Source of the DNA: an uncultured virus (IMG/VR IMGVR_UViG_3300028854_000016)
Taxonomy: Duplodnaviria > Heunggongvirae > Uroviricota > Caudoviricetes
Virus record (IMG/VR): IMGVR_UViG_3300028854_000016
Location: 1 to 64,000 of that record
Direction: 5' to 3' (one strand)
Length of the DNA stretch: 64,000 nucleotides
Below are positions 1-64,000 of this stretch, piece after piece. Numbering within the stretch: the stretch's first letter is position 1; each line of letters opens with the position of its first letter. A program made the translations under genes and the position numbers. The notes under the pieces are model-generated. The model saw only the letters and a list, made by a program, of their open reading frames with translations, was not told the DNA's origin and searched no databases.

Positions 1-100
1 CCAAGTGCCATAAAGCAAATAATATTGCTTAAAAGGCATTTTTAAGCTCTTTGTTTTGTGTTTGTTACAAATTGTTGATTGCAAAGCACTTATTTTCTTA

Positions 101-129
101 TTGACATTTAACTTGAAAGCGAGTAATAT
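101..129 (+). promoter_or_regulatory. sigma70-type promoter, probably leaderless
   Basis: TTGACA(101-106)-17 nt-TAATAT(124-129), ATG 6 nt downstream at 136. Confidence 0.7.
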
Positions 130-135
130 TTAACT

Positions 136-1512
136 ATGGCAAACACATTAAACAAGAATCAATCTCCAGAAAAGCTTGGTCGTATTACTGATCAACCAAT
201 TCCGCATGAGTTGGCAGTTCGTGTTGCAGACAAGATCACGCAGGCTCGGGTAAGTATGTTGTTCAATCAGCAATTTTTTGGAACAATCGCAATGCGCATG
301 GAACTAATGCCTGCTGATAAATGGTTGCCAACCATGGCAGTTGACGGCAAGTATATGTATTATAATCATAATTTTGTTGATGAATTGTTTCAAGACGAGC
401 TGATTTTTGTGGTATCTCATGAAGTTCTTCATTTGGTTTATGACCATTTGGGAAGAAATGAGTTTCGTGACCGTCAGCTTTACAATATTGCTGCTGATTA
501 TGTCGTGAATGATGAATTGATCTTGGCTAAAGTTGGAAAATTTCCAACTCATAAAATCCAGAAAAAGGACTCTTATGGTTCGATGCGAACAGTCGAAGAG
601 CCAATTGGTTTGCATGATGTAAAATATCGTGACTGGAACAGCGAGAAAGTCTATGACGATCTTTTGCAACAGCAGGAGAAAAATGGCTCTGGCAAGGGTA
701 AAAATTCTGATGGTAGTGGAACTATGAATGGTCAGGGTTTAAGCGAATTGCTTGATAAGTTGCTGGATGAGCATATTTCTCCTGGTGCTGGAAAAGATGG
801 AGAACCGTCAAAGTCTGATGGAAAAGCGAGTGCAGATGGTCCTGCGACATTTGGAGATGAAGAACGCAAGCAATTGAAAGCAGAGTTGACGGACCAGATT
901 GTAAATTTGGCCAAGTCTTGTAATCCTGGAAATTTGCCGTCTGGTGTTCAAAGAATTATTGAACAAATGACAGCACCAAAGATGGATTGGAGAGCATTAT
1001 TGCAGTCCAATCTCGATAGCATTCTTCCTATTGACTATAACTATATGAAAATTAGTAGAAAGAGTACTCATCTCAATGTAATTCTTCCTGGGATTGTCAA
1101 TGATCAGTTGCTGAATATCGCAGTTGCAATTGATATGTCAGGAAGTATTGGAGAGAAAGAAGCTGCTGAATTTTTGAGTGAAATCAATGGAATTATGGGA
1201 CAATACCAATCCTATGAAATTTTGGTTTTTTGTTTTGATACCAAGTGTTATAATCAACAGATATATTCTTCAGATAATGGAGAAAATATTAATACATATG
1301 TTCCAATGGGCGGCGGTGGAACTGATGGTTCCTGCATTTTTGAGTATTTGAAAAATGAAGGAATTGAGCCAATGAAACTTGTGGTTTTCACTGATGGTTA
1401 TGTTGGAAACTGGGGCGATGAATTCTATTGTCCGACAATTTGGTGCATCAAGGGAAGTAAAGAAGTTCCTCCATTTGGACAGGTAGCTTATTTGGATGAT
1501 CAAATGAACTAA
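136..1512 (+). CDS. VWA-domain / zincin metallopeptidase-like protein (DUF2201-type)
   Basis: HEVLH (HExxH) motif, then C-terminal VWA MIDAS motifs DMSGS, GGGGT and VVFTDGY. Confidence 0.85.
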   Translation: MANTLNKNQSPEKLGRITDQPIPHELAVRVADKITQARVSMLFNQQFFGTIAMRMELMPADKWLPTMAVDGKYMYYNHNFVDELFQDELIFVVSHEVLHLVYDHLGRNEFRDRQLYNIAADYVVNDELILAKVGKFPTHKIQKKDSYGSMRTVEEPIGLHDVKYRDWNSEKVYDDLLQQQEKNGSGKGKNSDGSGTMNGQGLSELLDKLLDEHISPGAGKDGEPSKSDGKASADGPATFGDEERKQLKAELTDQIVNLAKSCNPGNLPSGVQRIIEQMTAPKMDWRALLQSNLDSILPIDYNYMKISRKSTHLNVILPGIVNDQLLNIAVAIDMSGSIGEKEAAEFLSEINGIMGQYQSYEILVFCFDTKCYNQQIYSSDNGENINTYVPMGGGGTDGSCIFEYLKNEGIEPMKLVVFTDGYVGNWGDEFYCPTIWCIKGSKEVPPFGQVAYLDDQMN

Positions 1513-1530
1513 TTTTTGAAATATTGAATT

Positions 1531-1575
1531 AGAAATAAAAAATCCACTCTAAATTAGAGTGGATTTTTTATTTCT
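1531..1575. terminator. bidirectional intrinsic terminator
   Basis: agaaataaaaaatccactct-aaatt-agagtggattttttatttct inverted repeat between convergent genes. Confidence 0.8.
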
Positions 1576-1877
1576 TGGTTGTGTAATAAGGCAGAAAACA
1601 TTTTAGCTTTAATTTTTCCTTCAAACATTTTGGTAAGTAGATGATGGCAAATAAAATGTTCTTTGGCAGTAAGAAAAACTTGATTTTCTTTTATTTTGGG
1701 ATGTACTAATCCGAAAGATTTTGGAATTATGTGATGAGACTCGATATAGCCAAGTGTGGATTTGACAATTTTTTTATTTGTTCCACGAAAAATTGCTTTA
1801 GAACAAATATTGATATAAATTTTAGTATATTTGTTAAATATAGCAATATTTTGAATTTGAGATATATAAATAGACAT
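1554..1877 (-). CDS. HNH homing endonuclease, probably C-terminally truncated
   Basis: ESHHIIPKSFG...NQVFLTAKEHFICHHLL HNH motif; ORF ends inside the terminator. Confidence 0.7.
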   Translation of the reverse strand: MSIYISQIQNIAIFNKYTKIYINICSKAIFRGTNKKIVKSTLGYIESHHIIPKSFGLVHPKIKENQVFLTAKEHFICHHLLTKMFEGKIKAKMFSALLHNQEIKNPL

Positions 1878-1934
1878 ATGCTGGTGTCCTATGAGACATT
1901 AGAATTGGTGGGTGATCTTAACACCGCGACCAAT
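1878..1934 (-). ncRNA. structured endonuclease-gene leader motif, copy 1
   Basis: attggt-cgc-ggtg-loop-cacc-c-accaat-tctaa-tgtc-loop-gaca-ccagc-at-ATG; same architecture at 28753-28814 and 40183-40241. Confidence 0.65.
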
Positions 1935-2026
1935 AATATTTATCTTGACAAAATATAATTTATGCTCTAATATTAAAGATATACAAGTTTAGAAAAGATA
2001 AATAAACACAGGAGAAACAAAACAAT

Positions 2027-2635
2027 ATGAGCAATAATATTTGCAAGCACGTTGGATTACATAATGCCAAGAAAATTTTAATTTTATGGAATAAAGTTCC
2101 TGGAGAATCTCATATGGCATTGGTTCTATTCGCTGATAAGATTCCCGCAGCATATTCTGAATTGGTTCATAAAACATTGGTAAGTGAAGCTGGGCAAAAA
2201 GCAAAAAATTTCGCAGATGCATTGAATGAAGTAAAGTTGCCTGACGGAAGAAATTTACTTAATGCTTTGCACACTGAATCGCATATTAAAAAAGTTCAAA
2301 CGAATCAGACATTTGTTACACCTGACTCAATTAACAAGATTAAGTTAAATGAACTCAATGATATGATGGATAAAATTGAAGAAGGCGGGGATGCTAAGAA
2401 AAAATTAGAAGATTTAGATTTATATAAAGGAATGAATAAAAGAAAACGACGAAATGGGCTGTCAACCACTCCCAGTGATTTAGATATTTCTGATAAAAAG
2501 ATGGTGGTAGCCTTGCAAGAGCAAGTCAAGCAATTGACTGGTGCTGTAGAAGCATTACTTGTTGAAGTTAGACAATTGAAAGGGGACAGATCAGAACCTG
2601 CTTCAGTTGCTCCCAAAACACGAAAAATAATTTAA
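2027..2635 (+). CDS. hypothetical phage protein
   Basis: 202-aa ORF with AGGAG SD and upstream ATAAATA; terminator follows. Confidence 0.75.
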   Translation: MSNNICKHVGLHNAKKILILWNKVPGESHMALVLFADKIPAAYSELVHKTLVSEAGQKAKNFADALNEVKLPDGRNLLNALHTESHIKKVQTNQTFVTPDSINKIKLNELNDMMDKIEEGGDAKKKLEDLDLYKGMNKRKRRNGLSTTPSDLDISDKKMVVALQEQVKQLTGAVEALLVEVRQLKGDRSEPASVAPKTRKII

Positions 2636-2644
2636 GCACAAATT

Positions 2645-2676
2645 AAAAAAGCCCAGCAAATTTGCTGGGCTTTTTA
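2645..2676. terminator. bidirectional intrinsic terminator
   Basis: taaaaaagcccagc-aaattt-gctgggctttttta. Confidence 0.8.
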
Positions 2677-2677
2677 T

Positions 2678-3700
2678 TTAAATTATTGGCATTCCAAATT
2701 TTTTACTAGTTTCTATGTTTTCTTGAATGATTTTAGATATAGATTCCCTCTCAAAAGCTGTAAGATAATAAGCTTCAGAATATGAAATACTCCCACGCAT
2801 ATACCATATTAACTTTAATAACTCAGCCTTAATATTTTTTGTTTCTGAATTCATCTTTTCAAGCATTTCAATAATTTCAGATTCAAACGCAGTGATAAGT
2901 TTATTTCTAAATTGAGTACAAAAATCTAAATCAATTGGCACTGATAATTGTTCTTGACATTTGGAACAAGTTATTTCTACATTTGGCAAATAGCATTGCT
3001 TAATTGATTCTGCAATATAACTACTAATTTCATTTTGAGATTGAATATCAAGTTGTTTGAACCATTCTTGAATATGATATTGAGAAGTAACTGTATTATT
3101 TGATTTAGAAATAATAATTTTATTTATAGATTGTGAATGAAATGAGTACAATAAATTTTTTTGTTGTGCAATTAATGAAATTAATATTTCTTCATATCCT
3201 TCTATTGAATTTAATTTGGATATTTGATAAATTTGTTTTCTTAATTTAAAATCAGCAATTGAAAATATATTGAATTGTTTATATGTTGGTGGACTAAAAT
3301 ATATAATTAGATCATTCATTATTAATGGAGTAAACCACTTGTTGGCTGATAAAGAATTTATATATGAAGATAAATTAATTTCGTAAGGATCTTGAAAAGA
3401 ACATTTGGGACAAGTAATTAATAATTCAACTTTCATACCAGTTGTTGCAATTTTTATATTTGCCAATATTTGTTGAATATCACAAATTAACAAATTTTCA
3501 GGCTCAATAATTTCAGGACAGCAATTTTTAATTATTTCTTCAGTTGCTTTTCCAGACAATAAAGCGTCTGGTGTTCTTAAAGTAAATTCATCCAATATAA
3601 CCATCGAGTGAACAGAAATTTGCTTAGTGTTTCCAGTTATGGAATCACTAAGCAAATTTGTATAAAGTTTTGGTCGATTAAATGATATTTTGTTTTGCAT
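2678..3700 (-). CDS. baseplate hub assembly protein (T4 gp26/gp51-like)
   Basis: TPDALLSGKA..IKNCCP, CPKC and CSKC zinc motifs, C-terminal WYMRGSISYSEAY gp51-like segment. Confidence 0.65.
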   Translation of the reverse strand: MQNKISFNRPKLYTNLLSDSITGNTKQISVHSMVILDEFTLRTPDALLSGKATEEIIKNCCPEIIEPENLLICDIQQILANIKIATTGMKVELLITCPKCSFQDPYEINLSSYINSLSANKWFTPLIMNDLIIYFSPPTYKQFNIFSIADFKLRKQIYQISKLNSIEGYEEILISLIAQQKNLLYSFHSQSINKIIISKSNNTVTSQYHIQEWFKQLDIQSQNEISSYIAESIKQCYLPNVEITCSKCQEQLSVPIDLDFCTQFRNKLITAFESEIIEMLEKMNSETKNIKAELLKLIWYMRGSISYSEAYYLTAFERESISKIIQENIETSKKFGMPII

Positions 3701-4634
3701 TTTGCTCTGGAAGAAATGAAGATCCCATAAATGTTATTTCAGCTTGCCATTCAGGTGGCGCACCAGCTTTTAATTCGTCTAAGGTGCTATGTTGAAGTGG
3801 TATTGAAAAAGCATATTTTTTTCTTTGTGCTTCCAAATGATCACGAATAGCATTAAAAAATTCAATATCCATTCCACGAATAATTTGATTAATTTGCTTT
3901 TCATCTTGAGGAGTGGAAGATGTGAGAGAAACAATTGTGTTATTATTGGAATCAATTAGTTCAAGAGTTTTAATACTGTCACATACTAAATTTATTGCAG
4001 TATTGGATAATTGATTTATACTATCAGTGAATAATTTTTCATCTTTAATATTTTCATTTGAATCAAAATTTTTTGTTAATGCTTTTTTCTGCTGGCTAAT
4101 ATCTTTAGAAATATTAAATAAATATTTTAGTGAAATTGGATAAATTGTAAGTGATATTTTTTGCCCATCTTCGCTTTCTATGATAATAGAATCATCCCAT
4201 TTATCTTTTCGTGATAAAAGTTCACACAAAAAAGTTGTTAATGATATTTTAAGTGTTCTTACTAATTTAGTATTTGGTACTGAGACATTTAATTCAAAAT
4301 CATCTCCATAACTGGCCAATCTTATAGCTAACAAAATAGTATCTACATCAATATTTGGTATATTTTCAGGATTCAATATTCCAGGTAGGCATTCTTTGAT
4401 TAGATCATATGTAGATTTTCCAGAAAGACTAATATCTCCTGCCCTAAATTTTATATCAGCATCAGCAGTCATGGCAAATACTGACAAACTTCCATCTTTA
4501 TCTAAAGATAGACTATTTTCTGGATACCATTGTCCTTTGCTTGGAAGAAATAATGATAATTTCTTTTTTCTAAAAAAAGAAGTAAGCGGATTTATTTCTG
4601 GAGTTTCATTATTTGATGAAGTAATTGTTTTCAT
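3678..4634 (-). CDS. baseplate hub subunit (T4 gp26-like), paralogue of the adjacent gene
   Basis: NPLTSFFRKKK..LPSKGQWY, IKECLP, DVDTILLAIRLASYG. Confidence 0.7.
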   Translation of the reverse strand: MKTITSSNNETPEINPLTSFFRKKKLSLFLPSKGQWYPENSLSLDKDGSLSVFAMTADADIKFRAGDISLSGKSTYDLIKECLPGILNPENIPNIDVDTILLAIRLASYGDDFELNVSVPNTKLVRTLKISLTTFLCELLSRKDKWDDSIIIESEDGQKISLTIYPISLKYLFNISKDISQQKKALTKNFDSNENIKDEKLFTDSINQLSNTAINLVCDSIKTLELIDSNNNTIVSLTSSTPQDEKQINQIIRGMDIEFFNAIRDHLEAQRKKYAFSIPLQHSTLDELKAGAPPEWQAEITFMGSSFLPEQNAKQNII

Positions 4635-4698
4635 TGTAAACCTCTGAAGTATTTATGTGAGCTAAATACATAAGAATATAATTTTTTAATGGTGATAA

Positions 4699-6828
4699 AT
4701 GGCAACAGTAAGAATAGTTTCTAAGGGCAATACGCTGGATGGGTCAGAACTCGACAATATTGCGTCTGAGGAGACACTGTTAGCATTGCTTGAGCAATTG
4801 AAAATTATTAATGGCGGAGCTTCAGAAATTAAAAAAGAATCAACAAAAACAAAAACAAATACTGATAAGCATTTTGACTTACTGGGGAAAGTAATTGGTA
4901 AAAATAAAGCAGATACAGTTCAACACATATTTAATGCAATTAAAGGAGTTGGGGCTGGCGAGGCTGGTAGTGCGGGTGGCTTGATAGCTAAAATTGCTCC
5001 AGAATTGGCTGTTATGACTGCTTTTATTGCTGTATTGGACGTAGCAAAAAATACATTTTTTGGATTAGTTAATACTTCAGCATTATTGGTTAAATCATTT
5101 GTTGATGGCCAGTCATCGTTGTCTGATTATACCAAAGCTTTAGCAGCAGGAACACAGCATATTTTGATTATTGGCACATTGGTTGGTCTTTTTTCTAAAG
5201 GAATAGAAATTATTGATTCTTGGAATAATAAGTTATATGAACTTAACACTGTTGGTGCTGGATTTAATAATAGTCTTATTGAAATGAGACAGCGTGCGGC
5301 TGATGCTGGCTTATCGTTAGAAGATTACTCCAAAATAATTATCGCAAACAAAGATAATTTTGCTACTTTTGGTTCCATAATGAATGGAGTTAATACTTAT
5401 AATAAAATAGCCACTATTTCTATGAGAGATTATACAGATCAATTAGCTAATATGGGTATTTCTTTATCGCAGTATCAAGAAGAGTTACCAGGGGTATTAT
5501 CTCTTTTCGGGGCATCTATGAAAGCTCATGGGGCAAGTGATAAACAATTAGCTTCTAGCGCCATTGAATTGACCAGTCAATTTGATGCAATGGCAAAATT
5601 AACAGGAAAAACTCGTGAACAGCAAGTGGCTGATATGCAAAAATTAACTGCTGACGCTGCTTGGAAATTAAAATTATCTGAAATGAGCGATTCAGAAAGA
5701 ACACAAGAACTTGCAGCATTAAATGAAGTAAATTCAACAATGGGAGCAACTGCTGCTGAATTATACAAAATGAAAGTTCTTGGTATTGTTCCATTAGGGA
5801 AAGAAATGCAAATATTAATGGCAACTGTTCCTGGATTAGATAGACAATTTACAGAAATGTCTCAATTAGCAGCACAAGGAAAACTTCTTCCTGGAGAAAT
5901 GGATAGAAGAATTGCTGAAATGGTTGGTTCAGGCTTACGCGCTGGTAAAGGATTGGAACAAATTCTTAAAGCAGCCACATCAGGTATCGGAGGAACACCA
6001 GAAACTATTGCAAAGATTCAAAGTGAATTAATGGCTAATAGCCAATCATTTCTTGATAAAAATGGTGTTTTTAATGAAGAATTATTTAGACAAAATCTTG
6101 CAACTGTAAGAGCACAAGCTGATAAAGAAGATGGAATTCGCAAATCATTGGCTGAGTGGAATTCATCAGTTAAACTATTGCAAGATTTTTTCTTTCAAAA
6201 AATATTACAACCAATAATGTATAAACTTGCCCCAATTATATCGAATATAGTTAAAAAATTTGAAGCCAAGCAAGGATCTTTACAAGGATTGATAGATGGA
6301 GTAGTTAATATTGTTGTTGGATTTGTTGGTATTGTTGGAAGTATTGTATCATTCGTAATGAATAATTGGGGGTTGATTAAAATTATTTTTGATGTATTGT
6401 TGGTTTTGGGTGTAGCATTCTTAGGAGCGGTTATTGGCATAACACTGGCTGCTGTAGGATTGAGTATAGCTCTTGCGCCTGCTGCACTAATAACTGGTGC
6501 TCTTCTTGGCGGGTTAGTTGCATTAGTTGCATTGTTGGCGTCTATCGGGCTTATTAGTATGCCAACATTACCATCAGTTGCAGGGATTACTAGCGCAAAA
6601 ATTCCATCAATGCCAAAGCTATCTTCAATGGAAAATGCTACTTCAGAAAATACATCAGTTTTTCAACCACCAACTAATGTTCAATCAATAACAAGTGAAA
6701 ACTCTTCATCAACTATAGGATCAAAATTGGATGATCATTATGCCATTTTACAACAAATAAGAGATTCAATACAACAAACAGCAAATAATACTCATAAATT
6801 ACATCAAATAACTGTGGCTGGCCAATAA
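4699..6828 (+). CDS. tape-measure-like / baseplate hub protein
   Basis: 709 aa, Ala/Leu-rich helical, long hydrophobic stretch near the C-terminus, divergent from the hub genes. Confidence 0.55.
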   Translation: MATVRIVSKGNTLDGSELDNIASEETLLALLEQLKIINGGASEIKKESTKTKTNTDKHFDLLGKVIGKNKADTVQHIFNAIKGVGAGEAGSAGGLIAKIAPELAVMTAFIAVLDVAKNTFFGLVNTSALLVKSFVDGQSSLSDYTKALAAGTQHILIIGTLVGLFSKGIEIIDSWNNKLYELNTVGAGFNNSLIEMRQRAADAGLSLEDYSKIIIANKDNFATFGSIMNGVNTYNKIATISMRDYTDQLANMGISLSQYQEELPGVLSLFGASMKAHGASDKQLASSAIELTSQFDAMAKLTGKTREQQVADMQKLTADAAWKLKLSEMSDSERTQELAALNEVNSTMGATAAELYKMKVLGIVPLGKEMQILMATVPGLDRQFTEMSQLAAQGKLLPGEMDRRIAEMVGSGLRAGKGLEQILKAATSGIGGTPETIAKIQSELMANSQSFLDKNGVFNEELFRQNLATVRAQADKEDGIRKSLAEWNSSVKLLQDFFFQKILQPIMYKLAPIISNIVKKFEAKQGSLQGLIDGVVNIVVGFVGIVGSIVSFVMNNWGLIKIIFDVLLVLGVAFLGAVIGITLAAVGLSIALAPAALITGALLGGLVALVALLASIGLISMPTLPSVAGITSAKIPSMPKLSSMENATSENTSVFQPPTNVQSITSENSSSTIGSKLDDHYAILQQIRDSIQQTANNTHKLHQITVAGQ

Positions 6829-7535
6829 TGAAGATATGTGAACTTAGATTTAGTTTCAATTCAACCACCAAAAAATATATGTTTGGTGATTTGAAAAAAC
6901 AATGGGATTTTATGGAAATTGCTCCCATAACTATCGGAAAAATTGGTGGATATAATTTGTTTTTAAAAAGAGAAAAAAATAACGAATTAATTCAAGTATT
7001 AGATACTATAAATGATAAGGACGCTGGATATATATCATTCATAATTAAAGGAAAAGCACATTCTATAAGCGAAACTGCATTTGATAATCTATATTTGGGG
7101 CTAGGGTTGGCTACTACAGTTTATGCATTTCTTATTCTAAAAAAGAATTATATTCTATGGAGCGAAGATGCTCAGACAAAAGGTGGAAAATCTATTTGGG
7201 ATAAGTTAGCAAAAGTTAATGGAATTACTGTGTTTGCTTGGGATAAGAAAAATAAAGAAGCAATAAGCCTTGATAAAAATGATTTAAATAGTGATGTTGA
7301 GATATATGACATTGATGTTGAATGGGATAAAAGTAAATATGCTAAATTATGGAAAGAATTCAATACATATTTTTATACAATTGCAAAATTGAAGAAAATG
7401 AAAAAATTATCTCCAAATATTCTTGAGCTTCAAAAGAAAATGATGGCAGTTTATCGAAAAATGCAAAATATTAGAAAAGAAGAATTAAATATAGAAAATA
7501 ATATGACATTAGTTGCTCAAAAGAGGATAAGATAA
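6828..7535 (+). CDS. hypothetical protein, possible GNAT-like fold
   Basis: YLGLGLATTVY resembles an acetyl-CoA loop; SEDAQTKGGKSIWDKL resembles SDNQITEKGFNVWERL in 33249-33881. Confidence 0.45.
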   Translation: MKICELRFSFNSTTKKYMFGDLKKQWDFMEIAPITIGKIGGYNLFLKREKNNELIQVLDTINDKDAGYISFIIKGKAHSISETAFDNLYLGLGLATTVYAFLILKKNYILWSEDAQTKGGKSIWDKLAKVNGITVFAWDKKNKEAISLDKNDLNSDVEIYDIDVEWDKSKYAKLWKEFNTYFYTIAKLKKMKKLSPNILELQKKMMAVYRKMQNIRKEELNIENNMTLVAQKRIR

Positions 7536-7543
7536 ATATTGGA

Positions 7544-8707
7544 ATGAAAGAAGTTATTGAAGCATACAATTATGCAAAAGAAAATAAGATTTCTTTAAGA
7601 AAAACTTCAATTGAATTAAGAAAAAATCCAATTGTGTTAGACTGGATAGATACACATTGCGATCCAAAACTTAATAAGAGACAACATGCCAAAAAATTGT
7701 ATTCAGCAGTTCATAATGGATTTTCATTTATTTGCATACATGGATTTGAATTTGGAATATCTGAATATATTGAGTTGAAATTTCCAAATAATATGAAAAA
7801 TGGATGTTGTTCATGTTATGAAGCATATATAAAATCAGATTATATGATTAAAAAAGTAGTTAATTCAAATAAGTTACAGAAGCAAACAAAGATAAAAAAA
7901 TATGGCGAATCATATGCTAAAGTTATTTCTAAAAAATGCATTAAAACTAATTTAAAGAAATATGGGGTTGAGTGGTCATCTCAAAATGAAGATATTCATA
8001 TGAAGTCGAAGCAAACTTGCAGAGAAAGATATGGAGCAGAGTTTCCATTGCAGTGCAATGATATTAAAGATAAAATGAAAATCGATTCTTTACAAATATA
8101 TGGAGTTGAATATCCAATGCAAAGCAATGTTGTTAAACAACATGTAATTGAAAATAATATTAAAGAACATGGGTGCCATCCTACACAATTGCATATCGAT
8201 GAAAAAGTAAGAGAAATTCTACAAAATAAAAATAAATTTTCAACATTATTGCAAGTTAATTCAGTTCATTCTTTGGCTAAACAGTTCAAAGTTAGTGATT
8301 ATTTAATTTTAAAAACACATAATAATTTTAAGCTTGATATTATCAAATCCAATTTAAGTTTATATGAAAATGAAATAGCGAATTGGTTACAAAGTATAAA
8401 TTTAATATTTAAACGAAAAGATAGAAAACATATTGGCAGAAAAGAATTAGATTTTTATTTTCCAGATTATCAATTTGCCATTGAATTCCAAGGAACTTTT
8501 TGGCATGGGCATGAAAGTTTATTTAAAGAAACAGATATTCACCCTATTTCTGGGAAATTAATTAAAGATATAAGAGAAGCAGATAACTTAAAAGCAAAAT
8601 TATGTGAAGAAAAAGAGATCGATTTATTTTGTATATGGGAACATGAGTGGAAACTAAATAAAGAAGAGATCAAGAAGCAAATTCTTGTCAAATTAGGATT
8701 GGTGTAA
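7544..8707 (+). CDS. free-standing homing endonuclease (KYGV repeats plus Vsr/PD-(D/E)XK-like C-terminal domain)
   Basis: KYGVEWSSQ-type repeats; ELDFYFPDYQFAIEFQGTFWHG...IWEHEW. Confidence 0.75.
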   Translation: MKEVIEAYNYAKENKISLRKTSIELRKNPIVLDWIDTHCDPKLNKRQHAKKLYSAVHNGFSFICIHGFEFGISEYIELKFPNNMKNGCCSCYEAYIKSDYMIKKVVNSNKLQKQTKIKKYGESYAKVISKKCIKTNLKKYGVEWSSQNEDIHMKSKQTCRERYGAEFPLQCNDIKDKMKIDSLQIYGVEYPMQSNVVKQHVIENNIKEHGCHPTQLHIDEKVREILQNKNKFSTLLQVNSVHSLAKQFKVSDYLILKTHNNFKLDIIKSNLSLYENEIANWLQSINLIFKRKDRKHIGRKELDFYFPDYQFAIEFQGTFWHGHESLFKETDIHPISGKLIKDIREADNLKAKLCEEKEIDLFCIWEHEWKLNKEEIKKQILVKLGLV

Positions 8708-8709
8708 TT

Positions 8710-11700
8710 ATGGCCTGGAAAAAATATTTCAAAAAAGCAACGCCAAATCAAGATGGGGTTTTTAGTCCTCTTTCTCGACGCGGTGGCAGAAGCACTGGAG
8801 AAGACGCAGTTGGTGTAAATAGTTATCCAAATCTTATTCAAGAGTCATATCTTGGATGCCCAAATCGTATAGAAAGATATCAGAATTTTGAAAGTATGGA
8901 TCAGGATTCAGAAGTGAACTCTGCCCTTGATATTTTAGCTGAATTTAGCACTCAAAGCAATGAGCAAGATAATATGTGTTTTAACGTAAAATTTAAAGAA
9001 CCTCCGACAGAAACTGAATCTAAAATTATCAAAAAGCAATTGCAGTCATGGTATTATTTGAATGAATTCAATAAAAGAGCATTTAGATTGTTTAGAAATG
9101 TTATTAAATATGGTGACCAAATCTTCCTTCGTGACCCAGAAACATTTAAATTATTTTATGTAGAAATGGATAATGTTATTAAAGTAATTGTAAATGAAAG
9201 CAAAGGTAAGAAGCCAGAACAATATATTATTCGTAATATGGCTCCAAATTTTGAAAATTTAACAGCAACACAAGTTACAGCAAATAATCTTTATAATGTT
9301 GTTCCCAGTGGGCCAGGATTTAATGCTGCTGGTTCTGGATATAATGCTCCCAATAGTCCTTACAGTTCTAGTAGTAGATTTACAAAAGGATTAAATGAAC
9401 ATGCTATTAATGCAGAACATATTCTTCATCTTTCATTGACTGAAGGACTTGATCCCAATTGGCCATTTGGTAATAGTATTTTGGAGTTAATTTTTAAAGT
9501 TTATAAACAGAAGGAGTTACTGGAAGATAGTATTATCATTTATCGTGTTCAGAGAGCGCCAGAACGTAGAGTGTTCAAAATTGATGTTGGAGATATGCCT
9601 CAGCATTTGGCAATGGCATTCATTGAAAAAGTAAAAAATGAAATGCACCAACGTAGAATTCCAGGAAGATCAGATGGTGGAAATTTTCAAGATTCTACAT
9701 ATTTTAGTATGGCTCCAAATGCTGATTTTTTCTTTCCCATCACTTCCAGCGGTCGAGGATCTTCAGTTGAGCAATTGGCAGGTGGCTGCTTAAAAATGGA
9801 TACTAAAGTTCCATTATTAGATGGTAGAACGCTTTCATTAATTGAATTAACTGAAGAATTCCAAGAAGGTAAAGAGAATTGGGTGTATAGTTGTAATCCA
9901 GAAACAGGAGAAGTAGTACCAGGAATTATTTCTTGGGCAGGAGTAACTCATGAGTCTGCCCAAGTAATGAAAATAACTCTTGATAATGAGGAAGAAATTA
10001 TTTGTACTCTTGATCATAAATTTCCCATCCTAGAAAAAGGATTCGTTGAAGCAAAAGATTTGAGTATTGGAGAAAGATTTATTCCTTTTAATATTCAAAA
10101 TAGAGAAATATTAAAAACTAGAAAAAAACAATATACACAAGTATATCAAAATAATACTAAAAAATGGGAATTTGTTCATAGAATGATAGCTCATTGTTTA
10201 GCATTAGAAAATTTTGTTTTTGATGAGCAATATAAAAATAGTAAAAAAGATGTAATTCACCATAAAAATTTTAACAGATTTGATAATTCTCCTTCTAATT
10301 TGGTTAGAATGGCATTTAAAGATCATACTGATTTTCATTCTTATTATGGATTTAGTAAGGATAGTCAAGTTCTTGGTACTATTGCTGCAAAAGAAAAAAT
10401 GGAATTTATTAAAATTAACTATCCAGAAAAATATAAAAAGTTAATGAAAGAAAAAGGAAAGCGTCATAAAGAATTTTGGGCTTCTTTAAATATAGAAGAA
10501 AGGCAGCAATATATTGATATTAAAAAAATCGGATTGCAGAATTATTTTAAAAATTTAACAGATAAAGAAAGAAATATTCGTATTGAAGAAATGATGCCAA
10601 CTATTAATAGTTTAATTAAAGCATCTAAAGATAAGTTAGAAAAAATGAATACAGATGAAGATTATTATAACTGGGTTTGCGAGCATCAGCAAAAAGGTTG
10701 GGATAAATTTAAGAAAACACCAGAAGCAAAAATTCGTGGAAAGAAAATTGGAAATGATAATCGTTTAAGATTTTCTCGCCCTGGTTATACAGAGAATGTT
10801 TTTAAAAACCAAAGAGTAAAAGTTGATAAACAAACATTGGATTATGTTCAAAGTTTGGTTTTACAAAAAAATAAAATTAAAATAGTTGAAGCAATTAAAT
10901 TATTTAATGACACAGATGAATATTTGAATTATTATTTAAATTTAAATAAAGAAACTTGCTGCGCAAATTGGAATAATGATAGATTGACTGGAAGCCAATT
11001 AAGAAATGCATTGAAAATTCGTGGATATAAAAATTGGAAGCAATTCAGAGATGAAGTTAGATTATATAACCATGCCATAGTATCAATTGAATATTTGTCT
11101 GAGCCAATACAAGTTGGAACTTTAACTATTGATAAAGATGAAAAATATCATAATTATCATACTTTTGCTTTGGCTAGTGGAATTTTTACAAAAAATTCTA
11201 ATTTGAATGAAATTGATGATTTAAAATACTTTAATAATAAGATGATGCGTGGATTAAGAATTCCGAGTAGTTATCTTCCAACTGGTCAAGATGATAGCCC
11301 TTCAACAATAAATGATGGAAGAGTTGGCACAGCATTAATTCAAGAATACAGATTTAATCAATATTGTGAAAGACTCCAAAAATTGGTTTGTGATCCTTTA
11401 GATTTGGAATTTAAAGCATATTTAAAATGGAGCGGAATTAATATTGATTCAAGTATGTTTCAATTGACTTTTAATCCACCACAAAATTTTGCTCACTATA
11501 GACAAGCAGAATTAGATAGTTCTAAAATTAGCACATTTACTCAATTAGAAGGATATCAATATTTTAGTAAGAGATTTTTGATGGAACGATATCTTGGTAT
11601 GACTTCTGAAGAAATCAATGAAAATCAAAAATTATGGAGAGAAGAAAATGTATCTCCTGATCAAATTGAATCAGAGCCTTCTGACTTGAGAAATCTTGGT

Positions 11701-11871
11701 ATAACTGCTGGTGGTATTGATTCAGACTTACAAAACTTTGGTGGTGAAGAAGGTATGGGAGAAGAAATGCCAGAAGGCGGAGAAGAAGCTGCTCCTGGGG
11801 AAGGCACACCAGAAGGAGCTAATACTCCAGTTGCTGCTCAAGGCCCTGCACCAACTAGCTCAGGCGCTTAA
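8710..11871 (+). CDS. portal vertex protein (T4 gp20-like) containing an intein
   Basis: LLEDSIIIYRVQRAPERRVFKIDVGDMP and DDLKYFNNK..LRIPSSYL gp20 motifs. Confidence 0.93.
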   Translation: MAWKKYFKKATPNQDGVFSPLSRRGGRSTGEDAVGVNSYPNLIQESYLGCPNRIERYQNFESMDQDSEVNSALDILAEFSTQSNEQDNMCFNVKFKEPPTETESKIIKKQLQSWYYLNEFNKRAFRLFRNVIKYGDQIFLRDPETFKLFYVEMDNVIKVIVNESKGKKPEQYIIRNMAPNFENLTATQVTANNLYNVVPSGPGFNAAGSGYNAPNSPYSSSSRFTKGLNEHAINAEHILHLSLTEGLDPNWPFGNSILELIFKVYKQKELLEDSIIIYRVQRAPERRVFKIDVGDMPQHLAMAFIEKVKNEMHQRRIPGRSDGGNFQDSTYFSMAPNADFFFPITSSGRGSSVEQLAGGCLKMDTKVPLLDGRTLSLIELTEEFQEGKENWVYSCNPETGEVVPGIISWAGVTHESAQVMKITLDNEEEIICTLDHKFPILEKGFVEAKDLSIGERFIPFNIQNREILKTRKKQYTQVYQNNTKKWEFVHRMIAHCLALENFVFDEQYKNSKKDVIHHKNFNRFDNSPSNLVRMAFKDHTDFHSYYGFSKDSQVLGTIAAKEKMEFIKINYPEKYKKLMKEKGKRHKEFWASLNIEERQQYIDIKKIGLQNYFKNLTDKERNIRIEEMMPTINSLIKASKDKLEKMNTDEDYYNWVCEHQQKGWDKFKKTPEAKIRGKKIGNDNRLRFSRPGYTENVFKNQRVKVDKQTLDYVQSLVLQKNKIKIVEAIKLFNDTDEYLNYYLNLNKETCCANWNNDRLTGSQLRNALKIRGYKNWKQFRDEVRLYNHAIVSIEYLSEPIQVGTLTIDKDEKYHNYHTFALASGIFTKNSNLNEIDDLKYFNNKMMRGLRIPSSYLPTGQDDSPSTINDGRVGTALIQEYRFNQYCERLQKLVCDPLDLEFKAYLKWSGINIDSSMFQLTFNPPQNFAHYRQAELDSSKISTFTQLEGYQYFSKRFLMERYLGMTSEEINENQKLWREENVSPDQIESEPSDLRNLGITAGGIDSDLQNFGGEEGMGEEMPEGGEEAAPGEGTPEGANTPVAAQGPAPTSSGA
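9787..11196 (+). mobile_element. 470-aa intein with internal HNH endonuclease
   Basis: starts CLKMDTKV, block B ICTLDHKF, ends HTFALASGIFTKN followed by Ser; internal VIHHKNFNRFDNSPSNL. Confidence 0.9.
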
Positions 11872-11910
11872 TTATTTGGGATATTGAATAAATACTTTAT
11901 GAGGTGAAAT

Positions 11911-12462
11911 ATGAATTTAACTGAAGAAATGACAAAATATAAAAATGTTATTAATGAGGATATCTTTGATTCTGTTAATGATTTTTTTAGTCCGATAACT
12001 AATATTATTCAACCACAAACAGTTACGATGATTTACAAAAAAGATGGCAAGTATTATGAAAAATCTTTGCATATCAAAACTGGTATTCGCTTAGAAAGAC
12101 TTAAAAATTGGTGCGACGATTATCTTGAAGGGTTTGGAGCAACTCCAGTTAGATTGACTGCTGAAAATGGAGCTTTTTTGGCCGGCAATAATAAGCTTCC
12201 TCCTCCAGAATTAATCAATATTGAAGAAAGTTTCGAAAGTGTGCGAGATGAAAAAGATGAACATTTTTATGGAAAAGAAAATGATGATAAAAATTTAAAT
12301 AATGCTTTAAATGCCCCAATTAAGAAAAATAAATCTTATAAAGAAGGATATGAGGCTGCATTGGGTGAATTTTGGAATGAATATAGAAATATAATTGACA
12401 ATTTAATCAAAAGGGATGAAGTAAAATCAATTTTATATAAATTGCTAGATAAAAACAAGTAA
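11911..12462 (+). CDS. hypothetical modular (putative internal head) protein
   Basis: N-terminus MNLTEEMTKYKNVINE shared with 13048 and 16393; internal module shared with 13048. Confidence 0.7.
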   Translation: MNLTEEMTKYKNVINEDIFDSVNDFFSPITNIIQPQTVTMIYKKDGKYYEKSLHIKTGIRLERLKNWCDDYLEGFGATPVRLTAENGAFLAGNNKLPPPELINIEESFESVRDEKDEHFYGKENDDKNLNNALNAPIKKNKSYKEGYEAALGEFWNEYRNIIDNLIKRDEVKSILYKLLDKNK

Positions 12463-12476
12463 TTATGAGATAAAAT

Positions 12477-12704
12477 ATGCAACTAAAAGAAATGTTTTCT
12501 GAATACGACACTGGTTATACATCTCCAGAAGATGATAATAGTATTCCCAGACTAAGTGATCTTAGAAAAACTAAGCTAACTCTTGGTCAAATTAATCGTC
12601 TTAGAAAGATCGAAGATGTTAGAAGATTTGAGCAACAAGAAAATTTAGAAAATATTCAAAGACAATATGGCAAACCAGCAGAAAGTGCTGGTGGAATGAT
12701 GTAA
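12477..12704 (+). CDS. small head-region hypothetical protein
   Basis: 75 aa, RKTKLTLGQINRLRK, overlaps the next gene. Confidence 0.7.
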   Translation: MQLKEMFSEYDTGYTSPEDDNSIPRLSDLRKTKLTLGQINRLRKIEDVRRFEQQENLENIQRQYGKPAESAGGMM

Positions 12705-13051
12705 TGAAGATATTTGAAATTGCTGCTAGATCAATTAATGATCCACTTGGCTATAAAACGCATCAATTAACTCTCCCTGATGATATTCATGGTCAAACTT
12801 TTCATTTAGAGTTTGTGGGATCCAGTAAAAAATTTCCAAATACAGTTAGAGCCAAATATGATAATGAAGAATTATATAATAAAGAATATATTGTTACAGT
12901 TTATGATCGTTTGACTAATGAAGTTGAAGTAATTCATTTGGGTCAAAATCATTTGAAAGTTACTTATGATTTCGCCAATCCTGAAGAAGCACAAGAGTAT
13001 TTGGATGAATTTCATATTAAATTACTAATTGGAAAGGGGTATATAAAATGA
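12704..13051 (+). CDS. hypothetical protein
   Basis: 115 aa, translationally coupled at both ends, MKIFEI start. Confidence 0.65.
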   Translation: MKIFEIAARSINDPLGYKTHQLTLPDDIHGQTFHLEFVGSSKKFPNTVRAKYDNEELYNKEYIVTVYDRLTNEVEVIHLGQNHLKVTYDFANPEEAQEYLDEFHIKLLIGKGYIK

Positions 13052-13782
13052 ACCTTATTGAAGAGATTTTTAAATATCGAGCAGTTATTATTAACGAAGA
13101 AAAAGAATTTTATCTTGATGCGTTGAAAAGATTATTGAAAACTTCTGCTAAGAAAGGAGATACTGCTGCATATTTTTATTATGACCAATTATCAAATAAA
13201 CCAAATGTAGTTGCATTCACAGAATTTGATAACTTTATTCATAGTTGGGCAGGAGGACTATGGAGAAGAAGATATAAGAATGAAATCCAAAATTTAGCAG
13301 ATAAATTAAATAGTGAAGATGCGAGCAGAGGTCTATCAAAAAAATGGATAGTTGAAAGTTTTGATAGTGTGAGAAATGAAAAAGATGAGCATTTTTATGC
13401 TCAAGAAAACGACGATAAGAACTTAAAAAATGCTATTAACGATAATAACGATGAATTAAAAGAAATTGTCGATAAACATGCAAAGAATGGAATTAAAATT
13501 TCACTTTCAGTGCGACCAGATAGAATAATAGTTAACGTGATTAATGTAAAACCAGAAAATCGTAATAAAGGATTTGGCACAGCTCTTATGAAAGATTTAT
13601 GCTCTTATGCTGACAAAGTTCAAAAAACGATGTTTTTAACACCCAGTAAAGATTTTGGAGCAACGTCTGTCAATAGATTAAAAAAATTTTATAGTGAATT
13701 TGGATTTAAAAGTAATAAAGGAAAAACTATAGATTTTTCTGCAAAAGAGACAATGATTAGAAAACCAACGAAACATAAGTAA
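13048..13782 (+). CDS. modular protein with C-terminal GNAT acetyltransferase domain
   Basis: INVKPENRNKGFGTALM and RLKKFYSEFGF GNAT motifs. Confidence 0.75.
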   Translation: MNLIEEIFKYRAVIINEEKEFYLDALKRLLKTSAKKGDTAAYFYYDQLSNKPNVVAFTEFDNFIHSWAGGLWRRRYKNEIQNLADKLNSEDASRGLSKKWIVESFDSVRNEKDEHFYAQENDDKNLKNAINDNNDELKEIVDKHAKNGIKISLSVRPDRIIVNVINVKPENRNKGFGTALMKDLCSYADKVQKTMFLTPSKDFGATSVNRLKKFYSEFGFKSNKGKTIDFSAKETMIRKPTKHK

Positions 13783-13882
13783 TTCGTGCTTAATTAAAAG
13801 AAATGCATAAATCATAATAAATAACTTTAAGAGTTGATTTATGCGTAATCAAACAATTTTAAAGTAACACAGGAGAATTAAG

Positions 13883-14794
13883 ATGGCATCCAACAAATTT
13901 GAGAAGTTAATTGAATACGTGGTAGCTAATGATGAAAAGAAAGCTCGTCAGCTTTTCCACAAAATCGTAGTTGAAAAGAGTCGCAAAATTTACGAGGATT
14001 TAGATATTGAAGATAATTCTCGGGCTTTTGACGAGGTTGAATCAGATGAAACTTCATTAGATGACGCTGCTGGTCCAGTTGATGAATTTGGCGGGGACGA
14101 AGTAGACGATCTAGAGCATGATACATTTTCAGAAGAAGGCGATGAAGATTTTGGTGAAGGATTGCCAACTGATGACGAATTTGGAGCAGAAGGCGAATTG
14201 ACACCAGAAGTGGATGATCGTCTTGCTGATTTGGAATCAAGTTTCGATGAATTGAAAGCTGAATTTGAAGCATTGCTTGGCGATGAAGAAAAAACAGATG
14301 AAGATATTATCGATAAAAACGAAGACGAAGAAGAAGATATCGAAATTGAAGATGAAAATCTTGAAGACGATGAAGAAGCTGAAGAAGATTTAGAATCTGA
14401 CGATTTAGAATCTGAAGATTTAGATAGTGACGAAAAAGAAGAAGACGAAGACGAAGAAGAAGAGAAAGTTGAAGAAGATGAGCCAGTTGACGAAAGCGTA
14501 ATTCGTGAGTATGTTGACAAAGTAACTAAAGGTCTTGCCAATACTACAGAAGAGCCATCAACTAATAAGAAATCAGTAGTTGCTGGAAAGAATCCTCTTG
14601 GTGCAGGCTCTGCTAGTCCAAAGAACATTGTTGCTGGCGGAACTGAAAAAGGACGCACTGCTCCAACATCTGGTAAGTTTACCACAGAACCAATTGTAAA
14701 CGTTCCTGGTGGAAAAGCTAAGTTAAAACCAGTTGCAAAACCAGTTACAACTAAAGAAGCAGAAGGAACAAACAAAAAGAGTAATTTGTCATAA
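13883..14794 (+). CDS. acidic prohead core protein
   Basis: very Asp/Glu-rich, immediately upstream of the prohead protease, AGGAG SD. Confidence 0.65.
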   Translation: MASNKFEKLIEYVVANDEKKARQLFHKIVVEKSRKIYEDLDIEDNSRAFDEVESDETSLDDAAGPVDEFGGDEVDDLEHDTFSEEGDEDFGEGLPTDDEFGAEGELTPEVDDRLADLESSFDELKAEFEALLGDEEKTDEDIIDKNEDEEEDIEIEDENLEDDEEAEEDLESDDLESEDLDSDEKEEDEDEEEEKVEEDEPVDESVIREYVDKVTKGLANTTEEPSTNKKSVVAGKNPLGAGSASPKNIVAGGTEKGRTAPTSGKFTTEPIVNVPGGKAKLKPVAKPVTTKEAEGTNKKSNLS

Positions 14795-14807
14795 TTGTTA
14801 AGCAATG

Positions 14808-14850
14808 AAATTGTGGCGAGGTGATTTTACATCGCCTCGCCACAATTTTT
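14808..14850 (+). terminator. intrinsic terminator
   Basis: aaattgtggcgaggtg...catcgcctcgccacaattttt. Confidence 0.65.
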
Positions 14851-14865
14851 AAGAGGGGAAATAAA

Positions 14866-15516
14866 ATGGAAAGAATTCCACTATTTGAATATCAACATCA
14901 AAGTGCAGTAGCTACAGAATTACTAGAAGCAGTAGATCCTTTGACTGGTGCTAAGAAAAAAGATTTATATATGAAAGGAATTTTCATTCAAGGTGACATA
15001 AGAAACCAAAATCAAAGAGTTTATCCAGTTTATGAGATTAAGAAAGCTGTTGATTCTATTACGGCATTAATAAATGAAAATATTTCAATTTTCGGCGAAG
15101 GGGACCATCCGGCTGATTTAAAGATTAATCTTGATCGAGTGTCTCATGTTATTACAGGTATGTGGATGGAGGGAGCTAATGGTTTTGGAAAATTAAAAGT
15201 ATTACCTACTCCAATGGGAAATATTATTAAAGCTATTCTTGAAAGTGGATGTAAATTGGGAGTTAGTTCTCGTGGTTCAGGAAATGTAAATGAATCTACA
15301 GGACAAGTTTCGGATTTTGAGATTATAACAGTGGATTGTGTATGTCAGCCAAGTGCTCCAAATGCATACCCTGTTCCAATTTACGAATCTCTAAAAAATT
15401 ACAAAAGAAATGGAGATAATTTATTGGAAATGGCAGCAGAGGTAAATTCAGATACTAAAGTACAAAAATATTTACAAAATGAAATAATTAGATTCATTAA
15501 GGACTTAAAATTATAA
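14866..15516 (+). CDS. prohead protease (T4 gp21-like)
   Basis: GIFIQGDIRNQNQRVYP, GEGDHP, LGVSSRGSG, DCVCQPSAPNAY; start taken at the ATG after the SD. Confidence 0.92.
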   Translation: MERIPLFEYQHQSAVATELLEAVDPLTGAKKKDLYMKGIFIQGDIRNQNQRVYPVYEIKKAVDSITALINENISIFGEGDHPADLKINLDRVSHVITGMWMEGANGFGKLKVLPTPMGNIIKAILESGCKLGVSSRGSGNVNESTGQVSDFEIITVDCVCQPSAPNAYPVPIYESLKNYKRNGDNLLEMAAEVNSDTKVQKYLQNEIIRFIKDLKL

Positions 15517-16367
15517 TGAGAGAAACAAAAGCATTTGTTTATAAATGGACTGAACTTTCTACAGGAAAATGGTATATAGGTTCACGAACTAAAAAAGGAT
15601 GTAATCAAGATGATGGTTATATTTGTTCTAGTAAAATTGTAAAACCATTAATATTAGAAAATAAGTTTAATTGGTTTAGAGAAATATTATTTGAAGGAGA
15701 ACCAAAAGAAGTAAGAGAATATGAAACAAAATTATTAGTATCATTAAATGCAGCATATGATATTAATAGTTATAATCAGCATAATAGTGATGGCAAATGG
15801 CACACAATAGGAAAAGAACCATGGAATAAAGGAAAACATGGAGTTCAATCTCCAGTTTGGAACAAAGGATTACCAGCAGAAATGCAACCATTTTATGGAA
15901 AAGTTTTTTCAGTAGAACATAGAAAGAATTTAAGTGAATCAAGTATAGAATACTGGAAAGAACATGAAGGAAGAGAACCATGGAATAAAGGATTAATTTT
16001 GGGTTCACAATCTGTAGAAGTAATTAAAAAGAGAACATCATGGCAAAAAGGTTGTAAACGATCAGAATTAGTAGGAAGAAAAATTAGTGAAACTAAAAAT
16101 ATGAAGAGAAAGGAACGAGAACTTTCTGGTATTAAATTATTTTCCTGGGAAGAAAAATATTCTCAAGAATATATTGAAAAAAGAAAATCAAAACTTGCAG
16201 AAAAATTTAAAGTTAATAATCCTAATTCTAAAAATAAAGGAAAATCATGGGACGAAATAATGGGACCAGAACGAGCAGAAGAGAGAAGAAATAAATTGAA
16301 AAATCCTAAAAGACCAAGAAAGAAAAGAAATGATATAGGACTGACAAGAAATAAAAATATTACATAA
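15516..16367 (+). CDS. GIY-YIG (Seg-like) homing endonuclease with NUMOD-type PWNKG repeats
   Basis: AFVYKW...WYIGSR...GYICSS; repeated PWNKG. Confidence 0.8.
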   Translation: MRETKAFVYKWTELSTGKWYIGSRTKKGCNQDDGYICSSKIVKPLILENKFNWFREILFEGEPKEVREYETKLLVSLNAAYDINSYNQHNSDGKWHTIGKEPWNKGKHGVQSPVWNKGLPAEMQPFYGKVFSVEHRKNLSESSIEYWKEHEGREPWNKGLILGSQSVEVIKKRTSWQKGCKRSELVGRKISETKNMKRKERELSGIKLFSWEEKYSQEYIEKRKSKLAEKFKVNNPNSKNKGKSWDEIMGPERAEERRNKLKNPKRPRKKRNDIGLTRNKNIT

Positions 16368-16392
16368 ATATAAATGAAATGGGAGTTATGTC

Positions 16393-17109
16393 ATGAATTT
16401 AACAGAAGAAATTTCTAAATATAAAAATATCGTTAAAGAAGAATGGGATTATGGCAAGGGAATTTATGATAAAGCTCCTGTAAAAACAGTGTCATCTTCA
16501 ACAAATGGCCCGCTGAAGAATGTTAAAGCAGAAGATAAAGAACCAACTCCAGCCAAACTAACCCCAGTTAAGAAAGAAGAAATAGTACAACCCAAAGAAT
16601 TTCGATCAGCAAGAGACAAAAAGCCAGGTCCATTTACTAAAAAAGCAAAAGTTGAAGAAGCATGGAACAAAGAAATGAAAACCCCAGAAAGCAAGAAAGG
16701 CATGTTCAAGGGAAAAACAAAAGATGAATTAAAATCTGAATTATCAGCAGCTAAAGAACGCTCCAAGAAATTACATGATGCAGATAAGTCAGAGCCAGAA
16801 TCATTGAAGACTAAAATTAAAGAACTTGAATTTGCTTTAAGAGCGAAGAATAAGTTTGGTAAAGTAAGTGAATCTGTTGATATGAAAAGATGCAAAGGGT
16901 GTGGAAAGAAAACAAAATCGAAATATTGCTCAGATGACTGTCGTGCTGAATATCTTAAATCCTATCTTAACTCAATGACTAAAGCTCCTTCAATCGCTAA
17001 TGAGCGAGAATTTAATCAAGGTTGGTCGGCTGCTTTAGATGAAGTATGTGAATATATTATTGGTGCTGGCTATCCAAAGTTGGCCAAAGAATTAAGAGAG
17101 AATTTTTAA
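16393..17109 (+). CDS. hypothetical modular (putative internal head) protein
   Basis: MNLTEEISKYKNIVKEE start; CKGC..YCSDDC zinc module. Confidence 0.7.
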   Translation: MNLTEEISKYKNIVKEEWDYGKGIYDKAPVKTVSSSTNGPLKNVKAEDKEPTPAKLTPVKKEEIVQPKEFRSARDKKPGPFTKKAKVEEAWNKEMKTPESKKGMFKGKTKDELKSELSAAKERSKKLHDADKSEPESLKTKIKELEFALRAKNKFGKVSESVDMKRCKGCGKKTKSKYCSDDCRAEYLKSYLNSMTKAPSIANEREFNQGWSAALDEVCEYIIGAGYPKLAKELRENF

Positions 17110-17186
17110 GAATAAGTATAAGTTTTTTAAGCTTATATGTATGAAAATATGTATTAGATGTAAATATTATTAATGGGAGACATATT

Positions 17187-18272
17187 ATGTTAGAGATCCT
17201 AAAACCACTTCTTGAAAGTGGATTAGTAAATGAAGAAACTCGCACAGCCATTAATGAAGCATGGCAAAGCAAGCTCAAAGAAGTTAAGTCTCAAGTAAGG
17301 ACTGAAATTCGTGAAGAGTTTGCTGGTCGTTACGAGCATGATAAAGCAACTATGATTAAAACTCTTGATAAAATGGTTTCAGAGACACTAAGCAATGAAG
17401 TCAAACAAATCAAAGAAGAGCGCAATCAAGTAGCTAAATTGAAAATTCAAACAATCAAAGAAACTAAACAAGCAGCAGCAAAATTTAATAAATTTGCAAC
17501 AAGAGCATTAGCTGAAGAATTGGCTGAATTTGCTCAAGAACGCAAATTAAGTGAAGCACACAAGAATAAATTAGAAAAATTTATTATGAGTTCTCTCGCA
17601 GAAGAAATTAATGAGTTTGCTCAAGACAAAAAGAATTTAGTTGAAACAAAAGTTAAACTTATTTCAGAAGCAAAGAATCAATTAAATCTTTTGAAACAGA
17701 AATTTGTTGCAAGAAGCAGCAAAGCCGTAAGCGAGATAGTTGCACAAACATTGAATCATGAGCTAAAGCAACTACACGAAGATATTAAGATCGCCCGCCA
17801 AAATAATTTCGGACGTAAGATTTATGAAGCGTTCGCAACTGAATTCACTGGAACTTATCTTAACGAAAACGCAGAAGTTAAGAAACTGCGTAACGAAATT
17901 GAAAGAGTTACTAATAAATTAACAGAAGCAAAGAAAGAAGTAGTAACAAAAACTAAATTAGTTGAATCAAAAGACAAAGACTTAACAATTATTAAAAATA
18001 GAGCAGAAAGATCAAAGATTTTATCTGAATTATTTTCTCCTCTTGAAAAAAGCAAAAAAGAAGTAATGACTCAATTGTTAGAAAATGTGCAGACAAATCA
18101 GTTAAGATCAGCATATGATAAGTATTTGCCAGCAGTTTTAAATAATAGAACTAAGCCAGTTATTGAGACTGGTAAAGATTTGTTAAATGAATCAACTGGT
18201 AATAAAAACAAAGTAGTACCCGTCGAAGCGGATTCTTTAGTAGATATTAAACGTTTGGCAGGGCTAAAGTAA
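17187..18272 (+). CDS. prohead core scaffold (T4 gp22-like)
   Basis: coiled coil, directly upstream of the major capsid gene, ends DIKRLAGLK. Confidence 0.8.
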   Translation: MLEILKPLLESGLVNEETRTAINEAWQSKLKEVKSQVRTEIREEFAGRYEHDKATMIKTLDKMVSETLSNEVKQIKEERNQVAKLKIQTIKETKQAAAKFNKFATRALAEELAEFAQERKLSEAHKNKLEKFIMSSLAEEINEFAQDKKNLVETKVKLISEAKNQLNLLKQKFVARSSKAVSEIVAQTLNHELKQLHEDIKIARQNNFGRKIYEAFATEFTGTYLNENAEVKKLRNEIERVTNKLTEAKKEVVTKTKLVESKDKDLTIIKNRAERSKILSELFSPLEKSKKEVMTQLLENVQTNQLRSAYDKYLPAVLNNRTKPVIETGKDLLNESTGNKNKVVPVEADSLVDIKRLAGLK

Positions 18273-18287
18273 ATAAAGGAGAATACA

Positions 18288-19472
18288 ATGTCAACACCAT
18301 TATTGGAAAATCGTTGGGCTGATACAAAAGCTGCCCTGCTCGAAGGACTTCAAGGTAATCGTAAGTCAGTTATGAGTACAGTCCTAGAGAACACTCGCAA
18401 ATATTTGTCAGAAAGTGCAACAACTGGTTCTACTACTGCTGGCAATATTGCTACACTAAATCGCGTAATTCTGCCTGTAATTCGTCGAGTTATGCCAACA
18501 GTTATTGCCAACGAACTTGTTGGTGTTCAGCCAATGACTGGACCAGTTGGACAGATTCAGACTTTGCGTGTTCGTTATGCACAGACTGATAATGTTACTG
18601 CTCCTTATCCTTGGAATACTGGAACTACAGCAGGAGATGAAGCATTAAGCCCATTCAAGATTGCAACAGCTTACTCTGGTAGTGCATCTACTGGTATGGC
18701 TGATTATACAGCTAATCTTGAAGGACAAGCTGGTAATAAAATTAACGTTCAAATTCTACGTCAGACAGTTGAAGCCAAGAGCCGCAAGCTATCTGCCCGC
18801 TGGACATTTGAAGCAGCACAAGATGCACAAGCAATGCACGGCATCGATGTGGAAGCTGAAATTATGGCTGCTCTTGCTCAAGAAATCACTGCTGAAATCG
18901 ACCAAGAAATCATTGGTTCATTGCAAGCACTTTCTGGAACAGATCAGACTTATGATCAGTCTCTAGTTTCTGGAACTGCAACTTATGTTGGTGACGAACA
19001 TGCTGCTCTAGCAGTTATGATTAATCGTGCAGCTAACTTAATTGCACAACGCACTCATCGTGGCGCTGGCAACTGGGCAGTTGTAAGTCCAACAGCATTA
19101 ACAGTATTGCAAAGTGCAACAACTTCAGCTTTTGCAAGAACCACTGAAGGAACATTTGAAGCACCAACAAATACAAAATTAGTTGGCACATTAAATGGAT
19201 CAATGAAAATTTATGTAAATGGATATGCTCCAGATTCTCAGCCAGTGCTTGTAGGTTATAAAGGCGCTTCTGAGTCAGATGCAGCAGCTTTCTATTGTCC
19301 ATATATTCCATTGATGAGTTCTGGAGTTGTTCTTGATCCAGTCACATTCGAGCCAGTAACTAGCTTCTTGACTCGTTATGGATACGTTGAATTAACTAAC
19401 AGCGCAAGTTCTTTGGGTAATGCTGCTGACTATCTCAGCAGTATCAACGTGGCAAATCTTTCATTTAGCTAA
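18288..19472 (+). CDS. major capsid protein (T4 gp23-like)
   Basis: LVGVQPMTGPVGQI, VEAKSRKLSARWTFEAAQD, FYCPYIPL, FLTRYG. Confidence 0.96.
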   Translation: MSTPLLENRWADTKAALLEGLQGNRKSVMSTVLENTRKYLSESATTGSTTAGNIATLNRVILPVIRRVMPTVIANELVGVQPMTGPVGQIQTLRVRYAQTDNVTAPYPWNTGTTAGDEALSPFKIATAYSGSASTGMADYTANLEGQAGNKINVQILRQTVEAKSRKLSARWTFEAAQDAQAMHGIDVEAEIMAALAQEITAEIDQEIIGSLQALSGTDQTYDQSLVSGTATYVGDEHAALAVMINRAANLIAQRTHRGAGNWAVVSPTALTVLQSATTSAFARTTEGTFEAPTNTKLVGTLNGSMKIYVNGYAPDSQPVLVGYKGASESDAAAFYCPYIPLMSSGVVLDPVTFEPVTSFLTRYGYVELTNSASSLGNAADYLSSINVANLSFS

Positions 19473-19485
19473 TAAACAGTAATAT

Positions 19486-19524
19486 AAAATAAAAGCCTCA
19501 GGGAAATCTGAGGCTTTTATTTTA
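19486..19524 (+). terminator. intrinsic terminator after the capsid gene
   Basis: aaaataaaagcctcag-ggaaat-ctgaggcttttatttt. Confidence 0.8.
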
Positions 19525-19612
19525 TTCAGAAAAGAAATCACAGTAGCTTTAGCTCTGTGGATGAATTTTCTGTTGCAATTAATATAAATCGAGAAGGACT
19601 TAGAATAATAGG

Positions 19613-19984
19613 GATGGAATGTCCCAAATATACACTTGTGGAGATACCACCGCTGGGCAATATTGATGAAAATCAATCTTGTAAGTATGTGTCAGAGAAA
19701 CAGGAAGCAAACTGCCTTAGTATGTGTGATTCACACAGCAATACATCCAAATGAAAAATATTGTGTACTTGTGGGTCTGGGAAATTACGAAAATATATTT
19801 CTCTTTCTAAAAGATTGTCGTTTTGCGAAAAAGCCAATTTTTTCTACTCTGCTAAAGAATGTATCAGCAAAAAATGTATTGAAGCTGCAAAATTGTGAGA
19901 CAAAGAACTTGCAAAAACACGACGAGCAAAAACTAATTTAATAAAATATGGGGTTAAAAATAGCAGGCAAGATGCTTGGCTATG
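19613..19984 (+). pseudogene. degenerate remnant of a KYGV-repeat endonuclease gene
   Basis: broken Cys-rich frames; near 19930-19980 a frame reads KTNLIKYGVKNSRQ. Confidence 0.45.
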
Positions 19985-20015
19985 AAATAGATAAATATAT
20001 AAGAGGATTAAATAA

Positions 20016-22796
20016 ATGAAGAAGTTACTTATTTTTTCAGCAATATTATCATTAATTACATTACCTTCAATATTTCTTGGTCAGCAAGTTCAGGCTCCTG
20101 GTGGAGTAAATTTTGGTAATAAAAATATACTTACTGAAATATCTGGAAATGGTGTGCCAACAGGTAGTTGTTCATATAGAGCCCGATATATTCAATTGGA
20201 TGCTGTAGCAGGAGCTAACTCTTGGGAATGTATTAACGGAGGATGGGTAAATCAAGGAGGAAGCAGCAGTAGTGGCGTAGCCAGTGTAACGGCTATATTA
20301 CCTCTTTTAGTCAATGGTGGCGCTGGCCCAGTCACTGGAGCAGCTACTGTGTCCTGCCCTACGTGTGGTGGAGGTAGTGGGGGTGTTCCCAGTGTCAATG
20401 GAATCACCAGTGCAGTGACTATTCTGGCTGGAGCAAACATGGGCGTAGCTACAGTCGGCGACAACATCACTCTTAGTAGTACAGGCGGCGGCGCGGGTGT
20501 TCCCAGTGTCAATGGAATCACTAATGCGGTGACTATTCTGGCTGGCGCGAACATGGGAGTAGCTACAGTTGGCGACAACATCACGCTTAGTAGTACAGGC
20601 AGCGGAGGGGGTTATATATTGCCTCCTGCAACTACATCTACTTTGGGAGGAGTAAAAGCAGATGGTGTTACAACAACTGTGGCAGTCGATGGTACTATAT
20701 CTTCAACTAGTGGCTTATATACTATTCCAGTAAACACAAATGTATTGGTCGGATTTGATTCTAGAAATTTAGTGTCAACAACATGCCAAAGTACTGGGCT
20801 GTCCGTATCTGGAGATGGCTCAATTACATCAGGAAGTATTGCAGGAGGAGTGTTCACAGCCACTTCAATTAACAACGATATTCCTGGAACCATTTTAACT
20901 CTGAGCCAGTTTACAGGTGCAGCATCAGTATTGAACGGCCAAGTAATTACTCTATTACCAACTCCTACTCCTACCAGTTTTACTGCTAATGTGACTGGAA
21001 TTACTACTCTCAGCAGCACAGGAAGCGGCATGTCTGTCTGTACAAATATAGTACCAACGCAACTTAGTCGGGAGCCTGTTGCATCTCATGCAAATGTAAT
21101 AAACGTATCATCAGGAAATTATACTACTACGATGTTTATTGCCAACTTTGCATCCATAGTAGGACCCTACTATCCGTCTGTCACTGGAAAGCCAGCTTTA
21201 GCAATACTACAAGGCGGCGCGTTCGATGCACTTAGTTGTGATACAGCAGCAAGTATCGAGGCAAATCTACAGACAATTTGGGGTCTTTATCATTCACAAG
21301 GAATTCCTGTTATGCAATCAACTCTCATTCCAGTACAGATTAATGATTTCTGTCCTGTTGCTCAGATGACTATTTACCAAGTAAATAATTGGCTTAAAAC
21401 TCAGGGACCCACCCAAGTTGCCACTGGTAATTCATCTTGGGATAACTTAGTCGATCTTGGGGGATTAATATGGGATCCATATAACCCATTGTTCATGCTT
21501 CAAACAGGAACAGTTGATCATCCTACTGATGCAGGAGCATCTAGAATTGCTGATGCTCTTAATGCTGGAATTGCTAATCCAGGAAGTATGGCTAATATTC
21601 CAGGGGGTGTTATTATTGTAAGTGCAGTAGAACAAGGCTCGTATTATCAAGGATTCCAATTAATTGATCCTCCAAATAACGGGTCAATGATGATCTTTCC
21701 TGCTGGAGATGGTAGCACAGGGACAAGTATTGACGGCTGGGGTGAGTTGGTCAATGATTTTCTTTTTGATTTCTTAGCTATTCGACCTTCCTACACTGCT
21801 AGGGTAATGCCAAGTTCACTTGGTGCTTATGGTTTTGCAAATAGTGTAAGCGGTCGATTGGATAATTTCCCTCCTTCTTTATGCATGATGGCTGATTCCA
21901 GTATGAATGGAATATTTAGTTTTGGCTGGTCTGGAGGATATGGAAATGACTGTGTGCCATTTGCTAAGAATGCTGGTATGGGATTTGGATACTGGTATGG
22001 TCCTGCTACTGCTCCTACTGGCGCTTGTAATACTTCAGTTACATCTCCAATAGGATCTTGGATTTCAAGCCGTGATGGAAAATTGACTTACTGTAATAGT
22101 TCCAGTGTTTATCAAGATGAAACTCCTGGTTCAACTATATCTGGAGTATCTTCAATTATTCCATCAAGAGGAATCATTTGCAGTCCTTTGGATTTGGTAT
22201 CAGGTACATGTAGTGGTGTTGTAACTTTAAGCAGCTCATCTCCTTCTATCAGTTATGGCGTGGGTGCTCCTACAGCTTTTATTGGAACTCACTCATATTG
22301 GCGTGTAACTGTGGACGCAGTACGTGGTTCTTTTGCTGTGATTGGAGAGTTACAATTTAGAGAAGTTTCAGGAGTAAACGAAATTCCAGTAGGTGGCTCT
22401 CCTATCGAAAGCAGTGAATATAGCAGTGGTTGGAGTGATGTTTTGGCTTACGATGGTGACTTTACAACAGGTTGGGCGCCTACAACCACAATAAGTGAGT
22501 GGATTGGATACCATTTTGGAACAGCTAGGAGCGTTTCTCAACTAGCCATCGCTCCAATGACTGGGCGCGAGTCTGATGTTCCTTCTGGATTTACTGTATC
22601 TTTTTCAGATGACAATGTGGCGTATACCAATGTTTTGTCAGAAACCAGCGTGCCAATTGGAATCACTGGAGTATTTAATACATATACAATTCCAGGAGGA
22701 ACTCCCAACAATGAAAATGATATATATTACGATACAAGTGGCGCATCTTATATTATGTATGTATTTCATTTAGGAGCATGGCATCAAATAAACTAA
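20016..22796 (+). CDS. large Ser/Thr/Gly-rich fibre-like protein with signal peptide, SGNH-hydrolase-like and discoidin-like domains
   Basis: MKKLLIFSAILSLITLPSIFLG; GFDSR / GGAFDA / DHPTDAG SGNH-like blocks; AYDGDFTTGW..EWIGYHFG; visibly more GC-rich than its neighbours. Confidence 0.6.
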   Translation: MKKLLIFSAILSLITLPSIFLGQQVQAPGGVNFGNKNILTEISGNGVPTGSCSYRARYIQLDAVAGANSWECINGGWVNQGGSSSSGVASVTAILPLLVNGGAGPVTGAATVSCPTCGGGSGGVPSVNGITSAVTILAGANMGVATVGDNITLSSTGGGAGVPSVNGITNAVTILAGANMGVATVGDNITLSSTGSGGGYILPPATTSTLGGVKADGVTTTVAVDGTISSTSGLYTIPVNTNVLVGFDSRNLVSTTCQSTGLSVSGDGSITSGSIAGGVFTATSINNDIPGTILTLSQFTGAASVLNGQVITLLPTPTPTSFTANVTGITTLSSTGSGMSVCTNIVPTQLSREPVASHANVINVSSGNYTTTMFIANFASIVGPYYPSVTGKPALAILQGGAFDALSCDTAASIEANLQTIWGLYHSQGIPVMQSTLIPVQINDFCPVAQMTIYQVNNWLKTQGPTQVATGNSSWDNLVDLGGLIWDPYNPLFMLQTGTVDHPTDAGASRIADALNAGIANPGSMANIPGGVIIVSAVEQGSYYQGFQLIDPPNNGSMMIFPAGDGSTGTSIDGWGELVNDFLFDFLAIRPSYTARVMPSSLGAYGFANSVSGRLDNFPPSLCMMADSSMNGIFSFGWSGGYGNDCVPFAKNAGMGFGYWYGPATAPTGACNTSVTSPIGSWISSRDGKLTYCNSSSVYQDETPGSTISGVSSIIPSRGIICSPLDLVSGTCSGVVTLSSSSPSISYGVGAPTAFIGTHSYWRVTVDAVRGSFAVIGELQFREVSGVNEIPVGGSPIESSEYSSGWSDVLAYDGDFTTGWAPTTTISEWIGYHFGTARSVSQLAIAPMTGRESDVPSGFTVSFSDDNVAYTNVLSETSVPIGITGVFNTYTIPGGTPNNENDIYYDTSGASYIMYVFHLGAWHQIN
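20382..20600 (+). repeat. 114-bp tandem coding duplication
   Basis: GVPSVNGIT(S/N)AVTILAGANMGVATVGDNITLSSTG twice, starting at 20382 and 20496. Confidence 0.9.
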
Positions 22797-22805
22797 CTTA
22801 GTATG

Positions 22806-22839
22806 CATCAGTAACTATAACTGATCTAGTTACTGATGC
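22806..22839. terminator. hairpin after the fibre-like gene
   Basis: catcagtaacta...tagttactgatg. Confidence 0.55.
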
Positions 22840-23003
22840 GTAACTGGCGCACTATCCAATTTATAATGTAACAGTGTTTTAGATAGAATTATTTACTTTA
22901 CAACCAAAAATTATATAAATTGATAAATACTAATGACTAATAAATATTAGTTTTATGAAGTAAGTAATCTTCGTAGGGAGTAGAACTCCAAAGAGGTAAT
23001 ATA

Positions 23004-23888
23004 ATGGGTCGCCCGTTAAAAAGACAAAAATATTTTGATCACGTTGATGCAAATAAAACCAATGTAGTTCATCAAATTCAATCAACAACTTGGGGACCAG
23101 CAGATTCATCTGCGCTTCCTGGTTATTTAACAAAGCAAAATAGCACAAATAGATTCCGTGCTCATACAGTCAATGGAAATAGTTTAACCACTCTTTCTAA
23201 TGGGACACCCACTTCTGCTGGTTATTCAGCAGTTAAAGTTTTTCCAGTTGGGTCAGATCCTGTTGTTTATGCAAATGCTACTGCAAAGTTAAAAATTATT
23301 AATGCTACAGTGGTAAATGGTGGAAATAATTATCATGCTAATGATGTTCTAAGTGTTTCTGGTGGAACATTTGGTAATTCAGCAACAATAACAGTCAATT
23401 CAGTGTTTGGTAATAGTGCTGTAAATGCAATCACTCTAAATGCTGTGGCAAATCAAGGATATTCTGCTTTGCCAGCAAATATTGCTGGAGTTGCAACTGT
23501 TGATACAACCAATGCAAATGGAATTGGAGCAATATTCAGCGTTAATTTTGGTCTTGAAAGCGTGAATGTTGTTTCTGGTGGAAACAATTATTCCAGCGCA
23601 ACTCTAGTATTTCCAGGATCCCAAACAGCCCCAACAGTTACTTCATTTGTTGTTGCTGGATCACTTGTTAACAACGTAGCTGTGAATACACCTGGAGTTA
23701 TCAATGTTAACCCAACTGTTACTGTTGAAGGAACATCAGGAACAACTGAATATGTTAAACAGATTCAATCTGAACACCAAGTTCTTACGTTCGGAGGAAA
23801 TGTATATAATTGGTTGCCAAAAGGAGTAACTCCTCCTGCTGATTATGCAAATCTTAACATTAAATTGGCTTACTTAGACACTTTGTAA
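23004..23888 (+). CDS. virion structural protein (Asn/Val/Gly-rich beta repeats)
   Basis: MGRPLKR start, VVNGGNNY/VVSGGNNY repeats, upstream ATAAATA. Confidence 0.6.
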   Translation: MGRPLKRQKYFDHVDANKTNVVHQIQSTTWGPADSSALPGYLTKQNSTNRFRAHTVNGNSLTTLSNGTPTSAGYSAVKVFPVGSDPVVYANATAKLKIINATVVNGGNNYHANDVLSVSGGTFGNSATITVNSVFGNSAVNAITLNAVANQGYSALPANIAGVATVDTTNANGIGAIFSVNFGLESVNVVSGGNNYSSATLVFPGSQTAPTVTSFVVAGSLVNNVAVNTPGVINVNPTVTVEGTSGTTEYVKQIQSEHQVLTFGGNVYNWLPKGVTPPADYANLNIKLAYLDTL

Positions 23889-23902
23889 ATAATTGTGATA
23901 AT

Positions 23903-23937
23903 TTTATAGGCATGAATAAATTATTCATGCCTATAAA
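23903..23937 (+). terminator. intrinsic terminator
   Basis: tttataggcatgaat-aaatt-attcatgcctataaa. Confidence 0.65.
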
Positions 23938-23973
23938 TTTGTTTTTATATAAATAACATTAGAGGGTATAATA

Positions 23974-24345
23974 ATGTCAGACTCTAATGTTACGGTAACC
24001 ACATCTGCAACACTATCAGAAACAACTTCAACAGCAAATATAGCTGAAACAGATGATAATGGCGTTGAAGTTTATAATCCATCTATAAACAATTGGGATA
24101 AAAGATTCTGGCGTTCAGTAGTTTCAGTCCCAAATGGCACTGGAAGCACTTCAAAAGTAGCTACATTATCTATAGTATGGATAACATTAGGGATTTTGAT
24201 TTATCTTATTGCAATAACTCATGGTATACCAGATCATATAATGCTATTGAGTTATTTTAGTAGTTTGCTTATCTGTGTAATTTATAGCCCAGCAAAAATT
24301 ATTGAATTATTACAACTACGATTTGGTAATGGAAGTAAAAAATAA
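23974..24345 (+). CDS. small membrane protein (two predicted TM segments), holin candidate
   Basis: two hydrophobic stretches, basic C-terminus, late promoter motif upstream. Confidence 0.45.
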   Translation: MSDSNVTVTTSATLSETTSTANIAETDDNGVEVYNPSINNWDKRFWRSVVSVPNGTGSTSKVATLSIVWITLGILIYLIAITHGIPDHIMLLSYFSSLLICVIYSPAKIIELLQLRFGNGSKK

Positions 24346-24765
24346 TTATTTGGAAAATAAGCTTTCAGCTAATTGAATTTTTTCTTTGATGGTAGCAATT
24401 GATAACGAATTAAAAAGTCCAGGATGCAAAGGTTTCGGGAATTTTTCTAATGCAGTCCAACAATAACCATCATGCTCACTATTTAAAGTAGGAATAAATT
24501 CCCTTTCAATAATAAAAATGAATGAATGATATCTAAATTCTTCATCAAAACTAGTAAATGTTTCTAGAGGAATATATTTTTCTATTTCTGGAATACTTCC
24601 CAATTCTTCAAGCAATTCTCGATTTAATCCAACAATAGTATTTTCATCTAGATTTAATTTTCCACCAGGCAACCCCCAAGTCCCTCTTGTTTTCGTATTA
24701 TTGCGAAGAAGGAATAAAAATCGTTTTGTTGATTTTGAATAGAAGAGTGCTCCAGCAGCAATCAT
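24346..24765 (-). CDS. NUDIX hydrolase
   Basis: WGLPGGKLNLDENTIVGLNRELLEELG Nudix box. Confidence 0.88.
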   Translation of the reverse strand: MIAAGALFYSKSTKRFLFLLRNNTKTRGTWGLPGGKLNLDENTIVGLNRELLEELGSIPEIEKYIPLETFTSFDEEFRYHSFIFIIEREFIPTLNSEHDGYCWTALEKFPKPLHPGLFNSLSIATIKEKIQLAESLFSK

Positions 24766-26108
24766 TAGATTATTAATCTCCAGTTTTCAGCAGTATAGGG
24801 ACCGTTCCATCCATTCACCCATGCATTTCCATTCCATTGAATTTGAGAACTGGTATTATTGTCGTATACAAACTGAATATTTCCAATATTGTTATTGGCA
24901 GAAAAGGTAGTGATCCATGAATTTCCATTATAACTTATAATATCATTGACTTTTGCAGATGCGTTACTATTTACAGTATTATATGGCCAATTTGTCCCAA
25001 TATCACTAGTTAGTAAATAACTTTGGCCAATGTTAGCATTGGGCAATCCAATATTTGGTGCTTCACTTTCAGGATTTATAATTGCAGTAATTGCTGGCAA
25101 AGTGTTTATTGGCAAAGTTGCTATATTGGCGTTGAAAAGAACAATTGTAGAATCAGAAGGATTAACAGTTATGGTTCCAATAATTTCATTTGTGTCTCCA
25201 GCATAAGTTAACCCAATTTCTGATACCCCTTGTCTAATATTTCCATAAACTCCAAGAATTCCATTCCAATCCAACGGCTGTCCGTAGACTCCAGCCACAT
25301 TGGATGAATTGACTCCTTGATTAAGAATTCTTATTTGATTATTATTTACAAACAGTCCATAATTATTGTATGTTACTACTTGTCTAGTTCCATATACAAT
25401 ATCATTAATTCCTGCCAATTCGCCAATATTGGAAATAACTTTGAATATAACTCCCATTTTACTAACATGAGCAGGGAGAGTTAACCAAATAGGAGATTCA
25501 AATTGTAACGTACTTATATCATAAGAAGTGTCATTTCCTTGACCAACTGGAATAGTTCTATTTGACCAAGTGGTATCGTTTAATTCCAAATAACTTAAAC
25601 TTTCCCAATCTTCATAATTGTCAGTTTTTTGAATTTCTATTGATGGGTTAAATAATGGCAATATTTGTTCTAAAATTTGTAATTTTTGTTGTGTATTGCT
25701 AGTAACAATGTCGAGACGCACTTCTAATTTATATGGAACAGGCATGAATTTTTTAACTGTGTAAGCATTTCCTTGAGCAGGAAGATAAGTTCCGCAAGCA
25801 GGAGAAAATACTCTAGTTCTCACTGTAGATGAATCTACATATGTTGGGGTTTGAGTTCTTGGTCTGTCAAATTTTAGATTATTAATGTATATGGAAATCA
25901 TCGGGATACTAGGTAAAATATTCTCGCTGTTTAATCTTTGAATTGTCGCTGCTTGTATAGAGCCATCTCCCCATATAACAGGAACAGATGAATATAATTG
26001 ATTTCCAGATGCATCCAATCCATATTGCACTTGGAATTCGCTGAATACTCGCATAATCTGCAAAATCCATTTTCTTATTTGGGCTGAATATTGAAAAGTT
26101 TGTGCCAT
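24765..26108 (-). CDS. tail terminator / sheath stabiliser (T4 gp15-like)
   Basis: QIRKWILQIMRVFS, PVPYKL, QKLQILEQILPLFNPS. Confidence 0.8.
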   Translation of the reverse strand: MAQTFQYSAQIRKWILQIMRVFSEFQVQYGLDASGNQLYSSVPVIWGDGSIQAATIQRLNSENILPSIPMISIYINNLKFDRPRTQTPTYVDSSTVRTRVFSPACGTYLPAQGNAYTVKKFMPVPYKLEVRLDIVTSNTQQKLQILEQILPLFNPSIEIQKTDNYEDWESLSYLELNDTTWSNRTIPVGQGNDTSYDISTLQFESPIWLTLPAHVSKMGVIFKVISNIGELAGINDIVYGTRQVVTYNNYGLFVNNNQIRILNQGVNSSNVAGVYGQPLDWNGILGVYGNIRQGVSEIGLTYAGDTNEIIGTITVNPSDSTIVLFNANIATLPINTLPAITAIINPESEAPNIGLPNANIGQSYLLTSDIGTNWPYNTVNSNASAKVNDIISYNGNSWITTFSANNNIGNIQFVYDNNTSSQIQWNGNAWVNGWNGPYTAENWRLII

Positions 26109-26120
26109 TATTCCTCAAAT

Positions 26121-27593
26121 TTATATAGATATATCATTTGTCATGGTAGTTGAAGCTAAAAATTGATTAAGTATTGGTTGATAAACAAAAGATTGGCTGC
26201 TAAATGTATTGGGATTTGCGGTAGCTGCATTGGAAGAAATTTCCCCTGCTCCAATAAAATTTGTCGGCCAATTAAATGAATGTTGACCTATACTATCTTG
26301 AATAATTATAAATGTAAATTCTCTTGGGCATGGATTAATGATTATTGCGTTTGCATCTCCAGTTAGTGTTATGACTTGTATCGATCCAAGAGTTAAGTCA
26401 AAAATTGGATTGGGATAGTAGGGTACAATATTTTCCATTGAAATGTCTCCGTCTTCTGGATAATTTTTCCCAATATTGAAAAGACTGTCCAAAGATTGTA
26501 AGATTGGTTCTGATATATTAGAGTTATTAACAAAAGTATTTGAATTATTTATAAATGTATCTTTTTGAGTTTTTCCTTTTCCTGGAGTTAATTGAGTCCT
26601 AACATCTTTATTTACAAATTGCCACATACTTCCATTCCATCTAAATAGTCTCGCTGGAAAATAATCTTGGCGAAGAATATATTGTCCAACAGTTGGCGAC
26701 GGAGGAAATTCAGTAGCTGGGTAAACTGAATAACCATCAATTGCTTCTCCATTTCCCACCAAATAACCAGTAAATTTTTGTTCAGGACTTGACCCTAATG
26801 GCGCTGGACCATTTTTGGGATTTCCGCCAATATATAATGGTGCCCATAATGGATTGGTATCATAACCTGACTCAGGAACTTCGTGCTCTGCTTGTTTTAT
26901 AATGGCAACATCCATAGTTTCATATGTATTTATTGAACTACTAATATTACCATAAGTAGTAGTATTTCCATTTATTAACACTGGACTTCCATTCACTCCA
27001 ATAACTGTTTGGTTTAAAATATCTGCATATTCTTGAGAATCTACCATTGGAATACATTTAACTCTCCAAAGATGAGGCCACCAATCCCAGCCGTACCCCA
27101 ATGCACTTTTGGTAGCATCTTGAATTACATAATATCTTTTTAATGCTACTGGTACAGTTTCGTCGAGGCTATAAAATTCTTTAAGATTGGGAAGTTCCAA
27201 AACATCCCCAGACATTAACTTTCTTCCAATAGTATTAACCATTTCATTGAGATGAAAAGTAATAAATAATGTTCCAGAAGAAATCATCAATCCCCATTGG
27301 CTCAAATCTAAATCCAATTCAGAGATAGAATAATGGCATCTCAAACGAAATATATCTTGTCTATATTTTCTATCTCTATTTTCAAGAAACAGCACATCTT
27401 GAATATTCTGAGCACTCAAATTTGGATAGTTAGGTTGAGTTGCATCGTTTGTAACATTGGGATTTTCTGCACCAAGGTATAAATGAATATAAGAATCCAC
27501 TCCACCAACAGTGAATTGTTCATTAATTTGTCTATCTAGCCACTTTGAATCAGTGCCATATTTTTCATTTTTCCAACCACTGATTCTTGACAT
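26121..27593 (-). CDS. neck / head closure protein (T4 gp14-like) with C-terminal extension
   Basis: IQDVLFLENRDRKY, DLSQWGL, LFITFHLNEM..GRKLMSGDVLELP; adjacent to the gp15-like gene. Confidence 0.7.
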   Translation of the reverse strand: MSRISGWKNEKYGTDSKWLDRQINEQFTVGGVDSYIHLYLGAENPNVTNDATQPNYPNLSAQNIQDVLFLENRDRKYRQDIFRLRCHYSISELDLDLSQWGLMISSGTLFITFHLNEMVNTIGRKLMSGDVLELPNLKEFYSLDETVPVALKRYYVIQDATKSALGYGWDWWPHLWRVKCIPMVDSQEYADILNQTVIGVNGSPVLINGNTTTYGNISSSINTYETMDVAIIKQAEHEVPESGYDTNPLWAPLYIGGNPKNGPAPLGSSPEQKFTGYLVGNGEAIDGYSVYPATEFPPSPTVGQYILRQDYFPARLFRWNGSMWQFVNKDVRTQLTPGKGKTQKDTFINNSNTFVNNSNISEPILQSLDSLFNIGKNYPEDGDISMENIVPYYPNPIFDLTLGSIQVITLTGDANAIIINPCPREFTFIIIQDSIGQHSFNWPTNFIGAGEISSNAATANPNTFSSQSFVYQPILNQFLASTTMTNDISI

Positions 27594-27594
27594 A

Positions 27595-28752
27595 TTATAT
27601 TACCTCTATCGTATTTATGGATTTATTTGAAATATATTGTAGTATATCATTTTTGATTTCTTCTTTTTTAGAATTCCAGTCCAATTCCCATATGATCATT
27701 AAATCAATTTCTTTTTCTTTGCACAATTTTGATTTTCGCGCATCTCTTTCCCATATTTTTTGAGCACTTCCCTTGCATTTATTAATATCGTGTTCATTAT
27801 ATTTTCTAGGGTCCATGTGCCAATAAGTTCCTTGAAATTCAATAGCGAAATTTATATTGGGACAGTAAAAATCAAGTTCAAATTTTTTTAAGGGTTTCCA
27901 AGTATTTGATACAAATTGTATATTATTTTCATTTAAAAAATTGGAAAGCTCAAGCTCATAACTTGAAGTCCCAGTATCTGTTATAATATTTAAATTATAT
28001 CGTTTATGATAATTGTAAATAGTTACTGGAGTACATCCTAATATTTTTGATAATTTAATAACTCCATATTTTATTAGCATTTTAGTAAAAACATCTTTAT
28101 TTTCAAGTATTTTAATAGTTTCTTGAGAGAAATGTTTTTGAGCATAAAAAGAAACTCCATTATTTTCTATACAAGTATCAATTTTTTGTTGTTTAACTTT
28201 TGGATTTTTAGATGGATTATCATAACCAGAATTTTTCATACAGGTATTTTTGATAATTTTTTGAACTTTTTCTTCTCTCATGGGATGGCCACTAACATAG
28301 TTTTTTATAAATGTTTCTTTTATTCGAGTTTTGATAATAGAAGATTTTGATGGATTATTGACTCCCCAATTTTTAATAAACTTTTGTTTATTTTCTTCTT
28401 TAATTTTTTCTGATTTTCCAGGATTATCTGTTCCATATTTTTCTAAACAGGTTTCTTTAGTTCTATATTGAATACATTTACAGCCACGTTTACAGCTAAA
28501 TTTATGTGTCGATGGCCTGTATTTTTGTTTATTTCCATATGAACAAATTAATTCAAAATTAGGATTTAAAATTAAAAAAATTTTTGATCCCAAAGAATCA
28601 TTAAAATTAGAATATAAATTATTAATTTCGTCATTTATCCATTTTAATAAATCTTTATGATCATTGTTTCTAATTAAATTAATAAAATATGGAGATTCCT
28701 TTTTTAATTTTAAAATTTCTCCAACAGCATTTTCACGAGTATAAATATTCAT
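27595..28752 (-). CDS. free-standing homing endonuclease (KYG repeats plus Vsr-like domain)
   Basis: ELDFYCPNINFAIEFQGTYWHMDP...IWELDW; start placed at MNIY after the GGAG SD. Confidence 0.78.
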   Translation of the reverse strand: MNIYTRENAVGEILKLKKESPYFINLIRNNDHKDLLKWINDEINNLYSNFNDSLGSKIFLILNPNFELICSYGNKQKYRPSTHKFSCKRGCKCIQYRTKETCLEKYGTDNPGKSEKIKEENKQKFIKNWGVNNPSKSSIIKTRIKETFIKNYVSGHPMREEKVQKIIKNTCMKNSGYDNPSKNPKVKQQKIDTCIENNGVSFYAQKHFSQETIKILENKDVFTKMLIKYGVIKLSKILGCTPVTIYNYHKRYNLNIITDTGTSSYELELSNFLNENNIQFVSNTWKPLKKFELDFYCPNINFAIEFQGTYWHMDPRKYNEHDINKCKGSAQKIWERDARKSKLCKEKEIDLMIIWELDWNSKKEEIKNDILQYISNKSINTIEVI

Positions 28753-28814
28753 AAGCTGATACTTCTCCATACACAGTATTAGAGTAGTCGAGGACCCCTA
28801 TTCCTGTGGTCTGC
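28753..28814 (-). ncRNA. structured endonuclease-gene leader motif, copy 2
   Basis: gcagac-cac-agga-loop-tcct-c-gactac-tctaa-tact-(ggag)-agta-tcagc-tt-ATG. Confidence 0.6.
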
Positions 28815-28847
28815 ATTAGTATTTATGGATTTTAAATAAATACTTAT

Positions 28848-29476
28848 ATGATTATTAATGAGATAATAAAACATGGATTAATAAATCCTGGTGATATTTC
28901 GAGAATACACGAATCTAAAAGATTTGTGGGAGTTTCTAAATATATTCAAAATCATTGCTCTGATATTCTAAAAATATATAGAGAAACAGACAATTATTTA
29001 TTTCGTGGATGGGCAGGTGATAAGCCATCAATTTTTATGGGCAATCCAAGAATAGATAGACAGCCAAAAGATGTAGCTTATAACATTCAAGTAGGAGTCG
29101 ATGAAAAATTAAAAGATGCAGGATTTACTGCATTAAGAAGCAATAGTATTTTTTGTACTTGTGAAAGAAATCACGCTGGAAAGTATGGAGCTGTATATGT
29201 GATTTTTCCAATTAATGGATTTAATTATACATGGGCTCTTGGATTATATGATTTATATATGAAGAAATATATTGTCAAAGGGACTCTTGACTTTACTCCA
29301 AAACAGTTTGTTAAACAGTGGAATTTTAAAAAACGGGAATAGAAACATTATTAAAAAATCATATTGGAATTGAAATTTATATCAATGGGCCATATATTGC
29401 AGTTGAAAGAGATTTTCTCTATGGAAAGCCAGATACCACGAAACCATTATTTGATATTTTAGGATTGAAAATATGA
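28848..29476 (+). pseudogene. ADP-ribosyltransferase-like paralogue with one frameshift near 29330
   Basis: LFRG..RQPKD..ALRSNSIFCT..IFPINGF; another frame continues EIYINGPYIAV and ends in an ATGA overlap with the next gene. Confidence 0.65.
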
Positions 29477-30150
29477 TAATATCAGAAGTTATAAATCATG
29501 AAAAATTAACACCTGGTCAAGAGCAATGGATGTTAAGCACGCAGCGAAAAGAACTCGCAGAGTTTATGAAGAAGAATTGCTCAAATATTATTGAAACATA
29601 TAATTATGAAAATAGATATTTGTATCACGGTATGCGGAGCACACATTCACATATTTTTATGGCTCAAACCAGAGAAGATAGGCTCCCAAGGGATACTCCA
29701 GAATATGTGCAAATTAAACTAGATAAAATACTGGCTTCTCAAGGATTTACTGCATTAAGAAGCAATAGTATTTTTTGTACTTCTGATTTTAAGTTTGTGC
29801 ATGATTACGGTTCTCCTTTTATGATTTTTCCAATCAATGGTTTCACTTATACTTGGAATACTACTGCCAAAGACTTGTTTCAAAGATATGAATTACGATA
29901 TGATTCTTCATTGTTGACTACAGAGATGAATAAACCAGATTTAGATCCCAAAAAATTTATCAGCGATTTCAATTTTAAAAATAATGAAGGATTATTAACA
30001 GCGTTAAGAAAAGAAAATGAAGTTTGTATTCATGGATCATATATAGGTATAGAGTGTGAATCAAATATAATTCAGATAATGTTACCTATATTGGGATTAA
30101 ACCATCCTAATTTGGAAGACTATTATGGTCATTATGAAAGAAAGAGATAA
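29473..30150 (+). CDS. ADP-ribosyltransferase-like paralogue
   Basis: LYHG..RLPRDT..ALRSNSIFCT..IFPINGF..ENEVCIHG. Confidence 0.55.
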   Translation: MIISEVINHEKLTPGQEQWMLSTQRKELAEFMKKNCSNIIETYNYENRYLYHGMRSTHSHIFMAQTREDRLPRDTPEYVQIKLDKILASQGFTALRSNSIFCTSDFKFVHDYGSPFMIFPINGFTYTWNTTAKDLFQRYELRYDSSLLTTEMNKPDLDPKKFISDFNFKNNEGLLTALRKENEVCIHGSYIGIECESNIIQIMLPILGLNHPNLEDYYGHYERKR

Positions 30151-30171
30151 AAACTTTTTAAGGAATGAGTA

Positions 30172-30882
30172 ATGAAACTTTTTGAAATCATAAATTACGA
30201 AGAATTAAAATCAGGTCAGATTCAGCGCATACTTGGTCAAAAGAGTAAATCTATTTCCAACTTTATTGAGAATCATTGTTCTCAAATTTTAGATATATAT
30301 TGGAAAGAACAAAAATATTTATATCGTGGTGTAAACTTAATTAGCACGTCACAATTTATGCTGGGAAATTCAAGAGATAACAGATCACCGAAAGATACAC
30401 CAAAAGAAGTCCAATTATTAATTGATAAAAGATTGCAAGAAGCAGGATTTGAGGCCCGAAGATCAAACAGTATTTTTTGCACTTCAAATTTATATACAGC
30501 AGAGGCATATGCAATACCATTGAGAAATGTTTTTATAATTTTTCCAATTAATGGATTTTCATTTACATATAATTCAATGGCTAGGGATTTGTATACATAT
30601 TATGGTTTAAAAAGACAATTAGATAGAACTGATTCAGTGTCTTCTTTTATGAGAGAACTAAACGATGATTCTATTTCTTCAGATATTTTTTGCAGTAAAT
30701 ATGGATTTGAAAAAACTAACTTGGGATATGGTATTAGTAACTTGAGAGAAATATATATTAATGGAAAATATGTTGCTATTAAAATTAAAACAAAATTATT
30801 AGATCATGTTTTGGAAGATTTAAATCTATCAGAAAAAACAAAAGTTAACATAGATCAAGATGGTGTAGTAGCAGGAGAATAA
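30172..30882 (+). CDS. ADP-ribosyltransferase-like paralogue
   Basis: LYRG..RSPKDT..RRSNSIFCT..IFPINGF..REIYING. Confidence 0.55.
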   Translation: MKLFEIINYEELKSGQIQRILGQKSKSISNFIENHCSQILDIYWKEQKYLYRGVNLISTSQFMLGNSRDNRSPKDTPKEVQLLIDKRLQEAGFEARRSNSIFCTSNLYTAEAYAIPLRNVFIIFPINGFSFTYNSMARDLYTYYGLKRQLDRTDSVSSFMRELNDDSISSDIFCSKYGFEKTNLGYGISNLREIYINGKYVAIKIKTKLLDHVLEDLNLSEKTKVNIDQDGVVAGE

Positions 30883-30883
30883 A

Positions 30884-31654
30884 ATGTCTGAAGAAATAGA
30901 AGTAGTAGATATAAAAAAATTACGAGATAAAGTATTTGATTATGTATTGAATAGATTAGGTCAAGGTATGATTGACGTTGAACTTGATCCTGTCCATTTA
31001 CAAAATGCTTTAGATCGAGCCATCGAAGTTTTTCGTACTCGAAGCAGTGCTGCTGTTGAAGAATCTTTTGCATTTTTAACAACTCAAAGAAATGTGCAAA
31101 TTTATACTCTCCCAGAAGAAACAGAAACAGTGTTAAAAATATGGCGCAGGTCTTTGGGAGATTTGGGAAATGGCGGAAGTCAATTTGATCCATTTTCTCA
31201 AGGGTATCTGAATGTATACATTCTAAATGCTGGCAGAAGCGGGGGATTATTGTCGTATGAATTATTTTCAGATTTCCAATTTCAAGTTGATCGTATGTTT
31301 GGTGGACAGATAGATTTCAATTTTAACTCAGTAACTAAAAAGTTAACATTAGTTAGAAGACCAGAAGGAAGTGGCGAGCATCTATTACTTCAGATTTATG
31401 TAAAAAAACCAGAATGCCAGTTACTTTCTGATTATAAGTCATTAACTTTTCTTAAAGATTATGTTCTTGCTCTTTCTAAGATAACTCTCGGTGAAGCAAG
31501 AGAGAAATTTGGAACAATTCCAGGTCCATCTGGAGGGACAAATTTAAATGGCGCTGCATTAAAGACAGAAGGTCAAGCTATGATCGATAAACTTCACGAA
31601 AATATTCAAAATTATCAATATGGCGAAATTCCACTCGGACTTCTTATAGGTTAA
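30884..31654 (+). CDS. neck protein (T4 gp13-like)
   Basis: RLGQGMIDVELD, LGEAREKF..IPGPSGGTNLNGAALKTEG. Confidence 0.85.
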   Translation: MSEEIEVVDIKKLRDKVFDYVLNRLGQGMIDVELDPVHLQNALDRAIEVFRTRSSAAVEESFAFLTTQRNVQIYTLPEETETVLKIWRRSLGDLGNGGSQFDPFSQGYLNVYILNAGRSGGLLSYELFSDFQFQVDRMFGGQIDFNFNSVTKKLTLVRRPEGSGEHLLLQIYVKKPECQLLSDYKSLTFLKDYVLALSKITLGEAREKFGTIPGPSGGTNLNGAALKTEGQAMIDKLHENIQNYQYGEIPLGLLIG

Positions 31655-31658
31655 TTAA

Positions 31659-31688
31659 ATAAAAGCTTGCTAATTAGTAAGCTTTTAT
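31659..31688 (+). terminator. intrinsic terminator
   Basis: ataaaagcttgc-taatta-gtaagcttttat. Confidence 0.6.
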
Positions 31689-31704
31689 TTTATAATATTG
31701 ATAT

Positions 31705-32982
31705 ATGAAATTAAAAGAAATATTAAAACAACTGGAAGAATTAAAATTAGAGTCCCCATATTATATCACTTTGATTAATCAAATGCCAAAATATTTGAAA
31801 TTAAAAAATAGCATTAATAATGAATTCAAAAAGTTGTATCCAAATATAAAAGAAAAATCTCTTGTAGCTAAAATTTTCGCCATTAGAAATCCAGAGATAA
31901 GTATAATTTGCCCATACACGCAAAAGAAAAAGAAATATAATTATTCCCAAAAAAGATATGTTTGTCCAAATACTTGCCAATGTACCAAAGATTATACTAT
32001 AGAAAGATGTATGACAAAACACGGAGTTACTTCAACTAATAAATTGGCTGTAACAAAAGAAAATAAAAAGAATGCGTATATTAGATTATGGGGTGTTGAT
32101 AATCCATCTAAAGTTCCAGAAATTCAAGAACAGAAAAAGATAACAAGTATTAAAAATTGGGGTTGTGAATTTCCATTACAATCAGAAGAAATAAAAGAGA
32201 AAGGAAGAAAAACTAATTTATCAATTCGTGGTGTGGAATATGGTATGCAGGACTCAGTAATTAGAGAGAAAGCCAGAAAAACTAATTTAAAAATTAGAGG
32301 AGTGGAATATCCTTCCCAAGATAAATCAGTAAAAGATAAGATTAAACAAACAAATTTAAAAAATTGGAATTACGAAAATACTTCTAAATCTCCTCCAATA
32401 AAACAAAAGAAAATAGAAACATCATTGCGTAATTTTAATAGAGAATATGGAACACAACGTCATTTAACTTTGGAAGCTATTGATATTATCAATGATAAAG
32501 AAAAATTTGCGAAAGTTTTATTAAAATATGGGTCAAGTGGGGCAGTTGGTATATTGGGAATTAATCAATCATCCATTAGTAGAATACATTCAAAATATGG
32601 TTTAGCTATATTAAAAAATCGATATAGTTCTTATGAAAATGAAATTGAAACTTGGTTAAATGATAATAATATTGATTACCTAAGAAATGATAGAATTCAA
32701 ATTGGACCAAAAGAATTAGATTTTTATTTTCCTAGACATAATGTAGCAGTAGAATTTCAAGGAGATTATTGGCATATGAATCCTTCTTTATATGAAGCTG
32801 ATGATTTAAATGCTCAAACAAATAAACAAGCAAAAGATATATGGAAATATGATCAAGATAAATTTAATAAATGTAAATCTAATGGTATTAAATTAATAAT
32901 TATATGGGAATCTCAATGGGAAGATAATAAAGAGCAAATAAAAGAAAATATTCTTGCTATTCTCAAAGAAAAGGAGTTATAA
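31705..32982 (+). CDS. free-standing homing endonuclease (GV repeats plus Vsr-like domain)
   Basis: WGVDNPSK / RGVEYPSQ repeats; ELDFYFPRHNVAVEFQGDYWHMNP...IWESQW. Confidence 0.78.
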   Translation: MKLKEILKQLEELKLESPYYITLINQMPKYLKLKNSINNEFKKLYPNIKEKSLVAKIFAIRNPEISIICPYTQKKKKYNYSQKRYVCPNTCQCTKDYTIERCMTKHGVTSTNKLAVTKENKKNAYIRLWGVDNPSKVPEIQEQKKITSIKNWGCEFPLQSEEIKEKGRKTNLSIRGVEYGMQDSVIREKARKTNLKIRGVEYPSQDKSVKDKIKQTNLKNWNYENTSKSPPIKQKKIETSLRNFNREYGTQRHLTLEAIDIINDKEKFAKVLLKYGSSGAVGILGINQSSISRIHSKYGLAILKNRYSSYENEIETWLNDNNIDYLRNDRIQIGPKELDFYFPRHNVAVEFQGDYWHMNPSLYEADDLNAQTNKQAKDIWKYDQDKFNKCKSNGIKLIIIWESQWEDNKEQIKENILAILKEKEL

Positions 32983-32988
32983 TAAAGT

Positions 32989-33252
32989 ATGATTAACAAA
33001 ATTGAAGTAACCAGCGAACTAATAGATGAATTGCGAGCTAAAACAAAATTGGCAACCCCTGGATTTTGGTCTTGGGAAGACTCACCGCCAACTTTATACT
33101 CAAATAGAAATTATAATATGCATGGCATGAATCTTCTTGGTAGATTGGATTTGGATTGGAATGGAAAAAATAACTTGGATTTTATAGCAGCAACAGGACC
33201 AGAAATTATTAATGCTTTATTGGATAAAATTGAGGAACTGGAAAATAAATGA
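32989..33252 (+). CDS. Ead/Ea22-like small protein
   Basis: ATPGFW...DFIAATGPEIINALLDKIEELE pattern. Confidence 0.6.
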   Translation: MINKIEVTSELIDELRAKTKLATPGFWSWEDSPPTLYSNRNYNMHGMNLLGRLDLDWNGKNNLDFIAATGPEIINALLDKIEELENK

Positions 33253-33881
33253 AATCAACAGAAATAACAGATTATTCTAAAACAGATCGATCATTATTCA
33301 ATGAGTCATTTTTATTGGAGATGCCACAACTTCATGATCCAGCAGAATATTTTGATAATTTAAATATGGAAGTTCAAGAATATATAGCTGATAATATAAC
33401 TCCAATAAATTTAGGTAATAATCTATATAAAATAGAATTGGAAACAATTGTTTTTTATTGGTTTGAAAAAAATGGCTCTCCTTCAATAATTATCGAATTA
33501 GAAAAGACACCAAGAACTTTAGTCGTGAGATTATTGGGTAAAAAAGATAAAAAAAGTCCTTATGCAGTTGATTTATATTTGGGAATTCTAAAAGATGTTG
33601 GAAAAAATATAACAATAATGAGTGATAATCAAATAACAGAAAAAGGATTTAATGTTTGGGAGAGACTATTTGCTGCTGGTCATAAGATTACAATTTATGA
33701 CAAAAATTCTCCTGGTTCTACTTGGAAAACTGTAAAGTCATTGAAAGAATTTGGTGAGGAATATAAATATAGAACATACAGATATGTTTTAAGTGAATCT
33801 AAATTTGTAAATGAAACTCGCTCATATTTTAGATTGAGACAGATTAGAGAAGAAAACAAATCTGCATTGGAGGACTACTGA
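33249..33881 (+). CDS. hypothetical protein, distant paralogue of 6828-7535
   Basis: SDNQITEKGFNVWERL; MKSTEI start. Confidence 0.6.
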   Translation: MKSTEITDYSKTDRSLFNESFLLEMPQLHDPAEYFDNLNMEVQEYIADNITPINLGNNLYKIELETIVFYWFEKNGSPSIIIELEKTPRTLVVRLLGKKDKKSPYAVDLYLGILKDVGKNITIMSDNQITEKGFNVWERLFAAGHKITIYDKNSPGSTWKTVKSLKEFGEEYKYRTYRYVLSESKFVNETRSYFRLRQIREENKSALEDY

Positions 33882-34459
33882 TGAAAAGCAAAGAATTATT
33901 TGAATCTAAATCTACAAATGTTGTAGTCTGCGATGTTCAGCCAGAATATGATAAATGGTGTAATAGAATAGTTGCCCCTCTATGCAATTTTCTTAACAAT
34001 CAAACTGGAAAAATATATGTATGGTTCAATGGACAAGGAATGTCCAGCGATGAGATGGGAGATGTAAAGAACTATTATGAAGAGAATGGTTTGGACACTG
34101 AAGTAAATGATAGAATAATTTTTATTGAAAAAGAATATGGATTTTTAAGAAACTGGATTGATGGTGGAGTTCCAGATAGAATAATTATCAAAGTTATTAG
34201 AGCAATGGTCCAAAATAAAGTTGATTACAGTAGATTGCTTAATTTAAATAGTGTTTTAAATGATATAGAGCAAGAAGAATTAAATAATTGGGAAGATGAC
34301 GGAATTTATTTCCCTTATTGGTTTGAAGTAAATGAAATCAGAAATATGTCTCCGTTTTATATTTGCGGCGGCGGAAAAGATGAATGTCTTAAAGAAATTG
34401 AATTAATATGCAATGCATTAAATATTAAATATAAACGAATTAATAATTTAGTTTATTGA
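33881..34459 (+). CDS. cysteine hydrolase (isochorismatase/nicotinamidase-like) protein
   Basis: VVVCDVQPEY and YICGGGKDECL motifs. Confidence 0.5.
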   Translation: MKSKELFESKSTNVVVCDVQPEYDKWCNRIVAPLCNFLNNQTGKIYVWFNGQGMSSDEMGDVKNYYEENGLDTEVNDRIIFIEKEYGFLRNWIDGGVPDRIIIKVIRAMVQNKVDYSRLLNLNSVLNDIEQEELNNWEDDGIYFPYWFEVNEIRNMSPFYICGGGKDECLKEIELICNALNIKYKRINNLVY

Positions 34460-34468
34460 AGGATTAAA

Positions 34469-35098
34469 ATGATCATTGGTGTTTTGGGGTTAATAAATAG
34501 TGGCAAAACTACAATAAGTAGCATTTTGGAAAAGAATCATAACTTTAAACAATTATCATTTGCTGACTCGTTAAAAGAAGCAGTTTCGTCTATTTTTGGC
34601 TGGCCGTTAGAAATGATTCAAGGCAATACACCAGAAAGTAGATTATGGAGAGATGATGTTGATGAATGGTGGGCGAATAGACTACAGATTCCAGAATTAA
34701 CTCCAAGATGGATTTTGCAGCAATGGGGTACTACAATAGGAAGAAATAGTTTTCATAATGATATATGGATTGCTTCGCTTCAGAGAAAATTGATTAATAA
34801 TAAAGATAATATAGTTATCAATGATTGCAGATTTGCAAATGAAATAGAAGCAATACGAGAAAGCGGAAGTAAATTCATTAAAGTCATTCGAGGTGATTCA
34901 CCTGAATGGTTGAATACAGCAGTTGATGTTCTCAATAATCCAAAGACAAGCACTAATAATATGTCATTGTTATATCCAACAGTTCATATTTCTGAATGGG
35001 GTTGGGCTAATCAAGAAGTGGATTTTATTATTGAAAATAATTCTGATTTTAAAGATTTGGAAATAAAAATAAATGATTTGATTAATAGTTTGCAATGA
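34469..35098 (+). CDS. deoxynucleoside monophosphate kinase (T4 gp1-like)
   Basis: GLINSGKTT P-loop, SFADSLKE, TPRWILQQWGT, DCRFANE, HISE. Confidence 0.9.
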   Translation: MIIGVLGLINSGKTTISSILEKNHNFKQLSFADSLKEAVSSIFGWPLEMIQGNTPESRLWRDDVDEWWANRLQIPELTPRWILQQWGTTIGRNSFHNDIWIASLQRKLINNKDNIVINDCRFANEIEAIRESGSKFIKVIRGDSPEWLNTAVDVLNNPKTSTNNMSLLYPTVHISEWGWANQEVDFIIENNSDFKDLEIKINDLINSLQ

Positions 35099-35203
35099 AA
35101 TATGTTCTTCTAAAACAGGTATTTTAAAAGAAATAAGCTAAATATCTTCAGTGAGTATCATATGTTATCGATATTAATCAAGCTTAACAAGTGAGGAAAT
35201 CAA

Positions 35204-38200
35204 ATGAGTACAAATTTAATATCTCCTGGAGTGAAAACTTCTATAGTAGATCAAAGTCAGTATTTGACTGCTCCAGCAGGATCAATTCCTTTTATTTTAA
35301 TTGCAACTGAAGAAAATAAAATTAATCCAAGCGGAGTAGTTGCTCAATATACTACTTCAAATACTGCTGGTCAAGTATTTTTGGAAACTAGTCAACGCAG
35401 TTTAATAAATGACTTCGGCGCACCAGTATTTCAAACTATTCAAGGATCGCCAGTAAATGCAGATGAACAAAATGAATATGGATTGCTCGCAGCATATTCT
35501 ACTTTAGGAGTTTCAGATGCTGCATATATTATGAGAGCACCAATTGATTTAAATTCTCTATCTGGTTCTTTGGTTCCCCCTTCTTCTTCTCCTGCCAATG
35601 GAACTCTTTGGTTAGATACTACTGAAACTAATTGGGGAATTTTACAATACAATGCTGCATTACAAACATTTATCCCAATTGCTACAACTAATGTATCAGG
35701 AAATGGAAAACTTTGGGTAATTACAAATACTGCTCAAACCAGTGATTTTGCTTTTAGTGTTCCATTGTCATCAATCGGAAAACCTGGTGATTATGCAGTA
35801 GTAACAACCAATGTTAATAATCCAGTTTGGTATAACAATTATGCTGGAGTTTGGGTAGAAGTTGGAACCGTTACTTGGCAAGCAAGTATTCCAACAGCAA
35901 TAGGAACAGTTGTTAATCCAACTGTCACTGGAAATCTTGTATTGAATAACACAAATGTTGTTATATCTTCAGCCAATGTTACTGTTGCTGCCGCAGATGT
36001 AAATTCAGCATTGATCACTGGGGTTGGCGCAATTGTAGTTGGTAATAGGCTTGGATTAACTGCCACTAGTTCGGCTGCTAATGGAGCAGTATTAGTGTCA
36101 GGCACAGCAGCAACACAAGTTGGAATAACTTCTGGAACATATTATGCTCCTGCGTTTCAAGCAAGTCCATACACACAAGTTCCACAATGGAATATCACTG
36201 ATGCCACCCCAGAACCAACTGGAAGCGTATGGCTTAATACTACACCACAACAAAATGGAGCAAATATTTCACTTCAACTTTACAACGCAACTAGTAATGT
36301 TTGGATAGTTGAACCAGTTTCCATCGGAGCAAATGATGCAGTAATAAATTATCAACTTGATCCTCTTGGTGGAGGAATTAATATTCCAGCAGGAACTTTT
36401 TACGCAGAAACTGGAATAAATTTTACAACAGTATTATTAGAAAGAAAGTCAGGAGTTACAGAAGTAACAGGAACTAACGCAAACATTTCAGCATTGGCTT
36501 CTGGAGTTAATACAATTAATATTAGCACTAGTACACCAGGAAGTTCATTATTTTCTGGAAATGTTGCTATTTCATTTTCTGGACCAAGTACAGCTAATTT
36601 AGTATCTGCTATTAATAGCGCAGCAATTACTGGAATATCAGCAAGTTTAACTAACAATTTAGTTGAAATTCAAAATTCCAATGGAGGCACGTTCTTCTTA
36701 TATGATGGTTCAAATGCTCCATTGGCAGCAGTCGGAATAGCATCAGGAAAAGTTAGCAATTGGTTTGCTCCATCCTATGTTGTAAATCCTTTTGCACCAA
36801 CTGCTGATCCTATAAATGGTACATTATGGTATTATGATGATCCAACGCAAGTTGATATTATGATTAATACTGGTGCTGCATGGGTTGGTTATCATACTCT
36901 TACTAATGATTCTCGCGGCGCAAATTTAGCATTAACAGATACAAATGGACCAATCATCAGTGCTTCTGTTCCAACAACTCAGAGTACAGGAAATGCAGTA
37001 GTAAATGGTGATTTATGGATTAACACTTCAAATCTAGATAATTTGCCAAGTATTTATAGATTGCAAGGAGCAACTGGGCCAGGTGCAAATATTGGCGGAA
37101 CTTGGACACAAATCAACAATACTGATCATACAAGCAGCAATGGTATAGTATTTGCAGATGCAAGATGGTCTACAACAGGATTGGTTGATCCAGCATCAGA
37201 ACCTTTTCCAGCAATCAGTACATTAGTAAATAGTAATTATCTGGATTCAGATGCACCTTCATTCTCATTATATCCACGAGGAACATTATTATTCAATACT
37301 CGCAGAAGCGGAATGAATGTAAAATCATTCGCAACAAATTACTTAACTGGTTCGCCAGTAACTTCAACTTGGGTTACTGCAAGCGGAAATAATGAATTAG
37401 GAGTAGCATTTCAAGGAAGTTCAGCACAAAGAAATATGGTGGTTGAATCTCTTATTTCAGCAATTAGAAATAGTAATCAATTAATGGAAGAATTTTATAA
37501 CTTCTCATTAATTTCTTGTCCAGGATATATAGAATTATTGTCAGTATTAGCAGAACTAAATGTGGATCGTGGGGAAACAGCATTTATCGTAAGTGATAGT
37601 CCATTAACATTACAAGCAAATGCAAATGTGTTAAACACATGGGCAAATAACTTGAATGGTGCTACAACAGATGGTGTTGATGGATTGGTAACCTTCTATG
37701 ATTATGCTGCAACATATTATTCTGCTGGATTAACTACTGATTTGAGCGGGAACAGCGTTGTTGTTCCAGCAAGTCATATGGCCATTCCAGCAATTATTCA
37801 AAGTGATGCAGTTTCATTTCCATGGTTTGCTCCTGCTGGCTCTAGAAGAGGATTAATTAATAATGCAACATCAGTTGGTTATGTTGATGGGACAACTGGT
37901 AACTTTATTGTTAACAGTGTTGGCAAAGCATTACGAGATGTTCTCTATCCTGCCGCAGTAAATCCAATTAGCAATATTCCAGGTTCTGGCATTGAACTTT
38001 ATGGTCAAAAAACTCGTGCTGCATTAGTGGGAGGAGAACTAACTGAATTAAGCAGAATTAATGTTGCTAGATTGGCAATTTATGTTCGCAGTCAACTAGC
38101 AATTATTGCAAATTCATTCTTATTTGAGCAAAATGATAGCATAACTCGCAAAACTATTGCTTTCCAGATAGGAGAATTCTTGACTAGCATTCAAGCAAAT

Positions 38201-38383
38201 CGCGGAATTTCTGATTGGGCAGTTGTTTGCAATTCAACAAACAATACTCCTGCAACAATTGATGCGAATGAACTACATGTTGATGTCGCAATCTCGCCTA
38301 TTACAAGCGTGGAATTCATCTACATTCCAATAACTATCGTTGGTAGTGGAGTTATTACATCCAGTGGTGTATCTGCTGCTTAA
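35204..38383 (+). CDS. tail sheath protein (T4 gp18-like) with large insertions
   Basis: LISPGV start, PWFAPAGSRRG, YGQKT, RINVARL, VCNSTNNTP, EFIYIPI. Confidence 0.93.
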   Translation: MSTNLISPGVKTSIVDQSQYLTAPAGSIPFILIATEENKINPSGVVAQYTTSNTAGQVFLETSQRSLINDFGAPVFQTIQGSPVNADEQNEYGLLAAYSTLGVSDAAYIMRAPIDLNSLSGSLVPPSSSPANGTLWLDTTETNWGILQYNAALQTFIPIATTNVSGNGKLWVITNTAQTSDFAFSVPLSSIGKPGDYAVVTTNVNNPVWYNNYAGVWVEVGTVTWQASIPTAIGTVVNPTVTGNLVLNNTNVVISSANVTVAAADVNSALITGVGAIVVGNRLGLTATSSAANGAVLVSGTAATQVGITSGTYYAPAFQASPYTQVPQWNITDATPEPTGSVWLNTTPQQNGANISLQLYNATSNVWIVEPVSIGANDAVINYQLDPLGGGINIPAGTFYAETGINFTTVLLERKSGVTEVTGTNANISALASGVNTINISTSTPGSSLFSGNVAISFSGPSTANLVSAINSAAITGISASLTNNLVEIQNSNGGTFFLYDGSNAPLAAVGIASGKVSNWFAPSYVVNPFAPTADPINGTLWYYDDPTQVDIMINTGAAWVGYHTLTNDSRGANLALTDTNGPIISASVPTTQSTGNAVVNGDLWINTSNLDNLPSIYRLQGATGPGANIGGTWTQINNTDHTSSNGIVFADARWSTTGLVDPASEPFPAISTLVNSNYLDSDAPSFSLYPRGTLLFNTRRSGMNVKSFATNYLTGSPVTSTWVTASGNNELGVAFQGSSAQRNMVVESLISAIRNSNQLMEEFYNFSLISCPGYIELLSVLAELNVDRGETAFIVSDSPLTLQANANVLNTWANNLNGATTDGVDGLVTFYDYAATYYSAGLTTDLSGNSVVVPASHMAIPAIIQSDAVSFPWFAPAGSRRGLINNATSVGYVDGTTGNFIVNSVGKALRDVLYPAAVNPISNIPGSGIELYGQKTRAALVGGELTELSRINVARLAIYVRSQLAIIANSFLFEQNDSITRKTIAFQIGEFLTSIQANRGISDWAVVCNSTNNTPATIDANELHVDVAISPITSVEFIYIPITIVGSGVITSSGVSAA

Positions 38384-38397
38384 TTTAAAATAAAACA

Positions 38398-38430
38398 AAA
38401 AATGAGCCAGATTTATTCTGGCTCATTTTT
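38398..38430 (+). terminator. intrinsic terminator
   Basis: aaaaatgagccaga-tttat-tctggctcattttt. Confidence 0.75.
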
Positions 38431-38479
38431 ATGCTTATATGGTATAATTAAAGTTAATAGAGAGGTTGTTAACATAAAT

Positions 38480-39509
38480 ATGGTGTATACAAAAGAATTA
38501 GCAATAAAAGAAATTAACAGACTTAAAAAAATTTTTACTAAACCAAGTGTTGAAGCAAAAAAAGACAAAGATTTAGTTAATTGGATCAATAAAGAAATAG
38601 AGAAAAATTATCCCAATTTAAATGAATCATTATCTGCAAAAATGTGGTTGGTTCTGCATGAAGGATATAAATTAATATGTCCTTATGGAAATAAAAGAAA
38701 ATTTTGTAGACGAAGTAGAAATGAGCCACAATTTAATTGTGTTACTTCATGCCAATGTACTATTGAAAATAGGAACAAAACAATTATAGAAAAATATGGC
38801 GTATTGGGTTTATTATCAATTCCAGAAAATCAAAATAAATTAGTAAAAACTTGTTTGGAGAAATATGGCTCAAAAAGCGCAAATGGAAACAAGGATATAA
38901 TGAAGAAACAAATTAATACTAGAAAAAATAAATGTATGATTAAATATGGAGTCTCTCACGAAAAGCAAATACATTTTTCAGAATATGCAAAAGAAATATT
39001 GAATAATAAAGAAAAATTTAGTGAAATGATTTTAAAATTGGGATCACGAGAAATGGCAAAGCAACTTAATGTTAGTCAAAGTACTATTGTAGTATATCAT
39101 AAAAATTAGAATTGAATGTAATTTCCAGAACCAGATCATGTTATGAAATAGAATTAGAAAATTGGCTAATTGACCAAAAATAAAGTTTATATCTAATGAT
39201 ATGAAAATAATAAAACCAAAAGAATTGGATTTTTATTTACAAGATTATAATATTGGTATAGAAATTCAAGGAAATTATTGGCATGGGAATCCAAAGAAAT
39301 ATAAATCAACTAATATGATTCGATCTAATCGTGGTTTGATTTCTGTGGCTGAAATATGGAAGAAAGATGAATACAAAAAGAAATTATGTCAAAATAAAGG
39401 AATTAAATTGTTAGTGTTTTGGGAAGATGAATGGTTAGAAAATAATGATAAAATTAAAAAGACAATTTTAGAAAATTTGCCTTGTGGGATAAATACTTAC
39501 AAGAAGTAA
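38480..39509 (+). pseudogene. KYGV/Vsr-like homing endonuclease with two frameshifts
   Basis: N-part stops at 39109; linking frame LELNVISRTRSCYEIELENWL; C-part ELDFYLQDYNIGIEIQGNYWHG. Confidence 0.75.
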
Positions 39510-39525
39510 TATGGAGAATAATTAG

Positions 39526-40137
39526 ATGGCTACCAGCTCATTATTGAATTTTACAGTCCCTCTATCAGATATTGGTATTCCTGCATCAGGCCAAGGTCTT
39601 TTGATGCCAAAAATCAAATACAGATTTCGCATTCTTTTTATTGGTTTTGGTGTGTCTGCTCCAACAACCGAATTAACTAAACAAGTTGTCGATTTCAAGC
39701 GACCATCTATTTCATTTGATGAGCAAGAAATTGACGTATACAACAGCAAAATTCACTATGCTGGAAAACCAAAATGGTCTGATACCACCATCACTCTGCG
39801 TGATGATATGCAAGGAGAAGTATCAACATTGGTGGGGCAACAAATTCAGAAACAATTTGATTTTTTAAATCAATCGAGCGCAAGTTCAGCTTCAGATTAC
39901 AAATTCCAAACTATTTGTGAAATGTTGGATGGTGGTAATGGAGCGAACGAGCCAACAGTATTGGAAACTTGGAATTTGATCGGCTGTTACATCAAGAGTT
40001 CAGATTATGATTCGCTTGATTATAAGACTTCTGATCCAGTTATGATAAAATTAGACATTGTGTTTGATAACGCTTTACAGACACCAGCAGGAATCGGCGC
40101 TGCTGTAACTAGAACACTTGGAACTATAGCAATTTAA
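39526..40137 (+). CDS. tail tube protein (T4 gp19-like)
   Basis: LMPKIKYRFR, YAGKPKW, ETWNLIGCY, IVFDNA; follows the sheath gene. Confidence 0.85.
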   Translation: MATSSLLNFTVPLSDIGIPASGQGLLMPKIKYRFRILFIGFGVSAPTTELTKQVVDFKRPSISFDEQEIDVYNSKIHYAGKPKWSDTTITLRDDMQGEVSTLVGQQIQKQFDFLNQSSASSASDYKFQTICEMLDGGNGANEPTVLETWNLIGCYIKSSDYDSLDYKTSDPVMIKLDIVFDNALQTPAGIGAAVTRTLGTIAI

Positions 40138-40145
40138 TGCTATAA

Positions 40146-40177
40146 AAAAGAGCCAGATATTAATATCTGGCTCTTTT
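40146..40177 (+). terminator. intrinsic terminator
   Basis: aaaagagccagata-ttaa-tatctggctctttt. Confidence 0.75.
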
Positions 40178-40182
40178 AACTT

Positions 40183-40241
40183 GCCATTCACGACTCTGAC
40201 AAGTCCAATGGCTCTATCATAACTTGGAGAAATGACAGCCT
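40183..40241 (+). ncRNA. structured endonuclease-gene leader motif, copy 3
   Basis: gccatt-cac-gact-loop-agtc-c-aatggc-tcta-tcat-(ggag)-atga-cagc-ct-ATG. Confidence 0.65.
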
Positions 40242-41718
40242 ATGTCTATTTATACATACGAATCAGCACTCGCAGAAATTATCAGATTGAAATCAAAAAC
40301 TCCGTATTATGTTAACTTAATTAGAAAAATTGAATATAAATCATTGCTTGAGTGGATTAATATCCAAATTCCTGATGAAAAATACACAATAGGAGCAAAA
40401 ATTTTTCTTTTGCTTAACTCAGATTTAGAATTAATATGCCCATATGGAAAAGAAAAGAAATACAGAGCAGATTTATCTAAATTTGTTTGTATTAAATCGT
40501 GTCAATGTACAAAAGATAATAGATCCAAAACAAATGTTGATGTTTATGGATCAAGCTGTCCTTTGAAAAGCATAGAAGTGCAAGAAAAGAGAAAAAATAC
40601 TTGTATAGAATTGTATGGAGTTGATCATCCATCTAAATCAGAAGAAATTAAGAATAAAAAGAAACAAACCTGCATTAAAAATTTTGGTTATGATAATAAT
40701 TTAAAATCCCCAAAATGCAGAGAGAAGCGAAAGAAAACAATGTTAGAAAAATATGGATACGAAAATCCAGGAAATTGCCCAGAAATAATAGAAAAACAGC
40801 AAAACACTTGTATGGAAAATAATGGAGTTTCCTTCCCCTTTCAAGCAAAAGAAATTCAAGATAGAGTTAAGAAAACAATGTTAGAAAAATATGGATACGA
40901 AAATCCAGGAAATTGCCCAGAAATAATAGAAAAACAGCAAACCACTTGTATGGAAAGATATGGAGTTAATACTCCTTTTGACTCAAAAGAAATTCAAGAA
41001 AAAAGCAAAAATACACGAGAAAAAAATTATAAATTAAATTCTGTAATCAAAAAATCTAATGAAAAATTAAAAAATATAAGTATTTATGGAAAAGAAGATC
41101 CTACTAGTAAAGAAAAAGCAATAAAATATAAGAAAAACTAATATACAAAAATATGGAACTGAATGGTCAGTTCAAAAACATATTACTTCAAAATCTTTAG
41201 AAATTCTAAATTCTAAAAAATTATTAAATGAGATGTTAGAAAAAAATTCATTTGATGAAATATCAAAATTATTAGGAGTTACTTATTCTACAATTAATAG
41301 AAGATACAGAAAACACAATCCAGAAAAACCCTTGATTAAAAGGTCAAGTTCATTTCAAAATGAAATTGCTTGTTGGTTAATACAAGAAAATATAAAATTT
41401 ACTGAAAAAAATCGCACAATTTTAAAAAATAAAATTAAAATTAAAAATTTAAAAACAAAAGAATTAGATTTTTATCTTCCAGATTATAAAATTGGAATTG
41501 AATTCAATGGAACATATTGGCATATGGACCCAAGAAAATATAAATCAATTGATTATAATGAAATTGCTAAAAAGACAGCTCAAGAAATTTGGGATAAAGA
41601 CAAATATAAAGAAGATTTATGCAAATCATTGGATATAAAATTAATAGTTATTTGGGAGCAAGACTGGAAATCCAACAAAGAACAAATCAAAACAAATATA
41701 CTATCCCAACTTAGCTAA
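40242..41718 (+). pseudogene. KYG/Vsr-like homing endonuclease with a frameshift near 41100-41140
   Basis: first frame stops at 41141; second frame IRKTNIQKYGTEWSVQKH runs into ELDFYLPDYKIGIEFNGTYWHMDP. Confidence 0.75.
40731..40956 (+). repeat. near-perfect ~88-bp direct repeat, period 138 bp
   Basis: KKTMLEKYGYENPGNCPEIIEKQQ(N/T)TCME encoded at 40731 and 40869. Confidence 0.9.
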
Positions 41719-41726
41719 ATATTAAT

Positions 41727-42878
41727 ATGGGAACTCTTAATAGTGTTTTATCATCGATTAAATATGCAGCGCAACCATCTATAACTCTGCGTAACTATCA
41801 ACACGCGACTAAAATTTTTGGACCAAATAATAATAGTCTAGCGCCGAAAACAAAAAACTGGTTCCATATATATTTCCAAGTAAATCCTTCTGTAGTAACA
41901 CAAGTAACCAACCAGTTGAGCGCGGCTGTAACTAATGATAGGATAAACTGGAATCCCGCAAATCTTCCTGTTCTTGGAGTGTTAGCTAAAACAGTTGCCC
42001 TTCCAAAAATTAAAATAAATACTGAAAAAAATAATCAATATAATAGATGGTCATTGACTCCAACAAAAATTAATTATGACCCAATTTCAATAAGTTTTTG
42101 GGATGATACTATTAATGTTATTCAGCATTTTTGGTATGGTTATTACCAATATATGAATCAGGATCCAAATTTTGTTAATTGGGCTGCTAGTCAATCGCAG
42201 GGAATAAATATCCCGCCTCAATGGTCACAATCCAGTGGAAATGTCAGTTCATTGTATAATAGTTCATTTTTTAACTATGGACTTGATACAATTCCTACAA
42301 CAAGCAATGGGAGTCCACTTGCATTTGCTCCTGGAGTAAATTTTAGTAGGAGCAATAATTTTTTGGAGAGTATTAGAATATATCAGTTCAATAGAGCTGT
42401 TAATCCCAAAGGAGTAGAATATACTGAATTCACGTTAGTAAATCCAATTATAACTGGATTCAGTCATGATGATTTGGAATCATCTTCATCTGACTTTATG
42501 ATCAATAAAATGGATGTAGAATATGAAACTGTATTTTATAATAATGGTTATCTAAATAATGATGAAATTGCATCATGGGATGCAGTAACTTCTACATTAT
42601 TTGATAATACTCCAAGTCCATTGGGATCAATAAATCCATTACTCAATACTATTTCGCAAAGTATATCAACTACTCAAAGTGCTGTTGCAACAGGTCAAGA
42701 AATTTCTCGCAATACTGGCGGAGTTACCAGCGTTGCAACTATTCTAAGTGAAGCTGGCCAAGTTTCATCATTAACTAATGCTGCGGGACAATTAATCAAT
42801 AATGGTTCATTAACTGTGCCAACACCAGCCAATAGTTTTGGAGATTCTGGCTTACCGCCATTATCTGTTGGAGTTTAA
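41727..42878 (+). CDS. tail-tube-like baseplate junction protein (gp48/gp54-like)
   Basis: AKTVALPK, NQYNR, INYDPISISFWDD, LVNPIIT, VEYETV. Confidence 0.65.
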   Translation: MGTLNSVLSSIKYAAQPSITLRNYQHATKIFGPNNNSLAPKTKNWFHIYFQVNPSVVTQVTNQLSAAVTNDRINWNPANLPVLGVLAKTVALPKIKINTEKNNQYNRWSLTPTKINYDPISISFWDDTINVIQHFWYGYYQYMNQDPNFVNWAASQSQGINIPPQWSQSSGNVSSLYNSSFFNYGLDTIPTTSNGSPLAFAPGVNFSRSNNFLESIRIYQFNRAVNPKGVEYTEFTLVNPIITGFSHDDLESSSSDFMINKMDVEYETVFYNNGYLNNDEIASWDAVTSTLFDNTPSPLGSINPLLNTISQSISTTQSAVATGQEISRNTGGVTSVATILSEAGQVSSLTNAAGQLINNGSLTVPTPANSFGDSGLPPLSVGV

Positions 42879-42880
42879 TT

Positions 42881-43633
42881 ATGAAAATTGATGAAATACT
42901 TTGTGAATATACTCAATTACAAGGAATAATACCTCCATATGGAAAGGGGCATATTGACTTCGATGAATTTTTAAAAAAGAAATGGCCAATAGCGTATAAC
43001 TCTTCATTTACAATTTATCGTGGTGTCGAAATTAAATCAGAAGGTTATTTATTATATGGCGATAGCAGGTTAACAGAAAGAGTGTCTGCAAATACTGACA
43101 ATTATTATACACAAATAATAGACAATATTCTTCCAGAATGGGAAAAATTTCCAAAAAGATCGAGAAGTTTTATTTGCACAAATGAGCATTTTGATGCAAT
43201 GGCAATGGGAAGACCATATAGAGTATATCCAGTTGGAGATCCTTTAATTGGAATTTGTCCATATTCTGATTTGTGGATTTCATTTAAACATATTCACCTT
43301 GGTAAATTTGCTCGCATGTTTGAAGAAATAGAAAAAGAATTAGGAATAGTTGTCAATGACAAAGATTTAGGATCAATCAAAAATTTTATTAAATATGCTA
43401 ATGAAAATTTTGATAAAATAATAAAAATTATTAAAAAATATGTGCAAGAAACTTACCCAAATACAATAGAAGATAAAAAATCATTTATGGAAGTTTTAGA
43501 ATGGATATTAGATCCTATTAGCAATAGTTTCAGATTAGCCAGATTATCTCAAATTCCTGCTCTATATAATGGATTAAATGATCATGAACACGAATTTTGG
43601 TTCTCTGGGCCAGCGTATTTTGTATCATCTTAA
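42881..43633 (+). CDS. ADP-ribosyltransferase-like protein (divergent paralogue)
   Basis: IYRG..ERVSANT..KRSRSFICT..VYP..EHEFWFSG. Confidence 0.5.
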   Translation: MKIDEILCEYTQLQGIIPPYGKGHIDFDEFLKKKWPIAYNSSFTIYRGVEIKSEGYLLYGDSRLTERVSANTDNYYTQIIDNILPEWEKFPKRSRSFICTNEHFDAMAMGRPYRVYPVGDPLIGICPYSDLWISFKHIHLGKFARMFEEIEKELGIVVNDKDLGSIKNFIKYANENFDKIIKIIKKYVQETYPNTIEDKKSFMEVLEWILDPISNSFRLARLSQIPALYNGLNDHEHEFWFSGPAYFVSS

Positions 43634-43642
43634 AGGAGTTAT

Positions 43643-43954
43643 ATGGCAACGTTAAAAATAAAATCGACTAATGTAGAAAGAAATAATTATGATTATGTAC
43701 GAGCATACGCAGAAACTCAAAGCTCAAATTCGACAATTGTTGACGAATTAATACAGGCCTATGTATTAGTTGCACAAAATTTAAATATAACTCCTTTACA
43801 ATTTATTCAATTAGTTGAAAGTAAAGGTAATACTGTTGAGCAAGCACAATATTTGGCACAGCAATTAAATAGTGTTAGAGTAAGATCGGCGTATTTGGGT
43901 GTTAGATTGAACCAAAATACTCCAGTATTTATTGCTAGAGAGATTGCGGCCTAA
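43643..43954 (+). CDS. hypothetical virion-region protein
   Basis: 103 aa, AAGGAG SD. Confidence 0.65.
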   Translation: MATLKIKSTNVERNNYDYVRAYAETQSSNSTIVDELIQAYVLVAQNLNITPLQFIQLVESKGNTVEQAQYLAQQLNSVRVRSAYLGVRLNQNTPVFIAREIAA

Positions 43955-43963
43955 CGAGGAAAT

Positions 43964-44398
43964 ATGCCAAAATACCATAAAGGATTTTATACTATTAAGA
44001 ATAAAGAAAAGTATATAGGAAAAAGAGCGCCCATTTACAGAAGCGGCTGGGAAGCGACTTTTATGCAATTTTGTGATTTCAATCCCAATGTTTTGCAATG
44101 GGCCTCAGAATCAATAGCAATTTTATATCAAGACCCATTAACTGGAAAGAAGAAAAATTATTATCCAGATTTCCTTGTTATATACAATGATAAAGATAAT
44201 ATTCGGAAAGCAGAAATTGTAGAAATTAAGCCCAGCACACAGACTGGACAAACAAAAACTAAAAGTAAAATAAATAATGCAGCAATTATTCGCAATCATG
44301 CTAAGTGGGCTGCTGCATTACAATACGCAGAAATGAATGGGCTTAATTTTCGTCTAATCACAGAGAATGAGTTGTTTGGTATTAAAGGAAAAATATGA
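43964..44398 (+). CDS. head completion nuclease (T4 gp4-like)
   Basis: YRSGWE..FCD.NPNVLQWASE..YYPDF..VEIKP..NHAKWAAA. Confidence 0.88.
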   Translation: MPKYHKGFYTIKNKEKYIGKRAPIYRSGWEATFMQFCDFNPNVLQWASESIAILYQDPLTGKKKNYYPDFLVIYNDKDNIRKAEIVEIKPSTQTGQTKTKSKINNAAIIRNHAKWAAALQYAEMNGLNFRLITENELFGIKGKI

Positions 44399-44868
44399 AA
44401 ACAAATACTAAATTAGAAGAAGTATTTAATATGTCTCCAGCTACTTCTCTTGAAATTGTTCCAGTTCAAAAAGAAGAAACTTCTTTAGTTATGGAAACAA
44501 AATATAAAGAGCTTGATATTATTGAACGAGCATTACAAGAAGTTGCTGGATTAACTTCTGATGATAATGAACTTGATAAATTGGCAGAACTTGCTATAAC
44601 TTCTCATAATGATATGATCGAACTTTCTCTTAATGTGGAACAACGCTTTTGCGGTGAGATTGCAGGTGTCGCCTCCAATTTTTTAAGTGCAGCAATTACT
44701 GCCAAAACAAATAAAATCAAATCAAAATTAGACAGAATTGAGCTTCAACTTAAAAAGAAACTCATTGATTTCAAGACAAAAGAAAGTCAAGATAAAATAC
44801 CATTAGACGGCGAGAGTATGGTAATGGATCGCAACCAATTACTAGCTGAATTACTTAAAAAGCCATAA
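44395..44868 (+). CDS. hypothetical protein, small terminase candidate
   Basis: 157-aa helical protein ending MDRNQLLAELL, coupled to the gp4-like gene. Confidence 0.45.
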   Translation: MKTNTKLEEVFNMSPATSLEIVPVQKEETSLVMETKYKELDIIERALQEVAGLTSDDNELDKLAELAITSHNDMIELSLNVEQRFCGEIAGVASNFLSAAITAKTNKIKSKLDRIELQLKKKLIDFKTKESQDKIPLDGESMVMDRNQLLAELLKKP

Positions 44869-44896
44869 AGTGATAAATAATACTAGAGGATTAAAT

Positions 44897-45502
44897 ATGA
44901 AATTATTCAGCCAACTTTTGAAAGAAAGCGTGAGAACTTATAATTATAGCATTAAACTCAACTTTAACCCAACAGATGATGTGATGGATAAAATTGAGCA
45001 AGCATTGGCAAAATATCAATTGGTGGATATAAGCAAACCGAAAAGTAGACCAATTTCTCGTGTTGATAAGGATTTTCCTGGTTTGAATCCAGAAGTTTAT
45101 ACTATTGATGTTAGTTTGGCATATCCAGGATCATCTAATATGGTTCGCCACACAGTTGCATCTATTGGGTTAGAATTGCAGAATGTTGCAGTTGTTAGCA
45201 CAGATCATGAAGCTTCTGTGGATGCTGAAGAAAATCTTATTGATACTAATGACGCAGAAGGTATTGCATTATTGGACAAAGCAGAACCAAAGCAAGATAA
45301 TAAGAAAATTAGTGAAGAGAATTTTGGAGACGCTTACAATGAGCGTTTAATAAAAAATTCAATTGGCTCCACAGATCAAATTATTCCCAAAGAACTGAAG
45401 AAAATTAAAGCAGAAACAACTAATGATCTTCCAATTGGAAAGAAATCAGCTATGGGAAGCGTAAAACCAAAAATTCCAACAGTTAAGAGTTTTGCTCGTT
45501 AA
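44897..45502 (+). CDS. hypothetical protein
   Basis: MKLFSQLLKES start after GAGG SD and ATAAATA. Confidence 0.7.
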   Translation: MKLFSQLLKESVRTYNYSIKLNFNPTDDVMDKIEQALAKYQLVDISKPKSRPISRVDKDFPGLNPEVYTIDVSLAYPGSSNMVRHTVASIGLELQNVAVVSTDHEASVDAEENLIDTNDAEGIALLDKAEPKQDNKKISEENFGDAYNERLIKNSIGSTDQIIPKELKKIKAETTNDLPIGKKSAMGSVKPKIPTVKSFAR

Positions 45503-45513
45503 GGATTAATAAA

Positions 45514-48500
45514 ATGGAAATGGAAAGAATATTAGCAGTATTTAATGCGATGCAGAATAATAATTTGACTGCCACACCTCCAACTTCATTAGTTTCTGAA
45601 GAAAATTCTTCATATAAATGCGATCAATGTTATGATACTGGCGATAAAGATTGCAGTATTTGTAATGGCAAAGGTTATATAGATGAAGATTGGATGGAAA
45701 GTAGAAATTGCGCTCATTGCGATGCAAGTGGCAAAATTCCTTGTAGATGCAAAACTGATAGAGTAAATGAAGAACAAGAATGTTGGAAATGTAATGGTTC
45801 TGGAGTTAATTGCCCAGATTGCCAAGGTGCTGGAAGAGTTGAAAAAGTGAAAAATAAAAAAATTAACGAAGATTGGGGCAGCAGTGATACTTCTATTGCA
45901 ATGCAGCAGATGAAGCAGGATATGGAAGATTATCCTTCTGAAACATTAGAAGATGCTGCTTATGCGACTGCTGAAAGATTTTGGGATCAAATGGGATATT
46001 CCAATGTAGAAATGGCAAAAGATAGACTGCTTCAACTATGGGAACTTAGAAAGAATAGAGGAAGATTTTTTGAATCTGCTGAACCTATTTCTAAAAATAA
46101 TATTGAAGATTTGTATACAGAAGCAATGACACAATGTAATTTTATAACTCAACAATTTAAATTAATTAATCCAACTCGTAAATCAATAATTCAACAAAAT
46201 TTAACTAATTTGGGAATTGAGTTTTTAGAAATTGGAAAAATGGCAAAAAATGCCATGAAATTTCTAATAGATGGCGATAAAGATCAAGCTATAGTTACAT
46301 ATCAATATGCTATAAATAAACTGGATGATGCTTCAAATAAATGGGGAACATTGGTGGTTGAAAATAAATTAAATAAATTAAATAAAAATCACAAATGTTC
46401 ATTTTGTGATGGGAATAAATATGTCCCAGAGCCTTTACCGACAAAAGATTTAGGAAATGGCAGTTTTACAACTGGTTCTAGAGCAGTGCCATGTAAATAT
46501 TGCAATAAGAATGGAAAACAAATTTCAGAATCTAAAGAAGTAATTTGTAAAAATTGCAGCGCGGATGGTGTAATCCCGTGCCAAGCTTGTAAGGGAAAAG
46601 ATGGAAATTTTGAATGTAAAGAATGTTTTGGAGAAGGCGAAATAACTTGCAATAAATGTAAAGGGAAGGGATATGTTGAAATGAAAAAAGTTAATGAATG
46701 CGATACTATTGGCATTGAGCAAACAACTCCAAGCAATTTAACAATTAATACAAGCTATGATAGTTTAACTAATAAAAAGACGATTAATATTAGCGCAGAT
46801 AATGAAAGAGCAGAAGAGTTGGATCGCATTCTTAAATTAAGTGGAATAATTCCTGATCGAACTCAAGTTGAAGAACCCATTGAAAAAGATAATTTTTATG
46901 GTCTAAGAGAAGATTTTAACTCTGATCCTGAAGATGAAATTGATTTTAGGGATAGTGATGAAAGTGTAGAACCAGGATTGTGTTGCAGATGTTCTTGGCC
47001 AATTGAAAATGATGGTTTTGATTTTAGTGGTCTGTGTTATGATTGCTACAATAAAGTATCTGAAAAGTTAGAAGATAATTATTTGGAGAATGATAGATTT
47101 AATGAATCATTTCTTAGAGAATCAAGTGAATATATTGTTCGTGGAGAATTACCTGGGCTTAACTTATCTAACATGCGAACAGTTTATTTACATGTTATTA
47201 ATGGAACTCCGACATACTATGATTTTTGTGATAGAAATATGGCAACTAAGTTTTCTGATTTAGAAGAAGCTAAACAAAAAGCTGCTCATTTTAAAAGAGA
47301 TTGGGATTACATTCACATTCAAAATGTTAAAGTTGTTCCACTTGGGATTAATGAAAGTTCAATTGATGTAAAAGCTATAAAGAATTTTGATTGTCCAAGA
47401 TGCAAAGCTAAAAAAGGCGATGAATGCCATACATCTGAGGGAGAACGCATTGTTTTCCCACATGAAGAGCGTGTTAAAAAAGCTGAAAAAGTAAATGAAA
47501 GTAAATATTCAACATTAGTAGATACTTGTAAAGTTTGTGGCGATAAATTATATTTTAACAATTCATCCCATATATGGATTCATGATGATCCAACGATTAC
47601 AAATAAACATAATCATAAAGCTGTTCCAAAACAACATAAAGAAAACGGAATGCCATTAGAAGAATCTTCAGAACCAAAGAGAATTAAACATCCAGGCGTT
47701 CAATGTGCTGGGAAAGATTGCAAGAAAGCTGCTCGATGGAGAATGACTGATGGAAAATTAATGTGTGATGGCTGCAAATCTAAAGGAAAAATAAATGAAT
47801 GGGTGGGTAGTATTGAACCATCTGTTGGGCCAATTTCAAGATTTCTTAAAGAGAAAGGTTTTAAATTAGGAGCATCTAATAATTCTTATTCTCATTGGAC
47901 TTATGGTAATTTTACCGTAACTTTATATCCAGGAAAATTTGATGGTAAACGTACTCCAAGAACAACTTGGGCAATTTATAGTGGAAATACTCGCGTACCA
48001 TCAATGCATGGTGCTGGTCTTACAGAATTAGAAAGAGCAATAAATGCTTCCATTATTCCTATGAATGAATCATGGCAAGATAAGCGTGATAATGAACTAC
48101 GTGTTAAAGGAAATTTTGGAAAATGCGTTAGTTGTGGGGAAGATGTTGGAAAACACAATGAAGAAGAATCTAAAAAATGTATGGATAAAAAGAAGGATAA
48201 AAATATGAATGAAGCATTGACACCAAAGAGAGAAAATTCAGGATTAAATGGCGCATCAAGAGGTTGGGCAAACAGTCCCAATGAGCAAATCGCTGGTTGG
48301 AGAGCATTGGTTGATGATGCTGATGGTCCAAATAAACCAAAAGAAATGTTGAATAAAATCAAAGGTAATGATAACACAATGACTGTTGTTGCCAATGAAA
48401 AAGATAAACCTTTGCATGAAAATAAACAAATTAATGTCATTGCTGAAAAACTAAGCAAGAAATTTACTTCTTTAAATGAAAACGAAGCAAGATATGCAGC

Positions 48501-49005
48501 AAACCAGCTTAATTTTAATCATGTTGAAAGAAAATTAAAAGAAGCTGGCTTCAAACACAATCCTGAAAAGGAAGCTGAAATTAATCGTTCTGCTCATATT
48601 TTTACTGGAAATAATGGAAGTTTTGTTTCAGTATCCAAAGATGGAAAATGGGACTGGGCATATCATCATGACGAAACATTGGATGAAGGTTCAGGAAAAG
48701 CTTCTTTATTAGATTTAATTTATCAGTTTCTTATGGATGAATATAATTCTGGAGAATGGGAATCAGAACCATCATTAGAAGATGAATTAGAAGCAAATGC
48801 AGCTTTTGATGAAGAACCAATGATGGAAGATTCAAAATCAGAACATGATAAGGCTGTGGATGCAGCATTTGATCAAAATGAAAAATATGGAAAGATGCTT
48901 TCAGCATTAGACAAACAGCCAAATATATTTTCAAAAGCAGCGAAAAGAATGGGAAAAGTTTCCAAAGATTATAAACCAGCAGGAGTTCCAGTTAGGGAGA
49001 AATAA
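45514..49005 (+). CDS. 1163-aa modular protein with many zinc-finger modules (putative protease-processed head polyprotein)
   Basis: DnaJ-like CxxCxGxG and other CxxC modules separated by about 19 hydrophobic-x-E motifs. Confidence 0.7.
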   Translation: MEMERILAVFNAMQNNNLTATPPTSLVSEENSSYKCDQCYDTGDKDCSICNGKGYIDEDWMESRNCAHCDASGKIPCRCKTDRVNEEQECWKCNGSGVNCPDCQGAGRVEKVKNKKINEDWGSSDTSIAMQQMKQDMEDYPSETLEDAAYATAERFWDQMGYSNVEMAKDRLLQLWELRKNRGRFFESAEPISKNNIEDLYTEAMTQCNFITQQFKLINPTRKSIIQQNLTNLGIEFLEIGKMAKNAMKFLIDGDKDQAIVTYQYAINKLDDASNKWGTLVVENKLNKLNKNHKCSFCDGNKYVPEPLPTKDLGNGSFTTGSRAVPCKYCNKNGKQISESKEVICKNCSADGVIPCQACKGKDGNFECKECFGEGEITCNKCKGKGYVEMKKVNECDTIGIEQTTPSNLTINTSYDSLTNKKTINISADNERAEELDRILKLSGIIPDRTQVEEPIEKDNFYGLREDFNSDPEDEIDFRDSDESVEPGLCCRCSWPIENDGFDFSGLCYDCYNKVSEKLEDNYLENDRFNESFLRESSEYIVRGELPGLNLSNMRTVYLHVINGTPTYYDFCDRNMATKFSDLEEAKQKAAHFKRDWDYIHIQNVKVVPLGINESSIDVKAIKNFDCPRCKAKKGDECHTSEGERIVFPHEERVKKAEKVNESKYSTLVDTCKVCGDKLYFNNSSHIWIHDDPTITNKHNHKAVPKQHKENGMPLEESSEPKRIKHPGVQCAGKDCKKAARWRMTDGKLMCDGCKSKGKINEWVGSIEPSVGPISRFLKEKGFKLGASNNSYSHWTYGNFTVTLYPGKFDGKRTPRTTWAIYSGNTRVPSMHGAGLTELERAINASIIPMNESWQDKRDNELRVKGNFGKCVSCGEDVGKHNEEESKKCMDKKKDKNMNEALTPKRENSGLNGASRGWANSPNEQIAGWRALVDDADGPNKPKEMLNKIKGNDNTMTVVANEKDKPLHENKQINVIAEKLSKKFTSLNENEARYAANQLNFNHVERKLKEAGFKHNPEKEAEINRSAHIFTGNNGSFVSVSKDGKWDWAYHHDETLDEGSGKASLLDLIYQFLMDEYNSGEWESEPSLEDELEANAAFDEEPMMEDSKSEHDKAVDAAFDQNEKYGKMLSALDKQPNIFSKAAKRMGKVSKDYKPAGVPVREK

Positions 49006-49006
49006 C

Positions 49007-49327
49007 GTGAAAACAAGTGCAGAATTATTAAGAGAATATTCCTCTATGATTAAAGAAGACGAAGATGATTTTGATGCTTCAGATTTTAATGAAAATGAAC
49101 CAGACGATTTTGAAGAAATGAATCGCAACGAAGCTGATGATTATAGAAATGAAAGTTCTTCAGATATGGACAACGACGACAATCCAGTTAGTAAATTAGT
49201 AGATTATTTAGATGCTGAAACAAATAATGAGTTTGATTTTACTACACTTATCAGTCAATTTATGAAGGAAAATAATTATGAATTAGTTCCTACTAATAGT
49301 TTGGAGAATTCTACTGGGAATGTATAA
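49007..49327 (+). CDS. acidic hypothetical protein
   Basis: GTG start, AELLREYSSMIKEDE resembles the MNLxEE..KY..INE family. Confidence 0.65.
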   Translation: MKTSAELLREYSSMIKEDEDDFDASDFNENEPDDFEEMNRNEADDYRNESSSDMDNDDNPVSKLVDYLDAETNNEFDFTTLISQFMKENNYELVPTNSLENSTGNV

Positions 49328-49701
49328 TGGAAATAATAATTAGTGAATTGAGATCGAGACGAGCGCCTATGTTTGAGTCTGATGCTGCTGGCAGCATGGA
49401 TTCAAACACAACTTCTGCTATGCCTAATACTCGATACTATGATGGTGGAGATGCTTATTTTCATTATAGATCGATGGTAATGGTCAGCAGTTTTCCAGAC
49501 AAACCAAAAATTGATCCTTATGGACCAACTGCTGATTATCCATTTTCAAGTGCTTATACTCCAGAGGAAGATTCTATGATAGCAGCCGCTGCAAAGTTGT
49601 GTGGTTATCCAGGTAAAAGGTTGGGAAATTCCAAAAGCATAGAAAATGATGATATTCATCGTGTTTCACCTAATAATCACAATAGCGGGAAAAATAAATA
49701 A
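49327..49701 (+). CDS. hypothetical protein
   Basis: 124 aa, coupled to the previous gene. Confidence 0.65.
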   Translation: MEIIISELRSRRAPMFESDAAGSMDSNTTSAMPNTRYYDGGDAYFHYRSMVMVSSFPDKPKIDPYGPTADYPFSSAYTPEEDSMIAAAAKLCGYPGKRLGNSKSIENDDIHRVSPNNHNSGKNK

Positions 49702-49757
49702 AGGAAATTTAAGTCAGCACATAAAATCAAAACATCTAAATAAGCATAAATACTAAT

Positions 49758-51092
49758 ATGAAAATAGATGAAGTTCTTAAAATTGGAAAAATAAAGCCAG
49801 GAGGTTTTCGCAAAATTTCTCCTAAGAGAGTCAATGATGTAATTGGATTTATTCAAAACAATTGTACGGATATTTTATCTACATACAAACAAACAAACAA
49901 ATTACTTTATCGTGGTACAAAAGAATTTAACTTTTTAAGAAGTCCAGAATTTTTTTTAAAAAAATCCTATGATAAAAGAATACCAAAAGATACTATCAAA
50001 AAATATCAAGATCAGTTAGATAGAAAATTAAAAGAAGCTGGATTTGAAGCATTAAGAAGTAACAGTATTTTTACAACTGGACAAGAAAGTACAGCAGATT
50101 CTTATGGAGATAAGTATGCTATATTTCCAATTGATGGATTTTCATATACTTGGGCGGAAGGAGTAGAAGATTTAACTACTAAATATGGGTTGACTGATGA
50201 ACATGAGCACGGAGATTTTAAACACGATTTGGAATTTTCTAAAGCAAAAGATTTTATAAAAGATTATCATTTTAGAAATGATGATTTAAAACAGGCGATA
50301 AAAAATAAAGTAGAAGTTTATATTCATGGAACATTTGTTGCAGTAAAAGCAGAACATGGATTATTTGAAATTATAATGTATGCATTGTTTGAAAATAAAA
50401 TTGCTGAATTGTTTATAAAAGAAAGATTAAAAGTTGATGGAACTTTATTACAATACATAAAAAATCCAACCAAAACAATGATTTTTACAGCATTAAAAAA
50501 ATCAGGAAATGCTATTAAATTTGTAAATAATCCGACGTATGCAATGCAACTGGCTGCTGTTAATAGTTTTGGATGCTCTATACAATACATAGAAAATCCA
50601 AGCGAAGAATTAAAACTGGCTGCGGTTTCTGAGAATCCATATGCTTTAAAATATATAAAAGATCCAAGTTATCAACTTCAAAAAATGGCAATAGAAAACG
50701 ATGGTACTATAATTTATTATATAGAAAGACCAACTGAAGAATTACTAGTAATGGCTGTATCTGACTATCCTTCAATATTTGGAAGTATAGTTAATAAATT
50801 ACCCAAAAATAAAATGTCATTAAAAGTATTACTAGCTGCTGTTAAAGATGTATCAAATCTTAGATTTATAAAAGAAATATTTGGAAGTATACCATTACAA
50901 GTTCAGATGGCAGCAGTAAAACACGATGCTTTTGCAATGCAATGGTTACGCGATGCGTCTAAAGAAGTACAGATAGCAGCAATAAAACAAAATAATACTG
51001 TTGTTCGTAATCTTTCTAATTTTCCATGGTGTACAGAAGCAAGAGATTTGGCATATAAACTATCAGGAATGAAGAAAGTTAACGATAAATAG
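49758..51092 (+). CDS. ADP-ribosyltransferase-like domain fused to 22-aa helical (DUF4116-like) repeats
   Basis: LYRG..RIPKDT..ALRSNSIFTT..IFPIDGF..VEVYIHG, then IQYIENPSEELKLAAV-type repeats. Confidence 0.6.
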   Translation: MKIDEVLKIGKIKPGGFRKISPKRVNDVIGFIQNNCTDILSTYKQTNKLLYRGTKEFNFLRSPEFFLKKSYDKRIPKDTIKKYQDQLDRKLKEAGFEALRSNSIFTTGQESTADSYGDKYAIFPIDGFSYTWAEGVEDLTTKYGLTDEHEHGDFKHDLEFSKAKDFIKDYHFRNDDLKQAIKNKVEVYIHGTFVAVKAEHGLFEIIMYALFENKIAELFIKERLKVDGTLLQYIKNPTKTMIFTALKKSGNAIKFVNNPTYAMQLAAVNSFGCSIQYIENPSEELKLAAVSENPYALKYIKDPSYQLQKMAIENDGTIIYYIERPTEELLVMAVSDYPSIFGSIVNKLPKNKMSLKVLLAAVKDVSNLRFIKEIFGSIPLQVQMAAVKHDAFAMQWLRDASKEVQIAAIKQNNTVVRNLSNFPWCTEARDLAYKLSGMKKVNDK

Positions 51093-51096
51093 ATAT

Positions 51097-51321
51097 ATGC
51101 CGTCAAAACTTACAACTGAACAATTTATAAAAAAAGCTAAAATAAAGCATTCTAATATTTTTGACTATTCAAAATCAGTATATATTGATTCTAGAACAAA
51201 GATAGAAATTATTTGCCCAATGCATGGTTCATTTTGGCAAGTAGCTCGCGCTCATTTATTTGGAAAAGGTTGTTATAAATGTAATGGAAAAGAATTATTG
51301 AATTCACAAGCAAAATATTAA
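51097..51321 (+). CDS. small zinc-binding protein, N-terminal module of an endonuclease family (possible remnant)
   Basis: TTEQFIKKA..FDYSKSVY..IICPMHGSF..HLFGKGCYKC. Confidence 0.6.
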   Translation: MPSKLTTEQFIKKAKIKHSNIFDYSKSVYIDSRTKIEIICPMHGSFWQVARAHLFGKGCYKCNGKELLNSQAKY

Positions 51322-51325
51322 TATA

Positions 51326-52897
51326 ATGAAAAATCAAGCGGATTACTCATTAATTAAAAAACCACACAGACCAATGGCTTTTACAACGGATCAGTTGAAG
51401 GAGTTCGCAAAATGTGCTGACCCAATAACTGGTCCTGCTTATTTTTTAAATAATTATTTTTGGACGCAACATCCAACAAAAGGAAAGTTACAATATCATC
51501 CATATGATTATCAAGAAAATATGCTTAATGTTATGCATAATAATAGAAAAAGTGTTTTATTATGCGGCAGACAATTAGGAAAAACTATTACTGCTGCTGG
51601 ATATTTATTATGGTGTGCATCTTTCACTTCAGATTTAACGGTTATGATAGCAGCCCACAAATTTTCATTTGCTACTGAAGTTATGGTTAGAATTAAATAT
51701 GCTTATGAATCAATACCAGATTTTTTACGAGCAGGAGTAGTAGAATATAATAAACAGTCAATAACATTCGATAATGGTTCAAGAATAATATCTCAAACTA
51801 CTACACCCACTACTGGTAGAGGATTCTCAGTTGGATTATTCTTTGTTGATGAATTTTCTTATGTAGCTCCGTCTATTCAAGAAGCATTTTATACATCAAT
51901 TTCTCCAACATTGTCAACTGGTGGTAAAATTATTATTTCTTCGACGCCGCAAAGTAATGAGGACAAATTTGCTAATATATGGAATGAAGCTAATAAAACT
52001 GTTGATGCAAATGGAGATACTATTGCTGGAGAAGTTGGAATTAATGGATTTAAAGCATTTAAAGCGTTATGGTATGAACACCCAGAAAGAGATGAAAAGT
52101 GGGAAGCAGAAGCAAGAGCTGACTTAGGCCCTGAAAAATTTTTGAGAGAGCATCTTTGTGAATTTATTATTGATGAAGAAACATTGATTAATCCTTTCAA
52201 ATTAAATCAACTACAAGGGATAGAACCAATAGAAAAACAAGGCCAAATAAGATGGTATGGAAGACCTATAAAAGATAATACTTATTTAGTAGCTCTTGAT
52301 CCTAGTTTTGGAACTGGGGGAGACCCAGCAGCCATTCAAGTTATAGAATGTGAAACATTGAAACAAATTGCTGAATGGACACATAATAAAACAGTTATTG
52401 AAAAGCAAGTAGATTTATTAAAAGAAATAACTACTCAATTGGTCAATGTTACGCCAAACGATAAAGTTTTTTGGAGTGTAGAAAATAATAATTTAGGAGA
52501 AGCAGTTCTTGTAACTATTAGAAATATTGGGGAAGAAAATATTCCAGGAATATTTTTATCAGAGCCAGTAAAACTTGGTCAATCAAGAAAATTTAGAAAA
52601 GGATTTTGCACAACTAACTCTAGTAAATTAACTGCTTGCGCAAAATTAAAGAAATTAATTGAAAGTGATAAATTAAAAATATATAGTAAAAAATTAATAA
52701 GTGAATTAAAAACGTTTATCGCTGTTGAAAATACATACAAAGCAAAAACTGGCGAAACTGATGATTTGGTTACATCAATGTTAACTAATATAAGAATGCT
52801 AACTTTAATTCAAACCTATATTCCTAATTTAGATGAAGAAAAAGAAGAATCGGATGAAGATATTCCATTGCCATTTTTTGTTGAGCACTATTGGTAA
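51326..52897 (+). CDS. terminase large subunit (T4 gp17-like)
   Basis: GRQLGKT Walker A, FFVDEF Walker B, SSTP, ALDPSFG, DDLVTS. Confidence 0.95.
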   Translation: MKNQADYSLIKKPHRPMAFTTDQLKEFAKCADPITGPAYFLNNYFWTQHPTKGKLQYHPYDYQENMLNVMHNNRKSVLLCGRQLGKTITAAGYLLWCASFTSDLTVMIAAHKFSFATEVMVRIKYAYESIPDFLRAGVVEYNKQSITFDNGSRIISQTTTPTTGRGFSVGLFFVDEFSYVAPSIQEAFYTSISPTLSTGGKIIISSTPQSNEDKFANIWNEANKTVDANGDTIAGEVGINGFKAFKALWYEHPERDEKWEAEARADLGPEKFLREHLCEFIIDEETLINPFKLNQLQGIEPIEKQGQIRWYGRPIKDNTYLVALDPSFGTGGDPAAIQVIECETLKQIAEWTHNKTVIEKQVDLLKEITTQLVNVTPNDKVFWSVENNNLGEAVLVTIRNIGEENIPGIFLSEPVKLGQSRKFRKGFCTTNSSKLTACAKLKKLIESDKLKIYSKKLISELKTFIAVENTYKAKTGETDDLVTSMLTNIRMLTLIQTYIPNLDEEKEESDEDIPLPFFVEHYW

Positions 52898-52927
52898 AAA
52901 GAATAAATACAATAGAGGAATTATAAT

Positions 52928-54508
52928 ATGCTAAAAGAAAATACCAGTTCATATGTATTTGAATTTTTAAAATCCCGCTTTGAATTGGGAGAAGCAGTCG
53001 ATGAAAATGGCAATTCTACTACAACTCCAGAAGATATGCGAGTTTTTTCTTTTGATTTTAAGAATAAAAAAGGAGAAGACCTTGGTTGTGTAGTTTGTAG
53101 TCTGGTTGATGATAGCGAGTCCTCAAATTCTTTAAAAATTTATTTTGGAGATGAATTAGCAAATGTTGATGCTGAATATCAAAAAGAGTGGTTGGATTTT
53201 CTTAAAAGCATTAGACAATTTGCCAAAATACATATGCTTGGTTTTGATATAAGAAATATTAATAAATCAACTATTACTAGAAGAGATGTTGACCCAATGT
53301 TTGAAAGTTCTTTTGGACCGATTGATGGCACAGTGAGAACTAGCCGCCAGCCATTGGAAAATATGCAAATAATTATTAAACATACTGCAAATGTTGATCC
53401 TAAAATTAAAAATTCAAGAAGTAGAAAAATTCAAAAGATATATCTTGCTAATAATCAAGGAGAAAAGTTTTTACTTCCATTCAAGAGTTTAATGGCTGCA
53501 AGAGCAATGGCTCGTCATATATATGCTGGTGGGACCCCATATGATGCAGTTGGTTCTGATATTTGTAGTTTAGTTGAAGAAATGGTTTCTCTAAGCAAAT
53601 TCGTTAGAAAAATGAAATCAAATACTTATGAAAATCCAGAAGCCATTAATGCAATTAATTCATCTATAGAAAGAATTCATGATATTAAACGCCAATTATC
53701 TAGTTTAAGTTCTCAAGGTGGTTATGATAAAAATAAACCATCTTTGACTGGAAATATGGGAAAATTAGAAGAAGATGAAGATATGCCTGATTTGTTTAAT
53801 AATGAATCTCTAGATGACGAAAATAAAATGGCACTTCCTCATGTTATGAGAGCATATAGAAATAGAAAAACTCCAACAGAGACTGGTGAGTTTGAACAAT
53901 GGGCAAATTCAGTTTCAACTGGCGAACCAGAACCAGGTGAAGAAATTTTGACAGATGAAGAGCAGAAAATATGTGGCACTTGCCCAAACACTATAGAAGG
54001 TAATGGTTTTGATGATTCAGGATTGTGTCAAGATTGTTACAAATACAGTAGAAATCAAGAAGAATCTGATAGATATTGGGAACATAATAATTCATTGGAT
54101 GAATCAGAAACATGGCAAGATAAATTGACTCAATGGGTAAATAGCAGTTTGGTTGATCCAAAATTAGAAGCAATTATAAAAGAAAGAGTCCCAACATTAT
54201 ATGCTCGTCTGGAAGATTTGAGACATGGCCGGGCAGCAGAAAAAATAACTAATAATGAAAAAATAAGAATAGAAAAAGCATTGAGAGCCATGTCTAAATT
54301 GACAGAAGCTGATATGCCATCGTCTGCTGGTTCTGGCTCTCCTTTATCATATCCAAATTTAAAACCAATGGACGATTTTCACTCACCCAAAGAAATTAAA
54401 AAATTGAAAAATACAATCGGTAAAGAAAGTCCACTTTCACTTATTTCAAGCAAAGAGAAATTAGAAGAAAGTGAATTAAATGATATTATTCGATTAAGCG
54501 GAAGATAA
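52928..54508 (+). CDS. hypothetical structural/head protein with modular C-terminal half
   Basis: RSRKIQKIYLANNQGEKF..ARAMARH core; zinc module shared with 45514; ends NDIIRLSGR. Confidence 0.7.
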   Translation: MLKENTSSYVFEFLKSRFELGEAVDENGNSTTTPEDMRVFSFDFKNKKGEDLGCVVCSLVDDSESSNSLKIYFGDELANVDAEYQKEWLDFLKSIRQFAKIHMLGFDIRNINKSTITRRDVDPMFESSFGPIDGTVRTSRQPLENMQIIIKHTANVDPKIKNSRSRKIQKIYLANNQGEKFLLPFKSLMAARAMARHIYAGGTPYDAVGSDICSLVEEMVSLSKFVRKMKSNTYENPEAINAINSSIERIHDIKRQLSSLSSQGGYDKNKPSLTGNMGKLEEDEDMPDLFNNESLDDENKMALPHVMRAYRNRKTPTETGEFEQWANSVSTGEPEPGEEILTDEEQKICGTCPNTIEGNGFDDSGLCQDCYKYSRNQEESDRYWEHNNSLDESETWQDKLTQWVNSSLVDPKLEAIIKERVPTLYARLEDLRHGRAAEKITNNEKIRIEKALRAMSKLTEADMPSSAGSGSPLSYPNLKPMDDFHSPKEIKKLKNTIGKESPLSLISSKEKLEESELNDIIRLSGR

Positions 54509-54602
54509 AATAAAATTAAAAGAAGGTCGGACAAAGTACAAATAGTATCTATTAAATATTACTGAATATCCAAAATAATTTCATAATTACTGTAGAAAAA
54601 AC

Positions 54603-54631
54603 TTGACATGAGGATAAATACAATGTTACTA
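54603..54631 (+). promoter_or_regulatory. sigma70-type promoter with embedded late ATAAATA motif
   Basis: TTGACA-tgaggataaatacaatgt-TACTAT. Confidence 0.5.
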
Positions 54632-54696
54632 TATAAATAGTAACAAACATGGTTGATACAAAATATAAATTAAATTATGGTATATGGAGAAATGAC

Positions 54697-55674
54697 ATGG
54701 GAAACACATTAGCAGATATTCGCAAACGTCTTGCAGAAGCAGAAAAAAATAACAATCAACAATTTGATAATTCAAACTATGCTTTTTGGAATGCTCCAAA
54801 TGGTTCAACAGCAGAAGTTCGTTTTGTCCCAGATGGCGATCCAACTAACACTTTCTTTTGGGTTGAAAAACTTCAGATTAAACTTCCATTTAATGGAATT
54901 AAAAATGGCGAATCAAAGCCAATTTATGTAAATGTTCCTTGTGTTGAAATGTTCGGGCGCACTGAATATCCACAAGGTTGCCCAATTTTAAGTGAAGTTC
55001 GTGCATGGTATAAAGAAAAAGACCCTGCTTCAACTGAATTGGCAAACAAGTATTGGAAGAAACCAACATTCATTATGCACGGATTTGTTCGTGTAAATCC
55101 AGTAGCAGATGATAAAGCACCTGAAAATCCAATTCGCAAATTTTCGTTCAATAAACAGTTGTTCAATATTATTAAAGCTGGTCTGATGGATAAAGATATG
55201 GAAAATATTCCATCTGATTATTCAACTGGGACTGATTTTAAAATCCTAAAGACAGCAAAAGGTCAATATGCAGATTATGGAACAAGTTCATATTCTCGCA
55301 GAGAATCAGCATTGACTCCTGTAGAATTGGCTGCAATTGAAACTTATAAACTAAACAACTTATCTGATTATTTGGGTAAGAAGCCAACAGCAGAGGACTT
55401 GGAAGTTATCAAAGAAATGTTTGAAGCTTCAGTTAATGGCGAGGCTTATGATGAAGAAAAGTGGGGCAAATTTTATCGTCCTGTTAATTTCAAAGTCAAT
55501 GAAACTTCAACTTCTGCGGAAACTAGTGAACCAGTTGAAGCTAACTCAGTTGTTAGTGAGAAATCAACTCCAGTAGAAGATGCTCCTCCAGCAGTTCCAG
55601 CAACCACTGGAAAAAATAATGCTGCTGATATTTTGGCTGCAATTAGACGCAAAAAATCAGAAACACCCAAGTAA
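54697..55674 (+). CDS. single-stranded DNA binding protein (T4 gp32-like)
   Basis: VRFVPDGD, VPCVEMF..CPIL, KYWKK, DFKILKT..YADY.TS; upstream of uvsX. Confidence 0.88.
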   Translation: MGNTLADIRKRLAEAEKNNNQQFDNSNYAFWNAPNGSTAEVRFVPDGDPTNTFFWVEKLQIKLPFNGIKNGESKPIYVNVPCVEMFGRTEYPQGCPILSEVRAWYKEKDPASTELANKYWKKPTFIMHGFVRVNPVADDKAPENPIRKFSFNKQLFNIIKAGLMDKDMENIPSDYSTGTDFKILKTAKGQYADYGTSSYSRRESALTPVELAAIETYKLNNLSDYLGKKPTAEDLEVIKEMFEASVNGEAYDEEKWGKFYRPVNFKVNETSTSAETSEPVEANSVVSEKSTPVEDAPPAVPATTGKNNAADILAAIRRKKSETPK

Positions 55675-55687
55675 ATTGGAGAATAAT

Positions 55688-55721
55688 ACGAAAGCCAGTG
55701 TATAAAATCATTGGCTTTCGT
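55688..55721 (+). terminator. intrinsic terminator
   Basis: acgaaagccagtg...cattggctttcgt. Confidence 0.6.
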
Positions 55722-55761
55722 TCTGTTTTATAATAAATTACAATTTTTATAGGAGTTCATC

Positions 55762-56694
55762 ATGGCAAAGCCTTTTGATGTAAGTCGTTTTAGGAAAAGC
55801 ATAACCAAATCAATAGAAGGCATGAGCATTGGTTTTCGTGATCCAAAGATTTGGATTTCAACTGGAAACTATTGTCTTAATTATTTAATTAGTGGAAGAT
55901 TTGATACAGGCATCCCGTTGGGAAAAATTACAGTATTTGCAGGCGCTCCAGGAGCAGGAAAATCATTAATTGTATCTGGAAATATTATAAAAGATGCACA
56001 AGAACAGGGAATTTATGTAATTTTAATTGATAGTGAAAATGCTCTTGATGAAGATTGGTTGAAAGCATTGGGAGTTGATACAAGCGAAGATAAGTTACTG
56101 AAATTAAATATGGCAATGATTAATGATGTTGCTAAAATGATCAGTGATTTTGTTAAGCAATATAAATTGATTCCAGTTGATGAACGACAAAAAGTATTAT
56201 TTGTGGTTGATTCTTTGGGTATGCTTTTAACTCCTACTATGGTAAATCAAATGGAAGCAGGATCTATGAAAGGAGATATGGGAATTAAAGCCAAACAGCT
56301 AAAAGCAATGATTATTAATTGCGTTAATATGTTTGGTGATCTCGATATAGGAATGGTGGCAACAAATCATATCTATTCTTCTCAAGATCAATATTCAGAT
56401 GATATAATTTCAGGCGGGTGTTTAACAAATGATCATAAAATACAGTTAGTTAACGATGAGTTAAAATTAATTGGAGATATTAAAGTTGGTGATATTGTTA
56501 AAACTTTGGATGGCGATAAAGAAGTTACAGAAACTTATAATTATCTTGATAAAGAAGTGTTTGAATTACAACTAGAGGATGGGCAAATTATTAAAGCTAC
56601 TTCGGAACATAAATTTTTAGTAGAATCTGATGATGGTTATATTTGGAAAAAAGTAGCAGATTTAAATGAAGAAGATGAAATCTTATCCCTTTAA
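55762..56694 (+). CDS. uvsX: UvsX/RecA recombinase N-extein plus split intein N-fragment
   Basis: GAPGAGKS Walker A, IDSENA, VVDSLG; ISGG then CLTNDHKI..IKATSEHKF and stop. Confidence 0.9.
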   Translation: MAKPFDVSRFRKSITKSIEGMSIGFRDPKIWISTGNYCLNYLISGRFDTGIPLGKITVFAGAPGAGKSLIVSGNIIKDAQEQGIYVILIDSENALDEDWLKALGVDTSEDKLLKLNMAMINDVAKMISDFVKQYKLIPVDERQKVLFVVDSLGMLLTPTMVNQMEAGSMKGDMGIKAKQLKAMIINCVNMFGDLDIGMVATNHIYSSQDQYSDDIISGGCLTNDHKIQLVNDELKLIGDIKVGDIVKTLDGDKEVTETYNYLDKEVFELQLEDGQIIKATSEHKFLVESDDGYIWKKVADLNEEDEILSL

Positions 56695-56972
56695 TCCTGA
56701 TCCTCCACTAATATTATCATAAATAAGAGCAAAAAATATATGGAATGAAGATAATGAGAGAATAGAAGCAATAAAACGTCTTAGAAATTTTAAAGTATTC
56801 ATTGTTTGGGAAAGTGAAGCGAAATTAATGATAACTAAAATTAAAGAGGAAATTAAAAATGAAATCAATAAAAATTAAATCAAAGCAATGTATTGGAATT
56901 AAGCCAGTTTACGATATTCAAGTAAAAGATGCTCATCATTATATATTAGAAAATGGAGTAATAAGTCATAAT
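56419..56972 (+). mobile_element. naturally split intein (IntN 56419-56691, 91 aa; IntC 56859-56972, 38 aa)
   Basis: Cys1, block B TSEH, IntC VYDIQV..HHYILENGVISHN followed by Ser. Confidence 0.9.
56675..56878 (+). pseudogene. collapsed Vsr-like endonuclease relic between the split intein halves
   Basis: single frame MKSYPFNPDPPLILS*IRAKNIWNEDNERIEAIKRLRNFKVFIVWESEAK... Confidence 0.7.
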
Positions 56973-57389
56973 AGTGGTTTTCTCTTTGCCAGCAGTATTA
57001 TTGTATCAATGGATGTTTTTAAGTTAAAACAAGATGAAGAAGGAAACAAAACTAAAGAAGTTGCTGGAATTAGATCAAAATGTAAAGTGGTAAAATCCCG
57101 TTATAATAAACCGTTTGAATCAGTGGAAATTCACATCCCGTATGCTTCAGGAATGGACCCATATTCAGGATTGTTCGATTTATTTTTTGAAAAACAGCAT
57201 TTACTTACTAAAGCTGGCAATAGATATGTTTATACTGACTTAACTGGAGTAGAGCATTCACATTGGAAGAAAGATTATCTAACAAATAAAGATCAAATTC
57301 TTGATTTGATAATGAAAGAATTTGATCCAGAAAAAGTAAATATGACTAGTACTGTGGAAGATATTTCAGAAGAAACAGAAGAAGAATAA
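56859..57389 (+). CDS. uvsX: split intein C-fragment plus UvsX/RecA C-extein
   Basis: ISHN then SGFLFASSIIV..GIRSKCKVVKSRY.KPFE..GMDPYSGL. Confidence 0.9.
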   Translation: MKSIKIKSKQCIGIKPVYDIQVKDAHHYILENGVISHNSGFLFASSIIVSMDVFKLKQDEEGNKTKEVAGIRSKCKVVKSRYNKPFESVEIHIPYASGMDPYSGLFDLFFEKQHLLTKAGNRYVYTDLTGVEHSHWKKDYLTNKDQILDLIMKEFDPEKVNMTSTVEDISEETEEE

Positions 57390-57459
57390 TTCTACTTTGA
57401 ATAAATAACGGGTGAAGGAAACTTCACCCTATTAAATAATGTGCAAAAGGAAAGAAAAA

Positions 57460-57705
57460 ATGACCAAAGAAACTCCTGAACTTATCGCTGAATGCTGGTT
57501 GCTTTTAGTGGAATACATCCCACGCAGAGATCATATTCCAGCCGCTGAACAATTATTGACATATTTAGAGTCTGTGTTGGACAAAGAAGAATTGGCAGAA
57601 ATTGCAGATTTGGATGCTGATTTATCTAAAGCATACGATGTTATTTCAGAAGAAAATTCAGATGAATATGATGATGATTTTGATGATACTGAAGAGGATG
57701 AGTAA
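57460..57705 (+). CDS. small acidic hypothetical protein
   Basis: ORF between uvsX and uvsY, overlaps the next start. Confidence 0.65.
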   Translation: MTKETPELIAECWLLLVEYIPRRDHIPAAEQLLTYLESVLDKEELAEIADLDADLSKAYDVISEENSDEYDDDFDDTEEDE

Positions 57706-58163
57706 TGTGGTATAACAAAATAGTTTCCAATATTTCACTAATTCCTGATATGATATCATATTATGAAGGTGAATTATTGGAAGCTAAAAAAGAAGTTAGT
57801 ATATATGGAAACTTAGAAAAGAATTTGGCTTGTCTTCCTGGTCAAACTGAATTTAGATTTTATCAACTTCAGGAAATTGAAGCTATCCTAAATTATCTCA
57901 ACATAGAATTAAGAAAGATTCAACAAAAATATTTCAAACAATATTCAGAATCATACAATAAAGCATTGACAAGTAGGGAATCTGAGAAGTATGCATCAGG
58001 AGAACAGGATGTTTGTGATTTTGAAATGATCATTAATGATGTTGCATTGGTAAGAAATAAATATTTGGGAATCCTTAAAGGCCTTGAATCTAAAGGATTT
58101 CAATTGAGTAGTATTACAAAGATTAGATGCGCTGGAATGGAAGATGTAACAATATCAAAATAA
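57705..58163 (+). CDS. uvsY: recombination mediator UvsY-like
   Basis: ALTSRESEKY, RNKYLGILKGLESKGFQL..IRCAGMED; downstream of uvsX. Confidence 0.8.
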   Translation: MWYNKIVSNISLIPDMISYYEGELLEAKKEVSIYGNLEKNLACLPGQTEFRFYQLQEIEAILNYLNIELRKIQQKYFKQYSESYNKALTSRESEKYASGEQDVCDFEMIINDVALVRNKYLGILKGLESKGFQLSSITKIRCAGMEDVTISK

Positions 58164-58189
58164 AAGCCACTCAAATTGAGTGGCTTTTA
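58161..58189. terminator. bidirectional intrinsic terminator
   Basis: taaaagccactc-aaatt-gagtggctttta between convergent genes. Confidence 0.8.
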
Positions 58190-58501
58190 TTTTGTTAATC
58201 TAAATTGAATCCATTTAATATATAATTTTTTCAGTGTTCGATTGATAGCATATATTTCTTTACGATCTGGCAAAACATTAAATGGTTCCCAAAAATGTGT
58301 TGTATATAACTCTCTTAAAATTTCCTTAGTATGATATAAATCATCACCTAAATTTATTAAATTTTGTGTATAACTATTTGGCTTTTCGCCAAAATAACAA
58401 GTTCCGACTAAGATGGTAGTATACTCATAGATTTTTGAAGAACATAAATCTAGTTCATTCATTACTTTGATTGTATCTTTTTTACTTAATATTCTCCACA
58501 C
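58187..58501 (-). CDS. small hypothetical early protein
   Basis: part of a tightly packed minus-strand operon; ends FRLTK. Confidence 0.6.
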   Translation of the reverse strand: MWRILSKKDTIKVMNELDLCSSKIYEYTTILVGTCYFGEKPNSYTQNLINLGDDLYHTKEILRELYTTHFWEPFNVLPDRKEIYAINRTLKKLYIKWIQFRLTK

Positions 58502-58502
58502 A

Positions 58503-58796
58503 TCAACTCTCCAGTTTGATAATTAACGCTAGATTATAGTTAGCTCTCAATAATTCATTTATTTCATAAAGTTTATTGCTACTTACATTGGAATCCGCTG
58601 GTATAAGTTTTTCAATTTCATCTATACGCGCATCGAACACTCTAATGTTTTCATTTTCTTCTATATCCATAGAATCCATGTCAAATCTTGAAATATAATT
58701 AAGAAATATATCAATCATTTCGTTACGAATTGGATCATAATCTTTGGCTTTTTTAATCTTCCACATATTTTCTTGCGATGCAATGATCTGGTTCAT
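58503..58796 (-). CDS. small hypothetical early protein
   Basis: operon member; ends LIIKLES. Confidence 0.65.
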   Translation of the reverse strand: MNQIIASQENMWKIKKAKDYDPIRNEMIDIFLNYISRFDMDSMDIEENENIRVFDARIDEIEKLIPADSNVSSNKLYEINELLRANYNLALIIKLES

Positions 58797-59062
58797 TGAG
58801 ATAATTTCTCCGCGACCCTATTTTGTACAACTGTCCATCCAAGCTTCCAAGCATGTTTTTCATTTTTGTGGCTGGCAGAAATTTCTTGATTATTAATAGA
58901 AACTACCCAAAGAATAATACTCTGTCCAATATTATCGTATGTATATCCTCTTTGCTGCTTATATTTTTTTTCAGGTCTGAAGTAAAAACGAATAGGCAAA
59001 GATATTGCACGAATGTATGCATCAGGATAAATGTTTAATATTTTTTGTTTATATGATTTCAT
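58793..59062 (-). CDS. small hypothetical early protein
   Basis: operon member; ends VAEKLSQ. Confidence 0.65.
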   Translation of the reverse strand: MKSYKQKILNIYPDAYIRAISLPIRFYFRPEKKYKQQRGYTYDNIGQSIILWVVSINNQEISASHKNEKHAWKLGWTVVQNRVAEKLSQ

Positions 59063-59139
59063 TCGCTCATCTTTCTAAGTATTTGTTAAATTCTTTTCCA
59101 AGCATTCTTCCATGCTGAACTGTAAAATATAGATGGCAT
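59059..59139 (-). pseudogene. 27-codon gene relic
   Basis: MPSIFYSSAWKNAWKRI*QILRKMSE*, coupled by TAATG and ATGA overlaps; resembles the C-terminus of 58793-59062. Confidence 0.5.
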
Positions 59140-59366
59140 TAGCTTGCCAACTTTCTAATAAGTAGTTCGTTTTTCAATACTTGTAGTTCTGCCATCACTT
59201 TGCTTTCATTATTGCGAATAAAAGAATCTCTAATACAATAAAAATGGAAGTTGGTAAATATAGTAAACTTTTTATCTTCTGGTGAAAATGGATACGATAA
59301 TTTTTTTACTATGTCTTTATATATTCTTTCAATATCATTGATTTCTTTCATTAATTCATTTTTCAT
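59139..59366 (-). CDS. small hypothetical early protein
   Basis: ends LLIRKLAS. Confidence 0.65.
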   Translation of the reverse strand: MKNELMKEINDIERIYKDIVKKLSYPFSPEDKKFTIFTNFHFYCIRDSFIRNNESKVMAELQVLKNELLIRKLAS

Positions 59367-59608
59367 TATCTGGCCAACTTTATCATAAGCAATATATATT
59401 GAATTGTCATTTTTGGGTAACGCATTTCTAACATTGCTTCATTTATAAGCAATGTTAGAAATGCTTTAGTACATTCTGGATGTGCTAGAATTAGTTCTCT
59501 GCAAATTTTGATATTTTCAATAAGTGTGGCATCTGAAAAAGAACCTGGTAAGATTAGTGGAAGAAACTCTTTCAAAACTGTCTTCTTCGTTTTGTCTGAT
59601 ATTTTCAT
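59366..59608 (-). CDS. small hypothetical early protein
   Basis: ends MRYPKMT..LMIKLAR, similar to the neighbour's ERYPDMS..LIIKLES. Confidence 0.65.
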   Translation of the reverse strand: MKISDKTKKTVLKEFLPLILPGSFSDATLIENIKICRELILAHPECTKAFLTLLINEAMLEMRYPKMTIQYILLMIKLAR

Positions 59609-59811
59609 TATGACTCCAATTTTATTATTAGTCGAATATCTTCTGGTGACATATCTGGGTATCTCTCAAATAAAATTTGAGCAAGCATGAACATATTTCG
59701 CCCAAAGATATAGGAACCAACGTCTGAATGTTCACGTTCAGACGCAAATTCGCTAAGTAATCTGTCAATTAGGTCCAAGCACCAATAACTTTCATAATTC
59801 TCAGTATTCAT
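59608..59811 (-). CDS. small hypothetical early protein
   Basis: ends LIIKLES. Confidence 0.65.
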   Translation of the reverse strand: MNTENYESYWCLDLIDRLLSEFASEREHSDVGSYIFGRNMFMLAQILFERYPDMSPEDIRLIIKLES

Positions 59812-59819
59812 TAAACCAG

Positions 59820-60158
59820 CTATTTCTTAGTAGATGCCAGATTCAATTCAGGATCAAACGTTTTGATAAGTTCAACTTCAAGAGCATGAGCAGCAGCCCT
59901 ATCGCGAACAGTTTCAAGAATGAAAATTTTAGCACATTCAATTCCATGCTGTCTTAATGCAATATACAACGGCCAAGACTTGTTTTCGTTTCTGGCACGT
60001 TCAGAGTGCTTTTGAAAACGAATTTTTACGCTTTTCAGCATAGTGCTTTGCGTCTTTGCAGTGATTCCAATGTATGATTGACCAGCGATAACGATTTCAT
60101 AAATCGCATGAAGTCGATCACAGCGTTTCTTTCTCGATTTGGTCTTGTTTTCCATCAC
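59820..60158 (-). CDS. stand-alone GIY-YIG nuclease domain protein
   Basis: AIYEI..SYIGIT..RFQKH..ALEVELI..PELN. Confidence 0.75.
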   Translation of the reverse strand: MMENKTKSRKKRCDRLHAIYEIVIAGQSYIGITAKTQSTMLKSVKIRFQKHSERARNENKSWPLYIALRQHGIECAKIFILETVRDRAAAHALEVELIKTFDPELNLASTKK

Positions 60159-60165
60159 TATTAAG

Positions 60166-60194
60166 ATGATAGCAAACTTTTGAGTCTATGTCAA
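60166..60194 (-). promoter_or_regulatory. sigma70-type promoter
   Basis: minus strand TTGACA-tagactcaaaagtttgc-TATCAT. Confidence 0.7.
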
Positions 60195-60442
60195 CCTAAA
60201 TTAATCATTTCAAGCTTTATTGGCTGAATTTTTAGATGATATGCAGTTGGAAAGCTTAAAATTGAATTTTTAAGTTGTTGATTCTAAAGAGCAAAAATTG
60301 TATAAATTGCCCTATAAACCGCTCTAAGCCTTTTGGTTATGTCCAAGTGCTAGAAAGCAAAGAGAATCGCTGTATAGAGCATTTTAAGTGCTTTGTTTTG
60401 ATATATTTATAAAATACTCATTCTAAAGAACTTATTTTCTTA

Positions 60443-60471
60443 TTGACAAATAAATTTATTTAGGATATTCT
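60443..60471 (+). promoter_or_regulatory. sigma70-type promoter, probably leaderless
   Basis: TTGACA-17 nt-TATTCT-6 nt-ATG. Confidence 0.72.
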
Positions 60472-60477
60472 TTATAT

Positions 60478-61047
60478 ATGAATGAAAAAGCACAACTGGC
60501 TGCTGTTCAACAAAATGGTCGTGCAATTGAATACATCGACAATCCAAGCGAAGCTGTGCAACTGGCTGCTGTTCAACAAAATGGTTGTGCAATTTACCAC
60601 ATCAGCAAGCCAAGCGAAGCTGTGCAACTGGCTGCTGTTCAAGAAGATGGTTGTGCAATTGAATACATCAGCAAGCCAAGCGAAGCTGTGCAACTGGCTG
60701 CTGTTCAAGAAGATGGTTATGCAATTCAATTCATCAGCAATCCAAGCGAAGCTATGCAAATGGCTGCTGTTCAACAAAATGGTTATGCAATTCAATTCAT
60801 CAGCAATCCAAGCGAAGCTGTGCAACTGGCTGCTGTTCAAGAAGATGGTTGTGCAATTCAATTCATCAGCAATCCAAGCGAAGCTGTGCAAATGGCTGCT
60901 GTTCAAGAAAATGGTTATGCAATTCAATTCATCAGCAATCCAAGCGAAGCTGTGCAACTGGCTGCTGTTCAACAAAATGGTTGTGCAATTAAATTCATAA
61001 AAAATCCAACAATTAATGTCAAATTAGTGGCTAAATTGCTGTCTTAA
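60478..61047 (+). CDS. 22-aa tandem repeat protein (DUF4116-like)
   Basis: about 8 copies of QLAAVQ(Q/E)(N/D)GxAIxxIxxPSEAV. Confidence 0.75.
   Translation: MNEKAQLAAVQQNGRAIEYIDNPSEAVQLAAVQQNGCAIYHISKPSEAVQLAAVQEDGCAIEYISKPSEAVQLAAVQEDGYAIQFISNPSEAMQMAAVQQNGYAIQFISNPSEAVQLAAVQEDGCAIQFISNPSEAVQMAAVQENGYAIQFISNPSEAVQLAAVQQNGCAIKFIKNPTINVKLVAKLLS
60490..61010 (+). repeat. 66-bp tandem coding repeat array
   Basis: caactggctgctgttcaa...ccaagcgaagctgtg repeated with 66-bp period. Confidence 0.92.
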
Positions 61048-61077
61048 AATATTCAAAACAAAGCATTTATTTTCTTA

Positions 61078-61106
61078 TTGACAATCAACCCAAAGTTTGA
61101 TAATAT
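61078..61106 (+). promoter_or_regulatory. sigma70-type promoter, probably leaderless
   Basis: TTGACA-atcaacccaaagtttga-TAATAT-6 nt-ATG. Confidence 0.72.
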
Positions 61107-61112
61107 CTTTAT

Positions 61113-61343
61113 ATGACGAAAACTGAGACTGAAATTCTGAATGAGATAAAAGATCGTGGATATTCTATTATCGAGCATGGTCATGGATTTTTGCGTCATT
61201 CTACATATGGAACTCGACGCATTAATGCTCGTAACAAACTCATTCATAAAGGGTTAGTAAAGATCGATATTAGAGGAACTGAAAAAGATTCTGAACATGG
61301 CCGATCATCCATTTCATATTGGTCAAGAATAATTTCAATTTAA
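61113..61343 (+). CDS. hypothetical early protein
   Basis: 76-aa ORF directly after the promoter. Confidence 0.6.
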   Translation: MTKTETEILNEIKDRGYSIIEHGHGFLRHSTYGTRRINARNKLIHKGLVKIDIRGTEKDSEHGRSSISYWSRIISI

Positions 61344-61344
61344 C

Positions 61345-61373
61345 TTGACATTTAATCCAAAGTTTGGTATTCT
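61345..61373 (+). promoter_or_regulatory. sigma70-type promoter
   Basis: TTGACA-tttaatccaaagtttgg-TATTCT. Confidence 0.72.
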
Positions 61374-61400
61374 ATCTTTGTTGGACAAGAAAGAGAGCAA

Positions 61401-61835
61401 ATGAACTCATTCACTCGCACGAATCTGGCTGTTCTTCGCAACGATCTGAATACAGCCATTGCGACTGTTGCTGCAAAGCATGGTCTGATTATCTCGCTCG
61501 GTAATTGTCGCTTTACCAATACTGAAGCGCATTTCACAAAGCTGTCAATGATTACGAAGACTCTCCCAAATTCTGCTGTTGTAAATCCGTCTGCTGGATT
61601 TGGCAATGGTAGTGATCCATACAATACAGTTGAAAGCCGCGAGTATTTGCATTTGGCTTATATGTTTAATCTTCCAAAAAATGGACTTGGCTGCAAGTTT
61701 CGCGCTGGCACCACTACATATACTGTGATTGGTCTAAAGGCATCTCGCCGCAAGTATCCGGTGCTCGGTGTTGGTCCTGCTGGTGGCCGCTACAAGTTTG
61801 CTGCTGATACTGTTCGGCGCGGATTGGTGGTTTAA
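61401..61835 (+). CDS. hypothetical early protein
   Basis: 144 aa, GLKASRRKYPV motif. Confidence 0.7.
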   Translation: MNSFTRTNLAVLRNDLNTAIATVAAKHGLIISLGNCRFTNTEAHFTKLSMITKTLPNSAVVNPSAGFGNGSDPYNTVESREYLHLAYMFNLPKNGLGCKFRAGTTTYTVIGLKASRRKYPVLGVGPAGGRYKFAADTVRRGLVV

Positions 61836-61837
61836 TT

Positions 61838-62068
61838 ATGATCAATAATCTTGGACATATTAACATCGATCAATTCATTACTGATCTCACTGTTATTGAT
61901 ATTAAGGGAAATGCCGAAGTGCGCGACCTTCTTAAAGATGCCGTTCGTGATATTTTTGGAATCGCTGCTATTTTGGCTACTGATAACAGAAAGAGCAATC
62001 GTCAGTTGATTAATTTGGAAGCAACCAGCGTGATTTTCAAGATGAATACTATCAAAGAGTTGATTTAA
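61838..62068 (+). CDS. hypothetical protein
   Basis: 76 aa, operon context. Confidence 0.55.
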   Translation: MINNLGHINIDQFITDLTVIDIKGNAEVRDLLKDAVRDIFGIAAILATDNRKSNRQLINLEATSVIFKMNTIKELI

Positions 62069-62156
62069 TCATGAAAATGATTGACGTTTAAAAGAATTTG
62101 TTGATCATAATTGTGATCTAACGGCTAAAGAAGTTGAAATTGAGAAAGGCAAATCA

Positions 62157-62258
62157 ATGATTGAGTATTGTTTGGTAGCTTATACATTTTTGTTTATGAC
62201 ATTTCTTACAGTTGCCCAGATTCGTTTTCGTCGTGCAATGGCAAGAATTGCAAAGTAA
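62157..62258 (+). CDS. 33-aa hydrophobic peptide (or tail of a Flp-prepilin-like relic)
   Basis: MIEYCLVAYTFLFMTFLTVAQIRFRRAMARIAK after gagaaagg. Confidence 0.35.
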   Translation: MIEYCLVAYTFLFMTFLTVAQIRFRRAMARIAK

Positions 62259-62328
62259 TGTAAAATGAATTGCATCGTCGTTGCTCAGAGTGTAAGTTTT
62301 AGATAATCTGAATTGAAGGAGTAATAAA

Positions 62329-62619
62329 ATGCTATGGGTTATTAAACAAAGAAGTGATTATCTTACTCTTCGTAGTGATTTAATAACAATACATCGAAAA
62401 GAATCTCATCGCTCTTGCGGAGATGAAGTAGCAAATGCATTTAATTCAATGGTTTGTAAAACTGTTAATCAGTTGGATTCCATTTTTGGAGTTGGATATA
62501 TACAAAAATATTGCACAGAACCAGAGTCAATGTATATATCAGAAAAAAATATTTCCAGAGCGAATAGAATTTTGAAGAGATTGGAGCACGAATACTTGAT
62601 TAAAAAATTAGCAGAATAA
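62329..62619 (+). CDS. hypothetical protein
   Basis: AAGGAG SD; ends LIKKLAE. Confidence 0.65.
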   Translation: MLWVIKQRSDYLTLRSDLITIHRKESHRSCGDEVANAFNSMVCKTVNQLDSIFGVGYIQKYCTEPESMYISEKNISRANRILKRLEHEYLIKKLAE

Positions 62620-62627
62620 AGGAAATT

Positions 62628-62813
62628 ATGACACTTGACGCAGTAATTGAAAATTTAAACCATACTATTGATGGAAAATTGAAATTGCATAAAGAATTGG
62701 TTTCAGCAAATAGTGCTATTTCTAATGTTGTTGCAAAGTTTTTGGAAATCAATATTTGGGAACTAAAAACAATTCTTGGAGATTTAAATACTTTAAAAGA
62801 GGAGAAGCAATGA
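62628..62813 (+). CDS. hypothetical protein
   Basis: AAGGA SD, 61 aa. Confidence 0.55.
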   Translation: MTLDAVIENLNHTIDGKLKLHKELVSANSAISNVVAKFLEINIWELKTILGDLNTLKEEKQ

Positions 62814-63184
62814 GTACAAGATCAGCAATCATTCGTCAAACAGAAGATGGCACATATGAAGGAATCTACTGTCACTTTGACGGTTATTTGGAAGGAGTTG
62901 GTGCGACTCTGAAAGAGTATTATATTAATCCCAAGAAAGTTGCATTTCTAATGGCACTTGGAGATTTATCATCTCTTGCAGAGAATGTTATGCCAACAAG
63001 ATTCCATTCACTTGATAATCCAGAAAAAGGAGTTACTGTTGCGTATATGCGTGATCTCGGAGAAACTGATTGTGAGAAGAAAATTGGAAAGACGATCAAA
63101 TCAGTTGCAAAACAAATTGAAAATAATGGTTATGTTTATGTATTCAAAGATGGAATTTGGAAGTGCAATGGAAAGAAATTTTAA
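62810..63184 (+). CDS. hypothetical phage protein
   Basis: MSTRSAII..IYCHFDGYLEGVG; GAGGAG SD, ATGA overlap. Confidence 0.7.
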   Translation: MSTRSAIIRQTEDGTYEGIYCHFDGYLEGVGATLKEYYINPKKVAFLMALGDLSSLAENVMPTRFHSLDNPEKGVTVAYMRDLGETDCEKKIGKTIKSVAKQIENNGYVYVFKDGIWKCNGKKF

Positions 63185-63263
63185 CGTTGACTGATTAAAA
63201 TGGCCAGAAATTCTCTGACCATTTTTTGAATTAGCCTGAACCCAATATTGAAAGAGAAGGAAT

Positions 63264-63734
63264 ATGAGCACGTACAGAGAACTCATCGCACAGCGCTTGA
63301 ACATCGAGAACGAGTGCTTCAAACTTTCCAAGGAAGCATTCAACAAGCTTCAGGACGCTCGTGTTATCCATGACGAAAACTGGAGACCGGATTTTGACTG
63401 GAGGTTTCCAGATGAAGACACTGAGGATCGGCTCAACCCGGCTCAAGGGTACAAGTTTCACGAGGACGAGGTTACAACCAATGGAATCTGCCTCAATGGG
63501 TATAAGTACGTTGGTGGTGGGGAGAACTACTATGTCAGTATCGTCGTCCCTTTCGACTGTATCGACAACCTTGATTTATTCATTGAAGAGCGGCGTGTCT
63601 TTTACGCAGCCAAAGCGAAGAAACACAGGGAAGCCCGTCAGGCGTATCTCGCTGCACAGAAGATTGAACAAGCAGAGCATGACCGCTTGATGTATGAACG
63701 TCTGAAAACTCAGTTTGAAGGAGCTGCACAATGA
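63264..63734 (+). CDS. hypothetical protein
   Basis: 156 aa, AAGGA SD, more GC-rich than its surroundings. Confidence 0.65.
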   Translation: MSTYRELIAQRLNIENECFKLSKEAFNKLQDARVIHDENWRPDFDWRFPDEDTEDRLNPAQGYKFHEDEVTTNGICLNGYKYVGGGENYYVSIVVPFDCIDNLDLFIEERRVFYAAKAKKHREARQAYLAAQKIEQAEHDRLMYERLKTQFEGAAQ

Positions 63735-64000
63735 ACTACACAATTCTTGCATACAAACCAGACTCTGACGACTACTGCATGGGGTGTGTCAGGGCCAGAT
63801 ACTCTGCTGACTTTGAATATCGCTGCACTGAAAGTCGAGAAGAGGCTGTCAAATTCATCATTGAAAAGTTGAAGGCTAATAAGAAAATGGAGTTCAATGA
63901 ATCAGGATACGAAATAACCATCCTCATCAATGGCAAGGAAGTCGATTCAGGCACATGGCTTGATGAAACTGAAACGTGGGATTATTCAGATAAGGAGACC
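63731..64000 (+). CDS. hypothetical protein, truncated by window end
   Basis: ATGA overlap, open frame MNYTILAYKPDSDDYCMGC... Confidence 0.6.
   Translation, partial: MNYTILAYKPDSDDYCMGCVRARYSADFEYRCTESREEAVKFIIEKLKANKKMEFNESGYEITILINGKEVDSGTWLDETETWDYSDKET

What the first reader, a model, noticed from the sequence alone, without database searches (positions are those of the whole stretch)
1860..1942. Covarying ~60-nt structured leader shared by unrelated endonuclease genes (3 copies)
Seen: three genes share one upstream architecture: the HNH gene (1878-1934, minus) and two Vsr-like endonuclease genes (28753-28814 minus; 40183-40241 plus). The pattern is 6-bp stem / CRC bulge / 4-bp stem-loop / single C / 6-bp stem / TCTA(A) / 4-bp stem enclosing or overlapping the SD / CAGC / nT / ATG. 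Stem sequences differ completely yet still pair (attggt:accaat, gccatt:aatggc; ggtg:cacc, agga:tcct, gact:agtc; tgtc:gaca, tact:agta, tcat:atga), while the linkers are invariant. The outer stem of copy 2 is imperfect. Established: T4 intron endonuclease genes such as I-TevI are repressed by SD-sequestering hairpins. Inference: this is a conserved cis-regulatory RNA (or small catalytic or ligand-binding RNA) that travels with endonucleases of different families. I do not recognise it as a named family.
Basis: partly seen in the sequence, partly recalled or inferred. Interest (0 to 1): 0.85.

Follow-up and report, generated by a model that had tools for sequence, protein, structure and literature searches.

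The report
Two-way promoter cassette heading phage nucleases
Three selfish DNA-cutting genes in this phage begin with the same short folded control region, which is widespread in uncultured phages, and its fold fits the strand opposite the nuclease gene, between two facing late promoters.

Summary
All three copies lie at the stated places, no other copy is in the 72.6-kb contig, and shuffles give about 0.2.

It is a large family. 61 of 100 IMG/VR loci found with a start-region pattern carry it. All 20 IMG/VR contigs searched have it, up to 7 copies each. Covariation is strong.

The reading as an mRNA leader is only partly right. In 55 cassettes and 17 pairs, 107 cells are G.U on the strand opposite the nuclease gene and 3 on the gene's strand. 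The "invariant linkers" are paired there: GCUG with UAG, including a near-invariant G.U, and the "CRC bulge / C" is one pair between two bulged G.

The fold sits between a late-promoter box upstream of the nuclease gene and its reverse complement in codons 2-5.

Best reading: a portable two-way late-expression cassette. Its outward RNA is antisense to the nuclease leader and often leads into the neighbouring phage gene (27 of 42 loci; HEG+/HEG- alleles). No transcript data were available.

Rfam has no match. This scan reported the same cassette before on other genomes.

The parts
1865..1872 (+). c1: TATAAATA box on the strand opposite the HNH gene. It is the reverse complement of HEG codons 2-5 (T ATT TAT A). 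Candidate outward late promoter.
   Evidence: a box of this kind in 50 of 58 family members
1875..1877 (-). c1: start codon of the HNH homing-endonuclease gene
1881..1902 (+). c1 hairpin A (opposite-strand reading): 8 pairs, CUGGUGUC with GACAUUAG, including G.U at 1883-1900 and 1884-1899. The loop holds the complement of the SD.
1904..1934 (+). c1 hairpin B (opposite-strand reading): P1 6 bp, G1910-C1927 pair flanked by bulged G1926 and G1928, P2 4 bp, loop 1915-1921.
1937..1944 (-). c1: GATAAATA late-promoter-like box, 2 nt upstream of P1 on the HEG strand
1554..1877 (-). c1 gene: HNH homing endonuclease, 107 aa. It matches only positions 22-93 of a 343-position PHROG profile, so it is probably a remnant.
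2027..2635 (+). Neighbouring phage gene (202 aa, phrog_15894), divergent from the c1 HEG, 92 nt past hairpin B. It has its own GATAAATA and AGGAG in between.
28740..28747 (+). c2: TATAAATA box opposite HEG codons 2-5
28756..28782 (+). c2 hairpin A (opposite strand), 8 pairs with G.U at 28758-28780. The loop contains CUCC.
28784..28814 (+). c2 hairpin B (opposite strand). P1 has 5 of 6 pairs (one G.U, one U-U). G28790.U28807 lies between bulged G28806 and G28808. P2 is 4 bp.
28820..28827 (-). c2: CATAAATA late-promoter-like box, 5 nt upstream of P1 on the HEG strand
27595..28752 (-). c2 gene: Vsr-like/EDxHD homing endonuclease, 385 aa from the ATG at 28752. The ORF finder's start at 28770 lies inside the cassette.
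28848..29342 (+). Neighbouring phage gene (164 aa, phrog_11975), divergent from the c2 HEG. Its ATG lies 33 nt past hairpin B.
40183..40212 (-). c3 hairpin B (the fold read on the minus strand)
40214..40238 (-). c3 hairpin A (read on the minus strand), 7 pairs. The A40216/C40236 position is G.U on the minus strand.
40247..40254 (-). c3: TATAAATA box on the minus strand, in HEG codons 2-5
40242..41718 (+). c3 gene: Vsr-like/EDxHD homing endonuclease broken into two ORFs (40242-41141 and 41233-41718). There is no promoter box on its own strand, and it follows the terminator at 40150-40178.

Best explanation
The element is a portable two-way late-expression cassette of about 80-90 bases. It forms the head of free-standing homing-endonuclease genes (HEGs) in uncultured myoviruses with T4-type late promoters.

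Read on the HEG strand, it consists of:
- a late-promoter box (N)ATAAATA;
- 2-8 nt of spacer;
- hairpin B;
- one base;
- hairpin A, holding the HEG's SD;
- the start codon;
- the exact complement of a late-promoter box in codons 2-5 (nnT ATT TAT A).

Shown here: the two hairpins are kept by compensatory change. The pairing rules (G.U allowed, A.C avoided) fit the strand opposite the HEG.

Inferred: the embedded box fires outward. This gives an RNA that starts at the foot of hairpin A, carries both hairpins, and is fully complementary to the HEG's 5' UTR, SD and start codon. That RNA would restrain the HEG in the way IS10 RNA-OUT or SymR restrain their targets. Where the HEG sits head-to-head with a phage gene, the same RNA would be that gene's promoter-proximal leader and make up for the operon break caused by the insertion.

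The asymmetric wobble pairs keep the outward RNA folded while leaving the HEG mRNA's SD hairpin weak.
For: Family and covariation:
- 61 of 100 pattern loci carry the fold. All 20 IMG/VR contigs searched have it, 44 matches in all.
- On the 17-pair opposite-strand model, 55 sequences: 97.6% of cells paired against 71.6% in shuffles (0 of 500), 252 compensatory cells against 67, slid controls 29-47%.
- The top 12 APC-corrected mutual-information pairs all lie in the model.

Strand:
- 806 Watson-Crick cells, 107 G.U on the opposite-strand reading, 3 on the HEG-strand reading, 19 other.
- Pair 21-56 is G.U in 53 of 55.
- The 'CRC/C' position is G-C in 34, G.U in 11 and A-U in 10. It is never the combination that would be G.U on the HEG strand.
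- P1 alone on the 58-sequence alignment: 0 G.U against 8 A.C/C.A.
- MFE is lower on the opposite strand in 56 of 58 (means -17.3 against -13.1 kcal/mol). The z-score is -1.77 against -1.07.

The embedded box is a nucleotide-level feature, not a peptide:
- It heads unrelated nucleases.
- Codon 2 varies in amino acid but ends in T in all 16 cassettes that were found without the pattern and end in an ATG.
- L130 and L140 keep the box in another reading frame.
- Three EDxHD paralogs in the window without the cassette lack the MxIY start.
- 12 of 20 cassettes found without the pattern have NATAAATA there.

NATAAATA behaves as a promoter motif in this contig: of 39 sites, 16 are intergenic although only about 6% of the contig is non-coding, and 22 have a same-strand gene start within 100 nt.

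Outward function:
- In 27 of 42 loci with enough flank, a divergent ORF of at least 70 aa starts within 122 nt past hairpin B, often as UAUUUAUA-SD-ATG.
- At the gp4/gp2 junction, HEG-less alleles have the gp4 stop overlapping the gp2 start. The HEG+ allele L159 differs from L157 by a 453-nt insert, which is the reversed HEG ORF plus the cassette. The insert ends one base before the gp2 start codon and brings a new SD.
- Cassettes persist where the HEG has decayed to 42 or 15 codons.
- T4 precedent: promoters for host genes embedded in seg/mob ORFs (PMC2988022, section 9, passages read).
Against: - No transcript evidence of any kind was available, so both promoters are motif-level inferences.
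- 38 of the 58 cassettes were found with a pattern that imposed TATTTATA. Of the 20 found without it, 8 lack a clean box: 3 have GTAAATA, 3 have ATATATA, 2 have none.
- In 15 of 42 loci there is no nearby divergent gene to serve, c3 among them, yet the fold scores as well there.
- At c1 and c2 the neighbouring genes have box-like motifs of their own closer to their starts.
- At the gp4/gp2 locus nothing stops read-through from gp4, so the embedded promoter is not strictly needed there.
- The G-rich strand folds better partly by composition: shuffled sequences give -12.4 against -10.1.
- Antisense action alone does not explain why two bulged G and the G.U are conserved.
Confidence: 0.5

Rival explanations
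1. A discrete cis-antisense small RNA only. The embedded late promoter makes a two-hairpin RNA of about 65-75 nt that ends at hairpin B plus the U-rich complement of the HEG's promoter box. Its sole role is to brake HEG translation or mRNA stability, like a type I antitoxin RNA or IS10 RNA-OUT. Any effect on neighbouring genes is incidental.
For: - The strand evidence is the same as above.
- The fold is equally well kept where no divergent gene follows: L142 scores 70.5 bits, L143 63.2 and c3 54.6.
- Hairpin B is G+C-rich and is followed by NNN-UAUUUAUA in 53 of 58.
- Bulged stems are a recalled design feature of antisense RNAs such as CopA (not checked in a paper here).
- CfrI, an antisense RNA over a homing-endonuclease gene, is known in cyanophage S-PM2 (PMC2984593, passage read).
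Against: - In loci such as L134, L136, L137 and L112 the neighbour's SD and ATG follow hairpin B by 22-35 nt with no room for another promoter. An efficient terminator there would silence genes such as gp2.
- The U tract is interrupted and much weaker than the phage's own terminators at 1532-1574 and 40150-40178.
- The terminator scan did not call hairpin B.
- Cassettes outlive their HEGs, which a pure HEG brake would not.
Confidence: 0.2
2. One reading: a sense-strand cis-regulatory leader of the HEG mRNA. P3 hides the SD and P1/P2 is a regulatory or stabilising 5' hairpin.
For: - All stems also pair on the HEG strand: 93.9% of cells on the 13-pair model.
- The SD lies in the P3 loop or 3' arm.
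- The box upstream puts the expected late start at the foot of P1, so P1/P2 would be a 5'-terminal hairpin. The T4 spacing between box and start is recalled, not checked.
- T4-type precedent: I-TevI, mobE and gene e (PMC3014915 section 29 and PMC2988022 section 12, passages read).
Against: - 107 against 3 wobble cells favour the other strand.
- On the mRNA the extended P3 would carry an A.C mismatch at its third pair in 53 of 55, and the CRC/C pair an A.C in 11 of 55.
- MFE is weaker on this strand in 56 of 58.
- This model does not explain the conserved box in codons 2-5.
Confidence: 0.12
3. Promoter-occlusion helix (P0). In read-through RNA of either direction, the box TATAAATA pairs with its complement UAUUUAUA. 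This closes a three-way junction that hides the HEG start region. RNAs started at either late promoter lack one arm and stay open, following the logic of T4 gene e and I-TevI. This could act together with the best explanation.
For: The two boxes are exact complements. MFE folds of the cassette with its flanks draw a helix between the two boxes on both strands in 2 of the 5 examples shown (L134, L106) and on the opposite strand only in c1 and c2. c3, which lacks the upstream box, has none. T4 precedent in PMC3014915 section 29.
Against: - The helix is 7-8 A-U pairs only.
- No covariation is possible or seen. Variant boxes such as CTAAATA and GTAAATA are not compensated.
- It does not explain the conserved inner hairpins or their strand bias.
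- Three cassettes (c3, L081, L143) lack the upstream box altogether.
Confidence: 0.1
4. A DNA-level element: hairpins extruded on one DNA strand and recognised by a nuclease, recombinase or replication protein as part of HEG mobility.
For: G.T is also the best-tolerated mismatch in DNA hairpins, so the strand bias does not by itself exclude single-stranded DNA. The cassette lies at one end of the mobile insert.
Against: - The element is locked to translation signals (SD in a loop, fixed distance to the ATG) and to two promoter boxes.
- The nucleases behind it belong to at least four unrelated families, so no common DNA-binding partner is evident.
- Homing by double-strand-break repair needs no such site (established knowledge).
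Confidence: 0.03

Closest known systems
Late-promoter / RBS-hairpin control of T-even homing endonuclease genes (I-TevI, I-TevII, I-TevIII, segB; mobE of Aeh1) and of T4 gene e
   Same: A TATAAATA late promoter lies directly upstream of a structured region that contains the SD of a homing-endonuclease gene. The general aim is to keep a selfish nuclease late and low (PMC3014915 section 29, PMC2988022 section 12; passages read).
   Different: Those are single hairpins on the mRNA whose 5' arm is lost in late transcripts. Here there are two covarying hairpins whose pairing rules fit the opposite strand, plus a second, facing promoter box inside the gene's first codons. The cassette is shared by unrelated nuclease families in many phages.
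IS10 RNA-OUT / RNA-IN and SymR / SymE (cis-antisense control of a mobile-element or toxin nuclease gene; recalled, not read here)
   Same: A promoter inside the 5' end of the target gene points backwards. A short, stably folded RNA is complementary to the target's SD and start codon.
   Different: No expression data here. The promoter is a phage late promoter. The RNA may run on into a neighbouring gene. There is no sequence or structure homology.
Promoters for host genes embedded in T4 seg/mob endonuclease ORFs (e.g. gene 32 promoters inside segG)
   Same: The invading endonuclease gene carries the promoter that the neighbouring phage gene now depends on, which favours retention of the element (PMC2988022 section 9, passage read).
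   Different: In T4 the embedded promoters point the same way as the endonuclease gene and serve the downstream gene. Here the box sits in codons 2-5, points the opposite way, and comes with a conserved folded leader.
CfrI antisense RNA of cyanophage S-PM2
   Same: An antisense RNA over a homing-endonuclease gene in a T4-like phage (PMC2984593, passage read).
   Different: CfrI is about 225 nt and links the HEG to psbA. It has not been reported as a portable, covarying cassette. I did not compare sequences.
5'-UTR hairpins of free-standing endonucleases in GOS 'fractured genes' (Dassa et al. 2009)
   Same: Hairpins, often with TATAAATA, upstream of GIY-YIG and Vsr-like free-standing HEGs in environmental phage DNA (PMC2677866 section 14, passages read).
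   Different: Their MEME motifs (supplementary Figure S4, read) are a simple SD/anti-SD hairpin of the ATTACACTTCC / GGAAGTGTAAT type. None of the CRC...TCTAA...CAGC features appear. This is a different element, read there as an mRNA hairpin. Their Figure 4A is not held, so I could not see it.

Membership tests
Any Rfam 15 family | Match at the family's gathering score | tested here: not met
   0 matches in the whole window on both strands. At E<=10 on 1800-2000 there is only a 14-bit ES036 hit, E=3.7, outside the element.
T4-type late-promoter/RBS-sequestering hairpin (I-TevI, mobE, gene e) | Late promoter TATAAATA immediately upstream of, or within, the 5' arm of the structure | tested here: met
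   A box of the type NATAAATA or CTAAATA lies within 16 nt upstream of P1 in 53 of 58. Two more have it 10 nt away, and 3 lack it (c3, L081, L143).
T4-type late-promoter/RBS-sequestering hairpin (I-TevI, mobE, gene e) | The conserved hairpin is an mRNA structure that pairs the SD or AUG | tested here: not met
   Wobble pairs are 107 on the opposite strand against 3 on the mRNA strand. There is a near-invariant A.C in the mRNA version of the SD hairpin. The SD lies mostly in the loop.
T4-type late-promoter/RBS-sequestering hairpin (I-TevI, mobE, gene e) | Late transcripts lack the 5' arm and are translated; read-through RNA is not | not testable with these tools
   No RNA run was listed for this phage, so there are no 5'-end data.
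cis-antisense RNA regulators (IS10 RNA-OUT, SymR type) | Promoter inside the 5' coding region of the target gene, reading backwards | tested here: inconclusive
   The motif is present in codons 2-5 in 50 of 58, and in 12 of the 20 found without the pattern. NATAAATA is enriched before gene starts in this contig. Promoter activity has not been shown.
cis-antisense RNA regulators (IS10 RNA-OUT, SymR type) | Stable, conserved secondary structure of the antisense RNA | tested here: met
cis-antisense RNA regulators (IS10 RNA-OUT, SymR type) | A discrete RNA with its own 3' end | tested here: inconclusive
   Hairpin B is followed by an interrupted U tract. It was not called by the terminator scan. 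Neighbour genes start 22-35 nt further on in many loci.
HEG-embedded promoters serving neighbouring phage genes (segG / gene 32 type) | The insertion separates a phage gene from its upstream transcription unit, and the element carries a promoter facing that gene | tested here: met
   L159 (HEG+) against L157 (HEG-): the gp4 stop overlaps the gp2 start in the HEG-less allele. The 453-nt insert ends one base before the gp2 start codon and contains the box, the fold and an SD. This holds at motif level only.
   The 12 pairs with the highest corrected mutual information are all hairpin pairs of the model, and no pair outside it looks like base pairing or a pseudoknot. The conserved unpaired bases are only two bulged G, one linker A and the 5' G. 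No Rfam ribozyme or riboswitch match. Cleavage or ligand binding cannot be tested here.

The most novel reading that the evidence does not exclude
The cassette encodes a new, widespread class of phage RNA. It would be a late-transcribed, two-hairpin RNA made from a promoter hidden in the first codons of selfish nuclease genes. It would both silence the nuclease by antisense pairing and act as the leader that restores expression of the phage gene the nuclease has cut off from its operon. Its double-G-bulge hairpin and invariant G.U would be a recognition site for a conserved phage or host factor. In effect this would be a self-contained 'make the insertion harmless' module that lets nucleases of any family, TnpB included, invade phage operons in reverse orientation.
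Probability: 0.3. Interest if true: 0.75.

Novelty: new variant of a known kind. Interest (0 to 1): 0.62.

Why it matters
Free-standing homing endonucleases are the main mobile elements of large phages. How they avoid harming their hosts has been worked out for only a few T4 genes.

This cassette is a compact, portable solution shared by at least five unrelated nuclease families across many uncultured phages, with up to 7 copies in one genome. If the outward RNA is real, it would be one of the first widespread structured regulatory RNA families of T4-type and jumbo phages.

It would also be an example of one 80-base stretch coding for two promoters, two 5' leaders and the start of a protein.

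Practical uses:
- The covariance model marks homing-endonuclease starts and their decayed remnants in metagenomic phage contigs.
- The strand-bias test (G.U against A.C) is a cheap way to assign a covarying fold to a strand.

Tried and rejected
- **Rfam:** no family matched.
- **megablast of 3.3 kb of the window against phage records:** no match.
- **RNA evidence:** The look-up of sequencing runs listed no RNA holder for window 27500-37400.
- **HEG-less allele of c1:** The search for related loci with the c1 neighbour protein found only the same phage.
- **G010 as a HEG+/HEG- comparison:** this failed because G010 is the same phage. It is 100% identical over window 1-7009 and extends leftwards.
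- **Bacterial and archaeal genomes:** 0 of the 120 have the fold by my descriptor.
- **Five cultured phages:** Phage C48C1, Melnitz-3, phiM19, Atu_ph07 and RsoM2USA gave 0 matches with R1. The same model and tool matched 20 of 20 IMG/VR contigs.
- **Pseudoknot between the P2 loop and CCAGC:** considered early and not supported by mutual information.
- **Conserved MxIY as a peptide signal:** rejected for the reasons given under evidence.
- **Dassa et al. 2009 hairpins as the same element:** rejected after reading their motif sequences.
- **The 14.7-bit site at 25765-25843:** it lies inside the 24768-26108 gene and was not pursued.
- **Cultured relatives of the c2 protein:** tblastn against phage records gave only distant hits below 31% identity.
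Full report
**1. The observation**

A descriptor for P1/CRC/P2/C/P1'/TCTA, with relaxed thresholds, finds only these three sites in the window and in the whole 72,594-base contig. In 100 dinucleotide shuffles the mean is 0.18 sites, and 0 with strict thresholds.

The genes behind them are homing endonucleases of different families:
- c1 matches HNH-type homing-endonuclease profiles in PHROGs (no Pfam family); at 107 aa it is probably a remnant.
- c2 is Vsr-like/EDxHD with DUF7487 repeats, 385 aa.
- c3 is of the same family but broken into two ORFs.

**2. It is a large family**

The three copies also share ATG nnT ATT TAT A. The pattern CAGCNTATGNNTATTTATA found 103 stretches in IMG/VR.

I aligned 37 distinct leaders: the 3 window copies plus 34 loci. 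Three near-duplicates (L026, L032, L053) were left out of the 37 distinct IMG/VR ones listed. This gave alignment A2.

All 13 pairs change on both sides, with 158 compensatory cells against 41.9. Slid controls give 31-44%.

The covariance model R1 gave these results:
- It finds only the three copies in the window with filters off. They are among its own seed sequences and score 52-62 bits; the next site scores 14.7.
- It matches 61 of the first 100 pattern loci.
- It matches all 20 IMG/VR contigs searched whole, 44 matches in all. There are 7 copies in a complete 235.8-kb phage and 6 in a 79-kb fragment.
- Five cultured phages have no match.

Contig G010 is the same phage as the window. It is 100% identical over window 1-7009 and extends to the left. 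It carries two further cassettes.

**3.

A box of the late-promoter type TATAAATA, or GATAAATA, CATAAATA or CTAAATA, lies within 16 nt upstream of P1 in 53 of 58 distinct cassettes. Two more have it 10 nt away. Three lack it, c3 among them.

Codons 2-5 (T ATT TAT A) are its exact reverse complement.

In this contig NATAAATA behaves like a promoter motif. Of 39 sites, 16 are intergenic although only about 6% of the contig is non-coding. 22 have a same-strand gene start within 100 nt downstream.

The box in the codons is a nucleotide feature, not a peptide:
- It heads unrelated nucleases.
- Codon 2 varies in amino acid but ends in T in all 16 cassettes that were found without the pattern and end in an ATG.
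- L130 and L140 keep the box in another reading frame.
- The window's three EDxHD paralogs without the cassette start MKEV, MKLK and MVYT, with no MxIY.

Caveat: 38 of the 58 cassettes came through a pattern that imposed the box. Of the 20 that did not, 12 have NATAAATA, 3 have GTAAATA, 3 have ATATATA and 2 have none.

**4. Which strand folds**

On the 58 distinct R1 matches (A3):
- P1 has 339 Watson-Crick cells, no G.U, and 8 A.C/C.A cells in 7 different sequences. Those cells are G.U on the other strand.
- P2 has 174 Watson-Crick cells only.

MFE is lower on the opposite strand in 56 of 58. The opposite-strand folds also show that the 'linkers' pair: GCUG(R) with (Y)UAG. The 'CRC bulge / C' becomes one pair flanked by two bulged G.

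I re-aligned 55 cassettes in the opposite orientation (A4). The weak hits L116, L140 and L147 were left out. On a 17-pair model:
- 806 cells are Watson-Crick, 107 are G.U on the opposite strand, 3 would be G.U on the HEG strand, and 19 are other.
- Pair 21-56 is G.U in 53 of 55.
- Pair 66-89 is G-C in 34, G.U in 11 and A-U in 10.
- The base after TCTA covaries with the base before CAGC.
- The tool count is 97.6% paired against 71.6% in shuffles, 252 compensatory cells against 67, and slid controls of 29-47%.
- The 12 highest corrected mutual-information pairs are all in this model, and no pseudoknot appears.

Part of the energy difference comes from composition: shuffles give -12.4 against -10.1. 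The wobble asymmetry does not depend on that.

I conclude, at about 90%, that selection keeps the fold on the strand opposite the endonuclease gene. On the mRNA the SD hairpin carries a built-in A.C mismatch.

**5. Context**

Downstream proteins, 46 scanned against Pfam:

| Pfam family | Proteins |
|---|---|
| GIY-YIG/SegE | 7 |
| HNH or HNH_3 | 3 |
| NUMOD3 only | 13 |
| DUF4379/DUF723 zinc finger | 2 |
| TnpB (L146: OrfB_IS605 plus Cas12f-like TNB) | 1 |
| Weak, unrelated hit | 1 |
| No family | 19 |

Upstream of the cassette, in 27 of 42 loci with enough flank, a divergent ORF of at least 70 aa starts within 122 nt past hairpin B. Often the order is UAUUUAUA, then an SD, then the ATG. In 5 loci the ORF is 123-350 nt away, and 10 have none (crude ORF calls).

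The clearest case is the gp4/gp2 junction (head completion / DNA end protector; names from annotated phage records):
- Of 80 loci, 5 carry the cassette.
- In HEG-less alleles the gp4 stop overlaps the gp2 start.
- L159 differs from L157 by a 453-nt insert that replaces 16 nt. The insert is the reversed HEG ORF plus the cassette.
- The insert recodes the last five gp4 codons, ends one base before the gp2 start codon, and brings an SD for gp2.

Cassettes also outlive their HEGs. In the same phage as the window, L123 has a 42-codon remnant and L128 a 15-codon ORF followed by a frame-shifted nuclease.

In the window:
- c1 and c2 are head-to-head with phage genes at 2027 and 28848.
- c3 follows a terminator and has no box of its own strand.
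- The co-oriented HEGs at 7544, 15516 and 31705 have no cassette.

**6. Mechanism**

*Shown:* a covarying two-hairpin fold on the opposite strand; two facing promoter-type boxes; a position at the outer end of the mobile insert, abutting the neighbouring gene.

*Inferred:*
- The embedded box starts an outward RNA at the foot of hairpin A. The T4 spacing of box to start is recalled, not checked.
- This RNA is complementary to the whole HEG leader. Hairpin A's loop carries the anti-SD.
- It would therefore restrain the HEG. Where a phage gene follows, it would also be that gene's leader.

T4 offers precedent for the pieces: late-promoter/hairpin control of HEGs, and host-gene promoters embedded in seg/mob ORFs (PMC3014915 section 29; PMC2988022 sections 9 and 12; passages read). 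An antisense RNA over a HEG is known in S-PM2 (PMC2984593).

*Against:*
- There is no transcript evidence. No RNA run was listed.
- The fold is as well kept where no divergent gene follows.
- At c1 and c2 the neighbours have box-like motifs of their own.
- Read-through from gp4 could serve gp2.
- Nothing explains the conserved bulged G and the G.U.

Hairpin B with its interrupted U tract is a poor terminator beside the phage's own. In many loci it must let transcription through.

**7. Known or new**

Rfam has nothing.

Four full-text searches found no description of this cassette or of a facing promoter in HEG codons.

Dassa et al. 2009 reported hairpins with TATAAATA before free-standing HEGs. 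Their motif sequences (supplementary Figure S4) are a different and simpler SD/anti-SD hairpin. Their Figure 4A is not held and I could not see it.

This scan has reported the same cassette on at least seven other genomes, mostly with the opposite-strand reading. I had flagged the missing G.U pairs and the antisense-promoter idea beforehand. The strand tests were run after reading those notes, on my own data.

I file it as a new variant of a known kind: control and insulation of homing-endonuclease insertions.

Noticed in passing
L146:1561-2772 (IMG/VR contig behind L011): A 404-aa TnpB-like protein (HTH_OrfB_IS605, OrfB_IS605, Cas12f1-like TNB) starts with MSIY directly behind the same cassette (49.4 bits). 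The cassette therefore also heads an RNA-guided-nuclease-type gene, not only classical homing endonucleases.
   Followed up: partly
window 8710-11868: The portal-protein ORF is 1053 aa. It matches the portal profile in two stretches, with HNH endonuclease profiles at aa 462-569. This may be an intein or an in-frame endonuclease insertion.
   Followed up: no
window 55762-57386: The UvsX-like recombinase is split into two ORFs (55762-56691 and 56859-57386) with about 170 nt between them. No group I intron was called by Rfam. It could be a fractured gene or a decayed insertion.
   Followed up: no
window 7544-8704, 15516-16364, 31705-32979, 38480-39509: Four more homing-endonuclease genes (three EDxHD/phrog_3339, one phrog_314) are co-oriented with their neighbours and lack the cassette. 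The one at 38480 is split into two ORFs and sits behind a terminator and a TATAAT-like -10 (38402-38480).
   Followed up: partly
window 1-7009 and G010 (L148-L150): IMG/VR contig G010 (58,369 bases) is 100% identical to window 1-7009 in reverse and continues beyond the window's left end. The two records are pieces of one phage of at least about 124 kb. CheckV rates G010 as 16% complete, which suggests a jumbo phage.
   Followed up: partly
window 60410-61071: The BLAST of G010 against the contig shows an internal tandem repeat with a period of about 66 nt at about 60.4-61.1 kb, inside or next to the ORF 60478-61044 (phrog_17056). Related repeats lie at G010 8.6-9.4 kb and 30.5-30.9 kb.
   Followed up: no
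L159:720-790 against L157:1157-1215: In the HEG+ allele the last five codons of gp4 are recoded (LNLKF against LGLKF, with different codons) and overlap the HEG's own last codons on the other strand. This is the pattern expected if the HEG target site spans the gp4/gp2 junction and the insert makes its carrier immune.
   Followed up: partly
window 28848-30879, 42881-43630, 49758-51089: A paralog family (phrog_11975 / phrog_12810, function unknown) is present in at least five copies among the structural genes. One copy is the gene facing cassette c2.
   Followed up: no

Follow-up and report, generated by a model that had tools for sequence, protein, structure and literature searches.

Large phages carry homing endonucleases as their main selfish genes. 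To our knowledge, their restraint in phages has been described for a few T-even cases only, all of which use sense-strand hairpins. Among the closest described systems are the insertion sequences IS10 and IS200, in which a stable stem-loop antisense RNA, RNA-OUT and art200, respectively, is directed against the ribosome-binding region and start and damps translation (PMC5006887; PMC4513863). CfrI of cyanophage S-PM2 is an observed antisense RNA opposite a free-standing homing-endonuclease gene in a T4-like phage. It is about 225 nt long and links the endonuclease gene to psbA (PMC2984593). For I-TevI, I-TevII, I-TevIII, segB and mobE of T-even phages and Aeh1, late-promoter or RBS-sequestering hairpins have been described, and endonuclease promoters can give antisense transcripts according to the same review (PMC2988022). 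Working on 'fractured genes' in ocean metagenomes, Dassa et al. (2009) reported free-standing endonucleases with 5'-UTR hairpins and TATAAATA (PMC2677866). The PeSL cassettes of T4-type phages consist of an early promoter and a terminator stem-loop and are thought to mediate modular shuffling (PMC4122927).

The window analysed here is a stretch of 64,000 nucleotides from an uncultured virus (IMG/VR record IMGVR_UViG_3300028854_000016). It carries what appears to be one portable cassette, with a signal that is written in the first codons of a protein and seems to act through the opposite strand. As in IS10, where pOUT of RNA-OUT faces pIN of RNA-IN, and as in IS200 with art200, the 5' end of a selfish nuclease gene is overlapped by a putative outward promoter. 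At the motif level, the IS10-type arrangement was found, with an outward box over the nuclease 5' end and a conserved antisense fold. Complementarity to the Shine-Dalgarno sequence (SD) and the start codon follows from the geometry, if the antisense RNA is made. Unlike IS10 and IS200, the cassette belongs to phages, has gp55-type late boxes instead of sigma-70 promoters and heads homing endonucleases instead of transposases. The overlap comprises the entire leader of about 75 nt, which contains two covarying hairpins, codons 2-4 hold the box and the RNA would often continue into a gene of the host phage.

The other systems differ in further respects. CfrI shares neither sequence nor fold with the cassette, and the S-PM2 genome gave 0 matches to the cassette model at E up to 1. 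The T-even and Aeh1 endonuclease genes likewise have a TATAAATA late box and RNA structure in front, and their ORFs carry promoters of neighbours (PMC2988022). Their sense hairpin buries the SD, whereas here a loop holds the SD, the opposite strand carries the fold and two boxes face each other. The cassette was not classified as an I-TevI/mobE-type RBS-sequestering hairpin, as no sense stem buries the SD or AUG. Dassa et al. likewise found conserved hairpins and a late box ahead of free-standing GIY-YIG and Vsr/EDxHD-like endonuclease genes, in phage DNA from the environment. Their two MEME motifs (supplementary Figure S4) do not resemble the cassette core, and their hairpins were interpreted as sense-strand translational elements, the word 'antisense' being absent from the main text (PMC2677866). 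With PeSL, the cassette shares a short conserved module of promoter and stem-loop common to unrelated ORFs. It differs in having two facing late boxes and two covarying hairpins and in reaching into the ORF. An assignment to PeSL was rejected, as the boxes are late-type and the second hairpin was not flagged as a terminator.

Megablast of positions 27500-30000 against phage records gave no match, and no cultured carrier was found. Blastn of one leader returned only a chance-level match of 38 nt (E 0.03). A description of the cassette was not found in the literature on homing endonucleases with antisense RNA or late-promoter hairpins; the supplements of a viral-RNA survey (PMC10690425) could list the motif.

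Identification of the cassette in the window

Three ORFs in the window start with ATG-NNT-ATT-TAT-A, the opposite strand of which reads TATAAATA. The pattern ATGNNTATTTAT matched three times, at 1866-1877 (-), 28741-28752 (-) and 40242-40253 (+), and each match was an ORF start, encoding M-S-I-Y, M-N-I-Y and M-S-I-Y, respectively. This agreed with an earlier note on this DNA, which had described three leader genes beginning M(S/N)IY, or ATG-nn-TATTTAT, with a TAAATA box on the opposite strand. The base after ATGNNTATTTAT was A in 3/3 copies, giving a perfect TATAAATA opposite all three genes at 1865-1872 (+), 28740-28747 (+) and 40247-40254 (-). A homologous two-hairpin element precedes CAGC-N-T-ATG-NN-TATTTATA in all copies. 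The convergent sense TAAATA boxes that had been noted upstream of copies 1 and 2 were present at 1937-1942 (-) and 28820-28825 (-). The gap between the facing boxes was 64 nt in copy 1 and 72 nt in copy 2; copy 3 was without a sense box.

The motif count within the window alone was not beyond chance. ATGNNTATTTAT occurred 3 times against 1.21 expected, with ≥3 matches in 15/100 shuffles, and TATAAATA occurred 12 times against 11.4 expected, i.e. without excess. The significance of the motif lies in its context and relatives rather than in window counts.

Cores were located with a covariance model (R1) built from the two-hairpin core alone. The features of copy 1 were:

1554..1877, minus strand: small HNH-type homing-endonuclease-like ORF, 107 aa, M-S-I-Y start (PHROG phrog_655 'homing endonuclease', E 1.4e-20)
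1865..1872, plus strand: TATAAATA box opposite the gene, inside codons 2-5 (motif scan)
1880..1937, plus strand: two-hairpin core, fold selected on the plus strand, antisense to the gene (model R1, 56.3 bits)
1937..1942, minus strand: sense TAAATA, putative late-promoter core for the nuclease gene (motif scan; the family consensus has a box here)
2027..2635, plus strand: head-to-head neighbour, 202 aa, phrog_15894, no assigned function (PHROG)

The nuclease ORF of copy 1 had no Pfam match at 0.001. Folding of the plus strand of its core gave two hairpins with z -2.1 to -2.5. Copy 2 comprised:

27595..28752, minus strand: Hef/EDxHD-like homing endonuclease, 385 aa, M-N-I-Y start (phrog_3339, E 4.6e-37)
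28740..28747, plus strand: TATAAATA box opposite the gene, inside codons 2-5 (motif scan)
28755..28817, plus strand: two-hairpin core (model R1, 48.1 bits)
28820..28825, minus strand: sense TAAATA box for the nuclease gene (motif scan)
28848..29342, plus strand: head-to-head neighbour, 164 aa, phrog_11975 paralogue family, ATG 30 nt past the core (PHROG)

The copy 2 nuclease consists of DUF7487 repeats and a C-terminal nuclease domain, and its relatives in tblastn were annotated as F-LimVIII, hef and 'homing endonuclease EDxHD'. Close relatives of the protein were absent from the viral contigs searched, and its N-terminal 100 residues matched only the query itself among 19 candidates. A comparison with PDB gave no match at E up to 1. 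The first hairpin of its core spans 28756-28782, with the loop CUCC as SD complement, and the second spans approximately 28784-28814. On the plus strand, the outer stem contains one T.G wobble and one T.T mismatch, so that copy 2 has weaker hairpins (z -0.6 to -1.2) than copies 1 and 3. Copy 3 comprised:

40242..41141, plus strand: N-terminal part of a split Hef/EDxHD-like endonuclease, DUF7487 repeats, 299 aa, M-S-I-Y start (translation, profile matches)
41233-41718: separate ORF with the nuclease domain of the split endonuclease (ORF scan)
40247..40254, minus strand: TATAAATA box opposite the gene (motif scan)
40180..40239, minus strand: two-hairpin core, fold on the minus strand (model R1, 48.9 bits, and folding)
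40144..40173, minus strand: palindromic hairpin followed by six U, predicted 3' end of the copy 3 antisense RNA (folding)

Folding of copy 3 from 40241 to 40138 on the minus strand gave three hairpins with -39.8 kcal/mol and z -5.6, a value equalled by 0/200 shuffles. The hairpin at 40144..40173 was not flagged by a simple terminator scan.

Similarity to T4 late promoters

The T4 late promoter is described as a bare 8-bp box, TATAAATA or NATAAATA, with no -35 element (PMC2988020; PMC2984593), and T4 late promoters are used on either strand (PMC2988020). The sequence of such a promoter was found opposite all three genes. The spacing of 5 nt invoked in the earlier note is that of T4, where roughly one helical turn separates the box from the start downstream of it (PMC2988020).

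TAAATA was present within 70 nt upstream of 23/52 plus-strand gene starts, against 4.3 expected (p 5e-12), including those of major head, sheath and tail tube. By its placement, TAAATA behaves as a putative promoter in this genome. Homologues of gp55, gp33 and gp45 were not found among the 51 window ORFs scanned; the contig represents about 20% of the genome according to CheckV.

Conservation of the embedded box

Searches with the core model yielded 63 matches, which came from 26 viral records and included 58 distinct copies with flanking sequence. Of the 58 copies, 30 were unselected, i.e. they had no match to the 19-mer of the initial search. TATTTA followed the core by 5-9 nt in 26/30 unselected copies and by 5-7 nt in 24 of those 26. 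On the antisense strand, the hexamer was part of ATAAATA in 23/26 and of GTAAATA in 3/26. The x-Ile-Tyr starts of the unselected copies were spelled NNT-ATT (TATTTA) in 21/24 cases, compared to 5/31 for internal x-Ile-Tyr tripeptides of the same ORFs (Fisher p 1e-7; p-values are overstated, as sequences of related phages are not independent). The relatives thus keep TATTTA at synonymous sites, one of the points on which the earlier note had staked its antisense proposal. The wobble base of codon 2 was T in all 24 x-Ile-Tyr starts, whichever amino acid was encoded. Five unselected copies spell TATTTA in another frame or without ATG. Other codons provide it in L117 and L147 (ATG-ATA-TAT-TTA), L160 (ATG-TAT-CAC-TAT-TTA) and L143 (ATG-TTA-TTT-ATA), and L151 keeps the letters without any ATG. 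The box was absent from 4/30 unselected copies, three of which are GIY-YIG genes of one record that encode Ile-Tyr with ATA. Judged by this spelling, the constraint on TATTTA acts on the nucleotides themselves and does not follow from the encoded protein.

The sense box was at its usual place in 55/58 copies (family consensus), 2-10 nt and most commonly 5 nt before hairpin 1. A late RNA from the sense box would thus start at or just inside hairpin 1, a hairpin that masks nothing. The ATG followed the conserved CAGC, the end of the core, by 0-2 nt. The cassette heads GIY-YIG, HNH, EDxHD-like, TnsA-like, zinc-finger and other ORFs, is common to at least five nuclease families and occurs in up to eight copies per genome. 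Decayed nuclease ORFs with core and box were L131 (42 aa), L134 (15 aa) and L151 (no ATG).

Structure and strand of the leader fold

In an alignment of 60 distinct rows, 85.2% of cells pair, compared to 61.2% in shuffles. The covariation score was 0.622 versus 0.181 and was reached by 0/500 shuffles. Both hairpins covary, and all 10 pairs of hairpin 1 vary on both sides.

A C-A mismatch that becomes a G-U pair on the antisense strand had been reported for copy 2. It was confirmed at pair three of the start-proximal hairpin, in all three copies. The count of G-U against A-C across homologues that the note had suggested extended this to the family. Non-Watson-Crick pairs on the gene strand were 55 A.C versus 7 G.U (binomial p 1e-10), a count that leaves out one invariant pair and one non-pair, and 20 versus 0 in hairpin 1. 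The antisense strand was the more stable one in 57/58 cores, with -17.1 versus -12.75 kcal/mol, and after dinucleotide shuffling z was -1.79 for the antisense strand and -1.08 for the gene strand (p 6e-6). The A.C excess and the better antisense folding therefore indicate that selection for the fold acts on the antisense strand of the nuclease gene, just downstream of the embedded box.

The SD, GGAG, lies in the loop of the start-proximal hairpin 2 and its complement lies in the antisense loop. By analogy, an SD loop facing its antisense-loop complement is the layout of loop-loop antisense control. In the sense RNA, the AUG lies outside the stems, and neither SD nor AUG is buried by a stem.

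Two further candidates were rejected. The second hairpin was considered as an intrinsic terminator, but a simple scan flagged none at the three copies. A leaderless small ORF on the antisense RNA is not conserved, with ATG at the predicted start in about half of the copies and AAG otherwise. Rfam 15 gave 0 matches in the window at the gathering score, 0 matches for one leader at E up to 10 and a tRNA as the sole match in 20 related loci.

Proposed mechanism

The best explanation, put forward tentatively, is that the boxes are T4-type late promoters facing each other and that a folded antisense RNA from the embedded box keeps the nuclease in check and supplies the adjacent gene. TATTTA(T/A) in codons 2-4 would be a T4-type late-promoter box for the opposite strand and would face the sense box, with the two-hairpin element, about 58 nt long, between them. 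Together they would form a portable cassette of about 85-95 bp heading endonuclease genes of unrelated families in uncultured T4-like phages. If the embedded box is used, the outward RNA would start at the base adjoining the nuclease AUG and reach the first hairpin after 0-3 nt. Predicted starts are near 1878 (+), 28753 (+) and 40241 (-). The RNA would fold into both conserved hairpins and be perfectly complementary to the whole nuclease leader, including SD and AUG. Its conserved role would be to hold down nuclease synthesis by pairing with the leader RNA and by head-on transcription, as RNA-OUT acts against RNA-IN in IS10. It counts against this mechanism that the antisense RNA could damp but not time the nuclease, because both facing promoters are late, and so do the missing excess of TATAAATA in the window, the four unselected copies that lack the box and the weak hairpins of copy 2.

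A second use would arise with a head-to-head phage gene, as in copies 1 and 2, where the RNA would continue as a hairpin-capped late leader. With a terminator downstream, as in copy 3, an RNA of about 100 nt would result. The earlier note had proposed a small antisense RNA as the functional product. Its antisense nature is consistent with the strand of the fold, whereas the small size would not be general. The RNA would enter a neighbour gene in 34/58 copies, and a discrete RNA of about 100 nt is predicted at copy 3 only, where the terminator hairpin follows.

If true, phages would have an equivalent of the antisense systems of IS10 and IS200, and the first codons would be a clear example of a sequence constrained both as code and as promoter. 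The cassette would also provide a new RNA family for annotation and a compact bidirectional late-promoter part. The cassette gives nuclease genes a seemingly shared N-terminal 'MxIY' motif.

A broader version, in which the cassette is a general transferable self-limiting device, is doubtful. The antisense RNA would set the nuclease dose, might act in trans and would supply the neighbour with a promoter and a protected leader. Action in trans on other leaders is conceivable, since a single genome can hold as many as eight cassettes whose conserved segments are the same; multicopy inhibition is known for IS10. The selfish gene would be costly to lose because the RNA supplies the invaded gene with its promoter and protected leader.

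Alternative explanations

The promoter might be kept for the neighbour alone, because the outward RNA would enter a neighbour gene in so many copies. The embedded box and the antisense-strand hairpins would then be a late promoter with a hairpin-capped leader for the head-to-head gene, and the nuclease would not be meaningfully affected. Insertion would not starve the neighbour, and the cassette would be hard to delete. This is somewhat unlikely. An ORF of at least 80 aa lies head-to-head in those 34 copies, including copies 1 and 2, and starts 19-175 nt past the core; the box is present in 33/34. The gap is ≤31 nt in 14/34, which makes the embedded box the nearest possible promoter for 14 neighbours. 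The neighbours are core phage genes, such as DNA end protector, baseplate hub, wedge, tube cap, helicase, topoisomerase and SbcD-like genes, and the decayed nucleases L131, L134 and L151 keep core and box beside such genes. A 5'-terminal hairpin can stabilise mRNA, which also counts for a role in the neighbour's leader. T4 offers a precedent for promoters embedded in endonuclease ORFs, e.g. segG for gene 32 (PMC2988022). However, the box was also found in 20/24 copies without a head-to-head ORF, or 21 with L149 (a model-end artefact), including copy 3 with its putative immediate terminator. The copy 1 neighbour has candidate promoters of its own downstream of the cassette, one sigma-70-like at 1945-1973 and a TAAATA at 1999-2004. 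Helicase and topoisomerase belong to the early or middle classes in T4, and such neighbours should not need a late promoter. Retention of the box where no neighbour could profit suggests the antisense role of the preferred mechanism.

Under a second alternative, TATTTATA is kept because it is exactly complementary to the sense box, which lies about 75 nt upstream. Pairing of the two in a read-through RNA would hide the start, while late transcripts would begin past the upstream arm and be translated, following the paradigm of T4 gene e, soc, I-TevI and mobE. In the window and most relatives, the two boxes are exactly reverse-complementary, a co-oriented gene lies closely upstream of some copies and T-even endonuclease genes are a well-documented case of the paradigm (PMC2988022). 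Nevertheless, this alternative is improbable. RNAalifold on 41 leaders did not predict box-to-box pairing, and the two boxes showed no covariation. The upstream box is C-TAAATA in L115, L116, L119, L122, L136, L142, L143 and L157, and the downstream partner never co-varies. In 34/58 copies the upstream gene is divergent, so there would be no read-through RNA to mask, and copy 3 has TATTTATA but no upstream box. The SD lies in a loop and not in a stem. The fit of the hairpins to the other strand is left unexplained.

In a third alternative, which has a similarly small chance, the inverted 7-8 bp boxes are DNA-level borders of a recombining, PeSL-like module and the inner box is not transcribed from. 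The earlier note had likewise raised the box pair as ends of a small mobile cassette. Conservation indeed stops at both boxes, and ORF families that are unrelated to each other begin with the same cassette, its first four codons included, which requires exchange at or inside the cassette. PeSL provides a precedent for short promoter and stem-loop motifs mediating shuffling (PMC4122927). The mobile part of the claim did not hold, as the cassette is no free-standing mobile element but is located at the heads of nuclease-type ORFs or their decayed remains. Borders would require neither an exact promoter, nor a fixed distance of 5-7 nt to the hairpin, nor a strand-specific G.U pattern. Transcription is compatible with such borders, and they could hold alongside the best explanation.

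The view that M-x-I-Y is simply the first strand of GIY-YIG nucleases, which carries the 'GIY' motif, and that AT-rich codons happen to give TATTTA is very improbable and close to refuted: many cassette ORFs are GIY-YIG-like, L113, L118 and L121 keep Ser-Ile-Tyr without the motif and Ile and Tyr are most often encoded by ATT and TAT (46% and 81%), but HNH, EDxHD-like, TnsA-like and zinc-finger ORFs begin with the motif as well, and the constant wobble T, the contrast to internal sites and the letters kept in other frames or without ATG all speak against it.

Copy 2 in metagenome data

The 23 sequencing runs matching positions 26000-31000 of the window were all DNA, from peat metagenomes. A nuclease-free allele across copy 2 was not present in the contigs of four DNA runs, which were fragmentary. 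Contig joints around copy 2 were located only among paralogous genes, at 29155-30748.

Nuclease gene starts with an embedded late box

The motif ATGNNTATTTAT occurred three times in the window and every match lay at an ORF start, confirming the earlier note that all three leader-bearing genes begin with ATG-nn-TATTTAT. As the next base was A in all three copies, the opposite strand carried a perfect TATAAATA, a late-promoter motif spelt by codons 2-4 of the nuclease gene and termed here the embedded box.

Nuclease gene starts and other endonuclease-like genes in the window
1877 back to 1554, - strand: copy 1 ORF, ATGNNTATTTAT at start; small HNH-type protein
1865-1872, + strand: TATAAATA of copy 1
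28752 back to 27595, - strand: copy 2 ORF, ATGNNTATTTAT at start; Hef/EDxHD-like, DUF7487 repeats
28740-28747, + strand: TATAAATA of copy 2
40242 to 41141, + strand: copy 3 ORF, ATGNNTATTTAT at start; Hef/EDxHD-like, DUF7487 repeats
40247-40254, - strand: TATAAATA of copy 3
7544-8707 and 31705-32982: endonuclease-like genes without the cassette, both of copy 2's family (PHROG)
15516-16367: endonuclease-like gene without the cassette, another endonuclease family

The three starts had CAGC-N-T-ATG-NN-TATTTATA in common behind a homologous two-hairpin stretch, and this shared start headed a different protein family in copy 1 than in copies 2 and 3. A sense TAAATA box upstream of copies 1 and 2, also claimed earlier, was found at 1937-1942 and 28820-28825; copy 3 lacked it and was preceded by a palindromic hairpin instead. 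With the window taken alone, occurrences of ATGNNTATTTAT, TATAAATA and TAAATA were not above chance. Copies 1 and 2 were inverted relative to their neighbours and copy 3 was co-oriented with its upstream gene. The cassette was absent at the window's three other endonuclease-like genes, all co-oriented with their neighbours. The copy 3 endonuclease was split into the repeat-bearing N-terminal ORF 40242-41141 and a nuclease-domain ORF at 41233-41718, 91 nt apart. An orphan nuclease-domain ORF (phrog_3339/559), part of a window repeat family, was located at 39201-39509.

A cassette family in viral records

Searching viral contigs for exact matches to the 19-mer CAGC-N-T-ATG-NN-TATTTATA returned 103 seed loci. 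The two-hairpin core lay directly upstream in 60 of the first 100, and the remaining loci look like chance matches within unrelated sequence. In an alignment of 41 leaders (38 distinct loci chosen by eye and the three window copies), the order was sense box, 2-10 nt, hairpin 1, CTCTA, hairpin 2, CAGC, ATG and TATTTATA. Hairpin 1 contained two invariant bulged C, GGAG was located in the loop of hairpin 2, and sequence conservation stopped at both boxes.

To recover copies that had not been picked by the motif, a covariance model was built from the core only (hairpin 1 to CAGC). It was run on the whole records behind 25 loci and on the window's own contig, each of which holds at least one copy by construction. 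Records contained up to eight copies (a complete 195-kb genome), with seven in a complete 236-kb genome and three in the window's contig. The model search of the fetched loci gave 63 matches, of which two truncated at locus boundaries and three duplicates were removed. The remaining 58 distinct copies, all with flanks, comprised 28 matching the seed 19-mer and 30 not matching it (unselected copies). Of the 58, 55 had a sense box, whose distance to hairpin 1 ranged from 2 to 10 nt (most commonly 5 nt), a looser placement than that of the embedded box. The cassette is composed of two facing late boxes flanking a core of approximately 58 nt.

Nucleotide-level conservation of the embedded box

TATTTA was found 5-9 nt past CAGC in 26 of the 30 unselected copies (5 nt in ten, 6 nt in nine, 7 nt in five, 8 nt and 9 nt in one each). 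It was followed by TA in ten, TC in seven, TT in five and TG in one, and three copies read TATTTAC, so the opposite strand is ATAAATA in 23 and GTAAATA in three. The four copies without TATTTA were one degenerate copy lacking an ORF and three GIY-YIG genes of one record, which spell Ser-Ile-Tyr as AGT-ATA-TAT.

The embedded motif is hard-coded, as the earlier note had claimed and proposed to check at synonymous sites of homologues. Among 24 unselected x-Ile-Tyr starts, x was A, D, S, T, N, P or I with a codon always ending in T, and Ile was ATT in 21, compared with 46% of Ile codons in the remainder of each ORF. Only 5 of 31 internal x-Ile-Tyr tripeptides in these ORFs contained TATTTA (Fisher p = 1e-7, start vs internal). 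Furthermore, five copies retained the letters under other codings: Met-Ile-Tyr-Leu-Tyr twice, Met-Tyr-His-Tyr-Leu-Tyr, Met-Leu-Phe-Ile and one without ATG. In the homologous GIY-YIG proteins of two related cassette copies, L117 and L120, one gets the motif via Ile-Tyr-Leu; in the other, Leu is CTG, and an additional ATT codon restores the motif at equal distance from the hairpin. Both the excess at starts and the retention in other codings or without ATG argue against the motif being a pure coding by-product, which is close to excluded. Decayed nuclease ORFs were observed in related records (42 aa in L131/L132, 15 aa in L134/L135, ATG lost in L151), with core and embedded box intact beside a head-to-head gene.

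Strand of the conserved fold

Over 60 distinct rows, 85.2% of cells paired, compared with 61.2% in shuffles, and the covariation score was 0.622 vs 0.181, a value reached by none of 500 shuffles. The covariation signal was lost when partners were slid. All ten pairs of hairpin 1 had changes on both sides, and of the 16 pairs predicted by RNAalifold, 14 carried compensatory changes. Both hairpins are real.

Counting G-U against A-C pairs across homologues, as proposed earlier, revealed an A.C excess on the gene strand, pointing to an antisense fold. Hairpin 1 cells on this strand comprised 575 Watson-Crick, 20 A.C, no G.U and one other; a single pair was G-C in 39, A-U in nine, A.C in 12 and G.U in none. 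Hairpin 2 held 35 A.C and seven G.U once an invariant A.C pair and a non-pair closing the loop were excluded. The A.C cells were spread over many different stem backgrounds. Since A.C on the gene strand is G.U on the opposite strand, standard pairs rise there from 85.2% to 93.6%. In 57 of 58 cores the antisense strand folded more stably (-17.1 vs -12.75 kcal/mol). With dinucleotide shuffles as control, its z was lower in 44 of 58 (-1.79 vs -1.08; p = 6e-6, with strand-fold p-values generous because related sequences are not independent). Given the one-sided A.C excess and the antisense folding energy, the conserved fold is a property of the strand opposite the nuclease gene.

Predicted antisense RNA and neighbouring genes

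With the T4 box-to-start spacing, an RNA from the embedded box would start 0-3 nt ahead of the first hairpin on the antisense strand. The start proposed earlier, at the base adjoining the ATG, agrees with the position of 28753 predicted for copy 2 from this spacing. Along the antisense path of copy 3, six U follow a perfect hairpin that a simple terminator scan did not flag; the predicted RNA has three hairpins, approximately 100 nt, -39.8 kcal/mol and z -5.6. In the predicted copy 2 RNA, the sense-box complement pairs with + strand TAAATAAATA, just ahead of the neighbour's ATG, forming an A/U-only third hairpin (28818-28842, + strand). T4 late promoters are described as an 8-bp box that stands alone, without a -35 element, roughly one helical turn upstream of the start, with either strand used (PMC2988020).

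Behind the cassettes, 53 ORFs reached 40 aa or more, of which 48 were scanned (three near-duplicates and stubs of 42 and 54 aa were omitted). Pfam matches at E ≤0.01 were obtained for 35 of the 48, several scoring under Pfam's own cut-off, and 33 of the 35 were endonuclease-type. Families were NUMOD3, GIY-YIG/SegE, HNH, HNH_3, DUF7487, DUF723/DUF4379 and TnsA-like. In 34 of 58 copies, a head-to-head ORF of at least 80 aa started 19-175 nt past the core; 33 were scanned after one duplicate was dropped. Among these neighbours were baseplate components (hub, wedge and tube cap), a DNA end protector, DnaB-like helicase, topoisomerase II, SbcD-like nuclease and RNA ligase, the kind of conserved gene beside which free-standing endonucleases sit.

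The preferred reading of the sequence data is that the embedded box works as a late promoter firing outward, and that the RNA it yields would be the conserved antisense fold. Such an RNA would cover the nuclease leader, the Shine-Dalgarno loop and the AUG, and may damp the nuclease. This role was ranked first because box and fold persist without a gene to feed: the embedded box was present in 20 of 24 copies without a head-to-head neighbour (21 counting L149, a model-end artefact). Service to the head-to-head gene was ranked second and is compatible with nuclease damping. T4 provides a precedent, with promoters embedded in endonuclease ORFs, and 33 of 34 copies with such a neighbour had the box. 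The neighbour of copy 2 begins 30 nt past the core, and that of copy 1 is equipped with sigma-70-like and TAAATA promoters of its own. A classical sense-strand mask does not fit, as the Shine-Dalgarno lies in a loop, a box-to-box stem was neither predicted nor covarying, and in most copies there would be no read-through transcript for it to act on. Promoter use, the antisense RNA and its roles, which go beyond the sequence constraint and the fold, we infer.

No family in Rfam 15 matched the cassette. The nearest worked-out parallels to the predicted antisense RNA are IS10 RNA-OUT/RNA-IN and IS200 art200. Hairpins at metagenomic endonuclease genes, as presented by Dassa et al., have other motifs and are read as sense-strand structures. 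CfrI of S-PM2 is described as an antisense RNA running opposite an endonuclease gene; the cassette was not found in S-PM2.

Further features of the phage

The window, approximately 30% G+C, is part of a viral contig of 72.6 kb that CheckV puts at about 20% of a genome. T4-type portal, head, sheath, tube and baseplate genes were present, and the sheath protein was nearest to jumbo myovirus sheaths (33-40% identity). DNA runs containing window sequence were peat metagenomes. Of 52 + strand gene starts, 23 had TAAATA in the preceding 70 nt (4.3 expected). The hexamer's totals, 93 on the + and 46 on the - strand, fit the predominance of rightward genes, and possibly also an avoidance of late boxes in antisense orientation.

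The head-to-head neighbour of copy 2 (28848-29342) was the first of five phrog_11975 paralogues of unassigned function, with 29473-30150, 30172-30882, 49758-51092 and 13048-13782; metagenome contigs join across them at 29155-30538 and 29778-30748. In the T4-type portal gene (8710-11871, 1053 aa), Portal_T4 matched in two stretches around an Intein_splicing match scoring under the Pfam cut-off, probably an intein. A UvsX-like recombinase occupied two ORFs with its N-terminal and C-terminal parts (55762-56694 and 56859-57389, 164 nt apart) and may be a fractured gene. A tandem repeat of about nine 66-nt units (60427-61075, within ORF 60478-61047) was related to a unit at 50547-50627 within ORF 49758-51092, and both ORFs match phrog_17056/5925. 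A 72-nt intergenic repeat with TTGACA and a TAATAT-like hexamer was present in three copies (68-139, 60410-60481 and 61045-61116); these have the look of early-promoter cassettes and are reminiscent of PeSLs.
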